This document shows, piece after piece, positions 1 through 64,000 of a DNA stretch of 64,000 nucleotides; position 1 is the first letter of the stretch; each line of letters begins with the position of its first letter. Under the pieces are notes generated by a model. It was given only the letters and a program-made list of their open reading frames with translations. It had not been told where the DNA came from and searched no databases. The stretch covers positions 430,399 through 494,398 of the forward strand of contig DATCRQ010000001.1 of assembly GCA_036568905.1 (NCBI GenBank), read 5' to 3'. The translations under genes were made by a program, and so were the position numbers. This stretch comes from Candidatus Saccharimonadales bacterium (lineage in GTDB: Bacteria; Patescibacteriota; Saccharimonadia; Saccharimonadales; UBA4665).

Positions 1-445
1 TGATGATGCGGTCAAAACGTTTGGCCGTGCGGCGGTTTATCCAACCCAACGCGTGATTGGCGAGATGCACGAGGCGCGACTGCGGCGCAACGTGGAATGT
101 CCCGATAAGCACTGTCCTCGGCCCAAGCAACCGGATAAGCCGCCCGGCAAGGAACGGGCTGTACGGCATTTGCACGTGGATGACGTCAAAATTTTCTACC
201 TTGAGAAATGCCTTGAGGCGGCGTTTGGAAGCCGGCAACGGAATGGACATACGGTTGCCGTTGAAGCGTACCTTAACGTTGCGGCTCAGGCTGTTGACGT
301 TCTTCACGTCAGTGCGCAACGTTTGGCCGACGAGATAATGCACGTCGTGACCTTCCTTCGACAACCAAGTGCCGAGGGCAAGCACGTATTGTTGTACGCC
401 GTCGGGTGTGTCGAGCGTGTCGTCAAGGACGAGGCCGATCTTCAA
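1..445 (-). CDS. Glycosyltransferase family 4 (GT-B), N-terminal part; the gene runs off the left edge
   Basis: Not in the ORF track because there is no stop in the window. My minus-strand translation from TTG at 445 gives (M)KIGLVLDDTLDTPDGVQQYVLALGTWLSKEGHDVHYLVGQ...FDVIHVQMPYSPFLAG. This is a GT4 N-terminal Rossmann half and matches the MKIGLV start of the next gene. The plus-strand ORF 53..454 is its antisense shadow. Confidence 0.7.
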   Translation of the reverse strand, partial: MKIGLVLDDTLDTPDGVQQYVLALGTWLSKEGHDVHYLVGQTLRTDVKNVNSLSRNVKVRFNGNRMSIPLPASKRRLKAFLKVENFDVIHVQMPYSPFLAGRLIRLLGPRTVLIGTFHVAPQSRLVHLANHALGWINRRTAKRFDRII

Positions 446-473
446 ACGATTTGACGCAGCCTTGGGTGATGTA

Positions 474-1604
474 TTAGTCGCGTGAGGTGCGGTCTTTGAT
501 GGCTTGCCCATAAATTTCCTCGTATTGGTCGGTTATGTGCTTGTAATGATAATTCGGCAACTCCGTCTCAGCCCAGGCGCGCCAGAGTTTACGAAGCTCG
601 GGTTCATAGAGCATGAGTTCCAAACGGCGCGCGAATTCCGCGCTGTGCTTTGGATGCACGAGCGACACGGCGCCTAAGCCTTGCAGAACCGTCGCGTAAC
701 CCGGGTTGTCGCCAGCAACCGTCACGCAGCCGCTCGCCATTGCCTCAAGCAGCACGAGCCCAACGCCTTCGCCGTACAAGGCCGGCGCGCAATACAGGTC
801 GCTGTTGCGCATCAGCTTCGCTTTCTCGTCGTTGGAAATGTAGCCGAGGAAATGGACGTCTTTGATCTTCAAATCTTCAGCAAGCATCTCCAGCTTTTCG
901 CGGTCAGGGCCGTCGCTGGCAATGAGAAGCTCGGTGTCCGGGTGCTTCGCTTGCAACAATTGAAAGGCCTTGATGAGATACTTCGCACCCTTACGGTTTT
1001 CCAAACGCCCAACGTAGAAGACTGTCTTATGTTTGCGGTTGTCACGATGCTGCTTCGGCGAATGATAAAACGTTTGGTCCACGCCGATCGGAATGATGGC
1101 GACCGGACGATCGGTGAGGGAACATACGTATTCCGTAGCCGGTTCGCCCGTGGCGACCAACTCGTCGATGTTCTTAAGCACCGGCTTCGTGTACGGCACG
1201 GCGGCCTTCACGAAGGCGCGGCTCATCGAGCCGGGCAACGCGGCGTGGAACGTGGCAACCGTTGCGCATGTTGCCTGGGCCAAAATCTGACGGCCGATCG
1301 TTGGCACCCACGGCTCGTGCACGTGCAGAACGTCAAACTTATGCGCCCGGAAAAGTTCCTCGATATCCTCGTCGCTCACCGAAGAAACCTGCACAGTCGT
1401 GTGCTGCACGGGCCAGTTAAAGTCCGAGCACGTGCCCACGAAGAGAATATGGTTAGGCGGCGTTTCGTTGTAATCGCGCGGACGCGGCGTGATGATGTGC
1501 ACTTCGTGGCCGCGGCGTGTTAGTTCCTCATACATCGCAAAGGTGATCTCTTTGACCCCTCCACCGCGATTAATAGCATACGGGCAAACCAGTCCGATTT
1601 TCAT
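474..1604 (-). CDS. Glycosyltransferase family 4 (PimA-like GT-B)
   Basis: 376 aa. N-terminus MKIGLVCPYAINRGGGVKEITFAMYEELTRRGHEVHIITP. C-terminal half has FYVGRLENRKGAKYLIKA ... PALYGEGVGLVLLEAMASGCVTVA, the typical GT4 E-x7-E region. Confidence 0.85.
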   Translation of the reverse strand: MKIGLVCPYAINRGGGVKEITFAMYEELTRRGHEVHIITPRPRDYNETPPNHILFVGTCSDFNWPVQHTTVQVSSVSDEDIEELFRAHKFDVLHVHEPWVPTIGRQILAQATCATVATFHAALPGSMSRAFVKAAVPYTKPVLKNIDELVATGEPATEYVCSLTDRPVAIIPIGVDQTFYHSPKQHRDNRKHKTVFYVGRLENRKGAKYLIKAFQLLQAKHPDTELLIASDGPDREKLEMLAEDLKIKDVHFLGYISNDEKAKLMRNSDLYCAPALYGEGVGLVLLEAMASGCVTVAGDNPGYATVLQGLGAVSLVHPKHSAEFARRLELMLYEPELRKLWRAWAETELPNYHYKHITDQYEEIYGQAIKDRTSRD

Positions 1605-1637
1605 ACTCAGCGTTAGTATACCATACCCAGGCGAAGA

Positions 1638-2627
1638 TCAGTTTTTTGCCAACGCGCGGCGAAGCGCCGGCGGGACGAGGACGCTCATTGCCTTACGGCT
1701 AGCGAGGACGCTTGGCGTATGAGCCTTGAGGTCGGCAACGGCTTGATGGTAATCACTGAAGACGACACGCATGTGCTGCTCAACGATGAGGTTGTCGAAG
1801 TAGTGGTCGTTCTTAGAGCACACGTGCCAAACAGGCAAGTCGATGCGCGTTTTGCAGTTATCAACATTAAGGAACTCGGCCGTCGTTGCCCAGTGCGTGT
1901 GCACGTCGTTGAGCTGCCAGAGCTTCACCTCAAAGTTCAGCATCTCTGCGAAAACTTCCGGCGGCGTGTCGGCAAACCGGCGTTTGGCACGGCCCCAATG
2001 CACGTAAATGTTCTTAATGACGAAGGCGTTAAGGATCGCGTGCCTGACAAAAAACGCGACCGGCGGCTGCGAAATGATCTTCGCGCCCAAACGATAGCCC
2101 ATGCGCTGACGCGGTTTAAACAAAAAGTCGTCGCGGTGCACAAAGCCTACGATGCTCGTTACAAAGTCCACGCGCTTCGCAAGCTCGGGATATTTTTGCA
2201 ACATGCGCGTAGCCACGACGAAACCGAAGGAAATGCCCATGATCGTGACGCGGCGGCGTTTGTACTGCATCTTAATGAAGGCCGCAAGGTAATCGGCGAA
2301 GTTGTCGACGGTTGGCTGCTTGCCAATCTTCGCAAAGCTGTCCATGCCGCCGAAGCCGGGCAAATCCGGCAATGTTACGGCGCCGTATTGGTTCAGTGTT
2401 TGTGCCAAGCCCCACCAACGCTCGATGAGCGCGTGGTGCCCGTAGATGAGCAAGATCTCACGGCTGTGGTTCTTAGGCGCAGGCAAGTGCAAGACGCGGC
2501 CTTGCAGACCGTTCATGTTTAATGGCGCAATGTAATCATCAGGCGTTGGCTCCGGTTTCGGCACGGCGCAATACTTCCTTTGTCTTTGATACTCTGACAT
2601 CATTATAGACCTTTTGCCAACGTCCAC
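1638..2627 (-). CDS. Alpha/beta-fold hydrolase
   Basis: 329 aa. LLIYGHHALIERWWGL...LPDLPGFGGMD and a nucleophile elbow IMGISFGFVVA (GxSxG). The exact start is uncertain (M1, M9 or M10). Confidence 0.65.
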   Translation of the reverse strand: MDVGKRSIMMSEYQRQRKYCAVPKPEPTPDDYIAPLNMNGLQGRVLHLPAPKNHSREILLIYGHHALIERWWGLAQTLNQYGAVTLPDLPGFGGMDSFAKIGKQPTVDNFADYLAAFIKMQYKRRRVTIMGISFGFVVATRMLQKYPELAKRVDFVTSIVGFVHRDDFLFKPRQRMGYRLGAKIISQPPVAFFVRHAILNAFVIKNIYVHWGRAKRRFADTPPEVFAEMLNFEVKLWQLNDVHTHWATTAEFLNVDNCKTRIDLPVWHVCSKNDHYFDNLIVEQHMRVVFSDYHQAVADLKAHTPSVLASRKAMSVLVPPALRRALAKN

Positions 2628-2724
2628 GCCACTACAAAAGTGCTATATTTTTTACAATGGTCTTTATTTGCAACGCCTTGTGCTGGATTCATCGCCGGCA
2701 ATACGTTATAATAGGCTACCGTAA

Positions 2725-2799
2725 TGGGACGTGGCCAAGCGGTAAGGCACCAGGTTTTGGTCCTGGTATGCGGGGGTTCGAATCCCTCCGTCCCAGCCA
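2725..2799 (+). tRNA. tRNA-Gln, anticodon TTG, CCA encoded
   Basis: Hand-folded. Acceptor stem TGGGACG/CGTCCCA. Anticodon stem CCAGG/CCTGG with loop TTTTGGT (anticodon TTG). T-arm GGGGG-TTCGAAT-CCCTC. Discriminator G followed by CCA at 2797..2799. Confidence 0.9.
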
Positions 2800-2814
2800 C
2801 AAGTACAATACGAA

Positions 2815-3441
2815 GTGATTGGACTGATGCGCGAAGACCTAAGAAAGACTGTCAGCATAGGTTCAGGTCTAATTGTTATCCTAGTTATCGGCTGGGTAGT
2901 TTTTGAAATTCTTGTTAAAGTATGGCATGGTTTTGAGTCGTTGTCCGGTAGCGTCCAAATCGCTATATCGGTAGCTATCCTTTCTCTCGTTTCTACGCTT
3001 GGCTCCTTGGTTTACACGAAGATCAAAGACAGAAAATTACAGTTCGAAGCTCGCAACATATCAAAGAAACAAAAATTGTACGACAGATATGTTCAACAAA
3101 TAATCGGCTTGATAGCCAACCCCGACAAGGCAAACGACGACAACTACACACAAGAACTCAGGTTGAACTTCATGTCAAAAGCTATCCTTTGGGCAGACTG
3201 GCGAGTTCTGGACGCTTACCACAATCTGCGGATTAATACGCAAGTCGACAAGAGCCTAGAAAGAACTCTCTGGGATTTTAGTACGTTATTCCTCGAGTTC
3301 AGAAAAGACCTCGGTTTAAGCAATAAAAAAATAAATCAAACGACTATCGCTGAGATTATGTACGACAAAAATTTCTTGGATGAATTTTATAAAAAGTACC
3401 CTCAACAAAAGGGCGAGCAATCAAAAAAGAAAACAAAGTAG
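2815..3441 (+). CDS. Hypothetical membrane-anchored protein (orphan, AT-rich)
   Basis: 208 aa with a GTG start (ATG alternative at 2827). Two N-terminal hydrophobic helices (GLIVILVIGWVVFEILV, VQIAISVAILSLVSTLGSLVY) followed by a K/N/D-rich soluble domain. Composition is visibly AT-richer than the flanks. No family recognised. Confidence 0.5.
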   Translation: MIGLMREDLRKTVSIGSGLIVILVIGWVVFEILVKVWHGFESLSGSVQIAISVAILSLVSTLGSLVYTKIKDRKLQFEARNISKKQKLYDRYVQQIIGLIANPDKANDDNYTQELRLNFMSKAILWADWRVLDAYHNLRINTQVDKSLERTLWDFSTLFLEFRKDLGLSNKKINQTTIAEIMYDKNFLDEFYKKYPQQKGEQSKKKTK

Positions 3442-3443
3442 AT

Positions 3444-4637
3444 CTATTCGTTGAAAAGTCGCAAGCCGCCAACCTCTGGTGGCAGAAAGCCTTTGGGATG
3501 TTTAAAGCCGGCTTCCCATTTGGTGCCTTTTTGGTAGCCTAAATCTTTCATGAGTTTGGTCGGCGCGTTGCGCAGATGCAACGGCACGGCCGCGTCGGGG
3601 AAGTCGCGCGCGGCAGATTGCGCGGCGTGCATGGCGTTGGCCACGGCGCGGGATTTCTTTGTCTTTGCGAGCACGCTCGCGCAGTGGAATAAATTGTACT
3701 GGCACTCGGGCATGCCGATTCGCTCCACTGCTTGAAACGTTGCGACGGCAAGGTTCAAAGCGGCCGAGGCCGCGAGGCCGACATCCTCGGAAGCAAAGAT
3801 GACCATCCGCCGTGCCACAAACTTCGGGTCTTCTCCGGCCTGCAAAATCCGCGCCAAATAGTACAGCGCGGCGTCGGCATCGCTGCCGCGCATACTTTTG
3901 ATGAACGCGCTGATGAGATTGTAATGCGCCTCGCCGGCTTTGTCGTAGCCGGGCAAACGCCGCTGCGCGGCCGTTTGGATAACTTCGGTCGTCAGCGTTC
4001 CTTTGGTAAGCTGCAAGGCAAGTTCGAGATTCCCTAAAGCAATACGCGCGTCGCCGCCGGAAAGTTCGGCAAGAAAATCAATGCTCTTCGCCGGCAAACG
4101 TTTGGCATTTAGCTTGAGTTCTTTGGCCGCCTTTTGGATGATCTGCACGAGATCTCCTTTGTCCAAAGGTTCCAAGACCAACACGCGCGAACGGCTGAGC
4201 AAAGGATTGATGACCTCAAAGCTCGGGTTCTCGGTCGTCGCGCCGATGAGCACAATCGTACCGTCCTCAACGTACGGCAAAAACGCGTCTTGCTGCGCTT
4301 TGTTGAAACGATGGATTTCGTCCACGAAGAGAATCGTGCGCTGCCCCAAACGTTGGTTTGCCTTAGCTTCTTCGACGACGCGCGTGACGTCCGCTTTCTT
4401 TGCCGTGACGGCGCTGAGTTCGATAAACTGCGCGCCGGTTTCGCGGGCGATAATCCGCGCCAGCGTCGTTTTGCCGCTGCCCGGCGGTCCCCACAAAATC
4501 AAACTAGCCGGCTGCTTTTTGCTGACGATCTCGCGCACAATTTTGCCCGCACCCGTCAAATGCGTTTGCCCGATGACACCGGCAAGCGTTTCGGGACGCA
4601 TTCGTTCGGCCAGCGGCCGCGTATCAAACTCACTCAT
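3444..4637 (-). CDS. rarA: Replication-associated recombination protein A (AAA+ ATPase RarA/MgsA)
   Basis: MSEFDTRPLAERMRPETLAGVIGQ, Walker A GPPGSGKTTLARI, Walker B ILFVDEIHRFNKAQQD, and the MgsA C-terminal region YDKAGEAHYNLISAFIKSMRGSDADAALYYLARIL. The track ORF extends to 4778, but the conserved N-terminus starts at ATG 4637. Confidence 0.9.
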   Translation of the reverse strand: MSEFDTRPLAERMRPETLAGVIGQTHLTGAGKIVREIVSKKQPASLILWGPPGSGKTTLARIIARETGAQFIELSAVTAKKADVTRVVEEAKANQRLGQRTILFVDEIHRFNKAQQDAFLPYVEDGTIVLIGATTENPSFEVINPLLSRSRVLVLEPLDKGDLVQIIQKAAKELKLNAKRLPAKSIDFLAELSGGDARIALGNLELALQLTKGTLTTEVIQTAAQRRLPGYDKAGEAHYNLISAFIKSMRGSDADAALYYLARILQAGEDPKFVARRMVIFASEDVGLAASAALNLAVATFQAVERIGMPECQYNLFHCASVLAKTKKSRAVANAMHAAQSAARDFPDAAVPLHLRNAPTKLMKDLGYQKGTKWEAGFKHPKGFLPPEVGGLRLFNE

Positions 4638-4644
4638 ATATATG

Positions 4645-4650
4645 AGTATA
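4645..4650 (-). promoter_or_regulatory. -10-like hexamer TATACT, 7 nt upstream of the rarA ATG (leaderless-type arrangement)
   Basis: The minus strand reads TATACT-catatat-ATG, with no Shine-Dalgarno sequence in between. Confidence 0.3.
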
Positions 4651-4671
4651 AACAATTCTGGCCGAAGGTGA

Positions 4672-4677
4672 TACGAT
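4672..4677 (+). promoter_or_regulatory. -10-like hexamer TACGAT, 6 nt upstream of ATG 4684 (leaderless-type arrangement)
   Basis: TACGAT-agccga-ATG. It is divergent from the rarA element within a 46-bp intergenic gap. Confidence 0.3.
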
Positions 4678-4683
4678 AGCCGA

Positions 4684-5523
4684 ATGATTACGAAAGTTAT
4701 TATTCCCGTTGGCGGGTTCGGCACGCGCCGTTTGCCAATCTCCAAAGCTATTGAAAAATGTATGCTGCCGGTCTGCAACCGGCCAATTGTCGATTACACC
4801 GTTGAAGAATGTATCGCCAACGGCATAACCGACTTTTACTTTGTAGTATCGCCAGACCATGCGCAGCTCGAAACGTATTACGGCCGTAACGACCGGCTCG
4901 AAAATTATTTACGCGCCCGAGGCAAAGACGACATGCTTACGCTCATTGAACCTCACAAAGACGTGCGTTTTCATTACATCGTACAAGGCCCCGAACATCC
5001 GTGCGGCACGGCCGTACCCATTTGGCTGGCGCGCGAAATCGTTGGAGACGACGAGCAATTCGTTGTGATGATGGGCGACGATTTCCTGTTTGCGCCTTCG
5101 GAGCCTGGCGCGAACTTGCGTAACATGCTCAAGGCAGCCGAACAGTCTCCCTCAGTAATTTTGGCCGCGCACATGCCACCAGAAAGAATTTCTTTATATG
5201 GCGTGATTAAAATGCGTACGGATGGCAATGGCACCGAGTTCTTTGAAGACATCGTCGAGAAGCCGGCTCCCGGCACCGAACCGTCGGACCTCATTAACGT
5301 TTCAAAGTATATTTTGCATCGCGATATTTTTCCTTCAGTTGAAGAGACTATGAAAACGCCAAGCGCATGCGGCGAGCATTTGCTCACCGATACCGTCAAC
5401 GATTATGTCACGCGCGGCAATGCTATGGCCGTCGTGCCAGCCGTCGGGCAATTCCTCGACGGCGGCAATTTAGCCGGTTGGGTTGAGGCGAACAACGTTG
5501 TCTTTGCCGCACGCGAGCAGTGA
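4684..5523 (+). CDS. galU: UTP--glucose-1-phosphate uridylyltransferase-like nucleotidyltransferase
   Basis: 279 aa. N-terminal KVIIPVGGFGTRRLPISKAIEKCMLPVCNRPIVDYTVEECIANGITDFYFVV matches the GalU G-x-G-T-R-x-L-P signature. Confidence 0.8.
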   Translation: MITKVIIPVGGFGTRRLPISKAIEKCMLPVCNRPIVDYTVEECIANGITDFYFVVSPDHAQLETYYGRNDRLENYLRARGKDDMLTLIEPHKDVRFHYIVQGPEHPCGTAVPIWLAREIVGDDEQFVVMMGDDFLFAPSEPGANLRNMLKAAEQSPSVILAAHMPPERISLYGVIKMRTDGNGTEFFEDIVEKPAPGTEPSDLINVSKYILHRDIFPSVEETMKTPSACGEHLLTDTVNDYVTRGNAMAVVPAVGQFLDGGNLAGWVEANNVVFAAREQ

Positions 5524-5551
5524 AAAAGAATAACTAACGAGGGGAACCGTC

Positions 5552-6406
5552 ATGCCGGAAATCATAGGATCAATCATAACCGACTGCGCTGACAAAAATG
5601 CGCAAGCCCGGCAGGAGCTTGCGTTTAAGCGGCTTTTTGACGGCGCTTCGCCTACGTTCATCGGCGCCGAATCGGGATGGGAAACGGCCGCGCTGGAAGT
5701 AGGCGGCAACCTCGTCGACCAATTAAGTGTGCTAAGCAGCTTCGGCGATCCGGAGGATCTAAGCGCCGTTGTCTTCGCGCAAGCGGCAAATCGCGGCAGC
5801 GAAATCAAAAAGGATCACGAGAACGGTACGCCATTTTGCTTTTTCCGGCATGAAGGGACGCTCGTGGCAGCCACGCTCAATCCGTGTTTGAGTCTCGCCC
5901 GCGACCAAGGATTAGTTAGTGAAGTCGAGGTCGTTGACGTACGAACCGTCGTTGAAGCGATGGTGCGCTCCGGCGGCCTATCGCGCGGAGAAGCCGAAGC
6001 CATCGCCAACACCCAGTTCCGCAGCCTTGAATTTTTGCCGCGTCTGGCGCGCTGGCTTGTCGATGGCCGCGACATTCCTTCGACAACGCAAAAACTCACT
6101 CACGATATCCTGCCGCCAATCCACGATGTCGTCTGGCACGTTGATAACTTCAAAAACGGCAAAACAAATATTCTCCCCGAGGCAATTGGCTTTGAAGACG
6201 GCAAAAGGGTTGAGCTGGCGTGCGGCAAGCTCGCCGTTTGCCACGCACACTTGGCCGACGTCAAGACCGACGAAATAGCGCTTACAATCGGCAGCTCGGG
6301 CTACAGGGACCGCAAATGGCTCGAGGTCGTTATAGGCAAAGGCTGCGCCGCGGAAGTCCTCGGCTTTAGCGTCGGCTCACCCGTTCTGAAAGAAAGAGTT
6401 GCCTAA
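5552..6406 (+). CDS. Hypothetical protein; possibly a divergent SAM hydroxide adenosyltransferase / chlorinase-fluorinase fold (former DUF62)
   Basis: 284 aa with a GAGGGG RBS. Weak remembered resemblances to DUF62 proteins: N-terminal IITDCADKNAQARQ, mid VAATLNPCLSLA, VDNFKNGKTNI (compare the FGN..TNI block), and a C-terminal small barrel. Coding status is good; the function is tentative. Confidence 0.5.
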   Translation: MPEIIGSIITDCADKNAQARQELAFKRLFDGASPTFIGAESGWETAALEVGGNLVDQLSVLSSFGDPEDLSAVVFAQAANRGSEIKKDHENGTPFCFFRHEGTLVAATLNPCLSLARDQGLVSEVEVVDVRTVVEAMVRSGGLSRGEAEAIANTQFRSLEFLPRLARWLVDGRDIPSTTQKLTHDILPPIHDVVWHVDNFKNGKTNILPEAIGFEDGKRVELACGKLAVCHAHLADVKTDEIALTIGSSGYRDRKWLEVVIGKGCAAEVLGFSVGSPVLKERVA

Positions 6407-6452
6407 GCCGCCCAGCATCGACGGCCGTTCCACTGTTTGTTAAAATATCCAG

Positions 6453-7823
6453 ATGAACTTCAGCCTTTTCGGCCAAAACTTGGTGACTTTTTTGGCGATG
6501 ATTTTTGCAGCGCTGGTTGTGTACTTTGCCGCGTTGCCGTGGCTGCGTTCCGACAAAAAGCGCAAAGGGCAAAAGAAAAGGACGCCGAAATTTGTGCTGC
6601 CGAGGCGAAAGCTTACGACGCTCATTGGCGTAGCGTTTGTGTTCGCTTTATCCGTACAAGTCGCCGCCGCGTTATTGTTCCCGGGCGAAGAATTGCCGAT
6701 TTTGTTTTGGATGGCATTGCCGCTGAGCGTGGCCGCTACCACAATTATTTGGTCGTGGGCATTTGCTACGCGATGGTTTGACCGCACGTTCGCCGTTCTA
6801 TTAGTTGTAAGCAGCTTGTTGCTTGGTGTGGCGATGCTCAACGATTATTACCACTACTACCCGACGTTGGCCGATGCGTTCGGCAAAACGCCGGCACAGC
6901 GAATCGGCGGACGGACCGATCAAACCGTCGTGCGCTACAGTACGAACAAGGCTTCGGCGCAGGCAGTGCCGTTGGAACAAACCGTACAAAATATCGGCAC
7001 GCTGCCGCTGAACGGGGAAGTGTACAAACTTTCGGTGCCGGCAACGGCATCGCATTTTGCCGCGCGCGACGGTTGGTTGTATGTGCCGCCAATTGCCTTT
7101 AGCCCAGAGAAAGTTGATTTGCCCGTCATCGTTCTGCTCGCCGGCGAGCCGGGCAGCCCGAACGATTGGCTGAACGGCGGCGGCGCGAAGCAAACGCTCA
7201 ACGCTTTTGCAGCCGAGCATCACGGCGTGACGCCGATTGTGGCGATGGTCGACGACCTCGGCTCGCAATTTAACGACACCGAATGTGTGGACAGTTCTCA
7301 CGGCAATGCCGAAACGTACTTAACGGTCGACGTGCCAAATTACCTCAAAGCAAACTTCGACGTTTCAACGACTCCCAACGATTGGGCCATCGGCGGCCTT
7401 AGCGACGGCGGCATGTGCGGCGCGATGCTCGCGCTCCGCCACCCCAACACGTTTCATTACTTCCTTGATCTTGGCGGTACGAGCGGGCCGAACGTCGGCT
7501 CGCAAATTGCGACAATTGCAGATTTGTTCCACGGCTCGCAAGAAGACTTCAACGAGCATGAGCCGCTCTATTTGTTGCAGCACGGCTCATGGAAGAGTAG
7601 CGGCCTTGGCGGCTACTTCGCCGTAGGCAGCTCAGATTCAACCGACATCGTCAGCGCCGTGCAAGCGCTGTACCATCAAAGCGCCGCCAGCGGCCTCAGC
7701 GTTGCCGAAGAAACAACCGAAGGCCGCCACACGTTCGCCGTATGGCAGCAGCAATTCCACGACGCGCTGCCGTGGCTTTCCTACCATCTCGGCGCAACGG
7801 CTTGCACCGGACAATGTTATTAG
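6453..7823 (+). CDS. Membrane-anchored esterase (esterase D / mycolyltransferase-like alpha/beta hydrolase)
   Basis: 456 aa. About 4 N-terminal TM helices, then LPVIVLLAGEPGSPNDWLNGGGA and a nucleophile elbow WAIGGLSDGGMCGAMLALRHP (GxSxG). Confidence 0.8.
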   Translation: MNFSLFGQNLVTFLAMIFAALVVYFAALPWLRSDKKRKGQKKRTPKFVLPRRKLTTLIGVAFVFALSVQVAAALLFPGEELPILFWMALPLSVAATTIIWSWAFATRWFDRTFAVLLVVSSLLLGVAMLNDYYHYYPTLADAFGKTPAQRIGGRTDQTVVRYSTNKASAQAVPLEQTVQNIGTLPLNGEVYKLSVPATASHFAARDGWLYVPPIAFSPEKVDLPVIVLLAGEPGSPNDWLNGGGAKQTLNAFAAEHHGVTPIVAMVDDLGSQFNDTECVDSSHGNAETYLTVDVPNYLKANFDVSTTPNDWAIGGLSDGGMCGAMLALRHPNTFHYFLDLGGTSGPNVGSQIATIADLFHGSQEDFNEHEPLYLLQHGSWKSSGLGGYFAVGSSDSTDIVSAVQALYHQSAASGLSVAEETTEGRHTFAVWQQQFHDALPWLSYHLGATACTGQCY

Positions 7824-7827
7824 AGAA

Positions 7828-8493
7828 TCATTTACTATGCAGAAAGAAGGCGCCGGTCAATAGTTGGACGAGCACGTCTGTGCCTTTGTCGGCAAGAAAA
7901 CCAAGGAGAATTTTGGCTCGAGAGCTATCTCTTCGGCCTAAAGCTTCTTTGAGTTCCATGACTAACTGACGTGTGTCGGCATCTAGGCCATCAGTATTTG
8001 TGATCTCAAGATGTTGAGCTGCTCCAGGTGAGTTAATTGCCACCTGACTCGCATTCGGGAAAAAGTTATTTATTTGCTGAGGAGCGGCTTCGTTTGACTC
8101 AGCCGACTCAAATGAAGACAGAGGAACACCTTCAATCACCGCGCGCAATATTCTCGTGTTGTTCGCCACCCTAGGATCTGCGTCCGCCTCATATTCCTCC
8201 AGAAAACCCGGCTCTAAAATCTCGTCGACAACGCTCCTGGCCTGAGGGCTCACATCTGCTAGCTTCGCGATTGCATAAAGAGAGGACAGGTCGTTACTTG
8301 AGTTGGCGGACATATTTTTTAGCAACACGAGCACGACTGGACGAACGGTCTCGAAATCCTGTCCGGCAGCCCGAACAAAAATACTGAGATACGACTGGAC
8401 TATGTTCGTCGAATGAAGATTTTGGCAAGCTTGCAGACTGGAATCAAAGCGCTGTTGTAATATTTTAGGTAATGGCATCTTACAGTCTTTCAT
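7828..8493 (-). CDS. Hypothetical cytoplasmic protein (orphan, AT-richer)
   Basis: 221 aa with balanced composition, no TM helix or signal peptide, and no recognisable motif. Confidence 0.45.
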   Translation of the reverse strand: MKDCKMPLPKILQQRFDSSLQACQNLHSTNIVQSYLSIFVRAAGQDFETVRPVVLVLLKNMSANSSNDLSSLYAIAKLADVSPQARSVVDEILEPGFLEEYEADADPRVANNTRILRAVIEGVPLSSFESAESNEAAPQQINNFFPNASQVAINSPGAAQHLEITNTDGLDADTRQLVMELKEALGRRDSSRAKILLGFLADKGTDVLVQLLTGAFFLHSK

Positions 8494-8546
8494 TTATGGA
8501 CATCGGATTGCCCAAGTTAACGATACTCCTTTAGATGCTGAAAAAT

Positions 8547-10028
8547 CTAGTACGGCAACGTTTTGAGCGTCACGCTCGAGATCATATGTTGCCACATCGC
8601 AACTGGTGAGCTGATCGAGGAATATTGCACATAGCCGCCGAAGTAGACGAACGCTGCAATGGCAATTGTGGCCGCAGCCGGACGCAGCCATTGCAGCACG
8701 GCGTGCTTGTGTTCTGAGTTTTCATAGAGCTGATATGCGCAGACACCGGCGAACGCATAGACGAACATCAGCACCGGTAACAAATATCGCCCTTGCACGC
8801 CAACCGGCTGGTTAAAACGCAGGTAGTCGTGAAAGTTCCGCGCCCACAGGCTTGCAAGATATGCAGCCGAGACGCCGGCAAGCAGCTTAAACGCTGGCCA
8901 TCGTTTGAGCACCTCACGGCCGGCAGCGATGCAGCACGCTGCGCCAAGAACCGTGAACGTCGCAAGCACCGCATAAAATCCGGACGGAATAATCAGCCGC
9001 GTCGTGGCCGGGCCAACGCCCGCGTACAATTGGTACACTTGGGTCTTAAGCCACACGTACGTGTATGAAATTACGTCGAGCGCATGGGGTTTCGTATCCT
9101 TCAGCTGTGCCTGTTCTAACGTGTAATCACGCTCCCACGGCGCATAATTTGAACAATCCTTAACGCTCAAAATTTGATTGCACTGCGGTACCGGGTTATG
9201 AAAAACGACCAAATTGTAGCCGTAGAAAAATGTGAACAAACTCCCGGCCAGCACGAGCGCCGCCACGCACCACATGCGTGCACGCATCGAAACGGCAAAG
9301 AAACTCGTGCGCAACGCCGCAGGCCAACCGCCCGGCGTATCCTTCCACGTCGCGAGCATACGCCAAGCAACTGTTACGAACACGGCACAGCCAATCGGCA
9401 AAAACGTATACTTCACCAAACTGCCGAGCAAACAGCACACCATAACAGCCGTAAGCAACCCGAACGGCATACGTTTGGCGCGTAACGCGAGGTCAAACCT
9501 AAGCGCCACATACGCCGTAACGCACAGCGCCAGCAACATGCCATTATCGTAATTAATCTGCGCCGAAAGCGTTGTGTACAACGGCGTAAAGGCGAAGAGC
9601 ACGACGACCGCTTGCGCCAACGCACGCGGCACTCGCACAAGCAACAAAATCTTACGCAGCAAAAATAACGTGCCGAGCGCGCACAGCAAATTCAGTACGC
9701 GCAAAAAAATAACCTGCGCCGAAAGTGTCATCGTTATCTGCTCAAAAATACGAAACGGAAATCCAAGCACATAATAATAAAGAATCGACGGACTGTGCGC
9801 GACAGCGCCGGCGTTGTACAAACTGGCCGGCTCGTGCAACACGATCGGGTTGAGCCGATGGCTGAAAAACTGAATGAGTTCGAAATGATATGCTTCGTCA
9901 AAAATCATTGGGAAACGGCTGAAGACAATCAGCCACAACGCCTCAACCGCAAAGAGCACCATACTCCCGCCAAAAAACCACGATGATTGAAAAAATTGTT
10001 GCAATCGTCCGTTTGTCCTCAGCGCCAC
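8547..10028 (-). CDS. Polytopic membrane protein, DUF2142-like / GT-C-type glycosyltransferase candidate
   Basis: 493 aa with at least 10 predicted TM helices. Early loop motif MIFDEAYHFELIQF resembles the DE..H loop of DUF2142/GT-C enzymes (from memory). Confidence 0.6.
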   Translation of the reverse strand: MALRTNGRLQQFFQSSWFFGGSMVLFAVEALWLIVFSRFPMIFDEAYHFELIQFFSHRLNPIVLHEPASLYNAGAVAHSPSILYYYVLGFPFRIFEQITMTLSAQVIFLRVLNLLCALGTLFLLRKILLLVRVPRALAQAVVVLFAFTPLYTTLSAQINYDNGMLLALCVTAYVALRFDLALRAKRMPFGLLTAVMVCCLLGSLVKYTFLPIGCAVFVTVAWRMLATWKDTPGGWPAALRTSFFAVSMRARMWCVAALVLAGSLFTFFYGYNLVVFHNPVPQCNQILSVKDCSNYAPWERDYTLEQAQLKDTKPHALDVISYTYVWLKTQVYQLYAGVGPATTRLIIPSGFYAVLATFTVLGAACCIAAGREVLKRWPAFKLLAGVSAAYLASLWARNFHDYLRFNQPVGVQGRYLLPVLMFVYAFAGVCAYQLYENSEHKHAVLQWLRPAAATIAIAAFVYFGGYVQYSSISSPVAMWQHMISSVTLKTLPY

Positions 10029-10432
10029 TGATGTCCCCTTTAAAGCTTATGTATCGTAACGCGCTTCGGCATCGAGGACAACCGTGAAAGGATAACGGAG
10101 GCGAAAACATTAAGCTAATCTGCAGAAAAAGGTCTGGACAGCCATTGCAAGTTAGCGTAAGCTACTTCGGTGCATAACCATAAGAAGGATAAAGACAAAG
10201 AGCAACACTCGTCGTTCGACAAGCTGCCGTGCACCCGCCAGCTTCGGCAAGTGTCCGCTACTTTGACCAATGACCACACAATATAACTCCGTACCACGCG
10301 AGGGCTGACGGCTTTACGCGTATTTTTTATGTGTAGAACGTTCTAAGCCCGCAAACTAAGCCAATCTCACTGCGCCTTTTTGCGAGGTGTTTTGTTTTTG
10401 TTGAAAATTTCCTAATAGAAGGTGGGTTCTGT

Positions 10433-11692
10433 ATGTATCACGTAACGCTTTGGCATTTCACAATTTCCGTACCGCACATGGTGGCTTATACCGCGGCGCT
10501 CATGGCAGCACCGATGGCTGTCGCCTTGGTCGATTTCGTCGGAGCTATACAGCTTTGGTTCCATCGCTCGGAGAAACGCGGCGAGCCGTGTGACGATTTT
10601 GTTATCCTCGTACCAATCTTCAACCACATGCGTTACCTCAAAAACGTCGAGTACTTAGCAAGGTACAGTGACAAAGTCGTACTGTGCACCACGAAGCATG
10701 AGTCGGCGGAGTTTTATCGCGGCATCAATAAGGTCTGCAAAACGTACGGCTTTCAGCAGCATCGGAGCGACCTCGACTTACATCAGCAGCAAGGGAACAT
10801 CGTGCGGAATCCGTGGAAGATTTTTCACCATATTCTTGATCACGCCGAATACAAGCAAGTCGTAGCCGAGGAAGGCCGCGAGGCATTGCTCATCGAAAAC
10901 ACCGTGCGCATTAACGCGCCGTACGCTATCTTTTTGGACGGCGACACCGTGTGCGAAACCGGCCTCGCGCAAGTCATCGGCGACTTTAAGGCACGCGAAT
11001 ACGACCTTGCCTCGGTGCGCATTTTGCCGTCGAGTGCCAAAACGCTGGCCGAGCATATGCAGCAAATCGAATACCGTTTGGCCATGGACGCCCGCAAACT
11101 GTACCCGTGGCTTACCTCGGGCGCGTGCATGGTCGCCAAGACCGACGTACTGCAGCACGCGCTTCGTAACCACTCGCACTTTTTCCAGGGCGGCGACATC
11201 GAGATCGGCAAAATCAGCCGGATGCTCGGTTACAACGTTGGCCATTTGGAAACCGAATTTAGAACTGTCGTGCCCAGCACCACGCGTGCCTGGTTCCGGC
11301 AACGTGTGGCGTGGAGCAGCGGCGACTTTCGCCACGCCATCGTCAACTTTTCGAGTTATTCGTGGCGGCATCCGTTCTTCTTTTTGTACTTCACGGTCGT
11401 GGTGTACGGCATGTTGCCGTTGCGCATTTGGACAGCCGTGACGCATCCGTTGGTAATTCCGGTTGTTATCGCCGTGTACTGGATTTTACTCTTTACGTTT
11501 CGTTGGAAATATCGCGGCTGGCAACTTTTTGTGCTGCCATTTTACGGCTTACTAAATGCCCTCGTCATTACGCCGCTCGGAATCTTTGTATATTTCCAGA
11601 CGACGTGGCGGCATCGCAACGCCGGCATTATACGTCTGCGCGACGAGCCGCGACGCTGGGTTCTTGCGCGCATATTGTATGCTGGAGAGTAG
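10433..11692 (+). CDS. Membrane-embedded family 2 glycosyltransferase (processive synthase type)
   Basis: 419 aa. FVILVPIFNH (GT-A start), FLDGDTV (DxD), RQRVAWSSGDFRH (QxxRW-like). C-terminal TM bundle. Confidence 0.8.
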   Translation: MYHVTLWHFTISVPHMVAYTAALMAAPMAVALVDFVGAIQLWFHRSEKRGEPCDDFVILVPIFNHMRYLKNVEYLARYSDKVVLCTTKHESAEFYRGINKVCKTYGFQQHRSDLDLHQQQGNIVRNPWKIFHHILDHAEYKQVVAEEGREALLIENTVRINAPYAIFLDGDTVCETGLAQVIGDFKAREYDLASVRILPSSAKTLAEHMQQIEYRLAMDARKLYPWLTSGACMVAKTDVLQHALRNHSHFFQGGDIEIGKISRMLGYNVGHLETEFRTVVPSTTRAWFRQRVAWSSGDFRHAIVNFSSYSWRHPFFFLYFTVVVYGMLPLRIWTAVTHPLVIPVVIAVYWILLFTFRWKYRGWQLFVLPFYGLLNALVITPLGIFVYFQTTWRHRNAGIIRLRDEPRRWVLARILYAGE

Positions 11693-12610
11693 ATGAAACG
11701 ATTTTGGCTTGAAGGCTGCGCGCTTGTTTTGGCTCTTGCTTTTGTGCCGGCAACGTTTTGGTGGCAAAAGCAATCGGCGAAGCACTTCGTGCAGACCCAC
11801 GCTACGGTGACCACAAAGCCGTTGGACATTTTCGAGTGGCGTGGCGTTGGCGCACTGAACGTGAAGAACTACAACCAAACGCTTACAACGCTGGCAAACG
11901 AAAATTACCGGACGGTTTTCGTTTCCTTTGATACGCACGCCGAAGCGCAAAACCCGCAAGCCTACGAAACGCGCGTGGACAACTTCGGCGCGGTGCTGGC
12001 GGCGCATCACATGCAGGTTGGCCTCGTGGCGGGCGACCCGTCGTGGACGGGCAAGGCACAGCAGCCGGCGATTGCAAATGTCCTCACGTTCGTGCAAACA
12101 TACAACAAACAGTCCGGGCACCGTATTGCTTCAGTGGAGTTCGACATCGAGCCATACACCGCTGGCACGCCGGCAAAGCAAACGGCTGAAGGGTTGGCAG
12201 ATGCGGCAAAATACGTCAGTGCCGCGGAACATTTAGGCGCAAACGTGAAGATCGGTTTCACTGCGCCGTTCTGGCTTACGCAAAATACCGGCGGCGCAAA
12301 AGACTTTGCCCAAGCCGTTAGTGCGTTGCCCGGCGGCTTCGTGACGCTCATGGATTACCGCCTGCAGACATCCGGCGCAAACGGCAGTGTCGCGCTGGCG
12401 CAGCCGTTCTTCACTTTGGCCAATGCCGCGCACGTCGAGCTCCTCGTTGGCCTGGACACCACCAAAGCTGCAGCGGGCACGACTTTCTTCGGCACGAATA
12501 ACTTCACGCTACGCCTCGCGCAATACACCATTGACCAGGCAGAGAAAGGTCAAGCCAGTTATGCCGGCCAAAGCGTCAACGACGTTCAAAATTTTACGAG
12601 GTTGCACTGA
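11693..12610 (+). CDS. Signal-anchored extracytoplasmic protein coupled to the GT2 synthase; possible TIM-barrel glycan-processing partner
   Basis: 305 aa. Its ATG directly abuts the GT2 stop (TAG-ATG). N-terminal anchor CALVLALAFVPATFWW. VEFDIEPY and TLMDYR strand-end acidic residues hint at a glycosidase-like barrel, which is tentative. Confidence 0.55.
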   Translation: MKRFWLEGCALVLALAFVPATFWWQKQSAKHFVQTHATVTTKPLDIFEWRGVGALNVKNYNQTLTTLANENYRTVFVSFDTHAEAQNPQAYETRVDNFGAVLAAHHMQVGLVAGDPSWTGKAQQPAIANVLTFVQTYNKQSGHRIASVEFDIEPYTAGTPAKQTAEGLADAAKYVSAAEHLGANVKIGFTAPFWLTQNTGGAKDFAQAVSALPGGFVTLMDYRLQTSGANGSVALAQPFFTLANAAHVELLVGLDTTKAAAGTTFFGTNNFTLRLAQYTIDQAEKGQASYAGQSVNDVQNFTRLH

Positions 12611-12667
12611 ACAACGGAAAATCGCGCATATTAAGATGATCCAGTGGCTTGAACCTGCGTGCTGAGC

Positions 12668-13312
12668 TTACTCGATGATTTCGCCGAACAATCGCGTCCG
12701 CAGCAAATACAGCCGCAAGAAAACCGTCGCAGCATGCAACATAACCGCCCAAACAAATATCGATAAGAAAATTTCGTAAAGGTCGTGCGGCGTGAAGGTA
12801 TTGGCGAATAAACGGCCGTCGACGCTAAACAGACGTTTGAATGTCGGCTGCAGCACGACGAGAGCTGCCACGGCCGCCACGCCCAACCCGACTCGCCACA
12901 GCAAACTCAGCACGAACGAACGGCGCAGTGGATGGATGTAGCGGCCTTCAGCCACCATTACGACATCGTTCTCAGCCTCACGCCAGCGTCTAAAAAGTCC
13001 GGAGACCGTCGTGACGACCGTATAAAACGCGAGGCCGATACACCCCCAAATTACGATCGCCAGTGCGCGGCTGTACGCCGAATTGTTGAAGAGCGTTTCG
13101 AGCGGCTGCACAATATGGTTTGTGTAGTTCGCAGCAAAATCGCCATCGAAAATCGACGGCAGCACAGTGCCGTAGCTCAAGCTCAGCATCACAATGTGAC
13201 TGGCGACAATCAACGTGGCAAGCCCAAAACACCCGAGCAAACTGGCCGACGACGGCGCGGACGCACGAAGCAAAAGCCGCACGTCTGAGGGCTGGCGTCT
13301 GTTACGCTCCAT
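12668..13312 (-). CDS. Hypothetical 4-TM membrane protein
   Basis: 214 aa with four clear hydrophobic segments. No family recognised. Confidence 0.5.
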   Translation of the reverse strand: MERNRRQPSDVRLLLRASAPSSASLLGCFGLATLIVASHIVMLSLSYGTVLPSIFDGDFAANYTNHIVQPLETLFNNSAYSRALAIVIWGCIGLAFYTVVTTVSGLFRRWREAENDVVMVAEGRYIHPLRRSFVLSLLWRVGLGVAAVAALVVLQPTFKRLFSVDGRLFANTFTPHDLYEIFLSIFVWAVMLHAATVFLRLYLLRTRLFGEIIE

Positions 13313-13527
13313 ACCAAAACGCTCTGCATGACATTACTCGCAGTGTACCATAACCTTCTTCGTTTACCGTGACGGTGCGGACGCGAAGGTGAATCAACTC
13401 GTTGTGGAAAACGCTATACTTTTCTGAGATAAAATCAGCTTGCTTCGTAAGGCAGGTGCGGGTACACTAGCAAAGTTCTTATGTAAATGCGTTGTGAATA
13501 GCCAACGCCAGGGTAAGGGAACTAGAT

Positions 13528-15465
13528 ATGTCGAGACTACCACAAGTTGGCGGTGATGAGGGCGTTTGGGCGCAAATCCTGAACGACTTTTTAGAAGTGG
13601 CGCATACCGCTGACGGTTCATTGGCTTCGGGAACGGTTGGCAGCAGCCAGTTGCAAGCCGCAAGCGTCGGCGACTCGCAGGTAAGCGCCTTATCGCAGAG
13701 CAAGATTACGAACTTGCCGAGCGATCTGAGCGCAGGCGTCGGCAAAAATGCGGCGCTCATAACACGCGCAGCCGGCTTCATCAAAATGATGATGCGATCC
13801 AACGCAACCGTCACGACGGCTAGCACCATTACGGCCGACCACATCTACGACGACAGCTACACCGGCGCCGTTTCAGGGACGTTCAATCTCATCGGCCTAA
13901 GTCCGGCCAGCGAACAACTGTGCCCGATCGACGTCACGACGCCCGTCGGCGATATTCCCGATTCATATTTCAGCACCGTAACCGGCAGTATCACCAATTT
14001 TGGCAGTCTAACGAACGGCCCGTACACCGTCCAAGCTTACAAAACGACCGATGCCGATTACAGCCAGCCATCTTCGGCTACGGTCGATGGCTCCGGCAAT
14101 TTCTCCCTCGACCTTAGTACGACACCAAACTGGGTCAAGGGCACGTGGAAATTTGGCCTGCTGGATAGTTCGAGCAATGTCGTTGGGCAAAAGTGGCCGC
14201 AAAGCACAAGCTACCAAAATATCATCGTGCAACACAACGTCGTCACAGATACAAGTTATCCTGTCGCCAGCCAACCTGCCGCGACGACGGGCAGTTTTTC
14301 GTTTCTCAGCTCACAGGGCGGCATGAAGCAGTTCCAACTTGTCGACTCCTCAAGCGGGAAGGTCCTTGCCGAGCACGTGCCGCCCATACAAAATGTCCGG
14401 TCATATCTCGTGATGAACGGCGAGCCGGGCTACGGCACGAACTTCGTTAATTATTGTTACTCGTATGACCAGGCGATTGCGCTGCTTGCCATGCTGGCGC
14501 TTGGCGACCTCGACACGGCGCAGCAACTCGCGATCGGCTTGCTCAAACTACAGACTTCAGGCGGCCAAAGCGACGGTGCGTTTGTCTTTTCCGCACCGCA
14601 ACTTTCGGCGGCTTACGGCAACGGCTATTACCGCACGGGCGCGCACGCCTTCGCGACCTACGCGCTATTGTGCTACGTCGAGGCGCGCCCAACCGATGGC
14701 ACGCAAGACTACACTTCGGCCATCCAAAAAGCGTTGGCATACCTGGATAGGCAACTTTCAAACAGCGGCACGACGAGCGGGCTTTACCTCGGCGGTACGG
14801 GCCTGTACAACGATCCGTCCGGACAGCCCGAGACGTTCAACGAAGGCTACGACATTGCGTGGGCGTCAGCGGAGCACAATTTTGACGTGTGGCACGCTTA
14901 CAATAAAGCGGCAAGCGTCTTGAACGACACGGCCTCGGGCACGAAGGCAACGACGTTGCAGCAAAACATCCTCAGCAAACTCTGGGACTCAACGCACAAC
15001 CGTTTTTATCAAGGCATGCAGCCAAGCGGCCCGGACCCAAGCGATCCGCTCGACACGCACACGTGGGGTGGCATTTGGCTGCACAACGTTGGGCGTGACG
15101 ATCTGGCGAAGCAAGTACTCAGCACCACGGCGCTCGCACCGTTCAAACTTACCAACGGCGGCGCTACCGGCTACGCGGCCGCCTATGATAATGGCGGCTA
15201 TCCAGGCATCGTGCCGGCGGTGTGGAGCGAGGGAACGTTTGGCGCGGCAATGGCATTTCTTGCAATTGGCGACACCGTCAATTGGCAGGCGACCATTGAC
15301 GGCATCGCTGGCGGCCAGCGGCCGGACGGCTCGTTTCGCTACGTCACCGCAACGGATACGAATTACGAATTTACGTCGTCCGAGGCAACCATTGGTGCCG
15401 CATGGGCGGTCTTGGCCGCGCTTGGCCACGGCATTTGGAACGTTTCCGTACCGCGCAATTCCTGA
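13528..15465 (+). CDS. Tail-fibre-like N-terminal adaptor + beta-rich middle + (alpha/alpha)6-barrel (six-hairpin glycosidase/lyase-like) protein
   Basis: 645 aa with an AAGGGA RBS. The N-terminus MSRLPQVGGDEGVWAQILNDFLEVAHTADGSL matches 20 of 32 residues with the N-terminus of 39794..43018. The C-terminal roughly 340 aa is helix-rich with repeated aromatic/Gly hairpin signatures (YDQAIALLAMLALGD, GAHAFATYALLCYV, WASAEHNFDVWHAY, WSEGTFGAAMAFLAIGD). Confidence 0.7.
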   Translation: MSRLPQVGGDEGVWAQILNDFLEVAHTADGSLASGTVGSSQLQAASVGDSQVSALSQSKITNLPSDLSAGVGKNAALITRAAGFIKMMMRSNATVTTASTITADHIYDDSYTGAVSGTFNLIGLSPASEQLCPIDVTTPVGDIPDSYFSTVTGSITNFGSLTNGPYTVQAYKTTDADYSQPSSATVDGSGNFSLDLSTTPNWVKGTWKFGLLDSSSNVVGQKWPQSTSYQNIIVQHNVVTDTSYPVASQPAATTGSFSFLSSQGGMKQFQLVDSSSGKVLAEHVPPIQNVRSYLVMNGEPGYGTNFVNYCYSYDQAIALLAMLALGDLDTAQQLAIGLLKLQTSGGQSDGAFVFSAPQLSAAYGNGYYRTGAHAFATYALLCYVEARPTDGTQDYTSAIQKALAYLDRQLSNSGTTSGLYLGGTGLYNDPSGQPETFNEGYDIAWASAEHNFDVWHAYNKAASVLNDTASGTKATTLQQNILSKLWDSTHNRFYQGMQPSGPDPSDPLDTHTWGGIWLHNVGRDDLAKQVLSTTALAPFKLTNGGATGYAAAYDNGGYPGIVPAVWSEGTFGAAMAFLAIGDTVNWQATIDGIAGGQRPDGSFRYVTATDTNYEFTSSEATIGAAWAVLAALGHGIWNVSVPRNS

Positions 15466-17291
15466 GCATTGGGCGACGAAGGCTGAGGCAATCGTAAGGT
15501 TACGGCCGTGCCTGCACGCGGCGTCGAAGCAATCGTCAGCGCACCGCCGAAGTAGGTAAGTATAAGCCTGTCGAGGTACAAGCTAAAGCCCATGCCCTCA
15601 TGGTTAAACGTCTCAGCGCCCTCGCTTTTAGCGAACGGCTCAAGCAGCCACGCCAGTTTATCCGCAGGAATTCCTAAGCCGCGATCAGTAATACATAACG
15701 AGAAGCGTCCGTCGTCATTCGTAGCCGTTACCGTAACCTCACTGCCCGGCGCGGCGTAGGCAACCGCATTGTCCAGCACGTGATTGCACACAAGCGTCAG
15801 CAACGTTGCGCTTTGGCCGGCGAAAACAATGTCACGCTTCGGCGTCGCCAGCCGCACGCCCTTTGCCTCGGCTTCTTCGGCCAATGGCCGCCAAGCATTG
15901 GTGATAAGTTCGTTCGCACGTAGCGGTGTGAACGGCGCGTCACTCTTCGCGCCGCGCAGCTGCAAGGCAATAGCAAATTTGTCGAGCATATGGCCTAAAC
16001 GCATCACGCCGTCTTGCACAAAAACTTTGGATTGGCTGGGCGATGTCTGCCCGATGCCGGCAGCCAGGCGTTTGAAGTCCGCCCGCAGCATCGCGAACGT
16101 CTCTGCTACGAAATCTTCCTGCACGGCGAGTTGCTTTTCCGCCAGCTCAACGAGCCGATGTGTTTCGCGCGTATCCCGGCGGCGTAGTTGCACGAGCCGC
16201 GCTACAATATATGAGCTAACAGCCAACAAGACGAACGACGCGATCTGTACGAACAAGGCGGCGCGGCTAAACGACAAACCGCCGACATCCTGTGCCAAAT
16301 AATCAAACAAAGCCGTCAAAACCGAGGCAGCTCCCAACGGCAGCCACAACGCCATCGCGGCGAACGGCCGGACCGGCACGCTTGCTTGTGCGATTTGAGG
16401 AGCGCTGCGCGCCTCGCCGACCAGAGCCGTCACGCTTGTCTGCAGCCGCGCCGCCAGTGACGAAAGCCGCGCGCCGTCAACGCCCATTTCTTCAAGGCCG
16501 CCGCTCACCAACGTTAACGGTGTACGCAGATAATGTGAGACAAGCTCCGTAAACGTGCGCTTCATGTCGCCCATCAGCTGCAGTCGTTTAAGGCGGCGGC
16601 GCACGGCGCGCAGCTCAACAACTTCACGCGATGTTTGCAACAGAAGCAATGCGATGTTCGCCGCAAGGATTATAAATAGGATATAAGGAAAGGCATCTAC
16701 GGCTTGTCGCGGCAATGCCTGGAACAACCGCCGAATACCGCCGCTCAATCCGCCCGAAGCTACCGGGGCGATAGAGCCGACTGCCGCCGCGGCACTGCTC
16801 ACAACGCGCACCGTAAAGTTCTTCGTAACCGTTTGGCCGTCCTGACCGCTCACTACGACCGTAATGTGCGTGCCCGGCAGCTGCTGCGGCAGCCATCGCC
16901 ACTGTGCGGTGCCAGTTTCGTCAGGCGTTGCCGTCGCCGGCGTACTGTTGTTGATTGAAAAACTCGCCGTTTTGAACGACGTGCCCCGGCCGTTCAACGG
17001 CGTCACAATAATAAGGTATCCGCTTTTAGGGATGAGCTGGCCGTCATGAAGATTGATGGAGACTTCGAGGCCTGACGACGGCAGTGTTACAACCGTTTCC
17101 GCATCACCACCTGAATCGCCGGAGGTTGCGCTACTCGATGAAGACCCGCCGTCGCCACTCGCACATGCGCTGCCGTACGCGCACGTGCCGTACGTTGTCG
17201 GGCCACCGTAATCGGCGAAGGTAACTTGTGGAGCGGCCACCCAAAATACGCACAACAAAGCAATGCCCAACCATCGGTGGATTTTTCTCAT
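15363..17291 (-). CDS. Sensor histidine kinase with a large extracytoplasmic domain (no cognate regulator nearby)
   Basis: Signal/anchor MRKIHRWLGIALLCVFWVAAP, an Ig-like extracellular region, 3 TM helices, H-box ELVSHYLRTPLTL, N-box NHVLDNAVAYA, G1 DRGLGI, G2 GMGFSLYL. The track ORF starts at 17333; ATG 17291 fits a signal peptide better. Confidence 0.85.
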   Translation of the reverse strand: MRKIHRWLGIALLCVFWVAAPQVTFADYGGPTTYGTCAYGSACASGDGGSSSSSATSGDSGGDAETVVTLPSSGLEVSINLHDGQLIPKSGYLIIVTPLNGRGTSFKTASFSINNSTPATATPDETGTAQWRWLPQQLPGTHITVVVSGQDGQTVTKNFTVRVVSSAAAAVGSIAPVASGGLSGGIRRLFQALPRQAVDAFPYILFIILAANIALLLLQTSREVVELRAVRRRLKRLQLMGDMKRTFTELVSHYLRTPLTLVSGGLEEMGVDGARLSSLAARLQTSVTALVGEARSAPQIAQASVPVRPFAAMALWLPLGAASVLTALFDYLAQDVGGLSFSRAALFVQIASFVLLAVSSYIVARLVQLRRRDTRETHRLVELAEKQLAVQEDFVAETFAMLRADFKRLAAGIGQTSPSQSKVFVQDGVMRLGHMLDKFAIALQLRGAKSDAPFTPLRANELITNAWRPLAEEAEAKGVRLATPKRDIVFAGQSATLLTLVCNHVLDNAVAYAAPGSEVTVTATNDDGRFSLCITDRGLGIPADKLAWLLEPFAKSEGAETFNHEGMGFSLYLDRLILTYFGGALTIASTPRAGTAVTLRLPQPSSPNAQELRGTETFQMPWPSAAKTAHAAPMVASDDVNS

Positions 17292-17316
17292 GCCGCTTAT
17301 GATAACAAACATTGCC

Positions 17317-17733
17317 TCACAAAAGTAGCGCAATATTTATTGGGGGGCGCGAAAATCGTGGGCTTACGAAGCCAACTCTGGCGGCACATCGGCCGCGAGG
17401 CGCGTGGGGTCGCCGAATGCGGATTCTATAGCAGTGAGTGTGTCGGCAACATTCTCGAGATCGGTTACCGTGGCAGCTGGCGGGCAGTGTGTAGCTTACC
17501 GCGGTAGTGTGCCTCGTAGGCGCGCTGTCGCCAGGCATAAGCACCCACGGTGTTCTCTCTTGCTTCTGGCCGCTGTCGTCAACTGCGTGACGAACCAGCA
17601 TATCACTTGCACGTTCTAAAAGTCTCGCATGCTGCGGAAGCACACCGGTCCGTATCTCTGCTTCAGCCGCCTTAGCTAGCGCTCGCTGGCGCAGTCCAAG
17701 CTCTAGATCGGGTGACGGTTGAATGATCGCCAT
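17317..17733 (-). pseudogene. Decayed paralogue of 17836..18435 (frameshift plus internal deletion)
   Basis: The first 55 aa or so align with the neighbour (IRTGVLPQHARLLERA...TPWV versus IRETLIPQHRALSERA...TPWV). The reading frame then turns Arg/Cys/His-rich. A neighbour-like C-terminal tail (AATVTDLENVADTLTAIESAF versus AATEFVFKDAATTLDSLEAKL) is open in a different minus-strand frame at 17364..17495. Confidence 0.45.
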
Positions 17734-17835
17734 TTTGCTACACTCCCTTACGATTGTTCGTCCACTATGTCACAACCTTGCAGAACATACAACTAAAGTG
17801 AGGTCATTTATGTTCGGCAACTTACGCGCAGAAAG

Positions 17836-18435
17836 TCACGCCGCCGGTTGCTGCGCGGCTGTTGCCTCGGCCATCTCTGCAAGTTTAGCCTCAAGCGAAT
17901 CAAGTGTAGTGGCCGCATCTTTGAACACGAACTCCGTGGCAGCGCGCGGATGTTCACCGTCTTCCGAAGGGTAATGCGGCTTGACGTACACGCCTGGCGC
18001 CTCTACCTCTGCATCCTGAGCCTCGTAGGTTAGGTGCGAGCCAAAGCACACCCGCGATGTCTGCGCTTCAAGTGGTTCGGCGTTTGGATCAAGTGGGTGA
18101 GGAAGGGTTTGCTTTTCAAGGAGATCGGTAATAAGTTCTTGGTCATTAGACATGCCCGTAACTTTCAAAGCATACCACGAACTGACGCGCCTTGAAGGAG
18201 GGAAGATAGATTCTCCAACCCTTGCAACCTCAACCCACGGGGTCTGTGCAGGATGGCTTCCTTCTATTGCAAAACGTGTAGCTAAGGCTGCCGCCCGCTC
18301 CGAGAGAGCGCGGTGCTGCGGGATGAGGGTTTCGCGTATTCGCTTTTCACCTTCGATCTGCGCGGCCTTACGGCGCAATTGCTCGGACAAACGGTCTGAC
18401 GACCCCAGCGGCCATTCTTCGATGCTAGTTGCCAT
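17836..18435 (-). CDS. Hypothetical cytoplasmic protein (intact copy of a local paralogue pair)
   Basis: 199 aa, acidic, no TM helix. No family recognised. Confidence 0.55.
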   Translation of the reverse strand: MATSIEEWPLGSSDRLSEQLRRKAAQIEGEKRIRETLIPQHRALSERAAALATRFAIEGSHPAQTPWVEVARVGESIFPPSRRVSSWYALKVTGMSNDQELITDLLEKQTLPHPLDPNAEPLEAQTSRVCFGSHLTYEAQDAEVEAPGVYVKPHYPSEDGEHPRAATEFVFKDAATTLDSLEAKLAEMAEATAAQQPAA

Positions 18436-18822
18436 AAGTTCATTCTCCTTGTAACCAAATCACTATGCCATCTCGTTCCAAATTGTACAAGCCGTAGCAG
18501 GTAATCATTTCGCTTTTTATCAAGTCTTTACGCGAGAGCACGGGGGATTATACTTATGCTTAGTCATGTGCGGACTGGCTTTGAATTCCTCAGGGACTTT
18601 CTCCGTGCAGGCTTATGTGCAACCAGGGATCATACTCACTGGCCGTCCGCGGTTAAGCGTCACTGAGCACCCTTTACAAAATTTCTTTCAAGCAAAGCTC
18701 GCTAAAGATGGAATCGGCTGGACAACGAACGGTCGCCGAAACTAAATCGAGGCAGCTTCACTCTCAAAATCCGTTCACTGCATTCGCAGACCTCTTATCA
18801 AAATCACCAGGGAGCTTGAACC

Positions 18823-19083
18823 ATGGAAACGAAAACCATTAACAAAGAAGTCAACGTCACCGCTTGGTACTTCAGCAAGCGCCGCGAGGAACTCACCAGT
18901 TTCCCGAAGCGCATTGAGTACGACGAAGAGGAGTACACCTTTGCGGACGGTTTGCGGATGCTCGTACAAAAGGGCAAGCAAGCCGTGCAGTTATTTACCA
19001 TGACTGATGGCGCGCACGATTACCGTTTGCGGCTCGACGCCGAACGGCAATCGTGGACGTTGCTGAGCATCTCGCAGGCGTAG
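18823..19083 (+). CDS. Small hypothetical protein
   Basis: 86 aa with balanced composition, followed by a good intrinsic terminator. Confidence 0.5.
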   Translation: METKTINKEVNVTAWYFSKRREELTSFPKRIEYDEEEYTFADGLRMLVQKGKQAVQLFTMTDGAHDYRLRLDAERQSWTLLSISQA

Positions 19084-19095
19084 GCAACAATAACG

Positions 19096-19130
19096 ACCGA
19101 CGGCTCGATGGGCTGTCGGTTTTTTATTTT
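19096..19130 (+). terminator. Rho-independent terminator
   Basis: ACCGACGGC-tcgatgg-GCTGTCGGT (9-bp stem with one G-U pair) followed by TTTTTTATTTT. Confidence 0.7.
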
Positions 19131-19163
19131 ACATTTTAATGTAAATATGGTATAGTCATCTAC

Positions 19164-19718
19164 ATGACAAATCCAGTACGCCGCTTACAAGTTTATTACG
19201 AAGCCGAGGGCCATTACGCCGTAGACCGCGGCCGAGGTGAGTTGATTGTTTACAAAGCGCTAGGGGCGGTTGGCTCGCACACGAGTTTAATCGACGTGGA
19301 TTTCACCCCTATGCTGCAGACCGGAGCTGGGAAGGAAGCTATATTTGACGCCAAGGACGTCAGGTTTGAAGCTGCGCCTCACACGCTGTTCTTAACCGGC
19401 CGCGGCTTTACGTCTCCGAACGCCAGGCCAGGCGCAGCCGCCGGCATGCAACACTTCATTGACGAAAGTGGAACTCGGGCGTTCGTGCACGTAGGCGGCG
19501 AAACCGAGAAAGAGACAGCCGTCGCAACTGCGCGCGCTACAAGGGAGATTGCCCATACTTTCGGCGTAGAAGATTGTCCGGACCCTCACTGCATTACCTC
19601 GGCACCAACGTCAGCTTACGAGCTCGAAGATTTTGAAGCAATCGCCGATCCTTTCTGTGGTAACTGCGCCGAGAACCTTGAGCTCGCCGGCTATCAGGCA
19701 TTAGCGACAGAACTCTAA
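19164..19718 (+). CDS. Hypothetical protein with a C-terminal Cys cluster
   Basis: 184 aa. C-terminal CPDPHC...FCGNC suggests a small zinc-binding knuckle. TATAGT lies 7 nt upstream of the ATG. Confidence 0.5.
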   Translation: MTNPVRRLQVYYEAEGHYAVDRGRGELIVYKALGAVGSHTSLIDVDFTPMLQTGAGKEAIFDAKDVRFEAAPHTLFLTGRGFTSPNARPGAAAGMQHFIDESGTRAFVHVGGETEKETAVATARATREIAHTFGVEDCPDPHCITSAPTSAYELEDFEAIADPFCGNCAENLELAGYQALATEL

Positions 19719-19758
19719 CGTTGCCGGCTAACAGATTAGCCGGTACAATCTCTAGAGC

Positions 19759-21411
19759 ATGATACTGTCAATAAACGTCACGGAAAAATCATTCGGCGAC
19801 AAGCCGCTGTATTCCGATTTGGATTTTGACATTCAAGAAGGCGAAAAAGTCGGCTTGATTGGCCGCAACGGCACGGGCAAGTCAACGCTTATGCACCTTA
19901 TTACGGGCGCCGACGCGGACTTTCAAGGCAGCATCGACGTCAAACGGAATAGCATCATCGTGACGAGCCGCCAAGAACATCACGGCCTCGAAGACAAAAT
20001 CGTTGCCGATTACATTCAAAGCGATTTGCCAGAGTTCGCGAAGCTTCACCACATTATCACGACCTATCCCGAGCGCATGGGCGACAACGTGCGCATGTTG
20101 CAAACCTACAGCAACGCGCTCGAACGCTTCAACGACCTCGGCTACTTTCAAGTTGAGGATGAATTGCAGCAAGCTTTCGACGATTACCAACTCGACCGTA
20201 AAAAACTCGACGGGCCGTTGAGCGATTTAAGTGGCGGCCAAAAACGTATGATCGAACTCATCAAGGTCCAACGTGCCCGCGCCGACCTCGCGCTCATCGA
20301 CGAGCCGACAAACCACATGGACTTTGCCGCAAAGCAGGCGTTCATCAAATGGCTTTCAAATGCTTCTGAGGCCGTGCTCGTCATCACGCACGACCGCGAC
20401 GTGTTGCAAGTCGTTGACCGAATCATCGAAATCCGCAACGGCCGCGCGTACAGTTTCAAGGGCAATTACGAGCAATACCTCAAGATTAATCGCGGACAAA
20501 TCACCTCGCAAGTCAACGAATACGACCTTGTACAGCGACGCATCGGCAATCTCAACGCCGACATCATCCGCTTTCGACGGCTCAAGGAAAAGGCGCGCGA
20601 TCCTGGAACAATCAAAAGGTTTAAATCGCAAGAGCAGAAGGCAGTCAACGAACTTGCAAAGCTCTCACAAAACGAACGGCCGTCGTTTTGGATTGACCGC
20701 GCCGGCGCGGAAGACCTCAATCCAAAGCTGACGAACGCGTACGAAAAGTATAAGGCGAAGAACATCAGCCTCGACACGCGGAGCAAGGCAAGCCGCTCGT
20801 CGCGTTTGCTTGTTGAAGTCACCAAATTAAGTTTGGGCTACGGCGGCCAGCCGCTCTTCGACAACGTCAACTTTGCGCTTCACGAAGGCGAACGCTTGCG
20901 TTTGCACGGCCGAAACGGCGCCGGCAAAACCACGCTCGTGCAAGCAATTATGGCCAAGGCAAACGGGCAGCCAGCTTCGTCGCAGCATTTTCATGGACAT
21001 ATTGCCGTTGAAAAAGAAGTGAAGATCGGCTTTTACGAGCAAGAAATCGCCGAAAAGTTTTTGCCGTTAACGCTCGCGCAAGCAATCGAACAATCGTTGA
21101 TGGAAAAGAACGTGCCGGCAAACGACCAACGCATCAAACAACTCCTCGGCAATTATTTGTTTACGCCAAACGACGGCGACACGCCGATCGAACGCCTCAG
21201 CGGCGGCCAAAAAGCGCGCTTTCAACTCATCCGTATGTTGCTCGGCGAGCCGCTGCTGCTGATTTTGGACGAACCGACAAACCACCTTGATTTGCCGAGC
21301 ATCGAAGAACTCGAAGACGCGCTCAACGACTATCACGGCGCTGTCATTTATATTTCGCACGACAGTTTCTTTGCCAAACGCGTTGGCGGCGAAACGATTA
21401 CGATCGGCTGA
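19759..21411 (+). CDS. ABC-F family ATPase (two ABC domains, no TM domain)
   Basis: 550 aa. Walker A GRNGTGKST and GRNGAGKTT, signatures LSGGQKRM and LSGGQKAR, Walker B LALIDEPTNHMD and LLILDEPTNHLD, and a charged inter-domain linker. Confidence 0.9.
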   Translation: MILSINVTEKSFGDKPLYSDLDFDIQEGEKVGLIGRNGTGKSTLMHLITGADADFQGSIDVKRNSIIVTSRQEHHGLEDKIVADYIQSDLPEFAKLHHIITTYPERMGDNVRMLQTYSNALERFNDLGYFQVEDELQQAFDDYQLDRKKLDGPLSDLSGGQKRMIELIKVQRARADLALIDEPTNHMDFAAKQAFIKWLSNASEAVLVITHDRDVLQVVDRIIEIRNGRAYSFKGNYEQYLKINRGQITSQVNEYDLVQRRIGNLNADIIRFRRLKEKARDPGTIKRFKSQEQKAVNELAKLSQNERPSFWIDRAGAEDLNPKLTNAYEKYKAKNISLDTRSKASRSSRLLVEVTKLSLGYGGQPLFDNVNFALHEGERLRLHGRNGAGKTTLVQAIMAKANGQPASSQHFHGHIAVEKEVKIGFYEQEIAEKFLPLTLAQAIEQSLMEKNVPANDQRIKQLLGNYLFTPNDGDTPIERLSGGQKARFQLIRMLLGEPLLLILDEPTNHLDLPSIEELEDALNDYHGAVIYISHDSFFAKRVGGETITIG

Positions 21412-21512
21412 CACTGAACCCCTCGGCCTACATTGCGCGGTAGCATTTTGCGTAGTGTCGTGTACAATAGCCATGTTAAAAAGGTTACGTTTAAAAGCGG
21501 AAAGGTCTTCCT

Positions 21513-22271
21513 ATGTCTGAAATCTCTACCCAACGAACCGAGCGCCACACCTATGCTTCACGCCGCGTGCGCTGGCTTGGCGGCATTTCGGCTGCCGCAG
21601 TTGCCGGAGGTATGGTCGCGGGTTGCGCGAACCCGGCAGATTTTCAACCGCAGCACGTTGCAGCGACTATCGATTGCCGTGTAGCCGAAGGCAAAGTTTA
21701 TTCACCGCTCGGCGTGCACGTTGTCGGTGGCGACGAGACGCGTATGTGGGGCGTAACGATTAGCGCAGTCATGGGGCCGATGCTCAACGAAAAAAATCCA
21801 GGTGATAACGGCGCGTTACATACCGAAACAATCTGGGCCGCCGAGCAATTCGTCCAAGGGAAACCAAATGAGACCACATATGCAGCCGGCTACGGGCCGC
21901 TTCCTGGCACTCAGGACGCAGGGACGCCTTCTCCTAGAAGTACCGAAGTCGTGCTTGGAAAAGAAATCCCTGTGACCGATTGGACCAAAGCAAAATTCAT
22001 CTCCCAGCTTCCAAATACGTCACTTGTCATCACGCCGCCTTCAGAAGCAGCCGTACACGCATATATCGATACGGCGCCTACGGTGTTGGAGTCCGACACG
22101 CTCATAGGTGCTTGCAGCAACGCCACGAGGGACGACCAATTTGCCGTAGTGCACGTTCCAGCACAAAAGACGATAGAAGAAGGACAAGCGGCGCAAATCG
22201 GGGAGAACTCCGTATTAGCGGAAGCGGGTTTGCCTAGCCCTATAAGCGGGCAAGTTCTGACGCTTGGATAA
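21513..22271 (+). CDS. Hypothetical lipoprotein
   Basis: 252 aa. Basic N-terminus, hydrophobic core and lipobox AGGMVAGC. Confidence 0.55.
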   Translation: MSEISTQRTERHTYASRRVRWLGGISAAAVAGGMVAGCANPADFQPQHVAATIDCRVAEGKVYSPLGVHVVGGDETRMWGVTISAVMGPMLNEKNPGDNGALHTETIWAAEQFVQGKPNETTYAAGYGPLPGTQDAGTPSPRSTEVVLGKEIPVTDWTKAKFISQLPNTSLVITPPSEAAVHAYIDTAPTVLESDTLIGACSNATRDDQFAVVHVPAQKTIEEGQAAQIGENSVLAEAGLPSPISGQVLTLG

Positions 22272-22282
22272 AGACGGCGTTT

Positions 22283-22924
22283 CTATTCTGCGGTTGTCGG
22301 GCCGGCAGCGTATGGCTCAACCACCGGCAGGTAACTTTGCACTTCATCAATAGTGTCCAGAAGGCCCGGGGTGACTTCAGTCATTTCTCGAAATGTACCA
22401 TCGAACGAATAGCCCGGCGCAGACCAGTCCGTCTTGCCAGCTTCCACGGTGGGCACTGAATCCTTATGATGACCGGCTTCCAGTATTCTGTCGCCAACAA
22501 CGACATACTCAACGCCTGGACGATAGCCCTTTACGGGTCGATGAAGCGTAATCGAACCAGCCCTCACAAACGCTCCGTCGCCAGCTGGCACCAGTGCAGC
22601 GCCCTGGGACAACTTATATTCTTTAGACCAGGCATTGTAACCTGCGCCCAACAGGAGCGCGCCATTGTGACGGACAACCGGATCAAGGATGGCGGTTGGC
22701 CGACCCGCGGGACTATTCCTCGGGAACATATCCCACGTCACTCCTTCCTCGCCGGCAAGACGCCGGTCGAGATACTCAGGCGTAAGGTCAACGGCCACGG
22801 CACTTAGCATGGTATGCAGTCTCGTAATCTCGGCTGCCGCTTGGTCGATCGTCTCTATCGTCCGCGAAACTTCACCGGCAGCTGGGACGCTCTCATAAGG
22901 TCTACTCATAATGGGATGAATCAT
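22283..22924 (-). CDS. Hypothetical cytoplasmic protein downstream of the S1 protease gene
   Basis: 213 aa with no signal peptide. No family recognised. Confidence 0.5.
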   Translation of the reverse strand: MIHPIMSRPYESVPAAGEVSRTIETIDQAAAEITRLHTMLSAVAVDLTPEYLDRRLAGEEGVTWDMFPRNSPAGRPTAILDPVVRHNGALLLGAGYNAWSKEYKLSQGAALVPAGDGAFVRAGSITLHRPVKGYRPGVEYVVVGDRILEAGHHKDSVPTVEAGKTDWSAPGYSFDGTFREMTEVTPGLLDTIDEVQSYLPVVEPYAAGPTTAE

Positions 22925-23029
22925 ATCAGAATGTGGTATTTATAACAAATATATATGATCGACTACGGGCAACCAACAAAGCAGGCCCGCTGTGCTTAAC
23001 GTCCAATGCTAGCTACTACTTTGCCCTCA

Positions 23030-24082
23030 CTATTCCGGTATGACCGTACAAGGCGATGCGTTTTGCCCGGCGGCCTGTCCGCTAAGATAATCAGTAAGCG
23101 CTGGCGTTACGATTGTCGCAGCCTCCAACTCCATATTTGCGGGAACGTGAGTAAGCTTTGTCCCTGTCAGTTTACTACCGTTCACGTTCATTGGTATGCC
23201 GTTCATTTCGGCGACGAGGTTGCCGTCTTTATCGTACAGGCCAGCACCGCTCGCGCCGGGCGCGGTTTCCTTTGCGCCGCTTGCACTGTAGCTCTTAAAT
23301 CCGCCGCCCAAAATCAAAAGGCCGCCGGCATTTTGCCCTAGGACAATGTTCGGGTACACGCTCGGCGTATTGTAGGCGGCGCCAGATTTATTGCTGGGCG
23401 AGGGGATCTGACTCGTGCTGGTGACGTCGTGTGTTAGTTCTTGCCAGGTTTCGGCGTAGAGAACTTCGCCGACATACGGCGTGCTGTCGCTGACGGTAAC
23501 GCCGTGGTCTAAGAGCGGGCGATCGGACAACGTGTCGCTTAGTTTAACGAGAGCGACGTCATCGCCCGCGTTGTATGCGTTCGTCAGGTTGTTGTATACG
23601 CCAAACTCCGTACCCGTTGCCGCCGGCGTAAGTTCCGTGTCGCTAACGCCCGACATATAGAAATCGCCGCAGGAAAGCGTCGTTGCCGATTCATTTGCGT
23701 GGCCGGCAGTTAAGACGGCGCCGTCGCCTAAGTCTATGCCGCTAAAGGGAACGAGGTTGTGTTTGTTGTCCGGTGACGTACAGAAGCCGTCGCTATTCGT
23801 TTCAACGACGCCGTTCTTATCCGTATTGCAAGCCATGCCAACAATGCTCAACGAGTTAGGGATTTGCTCCTGCACAGCCGATGGCAATCTGTCCGGAAGT
23901 CGCGAGGCCGCAGCGGCCACATCAAACGTCGAGCCCGTCGTCACCTTCGGTGGCTTTGGCAGCGTGCTCGGGCCGCCCGCACAAGCCGACGCAGTAAGCG
24001 CTACGGCTGCAGCTGCGGCGCCCACCGCGGCAAATTTCTTCCGGCCGCTTCGTTCACTCGATGACACACGCGATTCAGTCAT
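23030..24082 (-). CDS. Secreted/lipid-anchored trypsin-like (S1 family) serine protease
   Basis: Signal plus lipobox AVALTASAC. Triad contexts AVLTAGHA (His), DDVALVKL (Asp), TAPGASGAGLYD (Ser). The track ORF starts at 24154; ATG 24082 (MTESRV) precedes the signal peptide. Confidence 0.7.
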   Translation of the reverse strand: MTESRVSSSERSGRKKFAAVGAAAAAVALTASACAGGPSTLPKPPKVTTGSTFDVAAAASRLPDRLPSAVQEQIPNSLSIVGMACNTDKNGVVETNSDGFCTSPDNKHNLVPFSGIDLGDGAVLTAGHANESATTLSCGDFYMSGVSDTELTPAATGTEFGVYNNLTNAYNAGDDVALVKLSDTLSDRPLLDHGVTVSDSTPYVGEVLYAETWQELTHDVTSTSQIPSPSNKSGAAYNTPSVYPNIVLGQNAGGLLILGGGFKSYSASGAKETAPGASGAGLYDKDGNLVAEMNGIPMNVNGSKLTGTKLTHVPANMELEAATIVTPALTDYLSGQAAGQNASPCTVIPE

Positions 24083-24228
24083 AACCACCTCTTTTTTACT
24101 TGCACATTTTACCGGTGCAAGCTGAGCATGTCCAGCACGGACGTCAATTGACAATCGTATTCTCCCTGTTTAAAATTCTTCTCTAACACTTGGTTTGCGC
24201 GTCTACGCTGGACTACTAGAGGAAGATC

Positions 24229-24966
24229 ATGTTACGAGAAAAAGTAATCGTTCGGCTTGCCGAAGAGAAGGACATCACCGCAATACGCACATTGCTGGCG
24301 ATGATGATTCCATCGGCCTTCGGCAACGGCAAAAGGGGTGAAAAATTTCTGACATGGCGCTGCACGACCGAGGAGTGGATAACACAAAAGAACGCTTTTC
24401 TCCGAAATCTCATAGACGGGGAGAAAAGTGCTATACATGTTGCTGAAATCGACGGTATTATTCAGGGCATTTCATTCATAGATCACGATGAGTTTTCTGG
24501 TAATTTCGTGAGTAAACATTGGCGCCGCCGTTGGATAGGCTCGCTCCTTATGACAAGAGGACTGGACTCGATGGTTAGCTGGGGATATACCGATGCCTGG
24601 GTGGGCGTAGCCGAATTCGCCGAAGAGGCGCAGCTCTTTTACAAAGGGTGCGGCTTCAAGATTAGTTCATACGAGACAATGGACCTACCGCCTGGCCATA
24701 ATGGCAGAGCAACCGGAACCGAATTTGAAGTACGGGATTTGAAAATGGAACTCGCAGACACCGCAAAAGCAAGGGACACCTTGACGCAGAAATTAGGCCT
24801 GGGCGCGATTGCCTTTGAGGATACAGTGGAGATCGACCTCGGGTTGCTGCATCATATACGCGCTTTCATCCGCCGTTTTGCAAACCGTTGCAGCACACGA
24901 GTCCGGCTCGTTGCAAAACGTTTGGATGGCTGGCGCACTTTAGCACCTATTGTTTGGCAGCCGTAA
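24229..24966 (+). CDS. GNAT-family N-acetyltransferase with a C-terminal extension of about 80 aa
   Basis: 245 aa with a GAGGAAG RBS. IVRLAEEKDITAIRTLL start and acetyl-CoA loop HWRRRWIGSLLMTRGLD (R/Q-x-x-G-x-G/A-like). Confidence 0.6.
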   Translation: MLREKVIVRLAEEKDITAIRTLLAMMIPSAFGNGKRGEKFLTWRCTTEEWITQKNAFLRNLIDGEKSAIHVAEIDGIIQGISFIDHDEFSGNFVSKHWRRRWIGSLLMTRGLDSMVSWGYTDAWVGVAEFAEEAQLFYKGCGFKISSYETMDLPPGHNGRATGTEFEVRDLKMELADTAKARDTLTQKLGLGAIAFEDTVEIDLGLLHHIRAFIRRFANRCSTRVRLVAKRLDGWRTLAPIVWQP

Positions 24967-25028
24967 CCTAAATTTGCAAAATTAGAACGTTGCACCATAC
25001 GGCACCTTTTAGTAAGATTAATAACCGT

Positions 25029-25061
25029 AAGCAGCAACGCAGCAGCTGCTTATTATTTTTT
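25029..25061 (+). terminator. Rho-independent terminator after the GNAT gene
   Basis: AAGCAGC-aacgcagca-GCTGCTT followed by ATTATTTTTT. Confidence 0.5.
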
Positions 25062-25156
25062 GTAAACATAATCTAGATTTACTCGACGTATGCGGACATG
25101 ACGTGTACGTTATCTTTTTGCTGCGCATTAAAAACTCTAAAAATAGGGGGTGAGGC

Positions 25157-26389
25157 ATGCATATATTAATCGTGGGTCCGTATCATTCAGGATATCTCTA
25201 CTTTCCTGTAGCAAAAGAGCTGGGTATGAAACTCAGTGTAATCACGACAAACCGTGACGATTACGCGGTGCCCGACGAGAAGCGCGCTCAAATTGATAAT
25301 TTTATTATCGTAGATAGTTTTGAGCCAGACACGCTGGTCGGCGCGGCAGTTCAATTACACCAAAAGGATCCTGTAGACGGAGTGCTGCCGGGTTTTGAAT
25401 TCCTTGTCGAAGAAACCGCACATGTCTCACATGCGCTAGGCGTGCGCGGGCTAGATCCTGAAAAAGCAAGCCTCGTGCGCGACAAGGCGCTCATGCGGCA
25501 AGCACTGCACGCGGCGGATGTGCGTGCTCCAAAATTCGCACGGGCTACTGATGCACTCGATCTCGAGCATGTCATTGAGCAGGTAGGCTTTCCTGCGGTT
25601 ATAAAGCCGGTAAAGATGGCGGTATCCATTGGCGTTGCCCGTGTTGATAATCCGGTCGAGTTACTTGCAGCTTATGAAGATATCGTCAATGACGACGGCG
25701 TTTGGAGCCTAAAGAATGGCGCGGCCGTCGTGGTTGAGGAACTGCTCGTAGGCACAGAATACGTGGTGGACGGATGTGTTACGAGCAATGGCGAGGTAGA
25801 CGTCTTTGAGTTTGGTGAGTACGCGCTCGGGCCACAGCCGCACTTTCAGATACTAAGGTTCACCGCATATCATCCCGAAGACCTTCCTCAATCTGATGTG
25901 ATGGCAGCTTATATCAAAGAGGTGGTCCGGGCAGTGGGCATTGTGGTCGGGCCATTCCATGCTGAGCTTATTATGACCAAGGATGGTCCGGTTCTCGTGG
26001 AGATTGCTAACCGTCTTCCTGGCGGCTCGATTTCAGAACTAGGCGAGAGCGTAACAGGTAAGTCCATGGTAAAGTGCGCACTGCTCGCTGCAGTCGGACA
26101 GCCCATCCCAGAGCCGGCACAGCCGCGTGCCCGTGCGGCAAGCATTGAGTACATCCTCGCTCCTTCCGAACTCTTTGGACGCGCATATAAGCAGATCGTC
26201 GGCCTCGACGAGCTTGTAAAAAGTCCATCTGCGGGTAGGCTGACGATCGACATCGAACCCGGAACTATTATTCCGCCATATTTCGATGACCGGTCATTAG
26301 TCGGCGAACTGCGATACCACGGTAATAGCGTTGAAGAGGTAGAGGCATTTCACCAGCGATACATAAACGAGGTGCGCATCGAAGGCTAG
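25157..26389 (+). CDS. ATP-grasp enzyme, L-amino-acid-ligase-like
   Basis: 410 aa with an AGGGGGTGAGG RBS. Pre-ATP-grasp domain MHILIVGPYHSGY. KALMRQALHAADVRAPKF, FPAVIKPVKMAVSIGV, VVVEELLVGTEYVVDG, and GPFHAELIMTKDGPVLVEIANRLPGG (the Mg/ATP E-x-N region). Length and layout resemble BacD/RizA/TabS-type ligases. Confidence 0.75.
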   Translation: MHILIVGPYHSGYLYFPVAKELGMKLSVITTNRDDYAVPDEKRAQIDNFIIVDSFEPDTLVGAAVQLHQKDPVDGVLPGFEFLVEETAHVSHALGVRGLDPEKASLVRDKALMRQALHAADVRAPKFARATDALDLEHVIEQVGFPAVIKPVKMAVSIGVARVDNPVELLAAYEDIVNDDGVWSLKNGAAVVVEELLVGTEYVVDGCVTSNGEVDVFEFGEYALGPQPHFQILRFTAYHPEDLPQSDVMAAYIKEVVRAVGIVVGPFHAELIMTKDGPVLVEIANRLPGGSISELGESVTGKSMVKCALLAAVGQPIPEPAQPRARAASIEYILAPSELFGRAYKQIVGLDELVKSPSAGRLTIDIEPGTIIPPYFDDRSLVGELRYHGNSVEEVEAFHQRYINEVRIEG

Positions 26390-26390
26390 A

Positions 26391-27593
26391 TTGAAAACTA
26401 TGATCCCCAGGCATAAACGACTTTTACAGAAGCGTCTGAAACCACTCTACATTGCCATGTTTTTCCAAGGCTTTGTACTATGGTATCCAGTCGAAAAGCT
26501 CTTCATGACGCGCATCGGTTTCAACGATGAGACAGTCGCAATTGAGACGATGATACTTACGGTCGTCATGATCGTGGTGAATATACCCGTAGGTGTGATA
26601 GCTGACCGGTGGAGTCGCAAAGGGATTCTCATTACCGCCAGCGTCGCACTTATGGCCTGTGACTTGCTCGGCGGCCTCAGCCATGGGTTCTGGATATATG
26701 TCGCCTCTGCAGCTTGCTGGGGTATATTTTCCGCATGTAATTCAGGGGTATACGACTCAGTCGTATACGACACTCTCATAGAGGAGGTCGGTACGGCGAA
26801 CAGGTTCGCCCAATACTACGGCAGGCTCCAGTTTTTTGACGGCATTGCCCTCATGCTGGGATCCCTTCTGAGCGGCACCGTAACGTACGCTTTCGGCCTA
26901 CGTAGTGCTTATCTACTGACTATCCCGCTCAGTTTTTGCTCAATCATCGCGCTTGCATATTTCAGAGAGCCGAAGGAACACAAGCAAGGCGAAGCACCCC
27001 TCGTCGGCGCACACCTCAAGATAATCTTCCAATCAATTGCGCGGAAGGGGGATGTCTTTTGGATTGTACTGACGCTTATACTGGCAACCGCTAACATACG
27101 CCTCATGTTTGAGTTCGATCAACTCTGGCTCATAGCGCTGGCTCTGCCAGTGCTGCTGTATGGGCCAGTAAACGCGCTATTGCTGACGAGCATCAGCTCG
27201 GGCGGCATGATCGCCGGCTCGCTGAAGCAACCCTATACCATCTTTGCTGCCGGGATTATCTTGGTAATGAGCAGCCTATGCTTATTAACGAGGCAGCGCC
27301 TGCTCATCATTATTGCGCAGACGATTTTACTGACAGGGTACCTAGCGTTCCAAGTTGTGTTTGGCAAATATTTGCACGACACGCTACCCTCCAAAATACG
27401 AGTCGGCGCATCTTCCGTAGTAACAACCGTCGGGTACGTACTCTTCTTGCCAGCCGCCTTTGTCTTTGGAGAAATAAGTAAACGGCTAAATATTTTCCAT
27501 GCGGCGTGGGTCATTATCGGCATCGTTATAGCAATGGTGATAAGCGCAAATGTAGCGATGCTGTCCCGGCCGCAGAGAGCCGGGAATAACTAA
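26391..27593 (+). CDS. MFS transporter
   Basis: 400 aa with about 12 TM helices. Loop motif GVIADRWSRKGIL (MFS D-R-x-G-R-K-like). It starts 1 to 10 nt after the ATP-grasp stop (TTG 26391 or ATG 26400). Confidence 0.8.
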   Translation: MKTMIPRHKRLLQKRLKPLYIAMFFQGFVLWYPVEKLFMTRIGFNDETVAIETMILTVVMIVVNIPVGVIADRWSRKGILITASVALMACDLLGGLSHGFWIYVASAACWGIFSACNSGVYDSVVYDTLIEEVGTANRFAQYYGRLQFFDGIALMLGSLLSGTVTYAFGLRSAYLLTIPLSFCSIIALAYFREPKEHKQGEAPLVGAHLKIIFQSIARKGDVFWIVLTLILATANIRLMFEFDQLWLIALALPVLLYGPVNALLLTSISSGGMIAGSLKQPYTIFAAGIILVMSSLCLLTRQRLLIIIAQTILLTGYLAFQVVFGKYLHDTLPSKIRVGASSVVTTVGYVLFLPAAFVFGEISKRLNIFHAAWVIIGIVIAMVISANVAMLSRPQRAGNN

Positions 27594-27615
27594 TTACAAT
27601 CGAGCCAGGACCCTA

Positions 27616-28053
27616 TCAGGAAAACGTGGCCAGCTGGTTGAACGACCCGAGAGCACCAGCAGAGGCCGAAGGCGAGGGCATAACACACACGCCCGGCGAG
27701 GTTGGCGTTTGATGGTTGGCAAAACTCGTCGCAGTATGCGTCCTGACCTCTGGCGTAGTCGTGTCTATCCTGCAATGCTCGCCGTTTGGTAATTCCCACG
27801 TCATAAAACTTAGTCCATTCGACCCTGCATCTTGAGCAACATTGTTCATCTCAATATTTTCGGCGTTCGGATATGCCTTTCGTATCGCTTCTGTCGTAGA
27901 GACGTTCGCCTGTGCTTTGTGAGTATATACACTAACACCGGCAGCCTCAACATTAGCGCAAGCAGTAGCTACGCTGCCAGCTAAGGCTGCACATGCCAGC
28001 GTAAGTGCTGCGCGTTTTCCGTTTCTATATTCTGCCTTGGATCGAGATTCCAT
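27616..28053 (-). CDS. Hypothetical lipoprotein
   Basis: 145 aa. AALTLACAALAGSVATAC signal/lipobox region. Confidence 0.5.
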   Translation of the reverse strand: MESRSKAEYRNGKRAALTLACAALAGSVATACANVEAAGVSVYTHKAQANVSTTEAIRKAYPNAENIEMNNVAQDAGSNGLSFMTWELPNGEHCRIDTTTPEVRTHTATSFANHQTPTSPGVCVMPSPSASAGALGSFNQLATFS

Positions 28054-28194
28054 ATAGCCCCCAATTTATTTAGTTAGGAGTATATATAACTTCTCGCAAT
28101 TGGCAAACAGGGAAGAGATGCCGAAAATCGAGACTCAGTCAGCCTTTCCGCAGATTACTCATGTAACGTATAATGAGTAGTTAGAAGTCGACCC

Positions 28195-29412
28195 ATGAAA
28201 CGAAGACGCACAAAAGAACAGAACACAGCATCTCGGCCCGACGGTTTCGTCCCATTCAGTGTGAACCATAGCCTGCCAAATCCTGCATACGGCCTTGGCG
28301 CTGAACGCCGCCGAATCAATCCTGAACCCCAACAAATACTACAGGCACCACCGGAACCCGAGAAACGCAAACGTCGTTGGGGAAAGATCTTCAAACGCAC
28401 CTTTTTGACCGTCGTCCTTCTAGCGATTATCGGCGGTGGCTGGGTGACGTGGAAATTCGTATCCAACGAAGTCAAGGTCTTCGGCTGGGACGGTTTGTGG
28501 AGCCTCATTCATCCCGGGCCGCTCAACAACCAAAACGGCCGCGTTAACATTTTGCTTGCGGGTGATTCCGTCGGCCGAACGGACGGCGGTGGCGGGCAAC
28601 AGCTAACTGACTCCATTATGATTGTCAGCATTGATACACAAAACCATACGGCATTCTTCCTGAGCGTTCCGCGCGACATGTACGTAGACATTCCGGGCTT
28701 TGCTTCCTCTAAAATAAACGCTGCTGCCGAAGACGGCGCGAGCGCATACGGCAGCCATCCGGAGTACGACGCTAACGGCATGGGACTTTTGTCGCAGGTC
28801 GTCTCGCAAAAGATGGGCATTACGGTTGATTACTACGCGTTGGTCGATTACGCCGCGTTCGAGAACGCCGTGGATGCCGTGGGCGGCATCAGCGTCAACA
28901 TTCAGAGTTCCGATTCGCGAGGTTTATACGACCCGAGCGTTACATCTCCAACCGACAGCCGGCCGCTTGTTGACCTCACCAATGGCGTACATAAGCTCAA
29001 TGGCCAGGAAGCCCTCGGCCTGGCCCGCGCACGCGGCGACTCGGCCGGGTCGTACGGCTACGGGCAGAGCGACTTCACGCGTACGCAAAACCAACGCGAG
29101 ATGCTCATTGCCATTGAGGACAAAGCCGTGACGGCCGGCGTGCTTTCCAACCCCATAAAGCTCGGCAACCTCTTTGACTCGTTTGGAAGTAACATTGAAA
29201 CCGATATGACGCTTGGCAACGCCCGCGAGCTGTATAACGTGTTCAAGAAAATACCGAGCGCCAGCATTGCCTCGGAAAGCCTGAACAGTGCCAACGGCCA
29301 CGACTTGCTCACCGGCAAAGTCATAAAAGGTCAGGACGTGCTGGTGCCGGCTGCGGGTACCGGCGACTTTAGCGCGATCCAAGCGTTTGTAGCGCAGCTC
29401 AGCGGGCAATAG
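28195..29412 (+). CDS. LytR-CpsA-Psr (LCP) family glycopolymer-peptidoglycan ligase
   Basis: 405 aa. Basic cytoplasmic tail, one TM helix, then VNILLAGDSVGR...LTDSIMIVSIDTQNHTAFFLSVPRDMYVDIPG...KINAA, the LCP core. Confidence 0.85.
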   Translation: MKRRRTKEQNTASRPDGFVPFSVNHSLPNPAYGLGAERRRINPEPQQILQAPPEPEKRKRRWGKIFKRTFLTVVLLAIIGGGWVTWKFVSNEVKVFGWDGLWSLIHPGPLNNQNGRVNILLAGDSVGRTDGGGGQQLTDSIMIVSIDTQNHTAFFLSVPRDMYVDIPGFASSKINAAAEDGASAYGSHPEYDANGMGLLSQVVSQKMGITVDYYALVDYAAFENAVDAVGGISVNIQSSDSRGLYDPSVTSPTDSRPLVDLTNGVHKLNGQEALGLARARGDSAGSYGYGQSDFTRTQNQREMLIAIEDKAVTAGVLSNPIKLGNLFDSFGSNIETDMTLGNARELYNVFKKIPSASIASESLNSANGHDLLTGKVIKGQDVLVPAAGTGDFSAIQAFVAQLSGQ

Positions 29413-29479
29413 TAAGCGCTCGTCAACGCCTTAGACATGAGGATGGGCGCAGCGGATTTTGGCAAGACGCGCCGGAATA

Positions 29480-30643
29480 TTATTTTGCTGCGGCGATGGC
29501 TTTTTGGTAAGCCGCGTAAGCCGGCTTCGGCGTGCCGTCGGCACGGACGAGGCCGTAGCTCATTTCGGCATTTGGCTGTGACGGACCTACGGCGGACGAA
29601 TCTTGATAATCGTACCAAAAGAACGGGCCGGCGTAGGACAGTGATTCGTAAGCCTTAACGGCTGCCGTAACGATGTCGGCCTGCGCCGATTCGCTCACAT
29701 GGTCGACGCCGCCACGGTCATCCTGCGTGCCGGCTTCCGCCGCGCCAATGCCCGCGCCGCTAGTTGGCGCGCCGTATTCCGTAATCCAAATCTTCTTCCA
29801 GCCGTCGCCATTTTTCTCCATGATTTTATGCAGCGCAGGAAGTTCCTGCCAACTGCCGGCCATAGCGTCGGAGGCCAAAAGCGGAAACGTGTACGGGTGC
29901 ATGGCAATCGCTTCAAAGTAACCTTTGGCGCCGGCAGCGTACATACCGTTAAGAAACGTCGTCGCGGCAATGTCATCACCACTAGAGCCGGTGCCGCTCA
30001 AACCAGCCGCGATAACAGCAGCATAAGGATTAGCCTTATGAATTGCTACATACGCTTGCTTGAGCAACGCTGTGTACGCCGCAGGATTCGGCGCCGAAGG
30101 CCAAAAGTCAGTCCAGTTCGGCTCATTCCAAATCTCCCACGCGTGCAAACCTTGCGGCGCATAACGGCCGGCAACGGCTCCGGCGAAGGCCGCGTACTGA
30201 GCATCGTTTGCCGGAGGAGTTTGCGTGCCGCGAGGGCCGGAACTTTGTGCCCACGCCGGGCTGTAGTCAATCACACCCAAGCCCTTCAACCCGGCCACCT
30301 TAATTGCCGCGGCAACACGGTCGTACGCCGTCCAGTTGTAAGATGCCGGGCCGTTCGGCTGCACAACCGCCCAGTCCACATCAAACCGTACCCACGTTAC
30401 GCCGAGTTTTTTCACGCCGGCCAAGCGCGACGTCAGCTGCGCCGAGGTAAGATTCGTAAGCGACCAGCCCGGCTCCACGCCAAACTGCGGATCGAGATTC
30501 GCCGCAGTGTTCACCGACTGCACGCACAACGCGCCGCCGCACAGCCACGGCACCGCGAGCACGCCGGCCGTACCGAGCACCAAAGCGCTCACCATGCCCA
30601 CCAGCCAAAACCGTGTACGCACGCGACGAAATGTATGCATCAA
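29480..30643 (-). CDS. Secreted glycoside hydrolase, GH5/GH39-like (beta/alpha)8 barrel
   Basis: 387 aa with a signal anchor. VTWVRFDVDWAVVQP and the acid/base motif HAWEIWNEPNW. A later WITEYG fits a nucleophile Glu. Confidence 0.75.
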   Translation of the reverse strand: MMHTFRRVRTRFWLVGMVSALVLGTAGVLAVPWLCGGALCVQSVNTAANLDPQFGVEPGWSLTNLTSAQLTSRLAGVKKLGVTWVRFDVDWAVVQPNGPASYNWTAYDRVAAAIKVAGLKGLGVIDYSPAWAQSSGPRGTQTPPANDAQYAAFAGAVAGRYAPQGLHAWEIWNEPNWTDFWPSAPNPAAYTALLKQAYVAIHKANPYAAVIAAGLSGTGSSGDDIAATTFLNGMYAAGAKGYFEAIAMHPYTFPLLASDAMAGSWQELPALHKIMEKNGDGWKKIWITEYGAPTSGAGIGAAEAGTQDDRGGVDHVSESAQADIVTAAVKAYESLSYAGPFFWYDYQDSSAVGPSQPNAEMSYGLVRADGTPKPAYAAYQKAIAAAK

Positions 30644-30826
30644 ACCACCCTTAGCATTATTCTTATGCTACGCGCCGTGCCGCGTTTGTGCAAATTACAC
30701 AACAGTATAAAGAGGCGTTGACATCAAAAATCGTACGAAAAATATACGCGCCGAGGGAAAGTATTGTACAATGCGGATGGGCCGCTGCAACGCGGCATTT
30801 TGAGTTAGTGCTAAAGGCAAGGAATC

Positions 30827-31297
30827 ATGGCAGGGCAACGCAAATCTATTGGGCGACGCTGGCTCACGGCTTATGCACTTTTGGCCGTTCTTCTAATTGC
30901 GTGTGCCTTCGCCCATTCCGCTATTGCCCGGCAACTCAACGATTGGAAAGTCCTGCCTCAACCTGAGCGCCTTACCGAACTCTACTTTACGCATCCTACG
31001 GCGTTGCCCACAACCTACGCCGCCGGCCAAACGCAAACCGTCGCCTTCACGGCGCACAACCTTGAGCATCGCATCACAACCTACACATATAGTATTGCCG
31101 CAAACGACGAAACCGGCAACGCTTCGCAAACGCTCGCCCACGGCACGTTTACCTTGGCCGAAGACCAGACCAAAAACGTCACGGCAAACGTCACGCTGCC
31201 GGCGCTCGGCAATCGTGAGCAAATCACGGTCTCCCTCACCAACGTTTCTACATCCATTGATTATTGGTTAAACGTAGGAACGGAGGCGAAGACATGA
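30827..31297 (+). CDS. Signal-anchored beta-sandwich-like protein heading the glycan operon
   Basis: 156 aa. Anchor WLTAYALLAVLLIACAF, then a T/N-rich beta-type sequence. Its stop overlaps the next start (ATGA). Confidence 0.5.
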   Translation: MAGQRKSIGRRWLTAYALLAVLLIACAFAHSAIARQLNDWKVLPQPERLTELYFTHPTALPTTYAAGQTQTVAFTAHNLEHRITTYTYSIAANDETGNASQTLAHGTFTLAEDQTKNVTANVTLPALGNREQITVSLTNVSTSIDYWLNVGTEAKT

Positions 31298-32454
31298 AAA
31301 TGAAACACGCTACCGCAGCGCCCAAAAAAGTGGCACTGGTTTACGACGCAATTTATCCATTCATCAAAGGAGGCGGCGAACGGCGCTTCTACGAGCTTGG
31401 GCGATGCCTGGCCTCGCGCGGCTACGACGTGCATTTGTACGGCATGAAGCTGTGGGACGGCCCGAAGGTTATCCAATACGAAGGCATGACGTTGCACGGC
31501 ATTTCCAAACGGCGCGAGTTCTACGACGCGAGCGGCAAGCGCCACACGCGCCAGGCGCTGCTCTTTGGCCTGAGCTGCTTTAAACTGCTGGGCGAAGACT
31601 TCGACGTATTGGATTGCTGCGGCTTTCCGTACTTCTCACTTTTCCCGGCACGTTTGGCCGCCACCATCAAACGCAAACCGTTGTACGCAACGTGGCACGA
31701 AGTGTGGGGTCTCAAATATTGGCAAACGTATCTTGGCAAACCGCTCGGCTTCGTAGGTTTCGGGGTTGAATGGCTGGCCGCGCGTTTGCCGCAGCGCATC
31801 ATTACGAATTCAGAGCTTACGACGAATCGCTTGCGCACGGAACTCCATGCCAAGACGCCCGTCGCCATCGTGCCGAACGGCATCGACGTGCAGCATATCT
31901 TTGAACTTGAGCCGGCCGCGCAGAAATCCGACATCGTCTACGTTGGCCGCCTCACGACGAACAAAAACTTGCAGCTGCTTATCGAAGCGTTGGCTTTACT
32001 CAAGCAAAACGGCCGCACGCTCAGTTGCACGGTCATCGGCGACGGCCCGGAACGAGCGCGTTGGAAACGTTTGGCTAAAAAGCTGGACGTACAAAAGCAA
32101 ATTACGTGGATGGGCTTCATCGAAAAGAGTGAGGATGTGTACCGCCACATGAAGGCGTCGCGCGTTTTCGTGCTGCCTTCAGAGCGTGAGGGCTTTGGGA
32201 TCGTTGCACTTGAAGCAAATGCATGCGGTATTCCAGTGCTCACGCTCGATCACCCGGAAAACGCCACACGTGATTTCGTCACGCCAGGCAAAAACGGCAA
32301 CCTGTTTGAGCGCTCACCTGAGCACCTTGCTAAAAACATCACGCAAACGTTGGCCAGCAGCAAAGAGCTTTGGCGCGGCCGCTGCGCACGCGTCGCGCGG
32401 GACTTCGATTGGAAAAGCCTCACGACCAACTTGGCGAAGGTTTACGATCTATGA
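31294..32454 (+). CDS. Glycosyltransferase family 4
   Basis: GGAGG RBS then MKMKHATAAPKKVALVYDAIYPFIKGGGERR. C-terminal VLPSEREGFGIVALEANACGIPVL. The track ORF starts at 31264. Confidence 0.85.
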   Translation: MKMKHATAAPKKVALVYDAIYPFIKGGGERRFYELGRCLASRGYDVHLYGMKLWDGPKVIQYEGMTLHGISKRREFYDASGKRHTRQALLFGLSCFKLLGEDFDVLDCCGFPYFSLFPARLAATIKRKPLYATWHEVWGLKYWQTYLGKPLGFVGFGVEWLAARLPQRIITNSELTTNRLRTELHAKTPVAIVPNGIDVQHIFELEPAAQKSDIVYVGRLTTNKNLQLLIEALALLKQNGRTLSCTVIGDGPERARWKRLAKKLDVQKQITWMGFIEKSEDVYRHMKASRVFVLPSEREGFGIVALEANACGIPVLTLDHPENATRDFVTPGKNGNLFERSPEHLAKNITQTLASSKELWRGRCARVARDFDWKSLTTNLAKVYDL

Positions 32455-33572
32455 GCAAACTCACGGTATTACAAACACCCGTGCGTTTTTCGCCGGCCAT
32501 TGGCGGTGTGGAGAAATATGTCCTCGAACTTTCAAAGGACCTCGTGGCCGGTGGTGATGAGGTTATCGTCGTAAGTGCCGACGAGCCGCATGCCAACTCA
32601 CCGGCAAAAATCAACGGCATTACAAGCATTCGCCTGCCGTTCAAAACCAAAGTCGCCAACACCAACATTACGCCACACTTGTTCAAAGCATTGAAGGCGC
32701 AAAAGTTCGACGTCCTCCACACGCACATTCCGACGCCATGGAGCGCCGACATTTCAGCACTCGTGTCACTCGTCAAACGCAAGCCGCTCGTCGTAACTTA
32801 CCACAACGATTTGGTTGGCGACGGCATCGGCGGCCTCATCGCAAAGGCTTACAACGCCACACTTTTGCATTTTGTGTTGTGGCGCGCCAAGAAAATCATC
32901 ATCACGCAGGAAAAATACCTTGAGTATTCCGCACACCTTAAGCGGCATCGTCGTAAGGTCGCCGTCGTACCGCTCGGCGTCAATGAGCCTCAGAAGTTCA
33001 GTGTCAAACGCGACCAAAACCAACTTTTCTTCATGAGCGTGCTCGACAAATATCATGAATACAAAGGCCTTGACGTGTTGCTTGAGGCATTGGCGATCGT
33101 GCGCAAAGATTTTCCGAAGCTTCACCTCGTCGTAGGTGGCAAAGGCGAACTTATTGAAAAATACAAAGCGCAGGCGAAGGAACTTGGGATTGCTGACAGC
33201 GTAAAATTCCTTGGGCTTATAAGCGACGAGGAACGCGACAAAGCTTATGCGGCGAGCGGCGCGTTCGTGCTGCCTTCGACGAATTCACTTGAAGGTTTTG
33301 GCATCGTAGCGCTTGAGGCGCTTACGTACGGCACGCCGGTTATTACAACGTCGTTGGCCGGCAGCTCGGCGTACATCAAAGCCCACGATGCCGGCGTTGT
33401 CGTTCCGCCCAAGGATGTCAAAGCGTTGGCAGACGCGCTTCGTACGCTTTGCAAAGATCCGGGCAAGGCAAGGGAAATGGGCGAAAAAGGCCGCGCGTTT
33501 GCCGCAAAGGAATTCAGTTGGAAGGCCATCGCTGCGCAAATGCACCATATATATGAAGAGGCTGGCGCATGA
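32451..33572 (+). CDS. Glycosyltransferase family 4
   Basis: MSKLTVLQTPVRFSPAIGGVEKYV. VLPSTNSLEGFGIVALEALTYGTPVI. ATGA overlap with the previous gene. The track ORF starts at 32370. Confidence 0.85.
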   Translation: MSKLTVLQTPVRFSPAIGGVEKYVLELSKDLVAGGDEVIVVSADEPHANSPAKINGITSIRLPFKTKVANTNITPHLFKALKAQKFDVLHTHIPTPWSADISALVSLVKRKPLVVTYHNDLVGDGIGGLIAKAYNATLLHFVLWRAKKIIITQEKYLEYSAHLKRHRRKVAVVPLGVNEPQKFSVKRDQNQLFFMSVLDKYHEYKGLDVLLEALAIVRKDFPKLHLVVGGKGELIEKYKAQAKELGIADSVKFLGLISDEERDKAYAASGAFVLPSTNSLEGFGIVALEALTYGTPVITTSLAGSSAYIKAHDAGVVVPPKDVKALADALRTLCKDPGKAREMGEKGRAFAAKEFSWKAIAAQMHHIYEEAGA

Positions 33573-34669
33573 GCACGCGGCGCATCATTCAGGTTTCGGC
33601 GTATTATTTGCCGCACGTTGGCGGACAAGAATGGGCCGTGAAGGATCTCGCGACAAATTTGGCCGCGAACGGCAACGACGTTACGGTACTTACTTCAGAC
33701 CAAGGCGGCGAGGCTGGCACGCACGAAGAAAACGGCGTGAAAGTCGTACGTCTCAAGAGCGTTGAGTTCGCCCACACGGCCATCATGGGCGGGTTGTTTT
33801 TCGAGCTTCTCAAGTGCGCGGGCAAGGACGACGTCGTGCACGTGCACATCGGCCAAGCCTTCACGCCGGAAATCGTGTGGCTTGCTTCAAAGTTCAAACG
33901 CTTCAAGTACGTCGCCCAAATGCATATCGAGCCTACGGCGTCCGGGCCGGTCGGCTCGTTGCTTGCCGTGTACAAACGTATTTTCCTGAAGCGTGCGTTG
34001 CGTGCCGCGAGCGCTGTCATTGTCCTCAACAAAGAGCATAAGCAAATCATCGAGAAGAAGTACGGTTATCGCGGCAAAATTTCCGTCATGAACAACGGCA
34101 TGAACGAGGAATATTTCCAGCTCAAGCGCAAGCCGAAGCACGGCAAAGTTATCAACCTCTTCACGGTCGCGCGCTTTAGCCCGCAGAAAAACTTGCCGAT
34201 GCTTGTGGAAGCCTTAAAGTGGACGCGGCACAAAGTGCACCTCGACATTATTGGCGATGGCGAGGAACGGCCGAAGATCGAGGAAGCCATCCGCGAAAAT
34301 CATCTTGAGGAGCAGGTGACGTTGCACGGCCAGCTTGACCGTAGCGAAAACGTCGCGTTCTATGCGTCGTGCGACGCGTTCGTGCTGGCGTCTTTGTACG
34401 AAGCGCAGCCGCTTGTGTTGCTTGAGGCGATGGCTTCGCGTGCGCCGATTATCGGCACGAATGTGCAGGGCATTGGCGAGCACATCAAAGGCGTCGGATA
34501 TCTCGTGGAACCTACGGCGGCGTCGATTGCCGCGGGCATCGACGCATTTGCCGAAGACCCGACGCACGGCGAGCACTTCGCCGAGGCAGCCTTCAAAAAG
34601 GCGCAAGCCTTTCGTTGGAGCACGCTTCTCAAAAAATACGAAGCCATTTATAACGAGGTGAGCAAGTGA
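33569..34669 (+). CDS. Glycosyltransferase family 4
   Basis: 366 aa. IQVSAYYLPHVGGQEWAV. VLASLYEAQPLVLLEAMASRAPII. ATGA overlap upstream and GTGA overlap downstream. Confidence 0.85.
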   Translation: MSTRRIIQVSAYYLPHVGGQEWAVKDLATNLAANGNDVTVLTSDQGGEAGTHEENGVKVVRLKSVEFAHTAIMGGLFFELLKCAGKDDVVHVHIGQAFTPEIVWLASKFKRFKYVAQMHIEPTASGPVGSLLAVYKRIFLKRALRAASAVIVLNKEHKQIIEKKYGYRGKISVMNNGMNEEYFQLKRKPKHGKVINLFTVARFSPQKNLPMLVEALKWTRHKVHLDIIGDGEERPKIEEAIRENHLEEQVTLHGQLDRSENVAFYASCDAFVLASLYEAQPLVLLEAMASRAPIIGTNVQGIGEHIKGVGYLVEPTAASIAAGIDAFAEDPTHGEHFAEAAFKKAQAFRWSTLLKKYEAIYNEVSK

Positions 34670-37032
34670 ACCTGAAGAAAACGTTCGCAGGCTTTGGCCT
34701 CGGTGCGCTCGTTGCCAGTGACGCATTGATTGCCTTGCTGCATGTAGACGCGTTGTGGCCGCTGCGTATTATTTTGTTCCCGGCACTCGTACTGTTGCCG
34801 GGATATTTTGCTTTGCGGGCGTTTGGCATCACGAAGACGAATACCGTTAAGGCATTTTTGTACGCCGTAACTCTCGGCTTGTTTGGCTTGATGATCGCCG
34901 GCCTCGGTGCCAACGAATTCACCGGACTTTTCGTGCACACCTCACGGCCGTTGAGCTTTGCGAGCATCTTCATCTTTTGGAACATATTGTGTTTCACACT
35001 TTGGGGCGTCGCAACTTTGCATCGCAAGCCAGCAGCCCAGCCTTTCCAAGTGAGCGTTCGCGCGCAGAAAGGAATGTCATCCGAGCCTTCTGTACCAGAA
35101 GTCTCGTCCGCCACCTTTCCGGCTCCACTTCGGGAAGGGCAACTCACTTTACTGAGCCATGCGGCCGGCTGGAAACAGCACGACGTCATCGTAAGCTGCC
35201 TCGCACTTCTTCTGCCCGTCGTCATGGCGCTCGGCGCGTTTCGCTTGAACAACGGCGGCTCAAACATCGTCACGCTCTTCGGATTTGTCTGCGCCGCGTT
35301 GCTGCTTTTGTATGTTGTCGTGAGGCACAAAAGGCTGAGTGAGGGAACGCTGCTCGTCGTGCTGTTTGGCGTCGGCCTCAGCGTTTTGCTCGCGACGTCA
35401 TTACGAAGCTGGGCAATCACCGGCCACGACATCAAGCACGAGTACCAAGTCTTCACCCTTACCGACCAAACGGGCAAGTGGAGTATGGGCGGCCTGCGCG
35501 ACGCGTACAACGCGTGTCTCAGCATCACGATTTTGCCCGAAGTACTCAGCAAGCTCCTGCACATGAGCGGCCTCTACGTCTTCAAGTTTTTGTTTGAGGT
35601 CATCTTCGCTTTGTGTCCGCTCATCGTCTTTACAATCTTACGGCGCTTTACGACGACGTTCAACGCGCTCATCGGCGCGATTTTGTTCATCGCGTATCCT
35701 ACGTTCATCACCGACGCCGCAATGCTCACGCGGCAAGAAACGGCTTATATGTTCTTCGGCCTGGCGATGTTGACGTGGTTCGACAACGACGAAACATTTC
35801 ATAAGCATTGGAAGTTGCTCTTCATCGTATTGTCAGGCGGCGTGATCATGTCGCATTACTCGACGTCGTACACGTTTGCGGCGGTTTTGCTGCTTACGTA
35901 TTTCGCCCGCGTGTTGTTCGTGCCGAAGCACGCCTTCAGCGCGGCGCACAAAAAGTTGTCGCCAATTATGTTGGTGCTCATCGTGCTTGGTACGTTCTTT
36001 TGGTACGCGCAGCTTACGGACACCTCGGGCGGATTGTTTGCGACGGTTAAATCTTCCATCGCCAATATCGCGACGACGTTTAGCGCGGATAACAAGTCTT
36101 CGGACACGTCGGCAGCCTTGTTATTCTCGGCCTCGCAATCGCAAACGAGCATTTTTAACTCCTACGTTTCGAGTGTGCAAAGCAACAGCAGCGCGGCCGG
36201 GCAGGCGGCCGCCGGCAACTATCCAATTTCGCTGGCCGGCGACCAATTGCCGTATACGGCGCTTGGCAAAGCAATCAACGCGAGCGGCCTTGACGCCGGA
36301 AGCTTACAAGATTCGCTGCACTCGTTGTACGCCAAGCTGTTGCAGGTACTCGCTCTCGGCGGCGTCATACTCGTGGGCATCGAGGTCTTGAGAAAACGCT
36401 CGTCAAAGTTCAGCCCCGACTTCTTTGCACTCTGCGCCGCGAGCATCGTATTCCTCGGCGCGCTCGTCGTGCTGCCCAGCATTTCGCAGGATTACGGCAT
36501 CCTGCGTGCCTTCCAGCAATGCATGATCTTTTTGCTCGTCCCCATGATTCTCTTTGTAGAATTGCTCCTCAAAAAACTCCGTACGCGGTGGCGTGCAATG
36601 CTCATGGGCGCGCTTGCCCTCGGCGCATTTGTACTCTTCACGCCGGTGTCCTCAAACCTTATCGGCGGAGTCGATCCATCGCTCAACGCCAATAGCTACG
36701 GCTTTTACTACGGTTACTATTACACGACCGGGGGCGAGTTGGACGGCTACGCCTGGCTGTCCGCAAACGTTCCGAAGAGCGCCGACGTCCGCGCCGCCAA
36801 CTATCACACGGCCGATATGCAAAATCCGTTTTTTCCATTCACGCAAACGGGCATCTTGCCCGAACAAACCAAACCGAGCAGCTACGTGTTCCTCGACCAA
36901 ACCCAAACGCAAGGCCAAAAACTGTACCAAGAATTCAACGGCAATGCGTTGGTCACGACGTTCCCGCTCGCTTATTACCAAAACAATAAGGATTTGATTT
37001 ACGCTAACCCGACCGCGGAGATTTACCGCTGA
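34666..37032 (+). CDS. Large polytopic membrane protein (DUF2206-like); candidate glycan polymerase or GT-C transferase
   Basis: 788 aa with a GTG start. At least 13 TM helices, then a soluble tail of about 150 aa ending in NNKDLIYANPTAEIYR. There is no Wzy or other polymerase elsewhere in the locus. Confidence 0.65.
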   Translation: MNLKKTFAGFGLGALVASDALIALLHVDALWPLRIILFPALVLLPGYFALRAFGITKTNTVKAFLYAVTLGLFGLMIAGLGANEFTGLFVHTSRPLSFASIFIFWNILCFTLWGVATLHRKPAAQPFQVSVRAQKGMSSEPSVPEVSSATFPAPLREGQLTLLSHAAGWKQHDVIVSCLALLLPVVMALGAFRLNNGGSNIVTLFGFVCAALLLLYVVVRHKRLSEGTLLVVLFGVGLSVLLATSLRSWAITGHDIKHEYQVFTLTDQTGKWSMGGLRDAYNACLSITILPEVLSKLLHMSGLYVFKFLFEVIFALCPLIVFTILRRFTTTFNALIGAILFIAYPTFITDAAMLTRQETAYMFFGLAMLTWFDNDETFHKHWKLLFIVLSGGVIMSHYSTSYTFAAVLLLTYFARVLFVPKHAFSAAHKKLSPIMLVLIVLGTFFWYAQLTDTSGGLFATVKSSIANIATTFSADNKSSDTSAALLFSASQSQTSIFNSYVSSVQSNSSAAGQAAAGNYPISLAGDQLPYTALGKAINASGLDAGSLQDSLHSLYAKLLQVLALGGVILVGIEVLRKRSSKFSPDFFALCAASIVFLGALVVLPSISQDYGILRAFQQCMIFLLVPMILFVELLLKKLRTRWRAMLMGALALGAFVLFTPVSSNLIGGVDPSLNANSYGFYYGYYYTTGGELDGYAWLSANVPKSADVRAANYHTADMQNPFFPFTQTGILPEQTKPSSYVFLDQTQTQGQKLYQEFNGNALVTTFPLAYYQNNKDLIYANPTAEIYR

Positions 37033-38294
37033 TGATTACAAAACTTAAAGCACGCGTTGGCAACGACAAACTGCTCAGCAACTCGCTGTATTTGATGTTG
37101 GCGACAGGTGCGATGGCGCTGTTTGGTTTTGTGTTTTGGATTGTTGTAGCACATATGTTCAAGTCTACGACAGTTGGTTTGGCTACGACGCTGCTTTCGA
37201 TGTCCGGCCTCATCGCATCGCTCAGCCTCGTAGGTTTCGACACCGTTTTCATCCGTTTTTTGCCTAAGGCCGAGAACCGGAACGCGCATATCGACAGCGG
37301 CTTGATGATGGTCGGCATTGCCTCGGCCATTTTGTCCGCGGGCTTTTGCGCACTCGTGCCGCACCTTGCGCCAAAGCTCACGTTCGTTGACCACAACCTT
37401 TGGTATATTTTGAGTTTCGTCATCTTCACGATCTTCACGGCGTGGAACACGCTCACCAACGCAGTCTTCGTAGCGTACCGCGAAACGCGTTACGTGCTCG
37501 TCATCAATATTATCTTCAGCGCCATCAAGATGGTGTTGCCGTTTGCCGTCATGCATGGCGGTCCGATGGCGATTTTTGCCGTGGCCGGCATCGCGCAAGT
37601 CATCAACGTGTTGCTCAGCCTTGCGGCGATGATGAAGTACTTTGGCTACCGGCCGGCACCGATTATCCATCGCGATGTCGTGCGCGAAGTACGCAAATAT
37701 TCGTCGGGCTCGTACGTTGCGAGTTTCCTTAACCTTATGCCGATCACGGTTCTGCCGCTGGTCGTTACCAACCAACTTGGGCCGTCGCAGGCCGCGTTCT
37801 TTTACATCGCCTTCACGATTGCCAACCTGATATTTACCATTGGTTACTCCACGACGCAATCGTTGTTTGCGGAAAGCTCGCACAACGAAGAGAAATTGGA
37901 CGCCAACTTGCGGCGCGGCTTCAAGATTGCCGTCATCATTGGCGCGCCGGCGATTGTCGTACTGCTTTTGGCGGGGCAACTCATCCTCAAACCGTTCGGC
38001 CACGATTACGCTGACGGTGCCACAACGATCTTGCGCGTCCTCGGCGCCAGCAGCATTTTCGTGTACATGTACAGCGCGCTCAACGCGCTCTTCAAGGTCA
38101 CGAAGGATATTCGCGCCATGATCGTCGTCAACATTTTCTACGCCGGCATTATCATCGGCCTCGGCTGGGCGCTGGCCAAGCCGTTGCACCTTTTGGGCGT
38201 GGGCATTGCGTGGGCGAGCGGCAACTTCGCGGCGACAATCGTGGGGCTTTACTTCAGAAGAAGAGCCGCTCAACGCGAAGCAGCGTCGGCGTAA
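37032..38294 (+). CDS. Wzx-like oligosaccharide flippase (MOP superfamily)
   Basis: 420 aa. N-terminus LKARVGNDKLLSNSLYLMLATGAMALFGFVFWIVVAHMF and 12 to 14 TM helices. TGATG overlap with the upstream gene. Confidence 0.8.
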   Translation: MITKLKARVGNDKLLSNSLYLMLATGAMALFGFVFWIVVAHMFKSTTVGLATTLLSMSGLIASLSLVGFDTVFIRFLPKAENRNAHIDSGLMMVGIASAILSAGFCALVPHLAPKLTFVDHNLWYILSFVIFTIFTAWNTLTNAVFVAYRETRYVLVINIIFSAIKMVLPFAVMHGGPMAIFAVAGIAQVINVLLSLAAMMKYFGYRPAPIIHRDVVREVRKYSSGSYVASFLNLMPITVLPLVVTNQLGPSQAAFFYIAFTIANLIFTIGYSTTQSLFAESSHNEEKLDANLRRGFKIAVIIGAPAIVVLLLAGQLILKPFGHDYADGATTILRVLGASSIFVYMYSALNALFKVTKDIRAMIVVNIFYAGIIIGLGWALAKPLHLLGVGIAWASGNFAATIVGLYFRRRAAQREAASA

Positions 38295-39553
38295 GTCTCG
38301 GCTACGATGTCAATCGAGTCCGACGCTTGCTTGATGTAGCCCGGCAAAACCTTACGAAGCTTTTTGCGGTAATCTTCGCCGTGCACAATAAGTTCGTCGG
38401 CTTTTTGGATGAGCAATTCGGCGCTGACGTCTTCGATTTTTACCCACCAATCGTCGAGGCCGAGGTCCTTCATAATGCCGCTGGTTTTGTGCTCATACTC
38501 GATGGCCAGCGCCGGCACAAACGCCGTCAAAGAAAAAATGATCGAGTGAAACCGCGTGCCAACAATAAAGTCGAGGTCGCTGTACAGCGCCTTAATTTGG
38601 TGATGGTCGTAGTTTTCCATCAGCACTTCAACGTCCTTTTTGTGCTTGATGAGTTTACGCACGCGCTGGCCGACTTCGCGGTCGTCGTCGTGATGAAACT
38701 TGGCCGTGACTTGCGGGATAAACACAACCTTCGCGCCATATTTTTTCACGAGATGATCGGCGAGGGAAGCGATGGCTTGCTCATACTTCGCTTGCTTCTC
38801 AGGCTGCATCCACGCCCGCACCGTGATGCCAACGATGAGTTGCTTAGGCTTTGCCTTGAGCATCTTCCTGAGGTCAGCCGACTTGGGCGCAGTAAAGAGA
38901 AAGCCGGCGTCCACGGATTTTACGATCGGCTTCGTGACGCCAATCTTCTCCAGCAAATCCTTGCTGATTTGCTCGCGCGTGATAATCGCGCTCACTTTAC
39001 GGTTGAACGTATAACGAATCAAACGCTCCTCAAACGTATGATAAAACGGCCCGAACGATTGCGCATACAACGCCGTTGGCGTGCCCAAAGCGCTCGCCAC
39101 GAACAGCGGATGCGTGAGCAGCATGAGGTTGTAGATGCTCGTAAGGTCGCGCTGGCCGCGAAGATAGCCGCCGCCGACGGCGATCACCAAATCAGCCTCG
39201 GCGTACAGCTTCGCGATTTTGCGCAGGCTCTTTGGCAACGGCAAACTGATATGCAAATAGCGCCGCGCGTACGCCCAAACGGTCGTCGCACTCATAATAT
39301 ATATGCCGTAGGCAAGTTTGGCCGGCTTGCTGGCTGCGCCGAAGTTGGCAAAGTACATAAACGCGTGCTCAACCGGCACCCCCTCGAACGTTTCGCCGGG
39401 CTTCGTCGTGTCGAGGCTGAGCACCGTGAGTTTGGCCGGCTTAAACTTGCGCTGCGTCTCACGTATGAGCACACTCAGCAGCGCGGCGTCGCCCTTATTA
39501 TCCTTTGAATAGGCGTGCGAAATAATAATGTTGCGTGGTTGACCCTGGTCCAT
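38270..39553 (-). CDS. Polysaccharide pyruvyl transferase family protein
   Basis: 427 aa. NIIISHAYSKDNKGDAALLSVLI (G-x-x-N-x-GD motif), VIAVGGGYLRG, FIVGTRFHSIIFSL. It overlaps the flippase gene end convergently by 25 bp. Confidence 0.8.
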   Translation of the reverse strand: MDQGQPRNIIISHAYSKDNKGDAALLSVLIRETQRKFKPAKLTVLSLDTTKPGETFEGVPVEHAFMYFANFGAASKPAKLAYGIYIMSATTVWAYARRYLHISLPLPKSLRKIAKLYAEADLVIAVGGGYLRGQRDLTSIYNLMLLTHPLFVASALGTPTALYAQSFGPFYHTFEERLIRYTFNRKVSAIITREQISKDLLEKIGVTKPIVKSVDAGFLFTAPKSADLRKMLKAKPKQLIVGITVRAWMQPEKQAKYEQAIASLADHLVKKYGAKVVFIPQVTAKFHHDDDREVGQRVRKLIKHKKDVEVLMENYDHHQIKALYSDLDFIVGTRFHSIIFSLTAFVPALAIEYEHKTSGIMKDLGLDDWWVKIEDVSAELLIQKADELIVHGEDYRKKLRKVLPGYIKQASDSIDIVAETYADAASR

Positions 39554-39793
39554 GCAAAAATAAAATAGCCGCTTTCGCGGACTAAGTCCCTGGAAGATAA
39601 CCCTGGTTATCCTTTGTAGTATAGCATGCGCGTTTGAGTGGTTTTACACGGCATCATAAAAAATTACAACGACCTTTAGAGGTCAGTCTGGCTTGCAAGC
39701 CGAGGCAACTCACGATACTGTAAGCGCGTTGAAGTTGTAATGCTTTTAGGCAACAGAGTTCAGGGGCTGACTGTGTTTGCTATTGCCAAAATT

Positions 39794-42700
39794 ATGCCTC
39801 GATTACCACTGCCCGGTTCAGACGCAAATCATTGGGGAACAATCCTCAACGATTTCTTGTCGGTCGAACATTCGGCCGATGGCTCACTCAAACTCCGCAC
39901 CGACGGAACGTTGAATGGTTTTTATTCCAAGCCCAGCGGCGGTATTCCGGCTGGCGATCTGAGCGCAAGCGTCCAAGCTTCTTTGACGTCGCCTCAGAAC
40001 TTTGTTGACCTTTCAAGTTTGCAGACGATTAATGGCGCTAAGACGTTCTCGCAAAATATTTCCGTGCCCGGCGGCACGGTCACGCCGCTCGATTGGCACA
40101 ACGTAAAAACCTACGGCGCCGTCGGCGACGGCATCACCGATGATCTTGCTGCCGTACAGTCTGCCGTCAACGCCGCATCGTCCGCAGGCGGCGGCGTGGT
40201 GTTCTTTCCAAAGGCAACATATTTGTTAAGCGCGGCACTCGCACCGAAGTCTAGCGTTACATTGCTCGGCGTAGGCAGTGGCAGCGTGCTTAAAACCAGC
40301 GCAAACAGCTACATCGTCGGCACAACAACAGCTTCCTTCAGCGACTTCACCATAGACAGCATTACGTTTGTCGGGCCGGTCAACAATAGCGTTTCCGTCC
40401 CGACGCGCGCCCGTACCACGTCGGGCAACGGCGCGCAAAATGCCGTGTACCTCGACACAAATCAAGATCCGTACAACCCGGGCGGTGGTGCAATCACCAA
40501 TTTCACGATGCGCAATTGCACGGTCAAAGACTGTACGGCGCTGCCAATCAACATTCGCGGCGTGGGCGGCGTCGTGCGCGTAGTAAATAATAATTTCTAT
40601 AATAACCAGGACGTCGGCTTCATTTATTGCAGCGAGGTTATCTTTGCCAACAACCACGTGCAAATGTCCGCCGACAACGGTGTGTCCATCTCGCGAGGCA
40701 ACCAAAAGGTAAGTTGCACCGGCAATACATTCGATAACTGTTGCTACAACGGCATTTGGCTGTCCGGCTTTGATGTCCAAGGTAACGGTGCCCTCAACGA
40801 AACCGGCCCGACGTTTTTCTCGTGCACTGGCAACACGATTACCAACGTTGGCTTCAATGGCATTATCGCCGACGGCGCTCCGGCGCACGGCGTCATCTCC
40901 GGCAACTTCATTAACCAAGGATACTTCCGTGGCCCAAGCGACCAGCCGAGTGACGTCAATGGCGCCGGCATTTACATCGGCGGCTATCCAATCAGCGCGC
41001 GCACGTCGCCAACGGCATACGCCACTAATATCAACGTCGTTGGTAACACGTTATATCAATGCGCACGCGCCGGCGTATACGTCACGGGCGCGAAAGCGAT
41101 TAACATTGACGCCAACCTCATTCTCAACTGCGGCACGCAGTTCAAGGCCGACGGCGCGACGGCCATCGCCAGCAGCGACAGTTCGCAGAACGTCGGCGTC
41201 CTCATCGACAATGTCAGCACCAATACCGACATATGCGTTCGCATGAACACCGTCCTCGATGAACGTAGCACGCCTTACTGCAATCAGGCACTTGCGCCGC
41301 AATCGCCACCAAGCTCGTTTATGTATTACTACAACCAGATGACCGGCTGTCGCAACGCGTATAATTTGCTTGATTACACATCAAATACGCGCGAAATTTC
41401 CGGGACCTATCGCTTTGACAGCCCGCTCAAAGCTGTCGGCGGCGCGACGGCCGGCAGCAATGCCGGCACCGGCACGGTCGCCGGCTTTGACATCAACGGC
41501 GCGTCAGGCTCTACCCGGCCGTTCCGCTTGCTCACGGCGGGCAATGCACGCTGGCTCATGCGTGCGAGTTCTACGGCAGAGAGCGGTTCCAACGTTGGCT
41601 CAGATTTTGCTATCGACGCCTACGACGACACCGGCACGTACCTCAGCAGTCCGCTCACCATCACGCGCGCAACGCAGGCAACAACGATCGCCAGACTCAT
41701 CGCCAATTCGCTGAGCCTGACAGGAGGCATGAGTTCGTCGCTGAGCATGAACGGCAACGATATTCTAAACGCCCACAACATTACCGACACCAACAACAGC
41801 ATCGTATTAGCGTTTGTACCGACGGCCAACGCGGTGAATTATATTGCCGTCCAAAACAACACGACGACCAACAATCCGGCATTCTACACCGAAGGTGCCG
41901 ATGCGGACATCGGCATGACCTTCAAAACGCAAGGCAAGGGGACGACCGTCTTCCATCCCGGCACCGATACGGCCGGAGCTGTACAATTCCGTGCCGCGGC
42001 AAACACTGCAGCCGCAACAGTGCTCGGCATCGATACCGCCAACGGCAGAGTCGGAATCAACACTGCGGCGCCCGCCAATGCACTCGACGTCAACGGCACG
42101 CTCTCGGCGACGTCCTTAAAGATAACTACCTCGCCGGCAGCCGGCTACGTATTGACCTCGGATGCCTCGGGAAATGCAACGTGGCAGGCGACGGCTGTCT
42201 CGGGCACTGCCGGTGGTGATCTCGCCGGCACATATCCCAACCCAACGCTCACGGGCAGCGCGAATGTCGAGAGCATCATCCGCGCCAATCGCCTCGATCA
42301 ATTCGCCGCACCGACATCAAGTGTCTCGCTCAGTTCACAAAAGATCACCAACCTTGCAAATGGTAGTGCAACAACTGACGCCGCAACCTTTGGCCAAATC
42401 CCCGCGGCTACAACGACAGTTCCGTCGCTTGCAACCAGCACGGCTGCAGCAGCCGGCACGGCCATAACATTTGCCCGTGCCGACCATGTCCATCCGGCTA
42501 CGTACGCATGGACAACCGCCGATTACGGATTGCTGTCGCAAAACATGGATATTGCCATGCTTAGTGGCAATAGTGTTGTGCCCACAGCCGGCACCATATT
42601 TCTGGCAAAGATGAACATTCCCGTAGCTATAACGGCGACTAACGTGCTGCTGTGGGTGGCCGTTGCGGGCAGCGGGCTTACCAGCGGGCAAAACTTTGCA

Positions 42701-43018
42701 GCGTTGTATTCCGGCAGCGGCACGCTGCTCGCCAAAACAAGCGATCAATCTGCTAACTGGCAAAACACCGGTTTGCAAACCATGCCGCTCACGGCCGCAC
42801 AGGCATTGAACCCCGGATCGTACTACGTTGCCTTTTGGGTAAACGGCACGACGCTGCCGGCGTTCCGAGCCGGCATTGGCTCGGCGTCGGTGAACGCAGG
42901 CCTCACAGGCAACGCCGCCCGTTTTGCCAGCGCCAACACAGGCGTCACCACAACGGCGCCAGCAACTCTGGGCACGGTCAGCGCCGATGGGCACTCATGG
43001 TGGGCTGCCTTCAGCTAA
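39794..43018 (+). CDS. Mosaic tail-fibre/tailspike-like surface protein: shared N-terminal adaptor + right-handed beta-helix (pectate-lyase-3-like) + fibre repeats + C-terminal beta-sandwich
   Basis: MPRLPLPGSDANHWGTILNDFLSVEHSADGSL. QTINGAKTF. WHNVKTYGAVGDGITDDLAAVQSAVNAASSAGGGVVFFPKATYLL, followed by repeated NN/GN beta-helix rungs. GRVGINTAAPANALDVNG...GYVLTSDASGNATWQ. DAATFGQ. ITFARADHVHP. The track ORF starts at 39740; ATG 39794 matches the paralogous N-terminus. Confidence 0.8.
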   Translation: MPRLPLPGSDANHWGTILNDFLSVEHSADGSLKLRTDGTLNGFYSKPSGGIPAGDLSASVQASLTSPQNFVDLSSLQTINGAKTFSQNISVPGGTVTPLDWHNVKTYGAVGDGITDDLAAVQSAVNAASSAGGGVVFFPKATYLLSAALAPKSSVTLLGVGSGSVLKTSANSYIVGTTTASFSDFTIDSITFVGPVNNSVSVPTRARTTSGNGAQNAVYLDTNQDPYNPGGGAITNFTMRNCTVKDCTALPINIRGVGGVVRVVNNNFYNNQDVGFIYCSEVIFANNHVQMSADNGVSISRGNQKVSCTGNTFDNCCYNGIWLSGFDVQGNGALNETGPTFFSCTGNTITNVGFNGIIADGAPAHGVISGNFINQGYFRGPSDQPSDVNGAGIYIGGYPISARTSPTAYATNINVVGNTLYQCARAGVYVTGAKAINIDANLILNCGTQFKADGATAIASSDSSQNVGVLIDNVSTNTDICVRMNTVLDERSTPYCNQALAPQSPPSSFMYYYNQMTGCRNAYNLLDYTSNTREISGTYRFDSPLKAVGGATAGSNAGTGTVAGFDINGASGSTRPFRLLTAGNARWLMRASSTAESGSNVGSDFAIDAYDDTGTYLSSPLTITRATQATTIARLIANSLSLTGGMSSSLSMNGNDILNAHNITDTNNSIVLAFVPTANAVNYIAVQNNTTTNNPAFYTEGADADIGMTFKTQGKGTTVFHPGTDTAGAVQFRAAANTAAATVLGIDTANGRVGINTAAPANALDVNGTLSATSLKITTSPAAGYVLTSDASGNATWQATAVSGTAGGDLAGTYPNPTLTGSANVESIIRANRLDQFAAPTSSVSLSSQKITNLANGSATTDAATFGQIPAATTTVPSLATSTAAAAGTAITFARADHVHPATYAWTTADYGLLSQNMDIAMLSGNSVVPTAGTIFLAKMNIPVAITATNVLLWVAVAGSGLTSGQNFAALYSGSGTLLAKTSDQSANWQNTGLQTMPLTAAQALNPGSYYVAFWVNGTTLPAFRAGIGSASVNAGLTGNAARFASANTGVTTTAPATLGTVSADGHSWWAAFS

Positions 43019-43947
43019 TTAGCCGCCGGCCGCCCCAACAGCCATCGGTAGCTTACAGCCCAAAACGCAATTGAATATAAAGCGAAGAAAATCATCCCGG
43101 CATACGTATGAAAAAGGCTGAACGCCAGATGCGGGTTGATATAGTAGCCAGCCAGGACGAGTACGTACACGCGCAAAATATTGCAGCCAAACAGGAGAAG
43201 CATCGCGGCGGGAAACACGAGAATGAACCGGCGCTTGTTAAAACGTTTCCAGTCCAAAAATCCAACGATCGCATAGAAGCCGCTAAACAATGCCAGGGAT
43301 TCGATCCCCGAACAATATTGCGCCACGGTTATGCCGAACTTCGTAAGCAGCAAAGTGCGCGGCGGGATAATCGCTACCGTCAGGCCGCTCGTGCGTAACA
43401 ACCACGCCGCAGCGTGGAGCACGACGCCGGCGAGCACTGGCCAAAGCGCATAGATACCAGCGAGCAGGAAGTAAAAACAAACGCCTGAGATAACGGCGAG
43501 GCCCAACTCCCGTCGATATGCTCGGACAACCAACCGCAATGCCGCCGGCCCAAAACAGCCGCCCAAAGCAAACACAACGCTCGCAAGCAAAAAGCCATGC
43601 GCGCCAACCAGCCAAAGTTCGGTACGTTGTCCGACGAGCAGATGCCCGACGCACCACCACGAGGCAGCGAAGCTTGCCGTCGCTGTGGCCAGCCAGCCAA
43701 AGTTCCCTTGACGCCACGCAGGCAATTGTACTGACCATTGCGTGCGATAGGCAAGCAGGGCGAACGCAATAAGCGCAAACAGCAACGCCTTACCAAAGCC
43801 TCCATACCAGCCAAAGCCGTCGCGGTTTAGGATGGAGCTGCCTACAATCCTCGGACCAATCAAACCCGAAAACACGACAAAGACCGTCAAAAAAGCAATC
43901 AGCCGCTCAATGAGCGGCGTGATTGCTTTTGGAAGCTTCAACTTCAT
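43015..43947 (-). CDS. Exosortase/archaeosortase-family transpeptidase homologue
   Basis: Polytopic protein with about 8 TM helices. Family motifs occur in the expected order: VAQYCSGIESLALFSG (Cys), FGCNILRVYVLV (Arg), SLFHTYAGMIFF (His). ATG 43947 is preferred; a TTG alternative lies at 43989. Confidence 0.7.
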   Translation of the reverse strand: MKLKLPKAITPLIERLIAFLTVFVVFSGLIGPRIVGSSILNRDGFGWYGGFGKALLFALIAFALLAYRTQWSVQLPAWRQGNFGWLATATASFAASWWCVGHLLVGQRTELWLVGAHGFLLASVVFALGGCFGPAALRLVVRAYRRELGLAVISGVCFYFLLAGIYALWPVLAGVVLHAAAWLLRTSGLTVAIIPPRTLLLTKFGITVAQYCSGIESLALFSGFYAIVGFLDWKRFNKRRFILVFPAAMLLLFGCNILRVYVLVLAGYYINPHLAFSLFHTYAGMIFFALYSIAFWAVSYRWLLGRPAAN

Positions 43948-43954
43948 GAAACGT

Positions 43955-44407
43955 TTAGACGTTTTCGGTTGCGAACTTGCGTCGTACAACCAAGAAACCT
44001 GCGCCAGCAGTAAGTACTGCGCCAGCGCCCGTCACAAGGCCGAGTTCAGGAAGCGCAACATTGACGATAACAACGTTCAACTTCATAGTGTCAGCCGTAA
44101 CTTTGCCGCTGCTCACGCCGCCTTTGCCGCCCTTTGAAGCAACAACGGTAACTGTATCACCGACTGCGCATTGCCCTTTCGCAAAGGTAACGCTGTATTG
44201 GCCGGCGTTGTTCGTCTTGGTGCTGCGCGAATAGTTGTTACATACAACGGTTACGTGCGCACCTTTTACCGGTTTGCCATTGTTATCAATAACGCCGCTT
44301 ACGCTTGTTTTGGCGCCTGTCGTCGGTGCCGCTGAAGCAATCGACGGTACAGCAAACGCTGCTAATAAGCTGAGTGCCGCTACAATCGCTGTGATCTTCT
44401 TTCTCAT
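43955..44407 (-). CDS. Secreted CarboxypepD_reg-like beta-sandwich protein with a C-terminal PEP-CTERM-like sorting signal
   Basis: GGAG RBS. Signal peptide MRKKITAIVAALSLLAAFAVPSIASA. GVIDNNGKPVKGAHVTVVCNN...NNAGQYSV. C-terminus ALPELG-LVTGAGAVLTAGAGFLVV-RRKFATENV. The track ORF starts at 44422. Confidence 0.7.
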   Translation of the reverse strand: MRKKITAIVAALSLLAAFAVPSIASAAPTTGAKTSVSGVIDNNGKPVKGAHVTVVCNNYSRSTKTNNAGQYSVTFAKGQCAVGDTVTVVASKGGKGGVSSGKVTADTMKLNVVIVNVALPELGLVTGAGAVLTAGAGFLVVRRKFATENV

Positions 44408-44486
44408 GGTCCCTGACTCCATTTACGTTGTCAACCTTACCATAATGAACCCGGCTTCCAAGGATTGCAAGGCTTTCGTTGTAATT

Positions 44487-45407
44487 TTAACGCAGCGTAA
44501 ACGTAGCGAGCAGGCCGATGTACGCCAGTTTGCTCATCGCGTTGATCGTTATCGTAAGCAAGAGATTTTGTTTCTTGTAATACGTGAAGCTTAGTACGAT
44601 TCCTGAAAGCAAAGCGAAGAGCGGAACGAGCAGCGTGCTATGGCCGACGCTTGCGAACGTATAAAGCGCGGCCGAGAGTGCAGCGGCTACGACGGGGTGC
44701 ATAATTTTGGCAGCGCGTTGTTGGATTAGGCCCCGGAACAACATCTCTTCGGCAATCGCAAACACGACACTTGAGGCAGCAACGAGAGGCAACGAAGTCG
44801 GCTCGTACGGATAATAATTGCGTAGCATAAAGTAGCCGGCCGTGCCGAGCACTTGGCCGACGATCAGCATGAGCGGGAGCGTCAACGCATAGCCACGGCC
44901 CGTAAGTGCAGTGTTGGGCAGCGGTTCGTCCAGCGTAAACCAAAAACGGTAGACGAGCGTGAGCAAGAGTAGGGCGTCATAGAAAACGACAGCTTCGGCA
45001 AAATTGGAAGATTGCGGCAGGCTGAGCGTGATCATCGTTGCTACGGGCAGGATGGCGAGGGAAATAGCAAACTTACGGTACGACTCACGCCAAAGCGCAA
45101 GGCCGCAGAGCGCAGCAAACGCACCGGCATTAACATAGACGCCGAGCGCCGGCTTCCACCACAGACTCAGCTGCGAAGCCCCAAGCATGACGGCTGAGCC
45201 AAGGGCAAGACCCCAGTTTTGGCGCAACACAGTAAGCGCCCTGACGGGACGTACGGCTGCATATATTTTGCTTAATGTCTGTCCGCGGTTTTTAGCTACC
45301 TTAGGCTGGGCAACTATTTTCTTGGCCGCAGCCTTGGCTGTCATAGATTGTCGTGAAGCCGCAGCCTGTGCGGACGTTTTACGGGCAGTCGTCTTCGTCG
45401 TAGCCAT
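44487..45407 (-). CDS. CPBP (CAAX/Abi) family intramembrane protease homologue
   Basis: 306 aa. A/K-rich basic N-terminal tail, at least 6 TM helices, and motif 1 FAIAEEMLFRGLI (EExxxR). FASVGH is a possible motif 2. I could not see a clean HxxxN motif 3. Confidence 0.7.
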   Translation of the reverse strand: MATTKTTARKTSAQAAASRQSMTAKAAAKKIVAQPKVAKNRGQTLSKIYAAVRPVRALTVLRQNWGLALGSAVMLGASQLSLWWKPALGVYVNAGAFAALCGLALWRESYRKFAISLAILPVATMITLSLPQSSNFAEAVVFYDALLLLTLVYRFWFTLDEPLPNTALTGRGYALTLPLMLIVGQVLGTAGYFMLRNYYPYEPTSLPLVAASSVVFAIAEEMLFRGLIQQRAAKIMHPVVAAALSAALYTFASVGHSTLLVPLFALLSGIVLSFTYYKKQNLLLTITINAMSKLAYIGLLATFTLR

Positions 45408-45625
45408 TATGCTTTCCCCGTTTGCTTGTACGCAGCGTAAATCAAAAGTCCAGCGAGAACCAGAAATAACGGATAGAAATAGCGCAGGTGCTGACGTTGC
45501 TCACGCGGGCGCTCCGAGTAAACGAGCTCAACAACGATGAGCGCGCCAACAAGCAACACTGTATTGAGAACCAACGTTGTTTGTTGCAAATTCGTGCTCA
45601 ACTGAAACGGAAGACGCAGGAACAT
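45407..45625 (-). CDS. Small two-TM membrane protein, first gene of the cassette
   Basis: 72 aa with an AAAGGTG/GGAG RBS. Its stop overlaps the CPBP start (TAATG). Confidence 0.5.
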   Translation of the reverse strand: MFLRLPFQLSTNLQQTTLVLNTVLLVGALIVVELVYSERPREQRQHLRYFYPLFLVLAGLLIYAAYKQTGKA

Positions 45626-45702
45626 ATGCTCACACCTTTAACTCCGGCCAATTGTACTACAAAGTAGCGCATACGTCAAAATACCGTCACTATCAATGAG
45701 CG

Positions 45703-46188
45703 CTAGGCAGCGTAGACAACTACCAACGTATGCGGCGACATACGGCTCGTAAGCGTAGCAAGTTGCTCATCGGAAGCTCCTTGCGTCACGTACATCGTGC
45801 CGCATTCGGGCGGATTAAGTATCACTTGGCCACGCGTCGCAAAAAGCACGTCGGCGGCAGGCTCATCGTCACCATTCTGCACCGCGAAATGCGCCCGCTC
45901 CATTTGGGCAATTTCTTCCGAAAGTTCCAAAATGCGCGCAGATTTCAGCGTACTCGAACGCTCGCGTAGCGCTTGTCTCATCACCACACGCCATTGTTTG
46001 CTAACGGCAGCCAGCATACCTGGCGGACTTTCCGTCACGACAACGATCTTGCCGGAAAGCTGGCGCGTATACATATGATGTGCCAAGTCCCATGCCAAAC
46101 TTACGTTCGCCCGTAGCTCACGCGCTTCAATATATAGAGAACTCATTGCCGCCCCCCACGCCGATTTTCGGCGCTTTGTCCCTGGCAA
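45703..46188 (-). CDS. Hypothetical cytoplasmic protein
   Basis: 161 aa (147 aa if ATG 46146, MSSLYIEAREL, is used). No motif recognised. Confidence 0.5.
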   Translation of the reverse strand: MPGTKRRKSAWGAAMSSLYIEARELRANVSLAWDLAHHMYTRQLSGKIVVVTESPPGMLAAVSKQWRVVMRQALRERSSTLKSARILELSEEIAQMERAHFAVQNGDDEPAADVLFATRGQVILNPPECGTMYVTQGASDEQLATLTSRMSPHTLVVVYAA

Positions 46189-46399
46189 TACTTCTACGCT
46201 CCCGCACTATGAAGTCAGCCCACCCGACAATAAACTCGCCCCGATTCCAAAAATGCTCATTACAAGCAAACCACTGACGGTCATCACGATCGCAAAAGCC
46301 AACGCTTAGTTCGTCCGCGGGCCGCTCTTTGCAGCAAATGACACACTGTAAAACAACAATATCGGCCACATCCTCAGGCCAAGCAATCACTCCCATCAC
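46127..46399 (-). CDS. Small Cys/His-containing hypothetical protein
   Basis: 90 aa. LQCVICCKERP ... FACNEHFW suggests a CxxC...CxxH metal site. It overlaps the downstream ORF by 20 to 62 nt. Confidence 0.4.
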   Translation of the reverse strand: MMGVIAWPEDVADIVVLQCVICCKERPADELSVGFCDRDDRQWFACNEHFWNRGEFIVGWADFIVRERRSIARDKAPKIGVGGGNEFSIY

Positions 46400-46622
46400 C
46401 CTACAAGCCTTTCTATCTAGCCAGCCGCTGCGTCCCTGAAGGCAACAGCAAACTAGACCTCCAAGAAGTCTTATATTTTTACCAAACAGCTACAAATGAG
46501 ATATTAAGCGCATCGCGTTATTCACCAAATACAATATAAGTCGTATAATGGTGCTTGAAATAAAAACAAGCTTGAATAACGACTATATAAATGATACGTT
46601 TAATACTCGGAACATTTGTATG

Positions 46623-46646
46623 AGCACCGAGCGATCGCTCAGTGCT
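46623..46646. promoter_or_regulatory. 24-nt near-perfect palindrome upstream of the HTH-methyltransferase gene
   Basis: AGCACCGAGCGA|TCGCTCAGTGCT, with 11 of 12 positions pairing, centred on GATC, 60 nt before ATG 46706. Confidence 0.3.
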
Positions 46647-46705
46647 ATGTTATCTTTAAATGCGGAAACATGTCAACACTTTTAACGAGATAAAGTTGCT
46701 CGCTT

Positions 46706-47929
46706 ATGCTGTACTTCAAAAATCGCGAACTAGCCGAAACCTACCACGTATCCGACCGCACCATCCGCAACTGGATCGAAGAGACTAAGCAGGGCAAGCT
46801 GCAGCTATCGCTGCACGAGCAAGGCGGCCGGTCTTTTGTCGCCAACACCACGAAAAACTTGAGCATTATCGAGGAACTCGTGTCTGCCCGCAAGAAATTT
46901 CGCCCGCACCACACTTTTAAGGTGATTACGCCGAAGCCGGAGTTTTATAAGTTCTACAACCCGGCACAGATCTACGATATATTGACGAACATCGAGATCC
47001 ATCACGAGATTCCAAGACAATATAACTATTTTGATGGCGGCGCGCATGCTTGGGATGCATATGTTAAGCGCCTAGCTTCTGAAGAAACATCTAACATATT
47101 TAATAGGGGCGTCGAGCTACTTAATGATAGTTATTACTATATAGATAACGCCATAGGGGAAAGGAAACGCGTAAACATTATCGATCTAGGCGGAGGTAAC
47201 GCTATGCCTGCGCGCTCTTTGATCGCCCACCTAATTAAACAGGGTGTCATGGGCCGTTATGTCGATCTGGATATAAGTAAAGAGATGCTTGCTATAGCGA
47301 GAAAGAATATAGACAAGTGGTTCGGCGATACTGTTGCCTTTGAAGGATACGAAACAGATATCAACTACGATCGTTTTGCGAATATCTTAGCCGAAGAATA
47401 CCTAGGACCAAACTCCGAAGACACAATTAACATAGTTCTATTTCTCGGCATGATGCTGGCGAATCTACGAACACCCGATGGGGCTCTAAGGGTCATACAT
47501 GATAGCCTGGGGCTGAACGACCTACTTGTATACACTAACAAGCTCGATACACCCACCACTCGTAGATTCTTTGACTTTAATGTTCGTGAAGATGAGCCGG
47601 TATTACCGCCCATCCATAGGCTTGTTATCGACTTACTAAATATAGATAAATCAATGTACGATCTAGATCTGGGCTACGATTCGGCACGTAAGGAGCGCTA
47701 CGAGCGTATTCGCTTCAATACCGCCGTAACAATCCAGTTTGACTTTGCCGAAGGCTCCAGGTCGTTGGATTTGAATAAGGGAGATTCCATCCTCGTATGG
47801 CGAGCACGGCAGCAAGGCGCGCTCGATGTCATCCACCAATTCGATCGGAACGATTTTTACATGCTGCACTCGAGCCAGACGGACGATCAAGAATACATTT
47901 TGACAGTTTCGCGCGTTAAATCTGAGTAG
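46706..47929 (+). CDS. HTH domain fused to an EgtD-like (Methyltransf_33-type) SAM-dependent methyltransferase
   Basis: 407 aa, AT-rich gene. N-terminal ELAETYHVSDRTIRNWIEE (helix-turn-helix). NIIDLGGGNAMPARSLIAHL (SAM motif I), YVDLDISKEMLAIARKNI, VLFLGMMLANL, and a C-terminal substrate-domain layout like EgtD (from memory). Confidence 0.6.
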   Translation: MLYFKNRELAETYHVSDRTIRNWIEETKQGKLQLSLHEQGGRSFVANTTKNLSIIEELVSARKKFRPHHTFKVITPKPEFYKFYNPAQIYDILTNIEIHHEIPRQYNYFDGGAHAWDAYVKRLASEETSNIFNRGVELLNDSYYYIDNAIGERKRVNIIDLGGGNAMPARSLIAHLIKQGVMGRYVDLDISKEMLAIARKNIDKWFGDTVAFEGYETDINYDRFANILAEEYLGPNSEDTINIVLFLGMMLANLRTPDGALRVIHDSLGLNDLLVYTNKLDTPTTRRFFDFNVREDEPVLPPIHRLVIDLLNIDKSMYDLDLGYDSARKERYERIRFNTAVTIQFDFAEGSRSLDLNKGDSILVWRARQQGALDVIHQFDRNDFYMLHSSQTDDQEYILTVSRVKSE

Positions 47930-48124
47930 TAATCGTAAAAACTACAACGAATCGGACGCGCACATTTTCGCTTCTTCTGCAGTCTTCATATAATATACTT
48001 GTACAAAATGCTTAAAGATTTTACAAATGTTACGAATTAGCTAGGGAACATATTTTTACAACACTACCTTTTGTGACATATTAATGCTGTTAGAACGTCG
48101 CTATGCAGCAGGCTAGCGCCATGC

Positions 48125-48130
48125 TATAAT
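48125..48130 (+). promoter_or_regulatory. Candidate -10 box TATAAT for the RRM-protein gene (implies a leader of about 120 nt)
   Basis: Perfect TATAAT in an AT-rich spacer. Only a weak -35 (TATGCA) lies 17 nt upstream. Confidence 0.3.
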
Positions 48131-48253
48131 GTAGTCACTAGAAATGGCTGCTCATTTTTTAGTGCACATGTCAATAATAGAAGAAGAAGTTCACTTGAGG
48201 AGCAGCAGCTGGCTTGCCGGTTTGCCTCAGGGACAAGGAAGGTAAACATATCA

Positions 48254-48577
48254 ATGGCAACCAAACTTTTTGTTGGTTCACTCGCATACACTGCAACTGA
48301 CGACGACTTGCAGCAGGCATTCGCAACAGTAGGTACTGTTGTTTCTGCCAAGGTCATCATGGACCGCGAAACCGGTCGCTCAAAGGGCTTCGGCTTTGTT
48401 GAGATGAGCTCGGACGACGAAGCCAAGGCTGCGATCGACCAGCTCAACGGCAAGGAAATCGCTGGCCGCGCAGTTACGGTCAATGAAGCTCGCCCACAAG
48501 CTCCCCGCGAACCCCGCTCATTCGGCGGCAATGGCGGTGGTAACGGTGGCGGTTTTGGTGGCGGTCGCCGCTACTAA
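48254..48577 (+). CDS. RRM-type RNA-binding protein with a Gly-rich tail
   Basis: 107 aa with an AAGGAAGG RBS. RNP-2 KLFVGSLAY, RNP-1 KGFGFVEM, and tail GGNGGGNGGGFGGGRRY. Confidence 0.9.
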   Translation: MATKLFVGSLAYTATDDDLQQAFATVGTVVSAKVIMDRETGRSKGFGFVEMSSDDEAKAAIDQLNGKEIAGRAVTVNEARPQAPREPRSFGGNGGGNGGGFGGGRRY

Positions 48578-48597
48578 AACTAACGCATTTATGCGCC

Positions 48598-48632
48598 TAA
48601 AAATCGCTGCAGAAATGCAGCGATTTTTATTT
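48598..48632. terminator. Bidirectional rho-independent terminator
   Basis: AAAAA-ATCGCTGCA-gaaa-TGCAGCGAT-TTTTTATTTT. It sits between convergent genes, and the minus-strand gene's stop abuts the stem. Confidence 0.75.
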
Positions 48633-49442
48633 TGCCAAGGGAACTTGCGCGGCAGAGAACTCGCGCAAATATACGTCGTGCATGTCAGAAAAATCTGGCG
48701 CGACACCAGCTAGCACCAGAGCTTCCTGCTCAGCCGTATTTGACGGCAATGCGATACACGCACGGACATCGGGCAAGCTTCCAAAGAAAAGTGCAGCCTG
48801 TGCACGCCTGCTCAAGTGGATATCATCTTCCTCTATAAAAAGGCCGGACGGTCGCTCCGGCCCATTAACCTGCGCGCCGCAATATTTGGCGAAAAGGTCG
48901 CGCGAGTTTAAGTACAAAGCGCCGTCGCCATAAGTTTCGGCAAGTTTTCGTACGGCTCCGTCGTATTCTCTGAGCGTCTCGGAAGACACGGATGCGCCAT
49001 CGTATTCCGCGCCCTCGCGCTCAAGCGGATAATTTCCGATGAGCATGGTGCGGTTATTGTTTGTGGCGCAAAAATCTAAGATCTTCTCAGCTGCAAAAAG
49101 GCTACGTTTGAGGGACGCACGCTGCACTCTCTCGCCGTTGCGTGTAACCTCCAGCGTGTCTGCGGCGGTTGGAAACGTCCAAATGGTAAGTGCCGGCTCC
49201 TTTTTACCGCGTTGTATCGCCTGGACCGTAGGAAGGGCGACGGTTGCGGTATAACCCGTGGTCGTCGAGCACATCCCTAGCGGAAAAACTTCATGATATT
49301 CGGCCCGCGAGTCGAGGCCAAATTGCTCACGCCGCCCCATATACGTACTTAAAAGTGTGGGTGCCGCGGCGGTTGCGTCCGGGTACTTGCCGTTGCTATC
49401 GCCAATACAATAAACCCTTTTACAAGGGAGAGCTTCAGCCAT
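48627..49442 (-). CDS. SGNH/GDSL-type hydrolase
   Basis: 271 aa. Block I VYCIGDSNG and block V EEDDIHLS (DxxH). Confidence 0.6.
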   Translation of the reverse strand: MAEALPCKRVYCIGDSNGKYPDATAAAPTLLSTYMGRREQFGLDSRAEYHEVFPLGMCSTTTGYTATVALPTVQAIQRGKKEPALTIWTFPTAADTLEVTRNGERVQRASLKRSLFAAEKILDFCATNNNRTMLIGNYPLEREGAEYDGASVSSETLREYDGAVRKLAETYGDGALYLNSRDLFAKYCGAQVNGPERPSGLFIEEDDIHLSRRAQAALFFGSLPDVRACIALPSNTAEQEALVLAGVAPDFSDMHDVYLREFSAAQVPLAK

Positions 49443-49525
49443 GTCGTTTCCTGTAGGTTTTACGTATAAAGCTAAAGCTTACGCCATGATTAGGAAACGT
49501 GCAACGACAAATTAGCGTGCGCTAT

Positions 49526-50737
49526 CTATCCCTTGATGAAGGTGAGGGCGTAGCCCTGGCGGCCGGCGCGGCCGGCGCGGCCAATGCGGTGCGTGTAGTC
49601 GTCGTAGTTGTTCGGCAAGCTGTAGTTGATGACGTGCGTAATGTCGGCAACGTCGATGCCGCGTGCGGCAACGTCGGTTGCGACGAGTACGTTTACGTCG
49701 CCGTTCTTGAAGCGCTTGAGTGCTGAAGTGCGTTGGCTTTGGGATTTGCCGCCGTGCAACGCGTCAGTGCGAAAGCCTCGTTCCAAAAGTTCTTGGGCGA
49801 GTTTCTCGACGTTACGCTGCGTTTCGTCGAAGATCAGGGCTTTGGAAACGTCAGAACGGTTGAGGACATCGTGAAGCTGATCCATCTTGTGGACGTTATC
49901 GAAGTAGCGTACGACGTTTTGCTCAACGTTTTCGCTGGTTGCACTTGTGCGGACGGAAATCATTACAGGTTCGTGCAGGAAACCTTGCACGAGGCCTTCA
50001 ACGTTCGGGTCCATCGTCGCGGAAAAGAACAGCGACTGGCGCTCAGGGTTGAGTTCGCCGAGCAAAAAGCGGATGTCGTTAATAAAGCCCATATCCACCA
50101 TGCGGTCAACTTCGTCGAGGACGATAACGTTGACATCAGCAAGGCGCAAGGTGCCGCGCTCAAAGTGGTCTTTGATGCGTCCAGGCGTACCAATGATGAT
50201 GCCCGGGCGGGCCGAAAGCTCGCGCAGCTGGCGCGGCATCGGCATACCGCCGATGAGCAGTGCACCGAACAAGCCGCTGCCTTTGGCGAGGGAACGGACT
50301 TCGGCTTCGATTTGCTCAGCCAACTCACGCGTCGGCGCGATAATCAGCGCGCGCGAGTTCGGCTCTTGCATAAGTTTGTGCAATACAGGCAAGGCAAACG
50401 CTGTAGTTTTGCCGGTGCCAGTGTTCGCGATGCCGACGACATCACGGCCGGTAAGGCCGTGAGGAATCGCTGCGTCTTGGATGCGCGACGGCGCCGTAAA
50501 GCCCTTGGCGGCAATGTTACGGTGCAGCAATGGGTTCATCGCAAAGTCGCTAAAAGCGTGCTCCGGCGTGAAGACATCTTCGGTTACTGGCTTCGCAGCT
50601 TGGATAAATTTGTTCGGGTCGATAAATTGTCGGTTGCCCTTGTTTTTGCTGTTAGAACGCGACGAAGGACGGCGGCGTTCAAAACCGCGCCCCACAGGAC
50701 GACCAGCGCCAAAATGGCGCGCATTGTATGATGGCAT
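49526..50737 (-). CDS. DEAD-box ATP-dependent RNA helicase
   Basis: 403 aa. Q-motif FTAPSRIQ, motif I ANTGTGKTTAF, PTRELA, motif II VLDEVDRM, SAT, and motif VI HRIGRAGRAGRQG. Arg-rich N-terminal extension. Confidence 0.9.
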   Translation of the reverse strand: MPSYNARHFGAGRPVGRGFERRRPSSRSNSKNKGNRQFIDPNKFIQAAKPVTEDVFTPEHAFSDFAMNPLLHRNIAAKGFTAPSRIQDAAIPHGLTGRDVVGIANTGTGKTTAFALPVLHKLMQEPNSRALIIAPTRELAEQIEAEVRSLAKGSGLFGALLIGGMPMPRQLRELSARPGIIIGTPGRIKDHFERGTLRLADVNVIVLDEVDRMVDMGFINDIRFLLGELNPERQSLFFSATMDPNVEGLVQGFLHEPVMISVRTSATSENVEQNVVRYFDNVHKMDQLHDVLNRSDVSKALIFDETQRNVEKLAQELLERGFRTDALHGGKSQSQRTSALKRFKNGDVNVLVATDVAARGIDVADITHVINYSLPNNYDDYTHRIGRAGRAGRQGYALTFIKG

Positions 50738-50865
50738 AAAGATAGAATCCTTTTGTTAGTTTGCCGATATCATTGTCAAATGAAATCGAGCATACTACGG
50801 TCAACCCGGATTCATAAAACAATTACTATAATAGTAACACAGTACGGCCGGATGGTCAATCTATC

Positions 50866-51651
50866 TTACGGCTGCATCCACTCCAAGACAGCGACTTGCC
50901 CATTGGGGTTTCCGGTGACGCCAGGAAGGAAATCGTACTTATCTGGGTAGGCCATTGCTTGCGCGCCGGTGCCTTGATTAATTTCCTGGGCCATGCCATT
51001 CCAGTCAATCAAGTTTGCGTCGGATTCAGGGTACACAAAGGAGATCGCTTTCGTCTTGGAAGTGACCGGACACTCCTCCTTAAGTCGCGCCGTGGCGACT
51101 CTGCCTTCGTTCCAGGCCGTGTCGGGCGCGTTCAAAGCTTTCGCTTCGTCTGTTGTAAGCTCGCACGCAACTTTGTAGTAGTCGTGGCCTTTCGGGACTT
51201 CTGACGCCGTATGTATGCCTTGCCACGTGTACCATTGGCCAGTGCTGCCGGTCGTTGTAAGGACGGTTCCTACCTTGCAGTCGTCGCCAGTGCAAATCGT
51301 TTTAACTTGATGCGACGGAAGTTCCGTAATGTTGTTCGTAGCCAGTCCGGCGAGCGTTGCTTGCGCGATCGTCGTATTGCTCCATCCATAGCGATTGTCT
51401 TTAAGGTCGCCATCAGAACCTACGCTACTTATAAGCACTTCGCCATTTGAGTTCCGAATGACCAGTTCAGTACTTCCGACACTATATTTGCCCGTGCCCA
51501 TCGTGCCGCCGATTTCAGGGCCGCAAGCCGTTGCCGTCCCTGCCAAAGCCAACGCTGCGGCAGTACAGGCGAGCACTTGCTTCCTTTTGGCAAACCAACT
51601 GCCGTTGTCCGGCGAAGTAGACGGCGTTTCCCGAGCATCCATTTTACCCAT
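50866..51651 (-). CDS. Hypothetical lipoprotein
   Basis: 261 aa. ALALAGTATAC lipobox, then a T/G-rich beta-type sequence. Confidence 0.55.
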   Translation of the reverse strand: MGKMDARETPSTSPDNGSWFAKRKQVLACTAAALALAGTATACGPEIGGTMGTGKYSVGSTELVIRNSNGEVLISSVGSDGDLKDNRYGWSNTTIAQATLAGLATNNITELPSHQVKTICTGDDCKVGTVLTTTGSTGQWYTWQGIHTASEVPKGHDYYKVACELTTDEAKALNAPDTAWNEGRVATARLKEECPVTSKTKAISFVYPESDANLIDWNGMAQEINQGTGAQAMAYPDKYDFLPGVTGNPNGQVAVLEWMQP

Positions 51652-51821
51652 TACAAAAAGCCTCCTGCATGTTACCTAATCAATGGGAAACATAATAGAC
51701 CGTCCTGCAAGGGAATGAAAGTGATCTATGTCACGCGTACGCTTCATGCTACTTGACGTTTCTGAAACGTCAAGCTTATAGTGGCTGCATACTTATTATT
51801 TAGAGTGGAAGGGTAGCTGCC

Positions 51822-52316
51822 ATGAAGACAGGGTTAGAAATATTTACAAAAAGGAGAATCGTAGAAGGCTTGGCGCTCGCAGCTGGCGGCGCAGCACTTT
51901 TTAGCACGGCAGCTTGCGGACCTACGGCTGTTATCCCTAGGACGGTCGCCCACGAAAACAGCAGGTACTGCGGATTTGGAGACTGCGATGCCTTTGCCCG
52001 AACCGGTGTTGTCGTCAGTGTCAACGCCGCCGGGGACATGGAAGTGGACACGTGCGCGCCTAAAAATCCACCTTTGGACGATTACAGTGATGAACTCGCG
52101 AGTTACTTCACGGACGCCACGCTCGCGCAGGTCAAAAGCTTAGGTGGTCCAAGTAAGTGCCACTTCGAAATTCCTGCTGGCCCGGAGGGAACTGGCGGTG
52201 TGAGCACAGAGTGGATTAGTGCTCAAGTAGCCAAGCATAACGAATCGGTCATCGGCACGGTCATTGCCTACGACAATCCAAAGCCGGAGTGGTCTATCGC
52301 CGGCCACATTAGCTAA
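51822..52316 (+). CDS. Hypothetical lipoprotein
   Basis: 164 aa. AAGGAALFSTAAC lipobox. Confidence 0.55.
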   Translation: MKTGLEIFTKRRIVEGLALAAGGAALFSTAACGPTAVIPRTVAHENSRYCGFGDCDAFARTGVVVSVNAAGDMEVDTCAPKNPPLDDYSDELASYFTDATLAQVKSLGGPSKCHFEIPAGPEGTGGVSTEWISAQVAKHNESVIGTVIAYDNPKPEWSIAGHIS

Positions 52317-52392
52317 GGCAATCTTTACTTATTAAGCCATCATTCAGCAACGCTTCGTACAATGCGCTTAAAGTAACCGAAAGGAAGACCTT

Positions 52393-53784
52393 ATGAACGT
52401 TATTACGCGCGGGATGCGCAACGCGTTTCGGAATGGTGTGAGAACTATTTCAATCGTGGTAATCTTGGGCCTCAGCATTGGCCTCAGCCTTACGATGCTG
52501 GTCGCACACCAAGCCGTCGGGCAAAAGATTGCAAGCGTTAAGAGTTCCATAGGCAACACGATTTCCGTTTCGCCGGCCGGCGTGAACGGGTTTGAAGGCG
52601 GCGGCAATCCGCTCACGACCTCGCAAATAAATGAGGTTAAGGCTTTGGCGCACGTCAGCAGCGTGACGTCCGAAGTTACCGATCGTTTAACAACGAGTAA
52701 CACCAATTTGACGTCGGCAATCGACGCTGGCTCGCTGGGCAAACGCTTTAATAGTGAGAACGGCAGCAGTTCATCAAGCAGCTCATCGTTCTCCTTTGCA
52801 GGTGGAAGCGACGGCTCAACGATGAGCTTCACGCCGCCAATCAGCGCCGTCGGCACAACCGACCCAACGACGTACGAAAGCACAACAGTCAAAATTACCA
52901 GCGGCACAACGTTGGACGGCAGCACCGACAAAGACGTTGCGCTCGTCGGCAGCTCACTCGCCTCAAAGAACAACTTGAAAGTCGGCTCGACCTTCACGGC
53001 GTACAACACGACAATTACCGTGCAAGGCATCTTCGACACCGGCACGAGCTTTGCTAACAACACCGTCATCTTCTCGTTGCCGACCCTGCAACGTTTGAGC
53101 TCCCAAACAAATGACGTCACCAGCGCAACGGTTACGGTCGACACGCTGGCCAACGTTAGCGGCGTGGTCAAAGCCATTCAAAATAAACTTGGCTCTTCAA
53201 CGGTTGACGTCACCAGCAGCGAATCCAGCGCCACGACCGCACTCGCACCGTTGCAAAGCGTCCAAAGCGTTTCGCTGTACAGCCTCGTTGGCGCGGTGAT
53301 CGCCGGCGGCGTCATCATTCTCCTCACAATGATTATGATTGTACGCGAGCGCAAGCGCGAGATCGGCGTCGTGAAAGCAATCGGCGCAAGCAATGTGCGC
53401 ATCATGAGCGAATTCATGGTTGAATCGTTGACGCTCACGATCCTCGGCGCAATCATCGGCCTATTCATCGGTGTCGTCGGTGGCCAGCCAGTGACGAAGA
53501 TGCTCGTGAACAACAGCTCAAGCTCCACGACGAGCACCACGACGGCCGGGCCGGGCCAGTTTGCCGGCGTAACGTCAACGACTACCACGCGTGGTGGCGG
53601 CTTTGCCCGCGGCCTGCGTAACAACGGCGCGGTCAAAGGTCTCGACAATATTAAGGCAGACATCGGCTGGGGCATTTTGCTCGACGGTTTCGGCGCTGCG
53701 GTGCTCATCGCCGTCCTCGGCAGTACGCTCGCCGCGGGCATGATCTCCAAAGTCCGTCCGTCAGAAGTAATGAGGGTTGAATAA
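52393..53784 (+). CDS. MacB/FtsX-type ABC transporter permease
   Basis: 463 aa. One TM helix, a large extracytoplasmic domain, then an FtsX 3-TM bundle (RKREIGVVKAIGASN). S/T-rich insert SSSSTTSTTTAGPG before the last helices. Confidence 0.85.
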   Translation: MNVITRGMRNAFRNGVRTISIVVILGLSIGLSLTMLVAHQAVGQKIASVKSSIGNTISVSPAGVNGFEGGGNPLTTSQINEVKALAHVSSVTSEVTDRLTTSNTNLTSAIDAGSLGKRFNSENGSSSSSSSSFSFAGGSDGSTMSFTPPISAVGTTDPTTYESTTVKITSGTTLDGSTDKDVALVGSSLASKNNLKVGSTFTAYNTTITVQGIFDTGTSFANNTVIFSLPTLQRLSSQTNDVTSATVTVDTLANVSGVVKAIQNKLGSSTVDVTSSESSATTALAPLQSVQSVSLYSLVGAVIAGGVIILLTMIMIVRERKREIGVVKAIGASNVRIMSEFMVESLTLTILGAIIGLFIGVVGGQPVTKMLVNNSSSSTTSTTTAGPGQFAGVTSTTTTRGGGFARGLRNNGAVKGLDNIKADIGWGILLDGFGAAVLIAVLGSTLAAGMISKVRPSEVMRVE

Positions 53785-54464
53785 TGTTGCAAGTAAAACA
53801 TCTCACCAAAACGTTCCGCTCCGGCGACAGCGACGTGCACGCCGCGCAAGACATCAGCTTTGAGGTTCCCGAAGGGCAGTTCGCCTCAATCATCGGCCGT
53901 TCGGGCTCGGGCAAGTCAACCTTGCTCAGCCTGCTCGGCGCGCTCGACAAGCCCACGAAGGGCGAGATCATCGTCGACGGCCAAGACCTTACGAAGCTGC
54001 ACGACCATAAGCTCATCGATTACCGTTGCAAAGCCATCGGCTTCATTTTCCAAAACTACAACCTCGTGCCCAACCTCACGGCCGTAGAAAATGTCATGCT
54101 GCCGATGGAATTTGCCGGCATTCCCAAAGCGCAGCGCAAGACGCGCGCGACGGAACTGCTCAACCAAGTCGGCCTCGACGAAGTGAAGCAACAACGCAAG
54201 CCCGGACGTTTGAGCGGCGGCGAGCAGCAACGCGTGGCAATTGCCCGCGCGCTCGCCAACAAGCCAAAACTCATTTTGGCTGATGAGCCAACGGGCAACC
54301 TCGACTCAACAACGGGCAAAATGATCTTCGACCTTCTGCACGGCCTCAGCCGTTCCGAGAACACGACGATCATCGCCGTCACACACGACCTCAGCATCGC
54401 CGGCAAAACCGACGCCACGTTTACGCTGCAGGACGGCAAACTGGTAAACGGCACAAAGAAATAG
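53784..54464 (+). CDS. ABC transporter ATP-binding protein (MacB/LolD type)
   Basis: 226 aa. GRSGSGKST, LSGGEQQRVAIARAL, ILADEPTGNLD. TAATG overlap with the permease gene. Confidence 0.9.
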   Translation: MLQVKHLTKTFRSGDSDVHAAQDISFEVPEGQFASIIGRSGSGKSTLLSLLGALDKPTKGEIIVDGQDLTKLHDHKLIDYRCKAIGFIFQNYNLVPNLTAVENVMLPMEFAGIPKAQRKTRATELLNQVGLDEVKQQRKPGRLSGGEQQRVAIARALANKPKLILADEPTGNLDSTTGKMIFDLLHGLSRSENTTIIAVTHDLSIAGKTDATFTLQDGKLVNGTKK

Positions 54465-54476
54465 CCGTACGAAGCT

Positions 54477-54509
54477 AAAAAAGGCGGCCGCAATAAGGCC
54501 GCCTTTTTG
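54477..54509. terminator. Bidirectional rho-independent terminator
   Basis: AAAAAA-GGCGGCC-gcaataa-GGCCGCC-TTTTT between convergent genes. Confidence 0.75.
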
Positions 54510-54522
54510 TTTGCCGAAAGTC

Positions 54523-55017
54523 CTAAAACTTCAGCGGCTCGCCGCGAAGCAGGGCAAAGCCGCGACGCATTACGTTGATTTCTACGTCGTCAGGCTTGCG
54601 GTTGACGGTGAACTTGTCGAACTCGTCTTCAGAAAACCACCCGCTTGCCATATGGTCGTCAGGGCTTATGTATACGTCGTCCACCGCTCCCTCGAACTGG
54701 GCAAAGTAGGCGATCTCGACGGCGTGTGCGCCTTTGACCTCGTTCATATACGTAAAGACGCTGAACGGGTCGCCTACGACGATTTCTTTGCGCAATTCCT
54801 CGCGCACTTCGCGCTTGAGGCCGGCAATTATGTCTTCGCCAAAATCAATGTGGCCACCGGCAATTTCGTACACGCCCGGGAAGAACTTCTTTGTCATCGC
54901 ACGTTGTGCCAGGAAGACTTTTTCAACGCCATCAAAGTTATGATGAATGAACGCGCAAGCTACGATGACTTGTTGGCCGACGGCCGGGGTTTCGCTATCG
55001 TGTACTAATTTTGTCAT
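54523..55017 (-). CDS. NUDIX hydrolase
   Basis: Nudix box GGHIDFGEDIIAGLKREVREELRKE. ATG 55017 (MTKLVHD) is preferred over the track's TTG at 55038, which abuts a hairpin. Confidence 0.85.
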   Translation of the reverse strand: MTKLVHDSETPAVGQQVIVACAFIHHNFDGVEKVFLAQRAMTKKFFPGVYEIAGGHIDFGEDIIAGLKREVREELRKEIVVGDPFSVFTYMNEVKGAHAVEIAYFAQFEGAVDDVYISPDDHMASGWFSEDEFDKFTVNRKPDDVEINVMRRGFALLRGEPLKF

Positions 55018-55035
55018 AAGGAAAGTGTAGCATAC

Positions 55036-55067
55036 CAAAACGGCCGCCTGAGTTTTCAGGCGGCCGT
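55036..55067 (-). terminator. Rho-independent terminator of the surface-protein gene
   Basis: 12-bp perfect stem ACGGCCGCCTGA-gttt-TCAGGCGGCCGT. A TTTT run follows on the minus strand. Confidence 0.65.
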
Positions 55068-55089
55068 CGGCTTTCGCGTTGCCAGTCGC

Positions 55090-56568
55090 TTACTGCAATT
55101 GGCTGGCGATGCGGCGCTTCACGAAGAAGTGGTGAGCCGCAGTGGCGATGAAGGTGACACCGAGGAACATTGCAACGGTGCTGCCAGGACCCGTGTTGAC
55201 CAAAGCGGTTGGCGTGACCGGGGTGGTCTGGCATTCGCTTGAGCCAACTGGGTACGTCTGGCCAGTCGTCGGACTGGTGCAGGTTGGGCTACATTGAGCC
55301 GAACCGACTGGGTACGTTTGGCCGTTGGTCGGCGAAGTACACGTAGGTTGGCATTCCGTAGCCGTGCTGCCCGTGGCACACGTTTGAGCAGGGATCTTGA
55401 GGTTCGTCTTACATGTTGACGAAGTCAAGGCAGTGCCGTTGGCACCCGTGCCCGTAACCGTGGCGTAAATGTTCGAGTAGGTTTGGCCGGCGAGGTAGGT
55501 GAACGATTTGCTCGTAGCCTTAGCAGCACTGGTCGTAACCGTTTGCGTACTGTTGGCCGTGTCGCCAAAGTGGAAGGTGTAGCTCTTGATCGTTGCGTTC
55601 TGAGCTGTAGCTTGAGCGGTCAGTGTGTAGCTAATGTTGCCGGTTTTGTTGTCAACCGTGCCGGTACTCAGCGCAAGGCTGGCACATACGAGCGAGCCGA
55701 CTGGCTGCACCGTAAAGGTCTTCGTACAAGTAACTGATTTTGGTGCAACGCTGTAAATGTTGTTGGCGACGCCGCTGACCGTAACCTTAGCGGTGTACGT
55801 GCCAGGAGCGTAGGTTTGCGATTCGCTCGTCACGCTCGTAGCGCTGGAGTTAATCGTTTGCGTCTTGCCGTTGCCGAAGTCGAACACATAGCTCGAGAGG
55901 TTGGCGTTGCTGGCAGTCGCCGAAGCGGTCAGCGTGTCGGTTTGGTTGCCTTTAGAGTCGGTCGTGCCGGTGTTAAGGATCAAGTTCTTACACACGAGCG
56001 TACCTTGCTCAGGCGGTGTTGGCGTAACGTGGATTGGGTTGCCGCAAGCCGACATAATGCCGAACAGCGCTTGGCCGTTTTGCATGAAGATGTAAGCCGT
56101 GAGAGACTGCACACCGGCGGCAAAACCGATGGCAGGAGTGCGCTCGTAGAAGGTGAAACCGTTGTTCGTAACCTTGGTGCTGCCGGCAATGTAATCACGG
56201 CCAGCCGTGATGGCGTTCGTACCGACAAGCTTGCTGCCGACGTACAAGTCGCCGCCACGCGTAATCGTACCTGTGACGACCGAAGCGCTACACAAGTTGT
56301 TGACGTCAGCCGTCGTAATGTTGAACGGTGACGCGTTATAAATATCGCGGACCGTAGCATCCGACGCATAGGCCGACTGCACTTTCGTTACGCTCGGAGC
56401 GCCATTACCGATCACCGAGTTGCCCGGCGGATCGTACGGTGCGCCTAAAGTTGCACATGATTGCGCTGAAACGTTGCCCATAGCAACCGCAGCACCGACA
56501 CCAACCACCAACGCGGCGGCCATCGAAACGGCGTTCAGCTTCTTGTAGATACGTTTGAAAACGTTCAT
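55090..56568 (-). CDS. Cell-surface protein with two PKD/Ig-like repeats, a Cys-knot tandem repeat and an LVNTG-type cell-wall sorting signal
   Basis: 492 aa. Signal peptide MAAALVVGVGAAVAMGNVSAQS. Two repeats of about 95 aa (LVCKNLILNTGT...YVFDFGNGKTQ and LVCASLALSTGT...YTFHFGDTANS). C-terminus LVNTG-PGSTVAMFLGVTFIATAAHHFFV-KRRIASQLQ. Confidence 0.8.
   Translation of the reverse strand: MNVFKRIYKKLNAVSMAAALVVGVGAAVAMGNVSAQSCATLGAPYDPPGNSVIGNGAPSVTKVQSAYASDATVRDIYNASPFNITTADVNNLCSASVVTGTITRGGDLYVGSKLVGTNAITAGRDYIAGSTKVTNNGFTFYERTPAIGFAAGVQSLTAYIFMQNGQALFGIMSACGNPIHVTPTPPEQGTLVCKNLILNTGTTDSKGNQTDTLTASATASNANLSSYVFDFGNGKTQTINSSATSVTSESQTYAPGTYTAKVTVSGVANNIYSVAPKSVTCTKTFTVQPVGSLVCASLALSTGTVDNKTGNISYTLTAQATAQNATIKSYTFHFGDTANSTQTVTTSAAKATSKSFTYLAGQTYSNIYATVTGTGANGTALTSSTCKTNLKIPAQTCATGSTATECQPTCTSPTNGQTYPVGSAQCSPTCTSPTTGQTYPVGSSECQTTPVTPTALVNTGPGSTVAMFLGVTFIATAAHHFFVKRRIASQLQ
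55234..55353 (-). repeat. Tandem 60-nt (20-aa) coding repeat
   Basis: CQPTCTSPTNGQTYPVGSAQ / CSPTCTSPTTGQTYPVGSSE. The nucleotide copies are clearly alignable. Confidence 0.7.
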
Positions 56569-56810
56569 AAGTTACTCCTTTTATTCACCTCTACTCACCC
56601 ATGCGGTGTTGTATTGACGTTATAATACCATTCTAGTGCATTATTGTCAATACCATAACCGCTCGCCCCACTTCGGCACCTCGCCTCAATGTTCTACGCA
56701 GTATACATAAAGACACGAAGTAGACGCAACCCCGAGTTTGTGATAAAAATCTTGTCTCGAGCAACACCAAGATTCTTAGGTTTACAATTGCATAATACAT
56801 ATTAATATGA

Positions 56811-56816
56811 TATAAT
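56811..56816 (+). promoter_or_regulatory. -10 box TATAAT, 8 nt upstream of ATG 56825 (leaderless-type)
   Basis: TATAAT-atacactt-ATG with no Shine-Dalgarno sequence. TTGCAT lies 17 nt upstream. Confidence 0.35.
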
Positions 56817-56824
56817 ATACACTT

Positions 56825-57655
56825 ATGAACAAGGCTGTTCGTTTAGTCACAACAGGAGCTTTAGCGACAGGCATAGGCCTCGGCGTAAGCGCGTGCGGTC
56901 CCGCTGGAACGCCGGCGTTAGAGACCCCGAACAATACGCTGGAGGTTGCGGCAAACAACATTAACTACTGGCAAACCGTCGGAAGTCTTCCGGCCTCACA
57001 AACAATCAAAATTACGCTGCCCGCCAATGCCAGTACGAACACGCCCGCCGAAAACTTGGACATATGGAACCTCACGTCCTCCAAAGTGAATCCTGCACAA
57101 GTTAAGGCGGCCGCAAACTATCTCGTCACCCGCGTCGCCGACATATCACGCGTGTGGAATTTACCGATGCTCCATAATGCCGACGCTAGCGCAGCTGCCG
57201 GGCAGGAAAAAGAGCACGACATGATACTGGTGCCGAACGGCACGCCATCACCTGCAAATGGCTACTTTATGCCTGGAATCTCAGGGACGACATCCCACAC
57301 TTCCACGCTCGAGTCTAAATCAGAAACTGTCAGCGTCGTATACCAATCCCTCGACGAAACCGGAAGCCCGCAGCAATTCCTCGGCAAAGGCAGCGACCAC
57401 GCGTTGAGCGTAGAAATGTGCCAAGCCTTAATAGATGTCGTCGCGGAGGACGGATCTAACCTCGCTCAAGAAACCATCTGCAACTCAGAAGGCAGAGAGA
57501 TAGACGAAATCGAGGCAGGCAAAACCTACCAACAATATGTGCAGGACATAGCCGCAGTCTCCGTTGAAACCGTAGGTGATTCCCGAACGATAGAATTGTT
57601 CACGGACTCGTCGCAAGGTTACGCCCAAGCAACGCAAGCCCTCTTAGGCAAGTAG
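56825..57655 (+). CDS. Hypothetical lipoprotein
   Basis: 276 aa. GALATGIGLGVSAC lipobox. Confidence 0.6.
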   Translation: MNKAVRLVTTGALATGIGLGVSACGPAGTPALETPNNTLEVAANNINYWQTVGSLPASQTIKITLPANASTNTPAENLDIWNLTSSKVNPAQVKAAANYLVTRVADISRVWNLPMLHNADASAAAGQEKEHDMILVPNGTPSPANGYFMPGISGTTSHTSTLESKSETVSVVYQSLDETGSPQQFLGKGSDHALSVEMCQALIDVVAEDGSNLAQETICNSEGREIDEIEAGKTYQQYVQDIAAVSVETVGDSRTIELFTDSSQGYAQATQALLGK

Positions 57656-57706
57656 CCTGAGTTTATGAGGCTGGGCAAACTGCTGCCGCGACTGTATACT
57701 TAAGGT

Positions 57707-57976
57707 ATGCTTATTGTTTTGCATATCCTGAGCGCCTTGAGCAGTTTGGCCGTGACGACCGTTGCCGTAGTGCGGCCGTCTGCAACAGCTCTGCGCGTTG
57801 ACGCTTTGCTCACGGCATTTACCATGATGAGCGGCACAGCTCTCGTCGTGATGAGCCACGCGCATATGCTTTCGGCGTGCGCAACGGGCTTGGCTTATCT
57901 CAGCTTCGCACTTTCGGGCTTGCTCGTCTCACGGTATCGTTTGGCGCACGCAACGGTCAAAGTCCGCGGCAAATAA
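57707..57976 (+). CDS. Small 3-TM membrane protein
   Basis: 89 aa and hydrophobic. TATACT lies 6 nt upstream of the ATG. Confidence 0.4.
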   Translation: MLIVLHILSALSSLAVTTVAVVRPSATALRVDALLTAFTMMSGTALVVMSHAHMLSACATGLAYLSFALSGLLVSRYRLAHATVKVRGK

Positions 57977-57992
57977 TCGTAACGAAGGACGT

Positions 57993-58265
57993 TTATTTTC
58001 TTTTGCCCTTTGGCTTGCTGCTGCGTGTTTTGCCCATCATCCACAATAGAATGAGCGAGCCGGCGACAGCAACGAGCAAACTCCATATATTGAAGCCGGT
58101 GATGCCTTTGCCGCCAAGCACGTCCACGATGAAACCGCCGATAAGTGCACCCACAATTCCCACGCCGATGTTACCCAGTACGCCTTGATCCTTATTATTG
58201 CCGGCGATAATCGAAGCGATCCATCCCGCAAGACCGCCCAAAATAATCCAAGCAAACAAACCCAT
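57993..58265 (-). CDS. GlsB/YeaQ/YmgE-family (transglycosylase-associated) stress membrane protein
   Basis: 90 aa. MGLFAWIILGGLAGWIASIIAG...GVLGNIGVGIVGALIGGFI. Confidence 0.85.
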   Translation of the reverse strand: MGLFAWIILGGLAGWIASIIAGNNKDQGVLGNIGVGIVGALIGGFIVDVLGGKGITGFNIWSLLVAVAGSLILLWMMGKTRSSKPKGKRK

Positions 58266-58324
58266 CGCACCCTCCCACGTTTAATACATTTTAGTATAGC
58301 GCGTCCGTACGGACGCCGAAAAGC

Positions 58325-59989
58325 CTAGAAATGCTCGCGGATGTGCGAGAAGCTGAAATCCCAATCGGCATTGGCTTTCTTGTGTGGGTTGAAGATAGCG
58401 TCCGGATCCATAACGTGCTTGGCCTCTTGAAAAATCTTGAGCATCTTTGGGCCGTACATTTGCCCAAGCCATGGGCCGCGCACGAGGCCGTCGTTGTGTT
58501 CGCCGCTCAAGGAGCCTTTGTATTCGAGGACAAGGTTATCGACTTCCTTCATCGCCGGCAAAATCTTGGCACGGTCCTTAGAATCTTCAAGTTTCATCAA
58601 CGGAATAATATGGAAGTTGCCGTCGCCCATGTGGCCGGCAACGGTCGCAAGCAAATTATATTTTTTGATAATCTTTTGCAGCTTCGGCAAAAACTCAACC
58701 AAATATTCCGGCCGCACCACGAGGTCGTCGATGAACGGCGCCGTGTGCTTATCCTTGACCTTTGACCTGAGGAGGTTGAAGCTTTGCCGGCGCATCAGCC
58801 AAAACTTTTCGCTCTTTGCTTCGGTCGGGTCTTCTTCTTGGCCGTTGATTTCGTAGCGGGCGCGATGCTGCTTAAGTTCTTTGTGCAAGGCACGAACCTT
58901 TTGCCGCACTTCGTCTTCGGTTTCGCCGTTGAACTCGACCATCAGGATGAGCTTGGGAATACCGCGCAAAAGCTGTAAGCCGTCGGGGATTAAACTAAAG
59001 AGCAGGTGGATAAATTTCCTCACGCCGAGCATCTTAAGGAAGCTCGGCATAAAACGAATCGAGAGCCAAAGCGTCGCATCGTCGAAACTTTCAAACGTTG
59101 CAGGCTTGGCTTCAAGCACCTTTGGAATCAGCTCGCCCAAATCATCCATGCCTCGCAGGAACAAAACCAAAAGGCCGGAGTGCGGACGCGCCGGCACCAG
59201 CCGGAAATGAATGTCCGTCGTGAAGCCCATCGTGCCTTGCGCACCAACGATCAGCTTCGTAAGGTCGAAGATGCCCGTTTCGCGGTCCCACACGTCCCAA
59301 AGGTTGTAACCTGTGGAGTTTTTGCTGACGTTCGGCTTAGCCTTCTTGATCTCGTCGTAATTTGCCTCGATCAGGTCAAAGATACCTTTGTAGACCTTGC
59401 CCTCAAAATCTTTCTGCGCCATTTTCTTGACGAGCTCAACTTTGGTGAGCGGCCTTACGACGCGTTCCACGCCGTCGGCGAAGACAAAGCTCAGTTCGGT
59501 TACGAAGTTTTCGGTCTTGCCAAACTCCAACGACTTTTCGCCGCCGGAGTTGTTGTTGACCATGCCGCCGATTGTGCAAAGGTCGCGCGAGGCAGGGTAG
59601 CTCGGCATCAAGGCTTTGTGTTTGAGCGTTTCTTTCTCGAAGTCGCGGTAAAACACGCCGGGTTGCGCGTGCGCCGCCGTGGCCGAGACGTCCTCGATCT
59701 TCGTGAAGTGCTTATTAAAGTCTACGATGATCGACTCGTTAATTGCACCGCCGGACATGTCCGTGCCAGCCGAACGCGCCGTGAGCGAAAGCCCGGGCAT
59801 ACTTTTCTTTTGCGCAGCAACGAGGCCAACGAGATGAGCGACATCTTTCGCGTCCTTCGGTGTTACGACGAGCTTGGGACGCAGCTCGAACATTGACGCA
59901 TCATGACTGTAAAAATCCAACGTTGCGGCCGCGTCGTCGACCTCGCCGCTAAAACCAGCCTTCTGTAAGGCCTGCTTAAAATCATCCAT
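58325..59989 (-). CDS. FAD-linked oxidase (GlcD / D-lactate dehydrogenase-like)
   Basis: 554 aa. FAD_binding_4-type N-terminal half (LTARSAGTDMSGGAINESIIVDF, CTIGGMVNNNSGGEKS). C-terminal GSLSGEHNDGLVRG. Confidence 0.8.
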   Translation of the reverse strand: MDDFKQALQKAGFSGEVDDAAATLDFYSHDASMFELRPKLVVTPKDAKDVAHLVGLVAAQKKSMPGLSLTARSAGTDMSGGAINESIIVDFNKHFTKIEDVSATAAHAQPGVFYRDFEKETLKHKALMPSYPASRDLCTIGGMVNNNSGGEKSLEFGKTENFVTELSFVFADGVERVVRPLTKVELVKKMAQKDFEGKVYKGIFDLIEANYDEIKKAKPNVSKNSTGYNLWDVWDRETGIFDLTKLIVGAQGTMGFTTDIHFRLVPARPHSGLLVLFLRGMDDLGELIPKVLEAKPATFESFDDATLWLSIRFMPSFLKMLGVRKFIHLLFSLIPDGLQLLRGIPKLILMVEFNGETEDEVRQKVRALHKELKQHRARYEINGQEEDPTEAKSEKFWLMRRQSFNLLRSKVKDKHTAPFIDDLVVRPEYLVEFLPKLQKIIKKYNLLATVAGHMGDGNFHIIPLMKLEDSKDRAKILPAMKEVDNLVLEYKGSLSGEHNDGLVRGPWLGQMYGPKMLKIFQEAKHVMDPDAIFNPHKKANADWDFSFSHIREHF

Positions 59990-60025
59990 GTCCTAAGCAT
60001 AAACGCTTCGGCTGGCAAGCGCAAC

Positions 60026-60499
60026 TTACTGCGTAAGACCGGTGCACGCTTGCGGCTGTTGAGAGCCGTCAACGTGGACGTCGAGCACCGACACGAAGGG
60101 ATTTTCGCCGGTATCAACCATAAGCCACACGTCTGACTTTCTCCCGTCATGTTCATACTCACGGCCAGTCTTCTCGCAGACAACGTCGGCGTGTTGCCCT
60201 TTAGAATAGTGCGTGACGACCATTGTTGAATCGTTCGTGTCCTGCGTGCCGCGAAAGGCAGGAGTCTCCTCTGCCGTAAACGTAACGACAGTCGTCGGGT
60301 TATCCTCGTGCGTAGTAGCTACCGCGGCAGGGTTGCTTCCTACGACGTGCTCAGGACCGTCCAACGACAACGGGCTAACGCACCCGCCGATCGACGCTAG
60401 CGCCGCTATGCCGCCAGCGGCAGCTACAACCTTACGGACAAGCCTTCCACGGTTACCTTCAATTGCGAAACGGGATATCTCGCCCATTAGATCCTCCAA
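60026..60499 (-). CDS. Hypothetical lipoprotein
   Basis: 157 aa. AAGGIAALASIGGC lipobox. Confidence 0.5.
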   Translation of the reverse strand: MEDLMGEISRFAIEGNRGRLVRKVVAAAGGIAALASIGGCVSPLSLDGPEHVVGSNPAAVATTHEDNPTTVVTFTAEETPAFRGTQDTNDSTMVVTHYSKGQHADVVCEKTGREYEHDGRKSDVWLMVDTGENPFVSVLDVHVDGSQQPQACTGLTQ

Positions 60500-60602
60500 G
60501 CATTACGAATAAAAGCCTATCATTCTACGATGTACCCCACGGCGTCAACCATTTTAATTACAACGCCTTGCGATGAGATCTGGAAACTTCAAACGTTTAC
60601 GG

Positions 60603-60608
60603 TATAAT
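60603..60608 (+). promoter_or_regulatory. -10 box TATAAT, 7 nt upstream of ATG 60616 (leaderless-type)
   Basis: TATAAT-cataagc-ATG with no Shine-Dalgarno sequence. Confidence 0.35.
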
Positions 60609-60615
60609 CATAAGC

Positions 60616-61815
60616 ATGACAGAAAAAACACAAACACATGTATTGATAGTTGGCGGTGGATTTGCCGGCGTGAAGACGGCGTTAGAGCTAAGCAAAGATA
60701 AGAACGTGCAGGTGACGCTGCTGTCGGATCGTCCGGATTTCCGTTATTATCCGGCGTTATACCACACGGCGACGGGCGGCAAACGCGCGCAGTCCAGCAT
60801 TCCGTTGCCGCAAATTTTGGGCGAACGCGGCGTCAACATTGAACGAGGCGAAGCAAAGACGCTCGACCGCGCCACCAAAACGGTTACGACGGCTGACGGC
60901 CGCTCATTCTCTTACGATATTTTAGTTTTGGCGCTTGGCGTGATGACGAATTACTTTGGCATCAACGGCCTTGAGGAATTTTCGTATGGCATTAAATCGT
61001 GGGAGCAAATCCAAAAGTTCAAGAAGCATATCCACGAGGAAATTGGCAATGGCCAAAACCCGGAACTCAATTATGTGATCGTCGGCGCCGGGCCGACCGG
61101 CATTGAGCTGGCCGGCGCGCTGCCGGAATATTTGCAGCAAGTTATGGAGCAGCACGGCGTTGCCGCAGCGAAACCGCATATCGAAATCATTGAGGCCGCG
61201 CCACGGTTGTTGCCACATTCCAGTGAAAAAACTTCAGCGGCGGTTGCCAAACGTTTGCAAAAGCTCGGCATTGAACTCAAGCTCGGCCAAACCGTTGAAG
61301 GCCAAACGGCCGATCACCTCATGGTCAGCGGCCAGCCAATCGCCAGCCGCACCGTTGTTTGGACGGCCGGCACCAGCAACAGCCCGTTCTTCAAAGCCAA
61401 CGATTTTGCTTTGAACGAACACGGCAAAGTCGTCGTGGACAGCTCCCTGCGAAGTGAAGAAACTATTTATGTTCTGGGCGACAACGCCGCCACGCCGTTC
61501 AGCGGCCTCGCGCAAATTGCCGTACGCGACGGCGAGTTCGCCGCAGAAGACATCCAGCGACGCTTAAAAGGCAAAACGCCCAAGACCTACGCGCCAGCCG
61601 CACCGATCACCGTCATTCCTGTTGGGCCGCATTGGGCAGCCGTGGATTGGAAGGACAAGAGTTTCGTTGGACTGATTGGCTGGTGGCTGCGCTCGGCCGC
61701 CGACTGGATCGCCTTCAAAGATCTTGAGCCGTGGTGGAAAGCAACGAAGCAATGGATGAACGAGTACGGCGCCGACGTCGAAGAAGACTGCCCAATCTGC
61801 TCACGTATAAAATAA
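60616..61815 (+). CDS. ndh: Type II NADH dehydrogenase (NDH-2)-like FAD/NAD(P) oxidoreductase
   Basis: 399 aa. HVLIVGGGFAGVKTALEL, a second dinucleotide fold YVIVGAGPTGIELAGAL, and VYVLGDNA. Confidence 0.8.
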   Translation: MTEKTQTHVLIVGGGFAGVKTALELSKDKNVQVTLLSDRPDFRYYPALYHTATGGKRAQSSIPLPQILGERGVNIERGEAKTLDRATKTVTTADGRSFSYDILVLALGVMTNYFGINGLEEFSYGIKSWEQIQKFKKHIHEEIGNGQNPELNYVIVGAGPTGIELAGALPEYLQQVMEQHGVAAAKPHIEIIEAAPRLLPHSSEKTSAAVAKRLQKLGIELKLGQTVEGQTADHLMVSGQPIASRTVVWTAGTSNSPFFKANDFALNEHGKVVVDSSLRSEETIYVLGDNAATPFSGLAQIAVRDGEFAAEDIQRRLKGKTPKTYAPAAPITVIPVGPHWAAVDWKDKSFVGLIGWWLRSAADWIAFKDLEPWWKATKQWMNEYGADVEEDCPICSRIK

Positions 61816-61876
61816 CGTTGCACATACAAACGGAAACGTTTTACACTATCGGTTATGTAATCGAGGGGATTTTATT

Positions 61877-62383
61877 GTGATAGAAAAAGGCAAAGATTCT
61901 AGCCGAAGTCCGCGCGGCCGCCGCACGCTCCTTGCGTTAGGCGCCTCAGGAGCCTTGGGAGCTGTGCTCGCAACCGGCGCATGCACTCAAACCGGGTATG
62001 ACACCGGCACCGATTCTTTTTTCATTAACTGTAGCAGCGGCTCAAAACCATACGCTTCATACGTCTTCATCAATCAAGATCCTTCCAATAAAGGCGAGTT
62101 CTCATTCAATCTTGATGAGACTAACGCAAGCGGAACGATCGCTCTTAACGTCAAAGATGGCGAGTACTCCGTCAACGATGGCGCATACTCGTCGTATAAA
62201 GCCGGCGCGGCAATCCACGACGTAGGGGAACATCGCGCCGAGGTGTACGCAGGTGAACTCGTCAACACCTCTCACGGGCAAGTCTGGAAGGACCCTACGA
62301 CAAGCTTCACGCTCGTTTGCGCGTCACAGCCGTTTTCGCAGGACACACCGGGAACCGTACACTGGCAGGATATTCCGCAGTAA
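61877..62383 (+). CDS. Hypothetical lipoprotein (possible Tat-type signal)
   Basis: 168 aa with a GTG start and GAGGGG RBS. SPRGRRTLLALGASGALGAVLATGAC. Confidence 0.5.
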   Translation: MIEKGKDSSRSPRGRRTLLALGASGALGAVLATGACTQTGYDTGTDSFFINCSSGSKPYASYVFINQDPSNKGEFSFNLDETNASGTIALNVKDGEYSVNDGAYSSYKAGAAIHDVGEHRAEVYAGELVNTSHGQVWKDPTTSFTLVCASQPFSQDTPGTVHWQDIPQ

Positions 62384-62425
62384 GCCCCACTACGCAGGCG
62401 GCTAAACTGCTACAATAGATACAAG

Positions 62426-64000
62426 ATGGGAACGTTTGCAGATGCCTTTGGCAGTTTGAATGCCGCGCAAAAGCAGGCCGTCGAGCAAATCGACGGGCCG
62501 GTTTTGGTCGTGGCCGGCCCGGGCACGGGCAAAACGCAGTTGCTCGGCGTGCGCGTAGGCGAAATCCTCAAACGCGACGCCGGGCTTTTGCCGGGCAACA
62601 TTTTATGCCTCACGTTTACCGACGCCGCCGCGGCAAACTTGCGCGAACGGCTGGTGAAGGGGATCGGCCTCGGCCAAGACGCGTACCGCGTGGCAATCCA
62701 CACCTTCAACTCGTTTGGCTCCTGGATTATGACGAGCTATCCGGAATTTTTCTTTGACTGGCGCGAGGCTACGACGGCTGACGAGCTTACGACGCATCAC
62801 ATCCTCGAAGAGCTACTCGGCAAATTACCCGGCGACGCGCCGCTGGCCGCACGCGGCATGGACGGCACGTTCTTTGCGCAACGCCGCGTACGACATTTCA
62901 TCAGCGATAGCAAACGCGCCGGCCTTACACCCAAGGATATCCGCCAAGTCCTTGAGGCGAACGCGGCGACGTTCAAAGCCTTAGCGCCCGTCTTCAACGA
63001 ATTTTGGCCGCAAGGCAAACGCGGCGCGGCAGCGGCCGAAGCCAGCGCGGCATGCCTTAGCAAAGTTGAGGCAAAGGCCGAGGAACTCGAGGGAACAACG
63101 TTGCCGGCCAACCTCACGCCCATCGCCACGATTCTCCTCGATGAACTTCGCGCCGCGGCGCAGGGATCCAACGACCTTGAGGGAGCGGCCAAAACCAAAC
63201 CGTTCACGGCATGGAAAAACCGTTGGCTCGAACTCGACGCCAACAAACAACTCGTCTTCAAAGCCGAAGCAAAGCAAGCGCAGCTTCGCGCCGCGGTCGA
63301 TCTCTACGAAAAATATCAGAAGAAATTGCACGACGAAGGTTTCGTGGACTTCGACGACCAAATCATGACCGTCCTCAAAACGCTTGAGGCCAACGAAGCG
63401 CTGCGTCTCAACCTCCAAGAACGCTTTCAGTACATTATGATTGACGAATACCAGGATACGAACCGCGCGCAACTCAGAATGGCACAGCTACTTACAGATG
63501 CAAGCGTGCACGAAGGGCGCCCAAACATTTTGGTCGTGGGAGATGACGACCAAGCCATTTACCGGTTCCAAGGCGCGGACATGAGCAACATCGGCGCGTT
63601 CAGCGCGGCGTACCGCGAGCCGAAGGTCATCGCCCTCACGGAAAATTACCGCTCAAACAAAGATGTCCTCAGCGCGGCGCGTCATATTAATACGCAAATT
63701 GCCTTGAGCCTCGAGAAACAAACCGGCGTGAGCAAAGAACTTGCCGTACACGTCGCGTTGCAAGACGGCGGCGGCACCAAGCTGCACGAATTTGCCCACG
63801 AAGCCGAGCACTACGCCTGGATCGCCGAAGAGATTGAGCATGAACGTGAAAAAGGCCACGAAGTTGCCGTGCTCGCCCGTGAGCGTTCGCAGCTCGACGC
63901 GCTTGTGCCGTACCTGCGCACGCGCGGCGTGCCGATGGATTACGAACGGCGCGAAAACGTCCTCGAGCAGCCGCACGTCGTCGCGCTCCTCACGCTCGCA
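62426..64000 (+). CDS. UvrD/PcrA/AddA-type superfamily 1 DNA helicase, N-terminal 525 codons; runs off the right edge
   Basis: Not in the ORF track because there is no stop. My translation gives MGTFADAFGSLNAAQKQAVEQIDGPVLVVAGPGTGKTQLL...CLTFTDAAAANLRER, later QYIMIDEYQDTN and VVGDDDQAIYRFQGA, all in one frame with ATG 62426. Confidence 0.85.
   Translation, partial: MGTFADAFGSLNAAQKQAVEQIDGPVLVVAGPGTGKTQLLGVRVGEILKRDAGLLPGNILCLTFTDAAAANLRERLVKGIGLGQDAYRVAIHTFNSFGSWIMTSYPEFFFDWREATTADELTTHHILEELLGKLPGDAPLAARGMDGTFFAQRRVRHFISDSKRAGLTPKDIRQVLEANAATFKALAPVFNEFWPQGKRGAAAAEASAACLSKVEAKAEELEGTTLPANLTPIATILLDELRAAAQGSNDLEGAAKTKPFTAWKNRWLELDANKQLVFKAEAKQAQLRAAVDLYEKYQKKLHDEGFVDFDDQIMTVLKTLEANEALRLNLQERFQYIMIDEYQDTNRAQLRMAQLLTDASVHEGRPNILVVGDDDQAIYRFQGADMSNIGAFSAAYREPKVIALTENYRSNKDVLSAARHINTQIALSLEKQTGVSKELAVHVALQDGGGTKLHEFAHEAEHYAWIAEEIEHEREKGHEVAVLARERSQLDALVPYLRTRGVPMDYERRENVLEQPHVVALLTLA

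Follow-up and report, generated by a model that had tools for sequence, protein, structure and literature searches.

This Candidatus Saccharimonadales bacterium keeps in its chromosome a family of signal-less fibres and spikes that resemble phage receptor-binding proteins and carry interchangeable heads behind a common N-terminal handle, a module of 33 aa. Our preferred reading, at a probability of about 0.4, is that the folded fibres are exported or tethered by way of the Tat system, with this module serving as their docking handle. The fibres would fold in the cytoplasm, and the handle would dock onto a Tat-signal-like mini-protein of ~65 aa. The folded complex would pass through the Tat translocase by hitchhiking, or be tethered to the membrane by an uncleaved mini-protein signal, or both. 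The variable heads, now on the outside, would bind or cut glycans in the envelope of the host, presumably an actinobacterium. The first-pass annotation had suggested that the shared segment docks enzymes onto a cellular surface structure; an explanation of this kind, with some part of the cell as the docking site, is still the best one and now has a concrete candidate partner.

Two members of the family, ORF A and ORF B, lie in the window, which is the whole 64,000-nt stretch of DNA that was analysed. ORF A (645 aa; 13528..15465, + strand) consists of the module, a linker, a beta-sandwich region and an (alpha/alpha)6 glycosidase-like head. ORF B (1074 aa; 39794..43018, + strand) consists of the module, a second conserved block, a pectate-lyase-like beta-helix, a fibre and a C-terminal domain. 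The module occupies aa 1–33 of both proteins: MSRLPQVGGDEGVWAQILNDFLEVAHTADGSLA in A (13528..13626, + strand) and MPRLPLPGSDANHWGTILNDFLSVEHSADGSLK in B (39794..39892, + strand). Both peptides of the first-pass annotation are present and open their reading frames (13528..13623 for A, 39794..39889 for B), and the spacing of about 26 kb between them is right. The two proteins are otherwise unrelated, as had been claimed: a BLASTP comparison of the whole proteins returned residues 1–39 as the single significant segment (22/39 identical, E = 9e-9), with E > 1 for the rest. The start of B was placed at 39794 rather than at the ATG at 39740 because homologues typically begin M-x(1-3)-R-L-P (144/150), which makes 39794 the probable start codon.

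The sharing of this segment stood, whereas the count of two proteins did not. A six-frame search combined with an HMM of the module recovered eight module ORFs (A to H) from the entire 979,712-bp genome at E values of 1e-20 (A) to 4e-23. Fourteen columns are invariant in all eight copies (R3, L4, P5, G8, D10, W14, L18, N19, F21, L22, H26, D29, G30 and L32), and the module can be described as an extended R-L-P-x-P-G-x-D-x-G stretch, an amphipathic helix W-G-x-I-L-N-x-F-L-x-V-x-H and a turn N-x-D-G-S/T-L. Nucleotide identity among the eight modules is just 47–66% and conserved residues use different codons, which indicates conservation at the protein level and not recent gene conversion. All eight genes were called intact, at 270 to 1,238 aa, two of them being cut by contig ends.

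In public data, a profile search identified 6,432 protein clusters with the module (50% identity clusters, E ≤ 1e-3), while a word-indexed protein search with the module alone retrieved 11 proteins. The L-P of the module falls at residues 4–6 in 144 of the top 150 profile hits (96%), so the module begins within 5 residues of the protein start. Its Arg is kept in 144/145 aligned top hits, and residue 2 is small (A, T, S, P or V) in almost all of them. In searches of Pfam, NCBIfam, PHROGs and PDB sequences, aa 1–33 lay outside every match, and the module profile gave no match among PDB sequences at E ≤ 10.

The heads behind the module differ among the eight genome copies, and 87 module proteins carry 14 Pfam families, led by DUF5907 (20), pectate-lyase-like (18), Beta_helix (8) and BppL_N (7) and including collagen, K1-lyase_C, CBM5/12, HylP, GDSL, deacetylase and GHL15. 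The head of A (aa 239–642; 14242..15453, + strand), delimited by its PHROG match and by confident AlphaFold domains, matches PHROG 7032/13714 ‘tail fiber protein’ (E 2e-41). Foldseek related its model to six-hairpin glycosidases, with the methylmannose polysaccharide hydrolase MmpH (7qsj, E 1e-8) and GH76 alpha-mannanases as top PDB matches. In B, aa 101–321 match Pfam PF12708 (E 2e-19) and aa 115–633 match PHROG 29706 ‘tail spike protein’ (E 1e-88); an exact look-up of the B sequence returned no record. These assignments of A to tail fibres and B to tail spikes bear out the earlier description of a conserved N-terminal module on swapped heads of phage type. Judged by their domain matches, the heads are diverse carbohydrate-active or receptor-binding-type domains of extracellular type, and their carriers all look like phage receptor-binding proteins.

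The second conserved block of B (aa 42–66, FYSKPSGGIPAGDLSASVQASLTS; 39917..39991, + strand) was found in a genome search with a 66-aa query; it recurs in D, E, G and H and is missing from A, C and F. It is also present in the phage proteins BRock gp186 and LuckySocke gp41, which carry the same N-terminal module followed by the same block (B aa 1–66 against gp186, E 4e-16). Gp186 additionally has the C-terminal domain of B (aa 909–1059; 42518..42970, + strand; 44% identity over 153 aa, E 3e-28, BLASTP), and gp41 has a pectate-lyase-like beta-helix as in B and E. Unlike ORF B, gp186 and gp41 belong to phages; their genes sit between tRNA genes instead of in a tail module, and their annotations read hypothetical or collagen-like. 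BRock has been described as a unique myovirus (PMC7453282).

The first-pass annotation had taken this N-terminus to be characteristic of actinophage tail-fibre or minor-tail proteins. A search of 50,697 phage records to E ≤ 10 found the module in just five BRock-like Streptomyces myophages, which make up six records as BRock is listed twice; the gene there is surrounded by tRNA genes and bears a hypothetical annotation. No PHROG family covers the module, and the attribution did not hold. A first scan of IMG/VR gave no hits, and a second scan with another alignment gave two viral contigs with the module. The module was found beside particle genes in only two cases, one IMG/VR phage and one phage-like contig. 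The former is a complete uncultured 103-kb phage (G804), in which an H-like module protein is encoded between the portal and tail-lysin genes. Two modules in phage contexts lack the Arg, reading M-A-T-L-P in G804 and M-P-S-L-P on a phage-like contig that encodes P0001.

In phage receptor-binding proteins, a short N-terminal element is common to unrelated enzymatic heads, and the heads are exchanged by recombination. Known anchors of this kind include the N-domain of T7 gp17, the head-binding domain of the P22 tailspike and the short anchor peptides of second depolymerases in Klebsiella phages. The module resembles them in being short, N-terminal, attached to unrelated heads and present in a few real phages. 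It differs in that Pfam, PHROGs and PDB sequences contain no described anchor homologous to it, that no particle genes were found in this genome, and that its genes are dispersed among housekeeping genes.

Consistent with the earlier reading of the locus, the surroundings of A and B contain cellular genes and none for a tail, baseplate or capsid. The ORFs of unknown function around A gave no structural PHROG match, their sole match being a weak one to a protease (E 3e-4). Genome-wide, the four phage hallmark families searched, HK97 capsid, TerL, tape-measure and portal, were unmatched (PF05065, PF03354, PF10145 and PF04860: 0 in this 98%-complete genome, control genomes positive). Relatives show the same cellular contexts for their module genes. 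We therefore consider it hardly credible that these are stranded prophage or tailocin fibre genes without cellular function, or fibres for a particle encoded elsewhere in the genome. Such an origin would agree with the phage-family matches of both heads, the parts of B and H that are shared with phage proteins and the patchy distribution of the module (15/401 genomes). Besides the missing capsid, terminase, portal and tape-measure genes, it is disfavoured by the eight intact genes with their diverged codons, by the protein-level conservation, and by orthologues that are full-length in other assemblies at 53–86% identity.

Neither A nor B has a signal peptide (15-aa hydropathy maxima of 0.56 in the first 50 aa of A and 0.24 in B), and across the eight module proteins this maximum ranges from 0.24 to 0.79. 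The module itself has no features of a Sec or Tat signal: it contains a single Arg, is acidic, and has no hydrophobic stretch and no twin arginine. In A, the module is followed by a Ser/Gln-rich linker (aa 34–80, including VSALSQSKITNLPSDL; 13627..13767, + strand), which is modelled with low pLDDT and along which homologues diverge. The junction to the body that A shares with its homologues lies at about aa 80; N-terminal of it the homologues diverge and show three different N-termini. Twelve homologues of the A body carry classic signal peptides (hydropathy 1.9–3.0) where the module would be, some of them from organisms named Candidatus Saccharibacteria or Microsaccharimonas. Because the A head also occurs with a signal peptide instead of the module, the module sits where a device for export or anchoring belongs. 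This replacement of the module by a predicted ordinary signal peptide on an A-type head is new here.

The same exchange could mean that the module is itself a non-canonical export signal, read directly by a translocase (Tat or other), with the mini-protein being an unrelated cargo or a separate factor. The strict N-terminal position, the nearly invariant Arg, the small second residue and the linkage of module genes to tatC (see below) would all suit such a signal. We nevertheless give it little credence, given the missing hydrophobic region and twin arginine, the existence of internal module copies, the two phage-context versions without Arg, and the very presence of the module in phages, where export is unneeded.

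Copies in other positions also bear on the nature of the module. Two proteins contain tandem modules, three in P0001 and two in P0002, and P0012 has an internal copy behind a Sec signal; this arrangement fits a structural unit better than a signal. It is decidedly unlikely, in our view, that the module is just a self-contained structural cap, the unit with which the fibre shaft starts to fold or trimerise, inherited with the fibre from phages and involved in neither docking nor targeting. As well as the repeatable copies, the single amphipathic helix with its a/d-like hydrophobic pattern would agree with such a cap, and the invariant His and Asp could bind an axial ion. AlphaFold predicts the helix in A at aa 13–25 with low confidence (pLDDT below 50 for aa 1–72, 83 for the whole model). 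A model of the natural triple-tandem module (P0001 aa 1–126), used as a stand-in for a trimer, shows no confident bundle (pLDDT 59, pTM 0.28), a low-confidence result that may count against a cap and against the docking-handle reading alike. Nor would a cap explain why the module starts no more than 5 residues into the protein in 96% of the 150 best hits, why the same head takes a signal peptide in exchange, or why the module tracks the mini-protein gene across genomes.

The candidate partner in the docking-handle reading is this mini-protein, which has ~65 aa, an R-K-x-F-L motif, a weakly hydrophobic stretch, a basic residue and a short GYGSSxYGG tail. In this genome it is encoded outside the window at genome positions 793239–793439, about 0.5 kb from tatC/tatA; tatC (791589–792704, − strand) is preceded just upstream by tatA and then by the mini-ORF. 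The mini-ORF was found beside tatA/tatC in six further genomes. It was present in 10/10 strongly module-positive Patescibacteria genomes versus 0/20 module-negative ones, which included members of the same family and genus (Fisher p = 3e-8, phylogeny ignored). At four loci in other genomes a module gene follows the mini-protein gene on the same strand at a distance of 37–358 bp, and one of the six genomes with a tat-linked mini-ORF has three such pairs. That the putative carrier tracks the module across genomes, and is often encoded directly upstream of module genes, is likewise new here.

Module genes are also linked to tat genes. Of 11 evaluable genomes, all with the module, 6 have tatC no more than 4 kb from a module gene, where 0.38 would be expected (P = 4e-7, phylogeny ignored). 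Two of these six genomes are placed outside the Saccharibacteria class, and in one genome tatA and tatC flank the module gene. Shared ancestry or a shared variable island could yield part of the association between module and mini-protein. In this genome, all eight module genes are remote from tatAC and from the single mini-protein gene, with 181 kb as the shortest distance, which counts against the docking-handle reading, and trimeric spikes of 3 × 110 kDa would be very large as Tat cargo. We had also considered Tat as an orphan system that serves solely the module family, an idea set aside in view of at least eight canonical RR-lipobox candidates in this genome.

The mini-protein resembles NF038009 ‘Tat system-associated protein’ (‘TatB_1’) in its length of 65–70 aa, its place beside tatA/tatC and matches over nearly the full model (E 3e-23 to 7e-12). 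All six copies nevertheless score below the curated cut-off of 100 bits, with 81.8 bits for this genome (E 3e-23) and 45–63 bits for five relatives, and the name of the family records a gene neighbourhood, not an assay of function. The mini-protein is missing from the module-carrying phages, which fits the idea that a docking module from phages gained an export adaptor specific to cells.

Alternatively, in line with the first-pass annotation, the module may act purely as a phage-style anchor that plugs the fibres into a hub on the surface, for instance a pilus, the S-layer or a protein anchored in the wall, with Tat and the mini-protein uninvolved and export by another route. This is unlikely; in its favour are the N-terminal position, the swapped heads, the multi-gene arrays of other genomes (five in a row at one locus, three at another), the module in BRock-like phages and the complete 103-kb phage, and the analogy of the Bdellovibrio fibres (PMC10769870). 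A small YG-rich protein with a sortase-type LANTG motif, also conserved beside tatAC, could be a wall-anchored socket. However, no hub was identified, and an anchor of this kind explains neither the exit of signal-less proteins nor the perfect co-occurrence and adjacency of the mini-protein.

The docking-handle reading has precedent in hitchhiker co-export by Tat, in which a folded, signal-less protein leaves the cell bound to a partner with a Tat signal, as with HybO/HybC and DmsA/DmsB of E. coli. As in such pairs, signal-less cargo and signal-bearing partner co-occur here and, at the four loci mentioned above, are co-encoded. Unlike known hitchhikers, the proposed carrier has 65 aa, is almost a signal alone and would serve many cargos via one tag. 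To our knowledge, a signal-only Tat carrier that serves many cargos through one tag has not been described. A tailspike-like trimer with a Tat signal is known in WceF (PMC7949094).

A more specific version of the docking-handle reading, possible if somewhat unlikely, is a dedicated display system of Saccharibacteria and some other Patescibacteria for receptor-binding proteins of phage origin. The 33-aa tag, universal to dozens of different fibres and depolymerases that lack signals, would be read by the GYGSSxYGG tail, the pre-folded trimer carried by Tat and held on the surface, and the heads exchanged with phages of Actinobacteria. If so, this arsenal would set which hosts the episymbiont attaches to and breaches. 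Saccharibacteria live off other bacteria, and published genetics implicates pili, a type IV secretion system and unnamed adhesins in host recognition by Patescibacteria (PMC10633639). How these ultra-small, mostly uncultured organisms recognise, hold and open their hosts is largely unknown, and our literature searches turned up no relevant account of phage-fibre-like proteins from Saccharibacteria or Patescibacteria. The module family offers concrete candidate host-range determinants, with intact, phage-type genes, heads predicted to bind or cut sugars and some parts in common with phages of Actinobacteria; one handle sequence retrieves the whole family. The link to the mini-protein suggests a simple two-part export route for large folded fibres without signal peptides. 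If confirmed, this route would put the Tat pathway to a new use and provide a portable tag for display.

The closest described counterpart is the mosaic adhesive trimer (MAT) family of Bdellovibrio bacteriovorus, in which 21 phage-like fibres are displayed via one conserved N-terminal domain (Caulton et al. 2024, PMC10769870). MAT proteins are defined by a signal peptide and, behind it, a conserved beta-rich N-domain (about 130 aa); their conserved end, for which no partner is known, serves to retain the fibre on the bacterium's own surface, and the swapped tips recognise different prey glycans (PMC10769870). Both families comprise phage-like fibres in multiple copies whose cell-proximal end is conserved and whose tips have diversified, and both belong to bacteria that live off bacteria. 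Unlike MATs, the module proteins have no signal peptide and share just 33 conserved aa with a single predicted helix; the sequences of the two families showed no detected relation, and the organism is a monoderm-type Patescibacterium. If confirmed, the module family would be the second case, after MAT, of viral recognition hardware taken over by a bacterium that exploits bacteria.

The other module-positive genomes carry 2–12 copies each, and the module was found in 0/400 other Actinomycetota genomes. Proteins that accompany the arrays elsewhere, among them those beginning ‘MALLYxDGFD’ and a 1,155-aa ‘MAQLLH’ protein, were considered as possible universal partners and dismissed, none having a homologue in this genome. 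The contig ends carry an inverted repeat, and other assemblies also break inside gene D.

The segment shared by ORF A (645 aa; window 13528-15465, genome start 443926) and ORF B (1074 aa; window 39794-43018, genome start 470192) is confined to their first residues. The peptides quoted in the first-pass annotation do begin these two proteins, which are alike only over residues 1-39 (22/39 identical, E = 9e-9; BLASTP, full proteins), with E > 1 for all segments outside this range. Its count of two was too low: a six-frame search combined with an HMM revealed exactly eight ORFs starting with this ~33-aa module in the Saccharimonadales genome G000 (one contig, C1, of 979,712 bp; 54.3% G+C; 98.3% complete). 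The further six are ORF C (genome start 974027; 840 aa), ORF D (978521; at least 397 aa), ORF E (261062; 580 aa), ORF F (445; at least 148 aa), ORF G (259224; 1238 aa), and ORF H (185958; 270 aa). All eight copies agree at fourteen positions, while module DNA identity is just 47-66% and conserved residues use differing codons; selection thus acts on the module peptide. Neither recent gene conversion nor a common upstream motif is apparent among the modules. The window spans C1:430399-494398 of G000, and the same DNA is present in a root metagenome.

A profile built from the eight N-termini was searched against 1.84 billion cluster representatives and matched 6,432 proteins at E ≤ 1e-3 (4,144 at E ≤ 1e-10), with the module consensus R-L-P-x-P-G-S-D-D-G-T-W-G-D-I-L-N-D-F-L-x-V-x-H-N-A-D-G-T-L-K. 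L-P falls at residues 4-6 in 144 of the top 150 matches, so carrier proteins begin M-x(1-3)-R-L-P. Exceptions in position are the proteins P0001 (three tandem modules), P0002 (two), and P0012, where a signal peptide precedes three internal modules; such tandem and internal copies show it to be a structural unit as well. The module itself was matched by none of the Pfam, NCBIfam and PHROG families and by no PDB sequence. Both AlphaFold models place a single helix at W14-H26, with a confidence below 50 for few covering sequences and ~80 for a deep alignment, and the natural triple repeat yielded no confident bundle. Structure prediction contributes little on the role of the module.

Judged by profile matches, the carrier bodies appear to be of phage receptor-binding-protein types. 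ORF A (aa 239-642) resembles PHROG 7032/13714 “tail fiber protein” (E 2e-41), ORF B (aa 115-633) resembles PHROG 29706 “tail spike protein” (E 1e-88) and Pfam PF12708, and ORF E matches a minor-tail PHROG and PF12708. Beta-helix and NosD matches were found for ORF C and DUF5907 repeats for ORFs D and G. The AlphaFold model of ORF A (mean pLDDT 83, pTM 0.79) is confident for residues 75-640, predicted as a beta-rich region and an (alpha/alpha)6 barrel; its best PDB structure match is the methylmannose polysaccharide hydrolase MmpH (7qsj; E 1e-8, target TM 0.66), and other top matches are GH76 alpha-mannanases, then sugar epimerases. Pfam assignments of 87 public module proteins comprised DUF5907 (20), pectate-lyase-like (18), Beta_helix (8), BppL_N (7), collagen (3), K1-lyase_C (2), and CBM5/12 (2), with one case each of HylP hyaluronidase, GDSL lipase, polysaccharide deacetylase, Spherulin4, NosD, and GHL15. 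Given this variety, the principle of one handle with many heads holds at large scale, in agreement with the initial reading of a docking-type handle on swapped, phage-type heads.

The neighborhoods of ORFs A and B are cellular. ORF A lies among rarA-like, sugar nucleotidyltransferase, esterase, histidine kinase and ABC genes as well as unknown ORFs, which gave no structural PHROG match (sole match: a weak protease, E 3e-4). Its 3′ end overlaps a convergent sensor histidine kinase gene (HATPase_c; window 15363-17333, minus strand) by ~100 bases (15363-15465). ORF B is surrounded by genes for GT4 glycosyltransferases, DUF2206, polysaccharide pyruvyl transferase, exosortase, and an Rce1-like protease. 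In other assemblies, relatives of B-type genes likewise have cellular neighbors, and one of them is again close to a pyruvyl transferase gene, together with flippase and GH5 genes. HK97 capsid (PF05065), TerL ATPase (PF03354), tape measure (PF10145), and portal (PF04860) had no match anywhere in G000, while control genomes were positive. In other Saccharibacteria, module genes form tandem arrays (five in locus L012, three in L031), and in several related genomes they lie within a variable grpE-dnaK island (L019, L022, L024, L025). The island genes are accompanied by multiple “MALLYxDGFD” proteins of ~330-360 aa and by a repeat protein of 97 aa. In three genomes, a conserved “MAQLLHxTRF” protein of 1,155 aa comes after a module protein of ~226 aa. 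These observations also draw on loci L015, L020, and L022. None of these three companion types has a homologue in G000.

A tblastn search of 50,697 phage records detected the module only in BRock, LuckySocke, Alone3, GiJojo, and pSt2308, a small set of ~113-kb Streptomyces phages, and in no further phage even at E ≤ 10. BRock has been described as a unique myovirus (PMC7453282). In these phages, the module gene is located among tRNA genes and annotated as hypothetical or collagen-like. LuckySocke gp41 consists of module, second block (a further conserved stretch, aa 42-66 in ORF B) and beta-helix, and BRock gp186 of module, second block and a domain 44% identical to the ORF B C-terminus (E 3e-28). 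The annotated start of gp186 (L010:8791-9738) lies upstream of and overlaps tRNA-Lys (L010:8845-8918); its true start is likely the module Met at L010:9001, as in LuckySocke gp41. IMG/VR contains one complete phage (102.8 kb, direct terminal repeats, 46-47% G+C) with a 171-aa ORF H homologue, in the block order portal, 973-aa protein, H-like protein, and tail lysins; its portal is nearest to those of Gordonia and Rhodococcus phages (21-23% identity). P0001 adjoins a PHROG “head protein” on a 7-kb contig.

The module was absent from 400 other Actinomycetota genomes. Among actinobacterial assemblies, only an Acidimicrobiaceae MAG carries a module gene (1,034 aa), on a 10.6-kb contig (L029) that may be mis-binned or viral; the rest of this MAG (2.9 Mb) lacks the mini-protein described below. 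Among Patescibacteria, the distribution is patchy (15/401 genomes, 1-12 copies each), with the full-length module mostly in the Saccharibacteria class and genome G079; a further family (f17) has a shorter form. Relatives retrieved by pattern search are nearly all Candidatus Saccharibacteria or Saccharimonadales MAGs, and homologues are likewise labeled. The module thus occurs in a few phages of the actinophage sphere and is not a general actinophage feature. The first-pass interpretation is thus supported in part: it holds as to a docking-type handle, phage-type heads and the lack of any detectable particle, but not as to a characteristic actinophage N-terminus.

Homologues of the ORF A body (27 proteins, 35-86% identity) carry N-termini of three kinds, joined to the body near residue 80. 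One is the module, which is not hydrophobic (hydropathy 0.24-0.79). Another, in 12 proteins, some labeled Candidatus Saccharibacteria or Microsaccharimonas, is a classic signal peptide (e.g. MKQTVVKIIGSILAAVIIGLVIYHV..ADA; hydropathy 1.9-3.0), and the third is a charged, Gly-rich start, as in P0175, P0177, and P0178, which begin MSGPAYL..MDEWMRNQEKRITSVERRRRR followed by a Gly-rich run and thus have neither module nor signal peptide. Since a signal peptide stands in the module's place, the ORF A head works outside the cell, and the module occupies the slot of an export or anchoring device.

A survey of recurrent neighbors showed tatC, often with tatA, adjoining module genes in L012, L016, L019, and L021. 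We searched 15 module-positive genomes for TatC and obtained distances from tatC to the nearest module gene for 11: 0.2 kb in G329 (module gene between tatA-tatA and tatC), 0.4 kb in G079, 0.5 kb in G131, 0.8 kb in G233, 1.4 kb in G318, 2.9 kb in G248, 6 kb in G383, 11 kb in G169, 24 kb in G109, 50 kb in G277, and 181 kb in G000. Thus, tatC lies ≤ 4 kb from a module gene in 6/11 genomes versus 0.38 expected at random (P = 4e-7, phylogeny ignored).

Beside tatC we found a conserved ~65-aa ORF, the mini-protein, with a short N-terminus, an M-D/T-R-K-x-F-L motif, a ~17-residue weakly hydrophobic stretch, a basic residue, and a ~20-residue tail ending in GYGSSxYGG. No Pfam family covers it, and its match to NCBIfam NF038009 “Tat system-associated protein” (E 3e-23) falls short of the curated cut-off. 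In a search of 32 genomes, it was present in 10/10 strongly module-positive and 0/20 module-negative genomes (Fisher p = 3e-8, shared ancestry ignored); among the negatives are members of the same families (f1, f2) and genus (g8). Additional mini-protein genes immediately precede module genes in the same orientation (gaps 37-358 bp), with three such pairs in G383, one in G233, and others in L016 and L021. The module-bearing phages and the single actinobacterial MAG are without it. In G000, the conserved cluster C1:791589-793439 comprises tatC (-), tatA (-), and, diverging from these, the gene of a small signal-peptide protein (792879-793223) that contains an AQAYGEGTYS motif and terminates in a LANTG sortase-type sequence; the mini-protein gene (793239-793439) comes next. 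This set recurs beside tatC in G079, G233, G248, G318, G131, and G383, and both small proteins share a Y-G-x-x-x-Y-G-type motif.

The best-supported partner of the module is therefore this candidate Tat-signal mini-protein rather than an unknown large structure. From these observed correlations, we infer that the fibers, probably oligomeric, would fold in the cytoplasm, where the N-terminal handle would bind the mini-protein; Tat could then export the folded complex as a hitchhiker, and/or an uncleaved signal could tether it, so that the variable heads, probably glycan-directed, would face the host. Each element has a precedent: Tat hitchhiking is established, the tailspike-like trimer WceF bears a Tat signal (PMC7949094), and Bdellovibrio has 21 phage-like MAT fibers that share a conserved N-terminal domain, with no surface partner known so far (PMC10769870). 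Against this route, no module gene in G000 is near tatAC, Tat has ordinary candidate substrates there, and very large trimers would be unusual cargo. At least eight ORFs of this ~1-Mb genome combine an RR motif, an Ala/Gly-rich hydrophobic stretch and a lipobox-like Cys (e.g. genome 151157, 268864, 425220-426005, 492275, and 569918), a pattern resembling canonical Tat-type lipoprotein signals. Our literature search found no paper describing such a module system, which is a variation on known kinds (phage receptor-binding-protein anchors, predator surface fibers, and Tat hitchhiking).

At the two ends of the G000 contig, C1:1-141 and C1:979572-979712 (141 bases each) form an exact inverted repeat. 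Its arms (L006, L002) lie inside ORFs F and D, both of which are cut off by the contig ends and close with identical C-terminal peptides (...VALTTLSNNQVLTYNSTSSKWVNATPASAPVTSVFGRTGVVVAQA); ORF D is likewise interrupted in the JGI and Logan assemblies of this organism. Either the assembly broke here at a repeated sequence, or the segment is invertible or recombining and swaps fiber ends.

Follow-up and report, generated by a model that had tools for sequence, protein, structure and literature searches.

An intact phage-type receptor-binding protein encoded in a Saccharibacterial chromosome and its adaptor-tagged family

Phage-derived fibres that lack signal peptides serve chromosomally encoded particles, such as the R- and F-type pyocins and RcGTA, and the fibre genes can be modular. 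Fibres of phage-like mosaic structure with a constant N-terminal domain, called mosaic adhesive trimers (MAT), are used by Bdellovibrio bacteriovorus for prey recognition (PMC10769870). They are encoded by 21 chromosomal copies and consist of a Sec signal peptide, a conserved N-terminal domain of ~130 aa, which is presumed to dock on the predator surface, and swappable C-terminal tips; for at least one of the proteins, binding to glycans on the prey surface is reported (PMC10769870). The cultivated members of the CPR (Patescibacteria) are mostly Saccharibacteria, which live as epibionts on Actinobacteria, and for essential surface proteins of Southlakia epibionticum with glycan-binding or -degrading domains (VCBS, dockerin, FN3), host glycans have been proposed as targets, either of adhesion or of degradation (PMC10633639).

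The gene described here is located in a 64-kb stretch (the window) of a 979,712-bp contig. It encodes an intact phage-type receptor-binding protein that resides stably in the chromosome of a Saccharibacterium. The gene is monocistronic, being divergent from the upstream and convergent with the downstream gene, and its product begins with an N-terminal adaptor, followed in turn by a short fibre, the beta-helix tailspike, a fibre stalk and, at the end, a jelly-roll tip. The features are as follows.

39794..43018, + strand: complete gene of the adaptor-tailspike-fibre protein (1074 codons plus TAA)
39794..39913, + strand: N-terminal adaptor core, aa 1-40 (family profile and alignment)
39914..40093, + strand: extended adaptor and linker with fibre motif NFVDLSSLQTINGAKTF, aa 41-100 (homologue alignment)
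40022-40048, + strand: motif QTINGAKTF, aa 77-85
40094..41713, + strand: right-handed parallel beta-helix tailspike/depolymerase module, aa 101-640 (PF12708, PF13229, PHROG 29706, AF2, Foldseek)
aa 101-117 of the focal protein: motif WHNVKTYGAVGDGITDD
aa 132-145 of the focal protein: motif GGGVVFFPKATYLL
41714..42463, + strand: fibre/stalk region of repeated tail-fibre units, aa 641-890 (units recur among homologues)
aa 751-768 of the focal protein: motif GRVGINTAAPANALDVNG
aa 784-798 of the focal protein: motif GYVLTSDASGNATWQ
aa 862-868 of the focal protein: motif DAATFGQ
42464..43015, + strand: C-terminal jelly-roll (beta-sandwich) tip domain, aa 891-1074 (AF2, structural PDB/BFVD matches, sequence)
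aa 894-901 of the focal protein: motif ARADHVHP
38270..39553, - strand: polysaccharide pyruvyl transferase, divergent neighbour (PF04230)
43015..43989, - strand: exosortase-family protein, convergent neighbour (PF09721)
13528..15465, + strand: second adaptor-bearing gene, intact, 645 aa (adaptor identity, phage minor-tail homology)

Compared with the MAT family by its described features, the focal protein is likewise one of a set encoded in several chromosomal copies, in which the N-terminus is constant and the bodies vary, with two copies in the window and up to 4 loci per MAG in a scan of GTDB. Unlike MAT proteins, it has no signal peptide, its adaptor of 33-40 aa is homologous to the N-termini of phage tail proteins, and it carries a full tailspike beta-helix; moreover, its bearer is a CPR epibiont with a Gram-positive-like envelope. 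The proteins of S. epibionticum, compared by their description, belong to other domain families and were not reported as phage-derived (PMC10633639). Homology in all modules, together with the same modular shuffling, is found in tail proteins of actinophages and prophages, i.e., PHROG 29706, the Kitasatospora kifunensis prophage protein P0007, the tailspikes of the Rhodococcus phages Trina and NiceHouse, and the minor tail proteins of the Streptomyces phages BRock, LuckySocke and FlowerPower. In contrast to these, the focal gene lies outside any phage or prophage within the window, between glycan-synthesis and exosortase genes, fits the composition of a genome of ~54% GC, and is part of a multi-copy chromosomal family in Saccharibacteria.

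An earlier, sequence-only reading had proposed a 1074-aa mosaic with a shared adaptor, a pectate-lyase-3 or tailspike-type beta-helix and, probably, a C-terminal beta-sandwich. Translation of 39794-43018 on the + strand gave the 1074-aa reading frame, all seven motifs quoted from the protein could be located in it, and each of the three domains was recovered, as detailed below. The adaptor did not match any Pfam family. Its core in the focal protein follows the pattern MxRLPxPGxDxxxWGxILNDFLxVEHxxDGxL; the family-wide motif MxRLPxPGxDxxxWGxxLNxFLxxxHxxDGxL begins at residue 1, and all residues that are invariant in the family alignment (R3, L4, P5, G8, D10, W14, L18, N19, L22 and G30) are present. 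The two adaptor genes of the window share 62% identity over the first 32 aa, in agreement with the proposed sharing. Across 84-90% of its length, the 645-aa paralogue is 35-37% identical to proteins of Microbacterium phages (e.g., RubyRalph gp42), its body being homologous to their minor tail proteins, and it matches the PHROG tail fibre families 7032 (E=1e-41) and 13714 (E=1e-37).

A search with an adaptor profile, of which the focal protein is the first sequence, retrieved 6,649 cluster representatives (50% identity), 5,164 of them at E<=1e-10, and the match almost always started at residue 1. The GTDB scan for the adaptor pattern yielded 40 loci, 31 of which are in genomes named Saccharibacteria, Saccharimonadales or Saccharimonadia. 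In IMG/VR, the adaptor is scarce, three scans having yielded 5 contigs. The adaptor defines a very large modular family, several copies of which are present per Saccharibacterial genome among housekeeping genes. The bodies behind it, 140 to 1170 aa long, differ greatly from one another; PHROG tail families were matched by 9 of the 10 members tested, and the bodies are tail-fibre, tailspike or minor-tail modules held in common mainly with phages and prophages of Actinomycetota. No prior description was found.

The beta-helix was recovered by Pfam, PHROG, AF2 and Foldseek alike. PF12708 scored 70.5 bits over aa 101-321 (cut-off 27) and PF13229 39.7 bits (cut-off 25.9), and PHROG 29706, annotated as 'tail spike protein', aligned to aa 115-633 with positions 65-605 of its 657 (E=1.1e-88). 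The helix proper comprises aa 100-520, across which the pLDDT of the AF2 monomer model is above 90, and is accompanied by a conserved C-terminal sub-domain at ~aa 540-640. Foldseek matches included AlgE4/AlgE6, GH87 and RbmB and the tailspikes of Sf6, HK620, phi29 (gp12) and CBA120, with a probability of 1.0 for AlgE4 and for the tailspikes of Sf6, HK620 and phi29 gp12. The best PDB fold matches were the mannuronan C5-epimerases AlgE4/AlgE6 (E=1e-11 to 1e-13) and RbmB of Vibrio cholerae (about 1e-7 to 1e-8), and, as in their case, the focal gene is found beside a polysaccharide-synthesis locus. However, their identity to the focal protein is only 13-18%, they are secreted, and they have no phage adaptor, stalk or tip; the nearest relatives at the sequence level are phage tailspikes. 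The beta-helix is 50-59% identical to Kitasatospora and Streptomyces prophage proteins and 36% to proteins of isolated phages; in tblastn, Rhodococcus and Arthrobacter phage tailspikes were 30-36% identical, with 41% of the query covered.

The extended adaptor and linker (aa 41-100), which has a low pLDDT in the monomer model, is common to the homologues P0054, P0056 and P0057 at 45-60% identity. The stalk contains a unit at aa 663-812, which includes GRVGINTAAPANALDVNG and GYVLTSDASGNATWQ, and one at aa 823-875 with QKITNLANG..DAATFGQ, and such units reappear in shuffled order in P0002, P0004, P0006, P0009, P0065 and P0066. A YadA-like trimeric autotransporter adhesin was considered and rejected: PF05662 (YadA_stalk) reached 20 bits, below its cut-off of 28.4, and a jelly-roll is present instead of the C-terminal anchor domain. 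This jelly-roll, modeled by AF2 for aa 885-1074 with a pLDDT of 91.2 and a pTM of 0.84, is the predicted beta-sandwich. Its PDB matches were the tail tip of Mycobacteriophage Bxb1 (9d93_Pa) and the central fibre gp20 of Douge, followed by CBM6/35/32; those in BFVD were the minor tail proteins of the Streptomyces phages BRock and FlowerPower (TM 0.80-0.84). In sequence, the tip is 34-45% identical to Streptomyces phage minor tail proteins, and the adaptor is 44-48% identical to N-termini of Streptomyces phage proteins.

As for the surroundings, the sequence-only reading had placed the mosaic in a non-phage chromosomal setting, with the pyruvyl transferase divergent from it and the exosortase gene convergent. 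Pfam agreed on both neighbours, and the stop codons of the focal and exosortase genes do overlap in CTAA at 43015-43018. The pyruvyl transferase gene is the last of a glycan-synthesis block (28195-39553) with genes for an LCP protein, GH5, three GT4 enzymes, a DUF2206 protein and a flippase upstream of it. No terminase, portal, capsid, tape-measure, baseplate or integrase was present among the 60 window ORFs scanned (50 with Pfam and 10 hypotheticals with PHROGs; ORFs below ~130 aa were partly covered). Each module has phage tail homologues and the modules are shuffled, whilst the window holds no phage structural genes and the gene is not inside a larger prophage within these 64 kb. Nor was it lost or pseudogenised next to conserved flanks: in L049, the sole relative of the flanking pyruvyl transferase found (65% identical), an adaptor plus beta-helix gene occupies the same divergent position.

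The best full-length homologue of the focal protein is from a Saccharibacteria MAG, and all four Saccharibacterial homologue loci for which the context was fetched (L001, L002, L050 and L051) are not in prophages. The recurrent PHROG matches of 150 neighbour proteins, encoded within ~4.5 kb on each side at 25 Saccharibacterial loci, were all to housekeeping families. The base composition of the focal gene matches its own genome (about 54% GC): its GC and GC3 contents are 57.2 and 66.6%, as compared with means of 54.7+-3.2 and 62.3+-6.6% for the window genes and 67-68 and 87-90% for its prophage homologues. The actinobacterial cellular homologues checked (P0006, P0007 and P0017) are all three in prophages. 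Phage records for the focal protein were exclusively (29/29) from Streptomyces, Rhodococcus or Arthrobacter phages; Mycobacterium phages made up 201 of 213 records for L011 and Gordonia phages 222 of 249 for L037. The identity of the organism, how large and taxonomically skewed the adaptor family is, and this leaning toward actinophages were beyond the reach of the sequence-only reading. The module tree suggests repeated exchange with actinophage lineages.

The focal protein starts directly with the adaptor, without a hydrophobic leader, and neither a signal peptide nor a sorting signal was present in any adaptor-family member seen, and almost without exception the family match begins at residue 1; in this respect, too, the initial reading was correct. 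As there is no signal peptide, export would have to be non-classical. The protein was rejected as a substrate of an exosortase (PEP-CTERM type), as its C-terminus, ...GTVSADGHSWWAAFS, contains no hydrophobic helix and the most hydrophobic 19-mer is inside the jelly-roll. It was also rejected as a direct Tat substrate: the N-terminus, MPRLPLPGSD..., has a single R, no hydrophobic region and no S/T-R-R-x-F-L-K motif. Only indirect, 'hitch-hiker' export via Tat is conceivable. At related loci, a Tat neighbourhood was observed, which provides a lead for the export route.

Our preferred explanation, which we hold tentatively and at somewhat less than an even chance, is that a modular phage receptor-binding protein has been domesticated and that the epibiont directs it at surface glycans of its host cell. 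Of the two targets that the sequence-only reading had offered without choosing, the evidence leans toward a polymer of the partner or host, rather than one of the organism's own. The protein would form a trimeric fibre, which the adaptor would dock onto a conserved partner on the epibiont, as it would on tail tips in phages. A wall-associated glycopolymer on the actinobacterial host would then be bound, and possibly cleaved, by the tip and the beta-helix, which may help the epibiont to recognise its host, attach to it or reach its surface. Export would be non-classical, e.g., together with a Tat substrate, and swapping of modules behind the constant adaptor could retune host range. In a wider form, which we regard as doubtful, domestication of receptor-binding proteins from the phages of their hosts would have given Saccharibacteria, and perhaps other CPR epibionts, a chromosomal 'plug-and-play' system for host recognition, with a constant adaptor, interchangeable actinophage-derived fibres or depolymerases, and an unconventional export route such as piggy-backing on a small Tat substrate. 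If so, the set of adaptor-tagged modules in an epibiont would specify its host range, which could be predicted by comparing the modules with phages of known hosts. Against domestication speaks, first, that missing signal peptides are expected if a protein joins a particle while still in the cytoplasm, whereas the Bdellovibrio fibres do possess them; second, that in L055, a genuine phage contig of 48.9% GC, the tape-measure gene is immediately followed by that of P0012, an adaptor plus beta-helix protein with 53% identity; third, that an actinophage encoded by the host can bind TM7x and, to a limited extent, infect it, so that receptor-binding proteins of the actinophage type could be aimed at Saccharibacterial surfaces (PMC13578794); and fourth, that the conserved adjacency to the glycan locus and a fold resembling AlgE and RbmB would suit an enzyme whose substrate is the organism's own polymer.

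The foremost alternative, which we consider unlikely, is that the protein is the receptor-binding fibre of a phage or phage-like particle (a prophage, a tailocin or a gene-transfer-agent-like element) whose genes are at another site of the genome; the adaptor would mediate assembly of the fibre in the cytoplasm, and lysis its release. In that case, the numerous adaptor genes would provide alternative fibres in trans, directed perhaps at other Saccharibacteria or at actinobacteria. Such a role naturally accounts for the family-wide missing signal peptide. In two viral contigs, L045 and L055, an adaptor gene immediately follows that of the tape-measure protein, and in L046 and L047 the adaptor occurs inside regions of tail genes. 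The presence of P0012 in L055 means that phages with a Saccharibacteria-like GC content use exactly this architecture, and the putative major tail protein of that contig has no relatives among isolated phages. That phages attack Saccharibacteria is shown by Xhp1. However, apart from the lack of structural phage genes in the window and the housekeeping character of the neighbours, of all proteins encoded at the phage loci, only those of the receptor-binding type are represented by homologues in the Saccharibacterial loci fetched, where no counterparts of the L055 structural proteins were present. Unlike those fibres of tailocins and gene-transfer agents whose genes lie away from the structural cluster, the adaptor genes examined in Saccharibacterial loci had no particle genes nearby, and a Saccharibacterial particle is hypothetical. 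Several dispersed fibre genes without a known tail cluster would be unusual in genomes of ~1 Mb, and a tail cluster in Saccharibacteria is not mentioned in the literature searched.

Alternatively, the protein might be a glycanase, lyase or epimerase, phage-derived in origin only, that trims or modifies the product of the adjacent locus, a pyruvylated wall or extracellular glycan. The complete glycan-synthesis block immediately beside the gene, the pairing with the pyruvyl transferase kept in L049, and the modifiers of the producer's own polymer (AlgE4, AlgE6 and RbmB) among the top structural matches would all fit. We nevertheless judge it improbable: the homologues P0002, P0003 and P0054 are in unrelated, non-glycan contexts, the focal gene is transcribed divergently, outside the glycan operon, and the substrate would be outside the cell, yet the protein has no signal peptide. 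Moreover, a housekeeping enzyme needs no stalk of ~250 aa, phage tail-tip jelly-roll or phage adaptor.

An inert remnant of a decayed prophage, i.e., a stranded tail gene without current function, would explain the phage origin of every module and the exchange suggested by the module tree, but is very improbable given the intact 1074-codon reading frame, the host-like composition, the counterpart kept in the corresponding place by a relative with just 65% identity in the flanking gene, the second intact adaptor gene in the window and the strong conservation of the adaptor in thousands of intact family members. Equally remote is a factor for phage defence or receptor masking, which would bind or destroy the actinophage glycan receptor on the epibiont or host and limit superinfection: it meets the same export problem as domestication and no neighbour of the focal gene was recognised as a known defence gene, although a host prophage binds TM7x, TM7x alters phage availability, and Saccharibacteria are reported to modulate host susceptibility to phage (PMC11032452).

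An in-frame ATG at 39740 is an alternative start that would extend the focal protein by 18 aa; these extra residues are not conserved in the related locus L049. The Saccharibacterial identity of the organism is supported by the RarA protein encoded in the window, which shares 73-75% identity with its counterparts at three Saccharibacteria MAG loci.

By analogy with known surface proteins and fibres, the most likely role of the focal protein is that of a trimeric surface fibre. Its adaptor would dock the fibre on a conserved component of the epibiont, while the tip and the β-helix would bind, and possibly cut, a glycopolymer in the wall of the actinobacterial host. Most cultivated Patescibacteria belong to the Saccharibacteria and live as epibionts on Actinobacteria, and host glycans have been proposed as the targets of essential surface proteins of Southlakia that carry glycan-binding or -degrading domains (PMC10633639). 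A precedent is found in Bdellovibrio, which recognizes prey by means of phage-like mosaic fibres, 21 in number, whose N-terminal domain is constant (PMC10769870). The reuse of phage receptor-binding proteins (RBPs) by a bacterial parasite is thus already exemplified by these MAT fibres, and new here is an adaptor family without a Pfam match.

The gene was described in the sequence-only reading as an ORF of 1074 aa with seven phage-fibre motifs. Indeed, 39794-43018 (+) comprises 1074 codons followed by TAA, and all seven motifs are found in the product (aa 77-85, 101-117, 132-145, 751-768, 784-798, 862-868, and 894-901). The β-helix that was claimed is recognized by Pfam (PF12708, 70.5 bits against a cut-off of 27, aa 101-321; also PF13229), and aa 115-633 match PHROG family 29706, annotated as 'tail spike protein' (E = 1.1e-88). 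In an AF2 model built with 48 homologues, aa 100-520 form a right-handed β-helix (pLDDT >90), and aa 1-40 have pLDDT values of 73-85. The full-length monomer is reliable only for aa 1-40 and 100-630, and the stalk was not used for any inference; such a result is expected when a trimeric fibre is modelled as a monomer. Comparison with the PDB by Foldseek yielded the epimerases AlgE4 and AlgE6 and the tailspikes of Sf6, HK620, phi29 (gp12), and CBA120, with further matches to a GH87 glucanase, the lyase RbmB, and the adhesin PfbA. A sequence search of PDB chains gave generic β-helices and nothing further. The central module is predicted to be a β-helix of a generic polysaccharide-active type.

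The C-terminal β-sandwich suspected earlier appears as a jelly-roll when aa 885-1074 are modelled with 27 homologous segments (AF2, pLDDT 91.2, pTM 0.84). Its best matches among solved structures are a capsid-associated chain of cyanophage A4, the tail tip of Mycobacteriophage Bxb1 (9d93_Pa), and the central fibre gp20 of Douge, followed by CBM6, CBM35, and CBM32 modules. In BFVD, it superposes with minor tail proteins of the Streptomyces phages BRock and FlowerPower (TM 0.80-0.84). A trimeric autotransporter adhesin was also considered for the focal protein; this was rejected, as the YadA_stalk match (aa 850-889) scores under the Pfam threshold and the C-terminus is a jelly-roll and not an anchor.

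Pairwise mapping revealed that modules have been recombined among the homologues. For example, P0054 has the extended adaptor and the tip domain in common with the focal protein and differs in the central β-helix, whilst in P0002 the adaptor and the helix are separated by fibre units of ~340 aa, and the tip is of another variant. Fusions of the tip domain to polysaccharide deacetylase or phage hyaluronidase also occur. In a neighbor-joining tree of the β-helix module, which is rough, lacks support values and is taken as an indication only, adaptor-bearing sequences are interspersed with sequences from Kitasatospora and Streptomyces prophages. A bias toward actinophages was found in searches of 50,697 phage records. 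All 29 matches of the focal protein are in Streptomyces, Rhodococcus or Arthrobacter phages, and its 645-aa paralogue matched Microbacterium phages. The adaptor locus L011 matched mostly Mycobacterium phages (201 of 213, with eight Streptomyces and two Tsukamurella phages) and L037 mostly Gordonia phages (222 of 249, with four Corynebacterium phages); the result for L042 was mixed. Firmicute phages, though numerous among these records, are absent from these match lists.

Type IV pili, along with a small number of predicted adhesins, are so far the only candidates for the means by which CPR/Patescibacteria find, bind, and open up host cells (PMC10633639, PMC11665869, PMC12206443). Full-text searches of the literature retrieved no paper in which 'tailspike' or 'minor tail protein' occurs together with Saccharibacteria, and the few that pair the latter with 'phage tail' do not describe the adaptor family. 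If deployed at the surface, these proteins would make host recognition by ultrasmall epibionts concretely accessible at the molecular level, and the hosts of uncultured Saccharibacteria could be predicted by matching modules to phages of known host. Following the Bdellovibrio MAT fibres, they would also be the second example, and an independent one, of a bacterial parasite or predator reusing the host-recognition hardware of phages.

The adaptor itself is well-conserved. In 21 aligned N-termini, R3, L4, P5, G8, D10, W14, L18, N19, L22, and G30 are invariant; in whole-protein scans, neither Pfam nor PHROGs gave a match to this region. A profile of the first 40 residues, compared with 1.84 billion cluster representatives, matched 6,649 proteins at E ≤ 1e-3, of which 5,164 reached E ≤ 1e-10; in the 150 best, residue 1 is almost always where the match begins. 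A family of this size (>5,000 clusters at 50% identity), for which no Pfam model matched, deserves definition. The bodies behind the adaptor vary from 140 to 1170 aa and are highly diverse; nine of 10 members tested matched PHROG families of tail-fibre, tailspike or minor-tail proteins. Cluster look-ups for 10 adaptor proteins returned two named organisms, i.e., one Saccharimonadales and one MAG labelled Methylomirabilota.

For pattern scans, the narrower alignments A2, A7, and A8 were used, the broad alignments A1 and A3 being too diverse. A scan of one genome per species in GTDB (pattern N[DN]FLSVEH) gave 40 confirmed loci, and in IMG/VR (2.9 million contigs, scanned three times) only five contigs carried the adaptor, both numbers being pattern-limited lower bounds that are not directly comparable with each other. 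Genomes named Saccharibacteria, Saccharimonadales or Saccharimonadia account for 31 of the 40 loci, with up to four loci per MAG. The remaining nine are in MAGs that are unlabelled or labelled otherwise, and at least two of these contigs, L014 and L032, have Saccharibacteria-like neighbours. Adaptor contigs in MAGs labelled as other phyla are L014 (DATLCF010000002.1, Nevskiaceae), L032 (DASVRI010000045.1, Abditibacteriaceae), and L040 (Weeksellaceae). The neighbours in L014 and L032 include an LCP protein 52% identical to that of the window and a block of tatC with a gene for a small twin-arginine protein. Probably, the three contigs are mis-binned or mislabelled.

In the window, the focal gene is preceded by a glycan-synthesis block encoding an LCP protein, a GH5 protein, three GT4 glycosyltransferases, a DUF2206 membrane protein, a Wzx-type flippase and, as its last gene, a pyruvyl transferase (38270-39553), which is divergent from the focal gene. 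Two further features of the window are of relevance:

13528-15465 (+): second adaptor gene, 645 aa, with a body like Microbacterium phage minor tail proteins
43015-45407 (-): cassette downstream of the focal gene, encoding an exosortase-family protein, a 155-aa CarboxypepD_reg-like protein, and a CAAX/Rce1-like protease

As described in the sequence-only reading, the exosortase homologue is convergent with the focal gene, and their stop codons overlap in CTAA. With a divergent gene upstream and a convergent gene downstream, the focal gene forms its own transcription unit. The focal protein was rejected as an exosortase substrate, since a C-terminal sorting signal is absent. The adaptor is indeed shared with the 645-aa paralogue, as the first 32 aa of the two proteins are 62% identical. 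Over 84-90% of its length, the paralogue is 35-37% identical to minor tail proteins of Microbacterium phages, and it has matches to tail-fibre families in PHROGs (E = 1e-41 and 1e-37); it has neither a Pfam match nor a match to any PDB chain by sequence. The 3' end of its gene overlaps by ~100 nt with the start region of a convergent histidine-kinase ORF, 15363-17333 (-), probably because of an over-extended TTG start of the latter. Elsewhere in the window, 46000-48000 has the lowest GC content (46.2% vs. ~54%) and may be a recently acquired island. It encodes a protein of 407 aa in which an EgtD-like histidine-specific methyltransferase domain (PF10017) follows an unannotated N-terminus of ~100 aa that is possibly DNA-binding.

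Also the view that the window contains no phage structural gene held up: among 50 ORFs scanned with Pfam and 10 hypothetical proteins compared with PHROGs, only the focal protein and ORF 13528-15465 were phage-like. The contigs encoding the homologues P0002, P0003, P0054, and P0056, which are of Saccharibacterial type, show housekeeping or miscellaneous cellular neighbours without mutual synteny. Among 150 proteins encoded within ~4.5 kb of adaptor genes (25 loci), ABC transporters, clamp-loader/RarA-type ATPases, an elongation factor, a protease, and a topoisomerase were the recurrent PHROGs, and there were no head or tail families among the best 25 of the 81 matched. All three actinobacterial homologues checked, i.e., P0007 (Kitasatospora kifunensis), P0006 (Kitasatospora sp.), and P0017 (Streptomyces sp.), are located in prophages, where terminase, portal, capsid, sheath or baseplate genes are found next to them. 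When all proteins of six phage or prophage loci were compared, homologues in Saccharibacterial loci were found only for those of the RBP type.

In the viral contigs L045 (67.9% GC) and L055 (48.9% GC), the adaptor gene begins right where the tape-measure gene ends. It lies in the tail-gene region also in L046, downstream of a giant collagen-like tail fibre, and in L047, upstream of a tape-measure-like ORF. These positions argue that the adaptor is, by origin, an N-terminal element of phage tail-tip proteins. Perhaps the fibres are assembled onto a phage-like particle in the cytoplasm. Cytoplasmic assembly fits the absence of a signal peptide, and consistent with it are the location of the adaptor gene after the tape-measure gene in phages and the presence of exactly this adaptor-tailspike, P0012, in L055, a phage with Saccharibacteria-like GC and without cultured relatives. 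Furthermore, a host-encoded actinophage binds TM7x and infects it to a limited extent (PMC13578794), which offers a possible route for gene flow and a reason why RBPs might target Saccharibacterial surfaces. We consider assembly onto a particle unlikely, albeit a real possibility; if the genes serve such a particle, an unrecognized class of CPR phages or tailocins would be indicated.

L055 (IMGVR_UViG_3300005332_000020, 1-10082; ENA contig of P0012) is siphophage-like, with neck and tape-measure genes followed by the adaptor-tailspike gene. It also contains three tandem PHROG 24894 paralogues and an Acb5-like gene downstream, and no relative of its putative major tail protein was found among the 50,697 phage records. 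L055 is a candidate lineage of CPR-infecting phage. In Streptomyces phage LuckySocke (L044, 2768-4603 and 12001-13398), the adaptor gene gp41 and the tip-domain gene gp12 are annotated as encoding hypothetical proteins only; in large BE-type Streptomyces phages, both are found in the left arm, which is rich in tRNAs, with the terminase gene downstream. The gene that directly follows the adaptor gene in the Saccharibacteria-like contig L014 (11314-12588) has homologues (27-32% identity) in the two genes that follow the adaptor gene in the 130-kb viral contig L046 (10363-14115). Thus, the adaptor gene and a downstream partner may move together. In L051, where P0056 is flanked by genes at 7133-9854 and 12697-14526, T4SS-like genes for a TraG/VirD4-like protein (PF12696, weak) and a DUF87 ATPase are located upstream, and the P0056 stop overlaps the start of a gene for a second β-helix protein (609 aa), which suggests two-gene fibre cassettes.

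Among full-length homologues of the focal protein, the best is encoded in a 'Candidatus Saccharibacteria bacterium' MAG and shows 50% identity at 86% coverage. The RarA protein of the window is 73-75% identical to those in three Saccharibacteria MAG loci and, like this homologue, assigns the window to Saccharibacteria. The searches revealed no close relative of the genome, and no homologue of the focal protein closer than 50% identity was found among 5.8 billion clusters. A scan of JGI metagenomes yielded a single relative of the flanking pyruvyl transferase (65% identity), on one short contig, L049. The sequence-only reading had named, as a case against itself, a simple phage remnant, absent or pseudogenized beside conserved flanks in close relatives; in L049, a gene encoding adaptor, fibre motif, and β-helix is again the divergent neighbour of the pyruvyl transferase gene, and its product is 52% identical to the focal protein across aa 3-221. 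The GC and GC3 contents of the focal gene (57.2 and 66.6%) are within one standard deviation of those of the window genes (54.7 ± 3.2 and 62.3 ± 6.6%) and far from those of the prophage homologues (67-68 and 87-90%). Given this composition and the pairing in L049, the focal gene is neither a recent import nor a transient remnant. The conserved adjacency to a glycan locus and the fold matches to AlgE and RbmB would also suit an enzyme acting on the cell's own polymer. Against this argue the stalk, tip, and adaptor, and the unrelated contexts of the other homologues, and we regard such a role as improbable. That the gene is a dead remnant without current function is highly improbable, and a role in receptor masking or phage defence hardly deserves more credit.

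The main weakness of the surface-fibre reading is export, since no signal peptide was found in any adaptor-family member seen. The focal protein was rejected as a direct Tat substrate, as its N-terminus has no twin-arginine signal or hydrophobic region. An in-frame ATG upstream (39740-39793) would add 18 mildly hydrophobic aa (MLLGNRVQGLTVFAIAKI), and a comparable hydrophobic extension of 16 aa is present in the called ORF of P0054. Judged from sequence comparison, both extensions are probably gene-calling artefacts, as there is no conservation in L049 and the family profile matches begin at residue 1.

In seven of ~44 Saccharibacterial loci, tatA/tatC are located within 3 kb of the adaptor gene, whereas less than one such locus would naively be expected for genomes of ~1 Mb:

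L036, 12605-14137: tat-adaptor locus
L037, 8720-9982: tat-adaptor locus
L032, 8909-10004: tat-adaptor locus
L022, 486-1844: tat-adaptor locus
L027, 2960-4204: tat-adaptor locus
L035, 1396-2245: tat-adaptor locus
L001, 9664-9873: tat-adaptor locus

This proximity possibly reflects a hitch-hiker export link. Alternatively, it could represent inherited synteny or an insertion hot spot at the tatAC-pyk-pgk-tpi block. A conserved protein of ~65 aa encoded after tatC has a twin-arginine motif (SRREFL, SRKEFL or TRKEFL) and one transmembrane helix. It was rejected as a general neighbour of adaptor genes, as it occurs only in the five loci with the tatC-pyk-pgk block; in two loci, it has a near-perfect motif and is encoded directly upstream of the adaptor gene.

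Follow-up and report, generated by a model that had tools for sequence, protein, structure and literature searches.

A candidate dedicated exosortase-type protein-sorting system in a Candidatus Saccharimonadales bacterium

Described systems and how the locus compares

XrtA/PEP-CTERM systems are found in Gram-negative bacteria and serve many cargos per enzyme. XrtG (TIGR03110, exosort_Gpos), an exosortase-family protein of Gram-positive bacteria according to its model name, is not known to have a cargo signal. ArtC is paired with PEF-CTERM (PMC5244752). For archaeosortase A (ArtA) of Haloferax volcanii, the best-studied member of the family, which is paired with PGF-CTERM, the model is that an active-site Cys forms a thioester that is resolved by a lipid amine (PMC7157517).

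Here we analyzed a 64-kb stretch of DNA (the window) from an ultra-small Candidatus Saccharimonadales (CPR) bacterium. With a probability of about 80%, a four-gene cassette in it is a dedicated exosortase-type protein-sorting system, for which we infer the cleavage, the acceptor, and the role of a CPBP homolog. Family membership, residue conservation, tail architecture, two-way linkage, and glycan-locus synteny are established directly. The novelty lies in the sorting system, an undescribed branch of a known kind; the family assignment of the enzyme is already public under the generic annotation 'archaeosortase/exosortase family protein'. The features of the cassette are as follows.

45651..45679, minus strand: sigma-70-like promoter candidate, TTGACG-17-TACAAT (10/12 hexamer matches, a consensus match only)
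45407..45625, minus strand: two-helix membrane protein, 72 aa, translationally coupled to the CPBP homolog (TAATG overlap)
44487..45407, minus strand: CPBP/Rce1-like intramembrane protein, 306 aa, active site atypical (PF02517)
43955..44407, minus strand: candidate cargo, a 150-aa secreted protein (ORF, homologs, AlphaFold2, Foldseek)
44330..44407, minus strand: cargo signal peptide
44066..44308, minus strand: cargo transthyretin-like beta-sandwich
43955..44062, minus strand: cargo C-terminal sorting tail
44039..44050, minus strand: P-E-L-G signature of the tail; next come a Gly/Ala-rich TM helix and RRK
43015..43947, minus strand: exosortase/archaeosortase-family polytopic membrane enzyme, 310 aa (PF09721, TIGR04178)
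43312..43314, minus strand: Cys212 of the enzyme
43171..43173, minus strand: Arg259 of the enzyme
43108..43110, minus strand: His280 of the enzyme

An earlier reading made from the sequence alone (the sequence-only reading) had described this cassette at 43015..45625, and an ORF check of the window bore out its gene order and junctions. All four genes are co-oriented on the minus strand; the small TM gene and the CPBP gene overlap by 1 nt, the CPBP gene is separated from the cargo by 64 nt (first ATG) or 79 nt (second ATG), and the cargo stop lies 7 nt from the exosortase start. The motifs that it quoted were likewise all found: YCSGIES, NILRV, FHTYAG, EEMLFRG, and ALPELG / LVTGAGAVLTAGAGFLVV / RRK. 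From its first ATG, the cargo ORF spans 43955..44422, and the true start is likely the ATG at 44407 (MRKKITAIV), with GGAG about 10 nt upstream. The resulting 150-aa protein is identical to NCBI P0189, 'hypothetical protein VIM53_02525 [Candidatus Saccharimonadales bacterium]'. The four genes presumably form one operon. The promoter candidate precedes the small TM gene by about 25 nt, and four promoter-like sites were observed in the region versus 1.6 expected by shuffling.

Judged by enzyme sequence, the system is closest to XrtE; judged by signal, it is closest to the archaeal PEF-CTERM/ArtC system. XrtE (TIGR04162) is the top-scoring named subclass for the window enzyme (66.8 bits) and for its relatives L013 (80.8 bits) and L069 (53.9 bits), and 94 of the 148 nearest cluster representatives match the XrtE model at E <= 1e-10. 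In either system an exosortase is associated with a CPBP domain, and the two signals share a P-E core. However, the window enzyme is far under the 150-bit cut-off, which a true XrtE (L024, Rhodovulum) clears with 351 bits, and none of the named Xrt/Art subclass models accepts the window enzyme. Here, the CPBP homolog is a separate gene, paired with the 72-aa protein and missing the canonical histidines, and it matches neither the C-terminal half of XrtE nor TIGR03008. The signal is PE[Y/F/L]G, not VPEID, and the Saccharimonadales host is without an outer membrane.

PEF-CTERM proteins have nearly the same tail, namely, [I/V]-P-E-F-G, a TM helix, and R/K-R-K. Homologs of the beta-sandwich cargo that bear this tail are encoded in archaeal loci L072, L067, and L070, the first assigned by its archaeal-type FtsZ and the others by similarity. 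ArtC is also a recurrent sub-threshold match (34.5 bits for the window enzyme; 32/148 nearest representatives), but the window enzyme stays below the 100-bit model cut-off. The host here is bacterial, and one enzyme accompanies one or a few adjacent cargos of a single family, whereas in the archaeal loci the tail is borne by several unrelated protein architectures.

Other systems are more distant. XrtA/PEP-CTERM shares the enzyme superfamily, a tripartite signal with a P-E core, and the link to polysaccharide loci and, with TIGR03008 (pepcterm_CAAX), provides a precedent for exosortase and CPBP as separate genes. However, the window enzyme scores 30.4 bits against the 208-bit XrtA cut-off, and a relative's tail reaches 9.6 bits on PEP_CTERM (cut-off 16). 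On the XrtG model, the window enzyme scores 15.1 bits (cut-off 102.75), and its system, unlike that of XrtG, has an obvious adjacent cargo. ArtA can serve as a mechanistic model but differs by its PGF signal, its archaeal host, and its many cargos, including the S-layer glycoprotein; its profile is absent among the matches of the window enzyme at E <= 1, and with about 28 bits, L013 and L069 stay below its cut-off of 75. Sortase/LPXTG systems share an analogous tail layout, and the host is monoderm with an LVNTG-type protein in the same genome, but the enzyme fold is unrelated and the cargo motif has no Thr.

The enzyme and its candidate cargo

The last gene had been called an exosortase-family member, and a Pfam and NCBIfam profile search of 43015..43947 upheld this, with matches above cut-off to PF09721 (59.5 bits, E = 4e-16; cut-off 25.7) and TIGR04178 (54.8 bits, E = 9e-15; cut-off 23). 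Cys212, Arg259, and His280 are invariant in an alignment of 120 homologs and at least 90% conserved across 148 distant cluster representatives. The AlphaFold2 model (pLDDT 88, pTM 0.83), an all-helical membrane bundle with a single small beta-hairpin, is that of a confidently predicted polytopic membrane protein. The enzyme is identical to NCBI protein P0001, encoded on a 979,712-bp contig of a Candidatus Saccharimonadales MAG. Separately, one type of exosortase homolog is fused to a polysaccharide pyruvyl transferase.

The cargo matches CarboxypepD_reg at 29.3 bits, slightly below the cut-off of 32.3. AlphaFold2 models residues 34-114 as a beta-sandwich (block-mean pLDDT mostly 83-94, about 72 at the C-terminal end), for which Foldseek returned transthyretin-like and carboxypeptidase D domains, and the Cys pair C56 and C80 is invariant throughout the family. 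The tail is tripartite across the cargo family, with P-E-[Y/F/L]-G, a TM helix, and a basic cluster, and in the model PE begins the C-terminal helix (122-148). In an alignment of 81 homologs, the P, E, and G are invariant, and the residue between E and G is Y (51 sequences), F (18), or L (12). The PEL signal of the sequence-only reading is therefore present here but is a minority form of the family signal. No NCBIfam sorting-domain model recognizes the cargo tail.

In its layout, the cargo tail matches that of the LVNTG protein at 55090..56568, and the cargo could accordingly be a sortase substrate, with LPELG as a degenerate LPXTG motif, a class A/E-type sortase, and a peptidoglycan link, while the exosortase acts on another substrate. 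CPR bacteria often have sortases (PMC6744442), and on TIGR01167 (LPXTG_anchor, cut-off 15.9) the isolated window tail scores 15.7 bits and one relative's tail 16.3 bits. However, this match spans profile positions 13-32 only, that is, the TM helix and basic part and not LPXTG. A sortase substrate is unlikely because motif position 4 is never threonine: it is Y, F, or L in the 81 homologs and, in a few tails taken from the loci, M or V. Nor is the Leu preceding the Pro conserved (I, V, or L). A TLxTC motif scan of the 64-kb window matched only ORFs overlapping other reading frames and revealed no sortase-like gene, and the tail tracks the exosortase gene, as described below. Outside the window, the genome of roughly 0.98 Mb may encode a sortase or more proteins with such tails. 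Sequence comparison has largely refuted this explanation, which we regard as hardly tenable.

Linkage to the enzyme and to a glycan locus

In loci collected with the enzyme as seed, a cargo homolog is directly upstream of the enzyme in 23/23; in those collected with the tail, the enzyme is directly downstream in 43/50, and of the remaining seven, four end at a contig edge and three look archaeal. Tail and exosortase gene co-occur in every assessable Saccharibacterial locus. The tail HMM scan proposed by the sequence-only reading, run on the 4,283 ORFs of all loci, gave 111 matches, of which 103 are cargo-family proteins, and the sole other credible matches fall in archaeal loci. This two-way linkage upholds the adjacent small beta-sandwich protein as the dedicated cargo candidate of the exosortase. 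The idea of a single cargo holds in the window, but relatives have from 1 to about 7 adjacent paralogs.

Next to the cassette lie the following genes, with families assigned by Pfam.

39740..43018, plus strand: pectate-lyase-like beta-helix protein, 1092 aa (PF12708, 70.5 bits; also a Beta_helix match)
28195..39508, plus strand: surface-glycan locus
38210..39508, plus strand: 432-aa ORF, no family assigned
37032..38294, plus strand: Wzx-type flippase
34666..37032, plus strand: DUF2206 membrane protein
31264..34669, plus strand: three GT4 glycosyltransferases
28195..29412, plus strand: LCP ligase

The beta-helix gene is convergent with the exosortase gene (their stops overlap by 4 nt), and in 19 loci a homolog of it comes right after the exosortase. 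The order beta-helix, ORF 38210, Wzx, DUF2206, GT4 recurs downstream of the exosortase in relatives: among 37 loci with at least 4 kb of downstream sequence, 35 have at least one of the beta-helix/glycan genes of the window, and 24 share Wzx, DUF2206, or GT4. Distant relatives L075, L076, and L077 retain the order cargo tail, exosortase, Wzx, GT, DUF2206, and L075 additionally retains a small TM protein and a CPBP. These three are low-GC loci, and L076 has a bacterial-type TrpRS. The flippase and this synteny agree with the Wzx-type glycan locus noted earlier, and the LCP ligase and the LVNTG-type signal (a protein ending in ALVNTG-TM-KRR-IASQLQ) were both found again. The monoderm host also stood, as Candidatus Saccharimonadales is a CPR bacterium, a group reported to be without an outer membrane (PMC6744442). 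The sequence-only reading had made itself depend on a profile match, on tails linked to the enzyme, and on co-conservation in relatives, and all were observed.

It is possible, but improbable, that the tail is a permanent, unprocessed membrane anchor and that the exosortase, like XrtG, serves the glycan pathway or acts on a different substrate. A glycan locus surrounds the enzyme in every case, a fusion of one form to a pyruvyl transferase exists, and cargo cleavage is something that we infer. In more than 80 sequences, however, P, E, and G never vary and lie precisely at the edge of the membrane, which is unexpected for a simple anchor. In addition, enzyme and cargo are strictly adjacent, with genes that often overlap, and the PE core is common to PEP-, PEF-, and VPEID-CTERM signals; recognition of the tail by the enzyme is therefore favored.

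Proposed mechanism and the CPBP/72-aa pair

The exosortase most likely cuts and re-anchors the tail of a small surface protein. The cargo would be exported by Sec and fold as a small transthyretin-like beta-sandwich, probably disulfide-bonded, while its C-terminal helix would hold it transiently in the membrane with the RRK cluster in the cytoplasm. The exosortase homolog would recognize P-E-[Y/F/L]-G at the outer end of the helix and, by analogy with archaeosortase A, cleave at the motif by way of a thioester at Cys212, together with Arg259 and His280. The new C-terminus would then be passed to an acceptor, which could be an amine of a membrane lipid or a product made by the neighboring Wzx/DUF2206/GT4 glycan pathway. 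The 72-aa protein and the His-less CPBP homolog may deal with the tail peptide once it is released or help to deliver the substrate. The role of CPBP in this mechanism is weakly supported because the histidines are missing and because it is absent from 18/20 determinable sister-clade neighborhoods.

The CPBP homolog matches PF02517 (48.3 bits, E = 1e-12; cut-off 22.4) and reaches the cut-off of no NCBIfam CPBP subfamily model. Motif 1 (AEEMLFRG) is retained, with an invariant E220 (44750..44748), only about half of 19 homologs have the motif-2 His, and motif 3 (HxxxN) is absent, with an invariant N289...K293 in its place. The protein that the sequence-only reading named a CPBP protease homolog is co-conserved with the enzyme/cargo pair in the clade of the window, but without the canonical catalytic histidines the protease label is not secure. 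Could this protein, and not the exosortase, cut the tail, as myxosortases and MrtJ/MrtS do for their CTERM signals? Its gene belongs to the same cassette, it has weak sub-threshold matches to MrtS (25.5 bits) and MrtJ (20 bits), and XrtE is a fusion of exosortase and CPBP domains. However, known CPBP-processed signals have an invariant Cys and the cargo-family tails have none, both canonical His positions are lost or variable, and the tails are still conserved where CPBP is absent beside the pair. We consider cleavage by CPBP very unlikely.

Gene neighborhoods suggest that CPBP and the 72-aa protein are a clade-specific accessory module, which adjoins enzyme and cargo in 16/17 determinable loci of the window's clade and in 2/20 of the sister clade. 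The 72-aa protein matches no Pfam or NCBIfam family, but its own family is strongly conserved (NT, E..(Y/F)(S/A)E, and R..L.YF.PL), and in 19/19 loci a homolog directly precedes the CPBP gene, at a distance of -4 to +11 nt.

The exosortase homologue and its cassette

Our analysis establishes that the cassette encodes a member of the exosortase/archaeosortase superfamily with catalytic-type residues, which is strictly coupled genetically to a cargo bearing a tripartite tail. The sequence-only reading had described four co-oriented genes at 43015..45625. The ORF calls bore out this layout, and every sequence motif it had quoted from the cassette was found in the translated genes.

Genes of the cassette
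43015..43947, minus strand: exosortase homologue, 310 aa
43955..44422 from the first ATG, minus strand (likely start at the second ATG, 44407): cargo
44487..45407, minus strand: CPBP homologue, 306 aa
45407..45625, minus strand: small TM protein, 72 aa

The start of the CPBP gene and the stop of the small TM gene share a 1-nt TAATG overlap, and the exosortase gene starts 7 nt past the cargo stop. The second cargo ATG (44407, MRKKITAIV) is preceded by GGAG about 10 nt 5′ and is most likely the true start. The resulting 150-aa protein is identical to NCBI 'hypothetical protein VIM53_02525 [Candidatus Saccharimonadales bacterium]', and public databases annotate the cargo as a hypothetical protein only. 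As a sigma-70-like promoter match lies just 5′ of the small TM gene, the first of the cassette, and no convincing terminator was found between the cassette genes, it is plausible that the four form a single operon.

In profile searches, the product of the last gene exceeded the curated cut-offs of both PF09721 (59.5 bits, cut-off 25.7) and TIGR04178 (54.8 bits, cut-off 23), in agreement with its assignment to the superfamily from sequence motifs. Cys212, Arg259, and His280, already recognized in the canonical order, are invariant in 120 homologues; across 148 cluster representatives that are far more distant and include fragments, each is still at least 90% conserved. An AlphaFold2 model (pLDDT 88.1, pTM 0.83) predicts a helical membrane bundle of about nine long helices, with a small beta-hairpin directly ahead of the Cys-bearing helix; the modeled enzyme is thus a polytopic integral membrane protein, as expected for the superfamily. 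No sequence match to the enzyme was found in the PDB, nor any fold match to this model among solved structures. The protein is 100% identical to a generic NCBI 'archaeosortase/exosortase family protein' from a Candidatus Saccharimonadales MAG, encoded on a 979,712-bp contig, and has more than 320 public homologues (48-76% identity), the few organism-named ones being mostly Saccharimonadales.

Exosortase-type systems are well known, and many Xrt and Art classes exist. No named subclass model accepts the enzyme. The best, XrtE (TIGR04162), scored 66.8 bits against a 150-bit cut-off, whereas a true XrtE (L024) scored 351 bits. XrtX (37.5 bits), ArtC (34.5 bits, cut-off 100), XrtA (30.4 bits), and XrtG (15.1 bits) followed, and all reported matches to XrtA, C, D, G, H, J, N, O, R, V, W, and X, ArtA and ArtE, and CrtA and CrtC were far below cut-off. 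When 1.84 billion cluster representatives were scanned in full with HMMER, the number of relatives rose from 53 at E <= 1e-30 to 568 at E <= 1e-10 and 1,848 at E <= 0.001. One of the 148 nearest representatives is a true XrtE and is the only member with a match at E <= 1e-30 to any subclass model; XrtE was matched below threshold by 94 and ArtC by 32. With no accepting model and such sub-threshold matches among its relatives, the enzyme is placed by its sequence in a sizeable unclassified branch whose nearest neighbors are XrtE and ArtC.

The system also differs from XrtE in architecture, the descriptions of the XrtE, ArtC, and XrtG classes being taken from NCBIfam names, PMC5244752, and general background. 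XrtE fuses the exosortase and CPBP domains in one polypeptide, whereas here they are separate genes, and in most loci of the sister clade the CPBP gene is not beside the cargo-enzyme pair. XrtE cargos carry a VPEID-type signal, in contrast to the [I/V/L]-P-E-[Y/F/L]-G found here. Other fusions occur among the homologues: the enzyme at L013:7986-10196 and the 743-aa homologue P0214 carry a C-terminal polysaccharide pyruvyl transferase domain (PF04230, 114 bits, CsaB/WcaK-like). Further cluster representatives reach 733-802 aa, and others of about 450-515 aa have the exosortase domain at the C-terminus.

The cargo candidate, its C-terminal tail, and their linkage to the enzyme

We assembled two samples of homologous loci. 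A GTDB species genome scan and two contig look-ups, seeded with the enzyme, gave 23 loci, and in all of them the gene directly upstream of the enzyme gene, which it often overlaps, encodes a cargo homologue. A metagenome scan for [V/I]NVS[I/V/L]PE[Y/F]G gave 50 confirmed loci, a sample skewed to the NVS[I/V/L]PE[Y/F]G form by the 8-sequence alignment behind it. The enzyme is directly downstream in 43 of these, four end at a contig edge, and the remaining three (L067, L070, and L072) are low-GC loci with the tail on several unrelated proteins. The expectation that enzyme and cargo would be co-conserved in relatives was therefore upheld. The sequence-only reading had also suggested scanning for further tails; an HMM of the tail run over the 4,283 ORFs of all loci gave 111 matches, 103 of them in the cargo family, and the sole other credible ones came from the same three low-GC loci. 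As judged from these sequences, cognate tripartite tails co-occur with the enzyme, as is characteristic of the superfamily.

Most of the enzyme-seeded loci come from Saccharibacteria MAGs, and the taxonomic labels of several loci are those of MAG bins, some clearly mis-binned. Three Saccharibacteria-type loci (L004, L010, and L021) were found in MAGs labeled Verrucomicrobiia, Candidatus Sulfotelmatobacter, and Candidatus Acidoferrum, probably through mis-binning of soil MAGs.

The cargo family is uniform: its members measure about 144-170 aa and consist of a signal peptide that ends in AxA, one beta-sandwich containing two invariant Cys, and the tail. The AlphaFold2 model places the sandwich at residues 34-114 (block-mean pLDDT mostly 83-94, about 72 at its C-terminal end), and Foldseek matched it to transthyretin-like and carboxypeptidase D regulatory domains. 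Alignment and model thus agree with the architecture first proposed, a signal peptide, a carboxypeptidase-regulatory-like beta-sandwich, and a tripartite C-terminus. The claim of a single cargo holds for the window but not for all relatives, which have up to about seven adjacent paralogues (L035). This tight adjacent pairing, with one to about seven cargo copies per locus, corresponds to what Haft stated for a dedicated system. At L035:5683-10021, the roughly seven paralogues flank the exosortase gene and one seems disrupted; at L004:3323-3742 and L008:7523-7960, the PExG motif has degenerated in the paralogues nearest the enzyme (to VPRAS and VPVFG), with intact copies further upstream.

The P, E, and G of the tail motif are invariant across 81 homologues, of which 51 have Y, 18 have F, and 12 have L at the variable position. 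The PEL tail that had been described is therefore present in the window but is a minority spelling of P-E-[Y/F/L]-G. Before the motif stands (L)N(V/I)A(I/V)(V/I)NV(S/A)(I/V/L), and after it come a Gly/Ala-rich helix, about 20 residues long, and RRR. A tail that merely anchors the protein and is never processed is hard to square with three residues invariant exactly at the membrane boundary. A database search with a 43-aa tail alignment returned four fragments only and is uninformative on other architectures bearing the tail.

The sequence-only reading had kept open that LPELG might be a degenerate LPXTG motif and the cargo a sortase substrate. CPR bacteria are reported to have no outer membrane and often to carry sortases (PMC6744442). 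The window agrees with such a host, and the two features behind its description as monoderm-looking are both present:

28195..29412: LCP ligase
55090..56568: 492-aa protein with a weak PKD-domain match, ending ...TALVNTG-PGSTVAMFLGVTFIATAAHHFFV-KRR-IASQLQ

No sortase gene was recognized within the 64-kb window (about 6.5% of the genome). TIGR01167 (LPXTG_anchor) came close to its cut-off on the cargo tail (15.7 bits, cut-off 15.9), but aligned only with the TM helix and basic part and omitted the motif itself. Beyond Y, F, and L, a few locus-derived tails have M or V at motif position 4, and none has Thr; nor is the preceding Leu conserved. Linkage between the tail and the exosortase is tight, and a separate sortase-type signal, unlike the PExG tail, is found in this genome on the LVNTG protein. 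A sortase substrate is thus unlikely, and we regard the tail as the probable signal of the neighboring exosortase homologue.

To the eye, the tail is of the PEF-CTERM type, which occurs in archaeal loci, and no PEF-CTERM model matched it. Because no NCBIfam sorting-domain model recognized the archaeal PEFG tails either, the profile search is uninformative on this point. L067, L070, and L072 (GC 36-38%) each encode an array of three to five different proteins, for example at L072:5650-8683, all with a C-terminus made up of (I/V/T)PEFG followed by a TM helix and R/K-R-K. Homologues of the small beta-sandwich cargo are among them. The FtsZ of L072 is archaeal-type (438 bits to the M. jannaschii protein versus about 305 to bacterial ones), so this locus is archaeal. 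No exosortase was found within the fetched flanks of the three loci. They look like a classical one-to-many PEF-CTERM-type system and point to an archaeal-CPR connection; the resemblance of the tail to the archaeal PEF-CTERM signal is a hint that archaeal and CPR envelope systems are evolutionarily linked.

The CPBP homologue and its 72-aa partner

The gene upstream of the cargo had been called a CPBP/CAAX-type intramembrane protease. Its product scored 48.3 bits with PF02517 (cut-off 22.4), and by this profile the family assignment is sound. Motif 1 (EExxxR) is kept as AEEMLFRG; E220 is invariant in 19 homologues, and the second Glu and the Arg are absent in a few. The canonical histidines are another matter: only about half of the homologues retain the motif-2 His, and in motif 3 an invariant N289...K293 takes the place of H...N, as judged from a low-confidence hhalign alignment (probability 15%) with the XrtE CPBP domain. 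Family and motif 1 are thus supported, and the designation as a protease is less secure. A family of this kind may be non-proteolytic or mechanistically divergent. No sequence match to the CPBP profile was found in the PDB.

The 72-aa protein, a highly conserved two-helix protein, is always encoded 5′ of the CPBP gene, and in 19 of 19 loci the spacing between the two is -4 to +11 nt. In a neighbor-joining tree of the enzymes, the clade of the window has this accessory pair next to the cargo and enzyme genes in 16 of the 17 loci that could be judged, but the sister clade, where tails are mostly PEYG, has it there in only 2 of 20. Co-conservation of all four genes is thus confined largely to one clade. 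Given the atypical active site and clade-limited adjacency, we treat the two proteins as a putative clade-specific accessory of uncertain activity.

One could also imagine that the CPBP homologue is itself the sorting enzyme, as in myxosortase-type systems, whose sorting signals share an invariant Cys and whose CPBP proteins match their own subfamily models (bioRxiv 10.1101/2023.06.07.544157). No signal of the MYXO-, JDVT-, or Synerg-CTERM type was found here: the tail has no Cys, and the scores with MrtS (25.5 bits versus 130) and MrtJ (20 versus 75) are low. With its histidines missing and the gene absent from most sister-clade loci, this role is unlikely for the CPBP homologue, and the exosortase homologue is the better candidate.

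The glycan locus and a possible ligation route

The cassette had been noted to abut a Wzx-type glycan locus, and this arrangement recurs. The genes 3′ of the enzyme are, in order, a convergent beta-helix protein, ORF 38210, Wzx, DUF2206, and GT4 genes. At least 4 kb of downstream sequence was available for 37 loci; one or more of these genes recur in 35 of them, and Wzx, DUF2206, or GT4 in 24. Genes on the other flank are not conserved. Even in the more distant relatives L075 and L076 (both GC 32%) and L077 (GC 42%), a cargo tail of PEFG or PELG, the exosortase, Wzx, GT, and DUF2206 are retained; L075 also has a small TM protein and a CPBP gene, and L076 encodes a bacterial-type TrpRS. DUF2206 (34666..37032, plus strand), a membrane protein of about 750-790 aa, is almost always in the glycan locus beside the exosortase across loci L003-L077, including those of distant low-GC relatives. 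This recurrent tie suggests that DUF2206, an uncharacterized membrane protein, takes part in surface glycan assembly.

By analogy with ArtA (PMC7157517), the cargo would be exported by Sec and held in the membrane by its C-terminal helix; P-E-x-G would then be cut via a Cys212 thioester, and the cargo transferred to an amine-bearing lipid or to a glycan from the neighboring pathway. The conserved glycan synteny, together with the pyruvyl-transferase fusion, makes us lean, speculatively, toward a glycan-related acceptor.

Several features distinguish the system. Its host is a CPR bacterium that lacks an outer membrane, its small cargo is a dedicated one, and the signal resembles the archaeal PEF type; the CPBP protein is split off, has lost the His residues, and comes with a 72-aa subunit; and synteny with a DUF2206 glycan locus is fixed. 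There is also a broader reading, to which we give roughly a 15% chance. The enzyme would represent a distinct CPR exosortase class that shares its signal and cargo fold with archaea. In a cell lacking an outer membrane, a small transthyretin-like protein would be ligated covalently to a glycan of the adjacent Wzx/DUF2206/GT4 pathway rather than to a lipid, forming a protein-glycan surface layer that is perhaps a docking base for the neighboring beta-helix proteins used in the epibiotic lifestyle, with the His-less CPBP and 72-aa proteins as a non-proteolytic partner. If so, this would be the first recognized example of such an exosortase class. Within the literature collection searched, no paper joined exosortases or archaeosortases with Saccharibacteria, Patescibacteria, TM7, or the candidate phyla radiation.

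From a biological perspective, the system would be a conserved, previously unremarked route by which Saccharibacteria and CPR bacteria more widely anchor surface proteins; the epibiotic lifestyle of these organisms rests on their surface biology. With a minimal genome, no outer membrane, and one enzyme for a single tiny cargo or a few, the system is close to the simplest in which mass spectrometry could tell whether bacterial exosortase cargos are attached to a lipid or a glycan.

The beta-helix protein itself (39740..43018, plus strand; 1092 aa) is pectate-lyase-like, with no obvious signal peptide and a weak YadA-stalk match; its N-terminus reads ...LPLPGSDANHWGTILNDFL. Its gene is convergent with the exosortase gene, overlapping it by 4 nt, and one to three tandem homologues occupy the same place in many relatives. 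Just upstream of the LCP/glycan locus, genes for an ATP-grasp enzyme and an MFS transporter are adjacent (25157..27593). Finally, the stretch at 45703..48000, upstream of the cassette, may be a recent insertion: its GC is 0.46 versus about 0.54, it carries a Methyltransf_33 (EgtD-like) gene at 46706..47929, and its small ORFs have no counterpart in any related locus.
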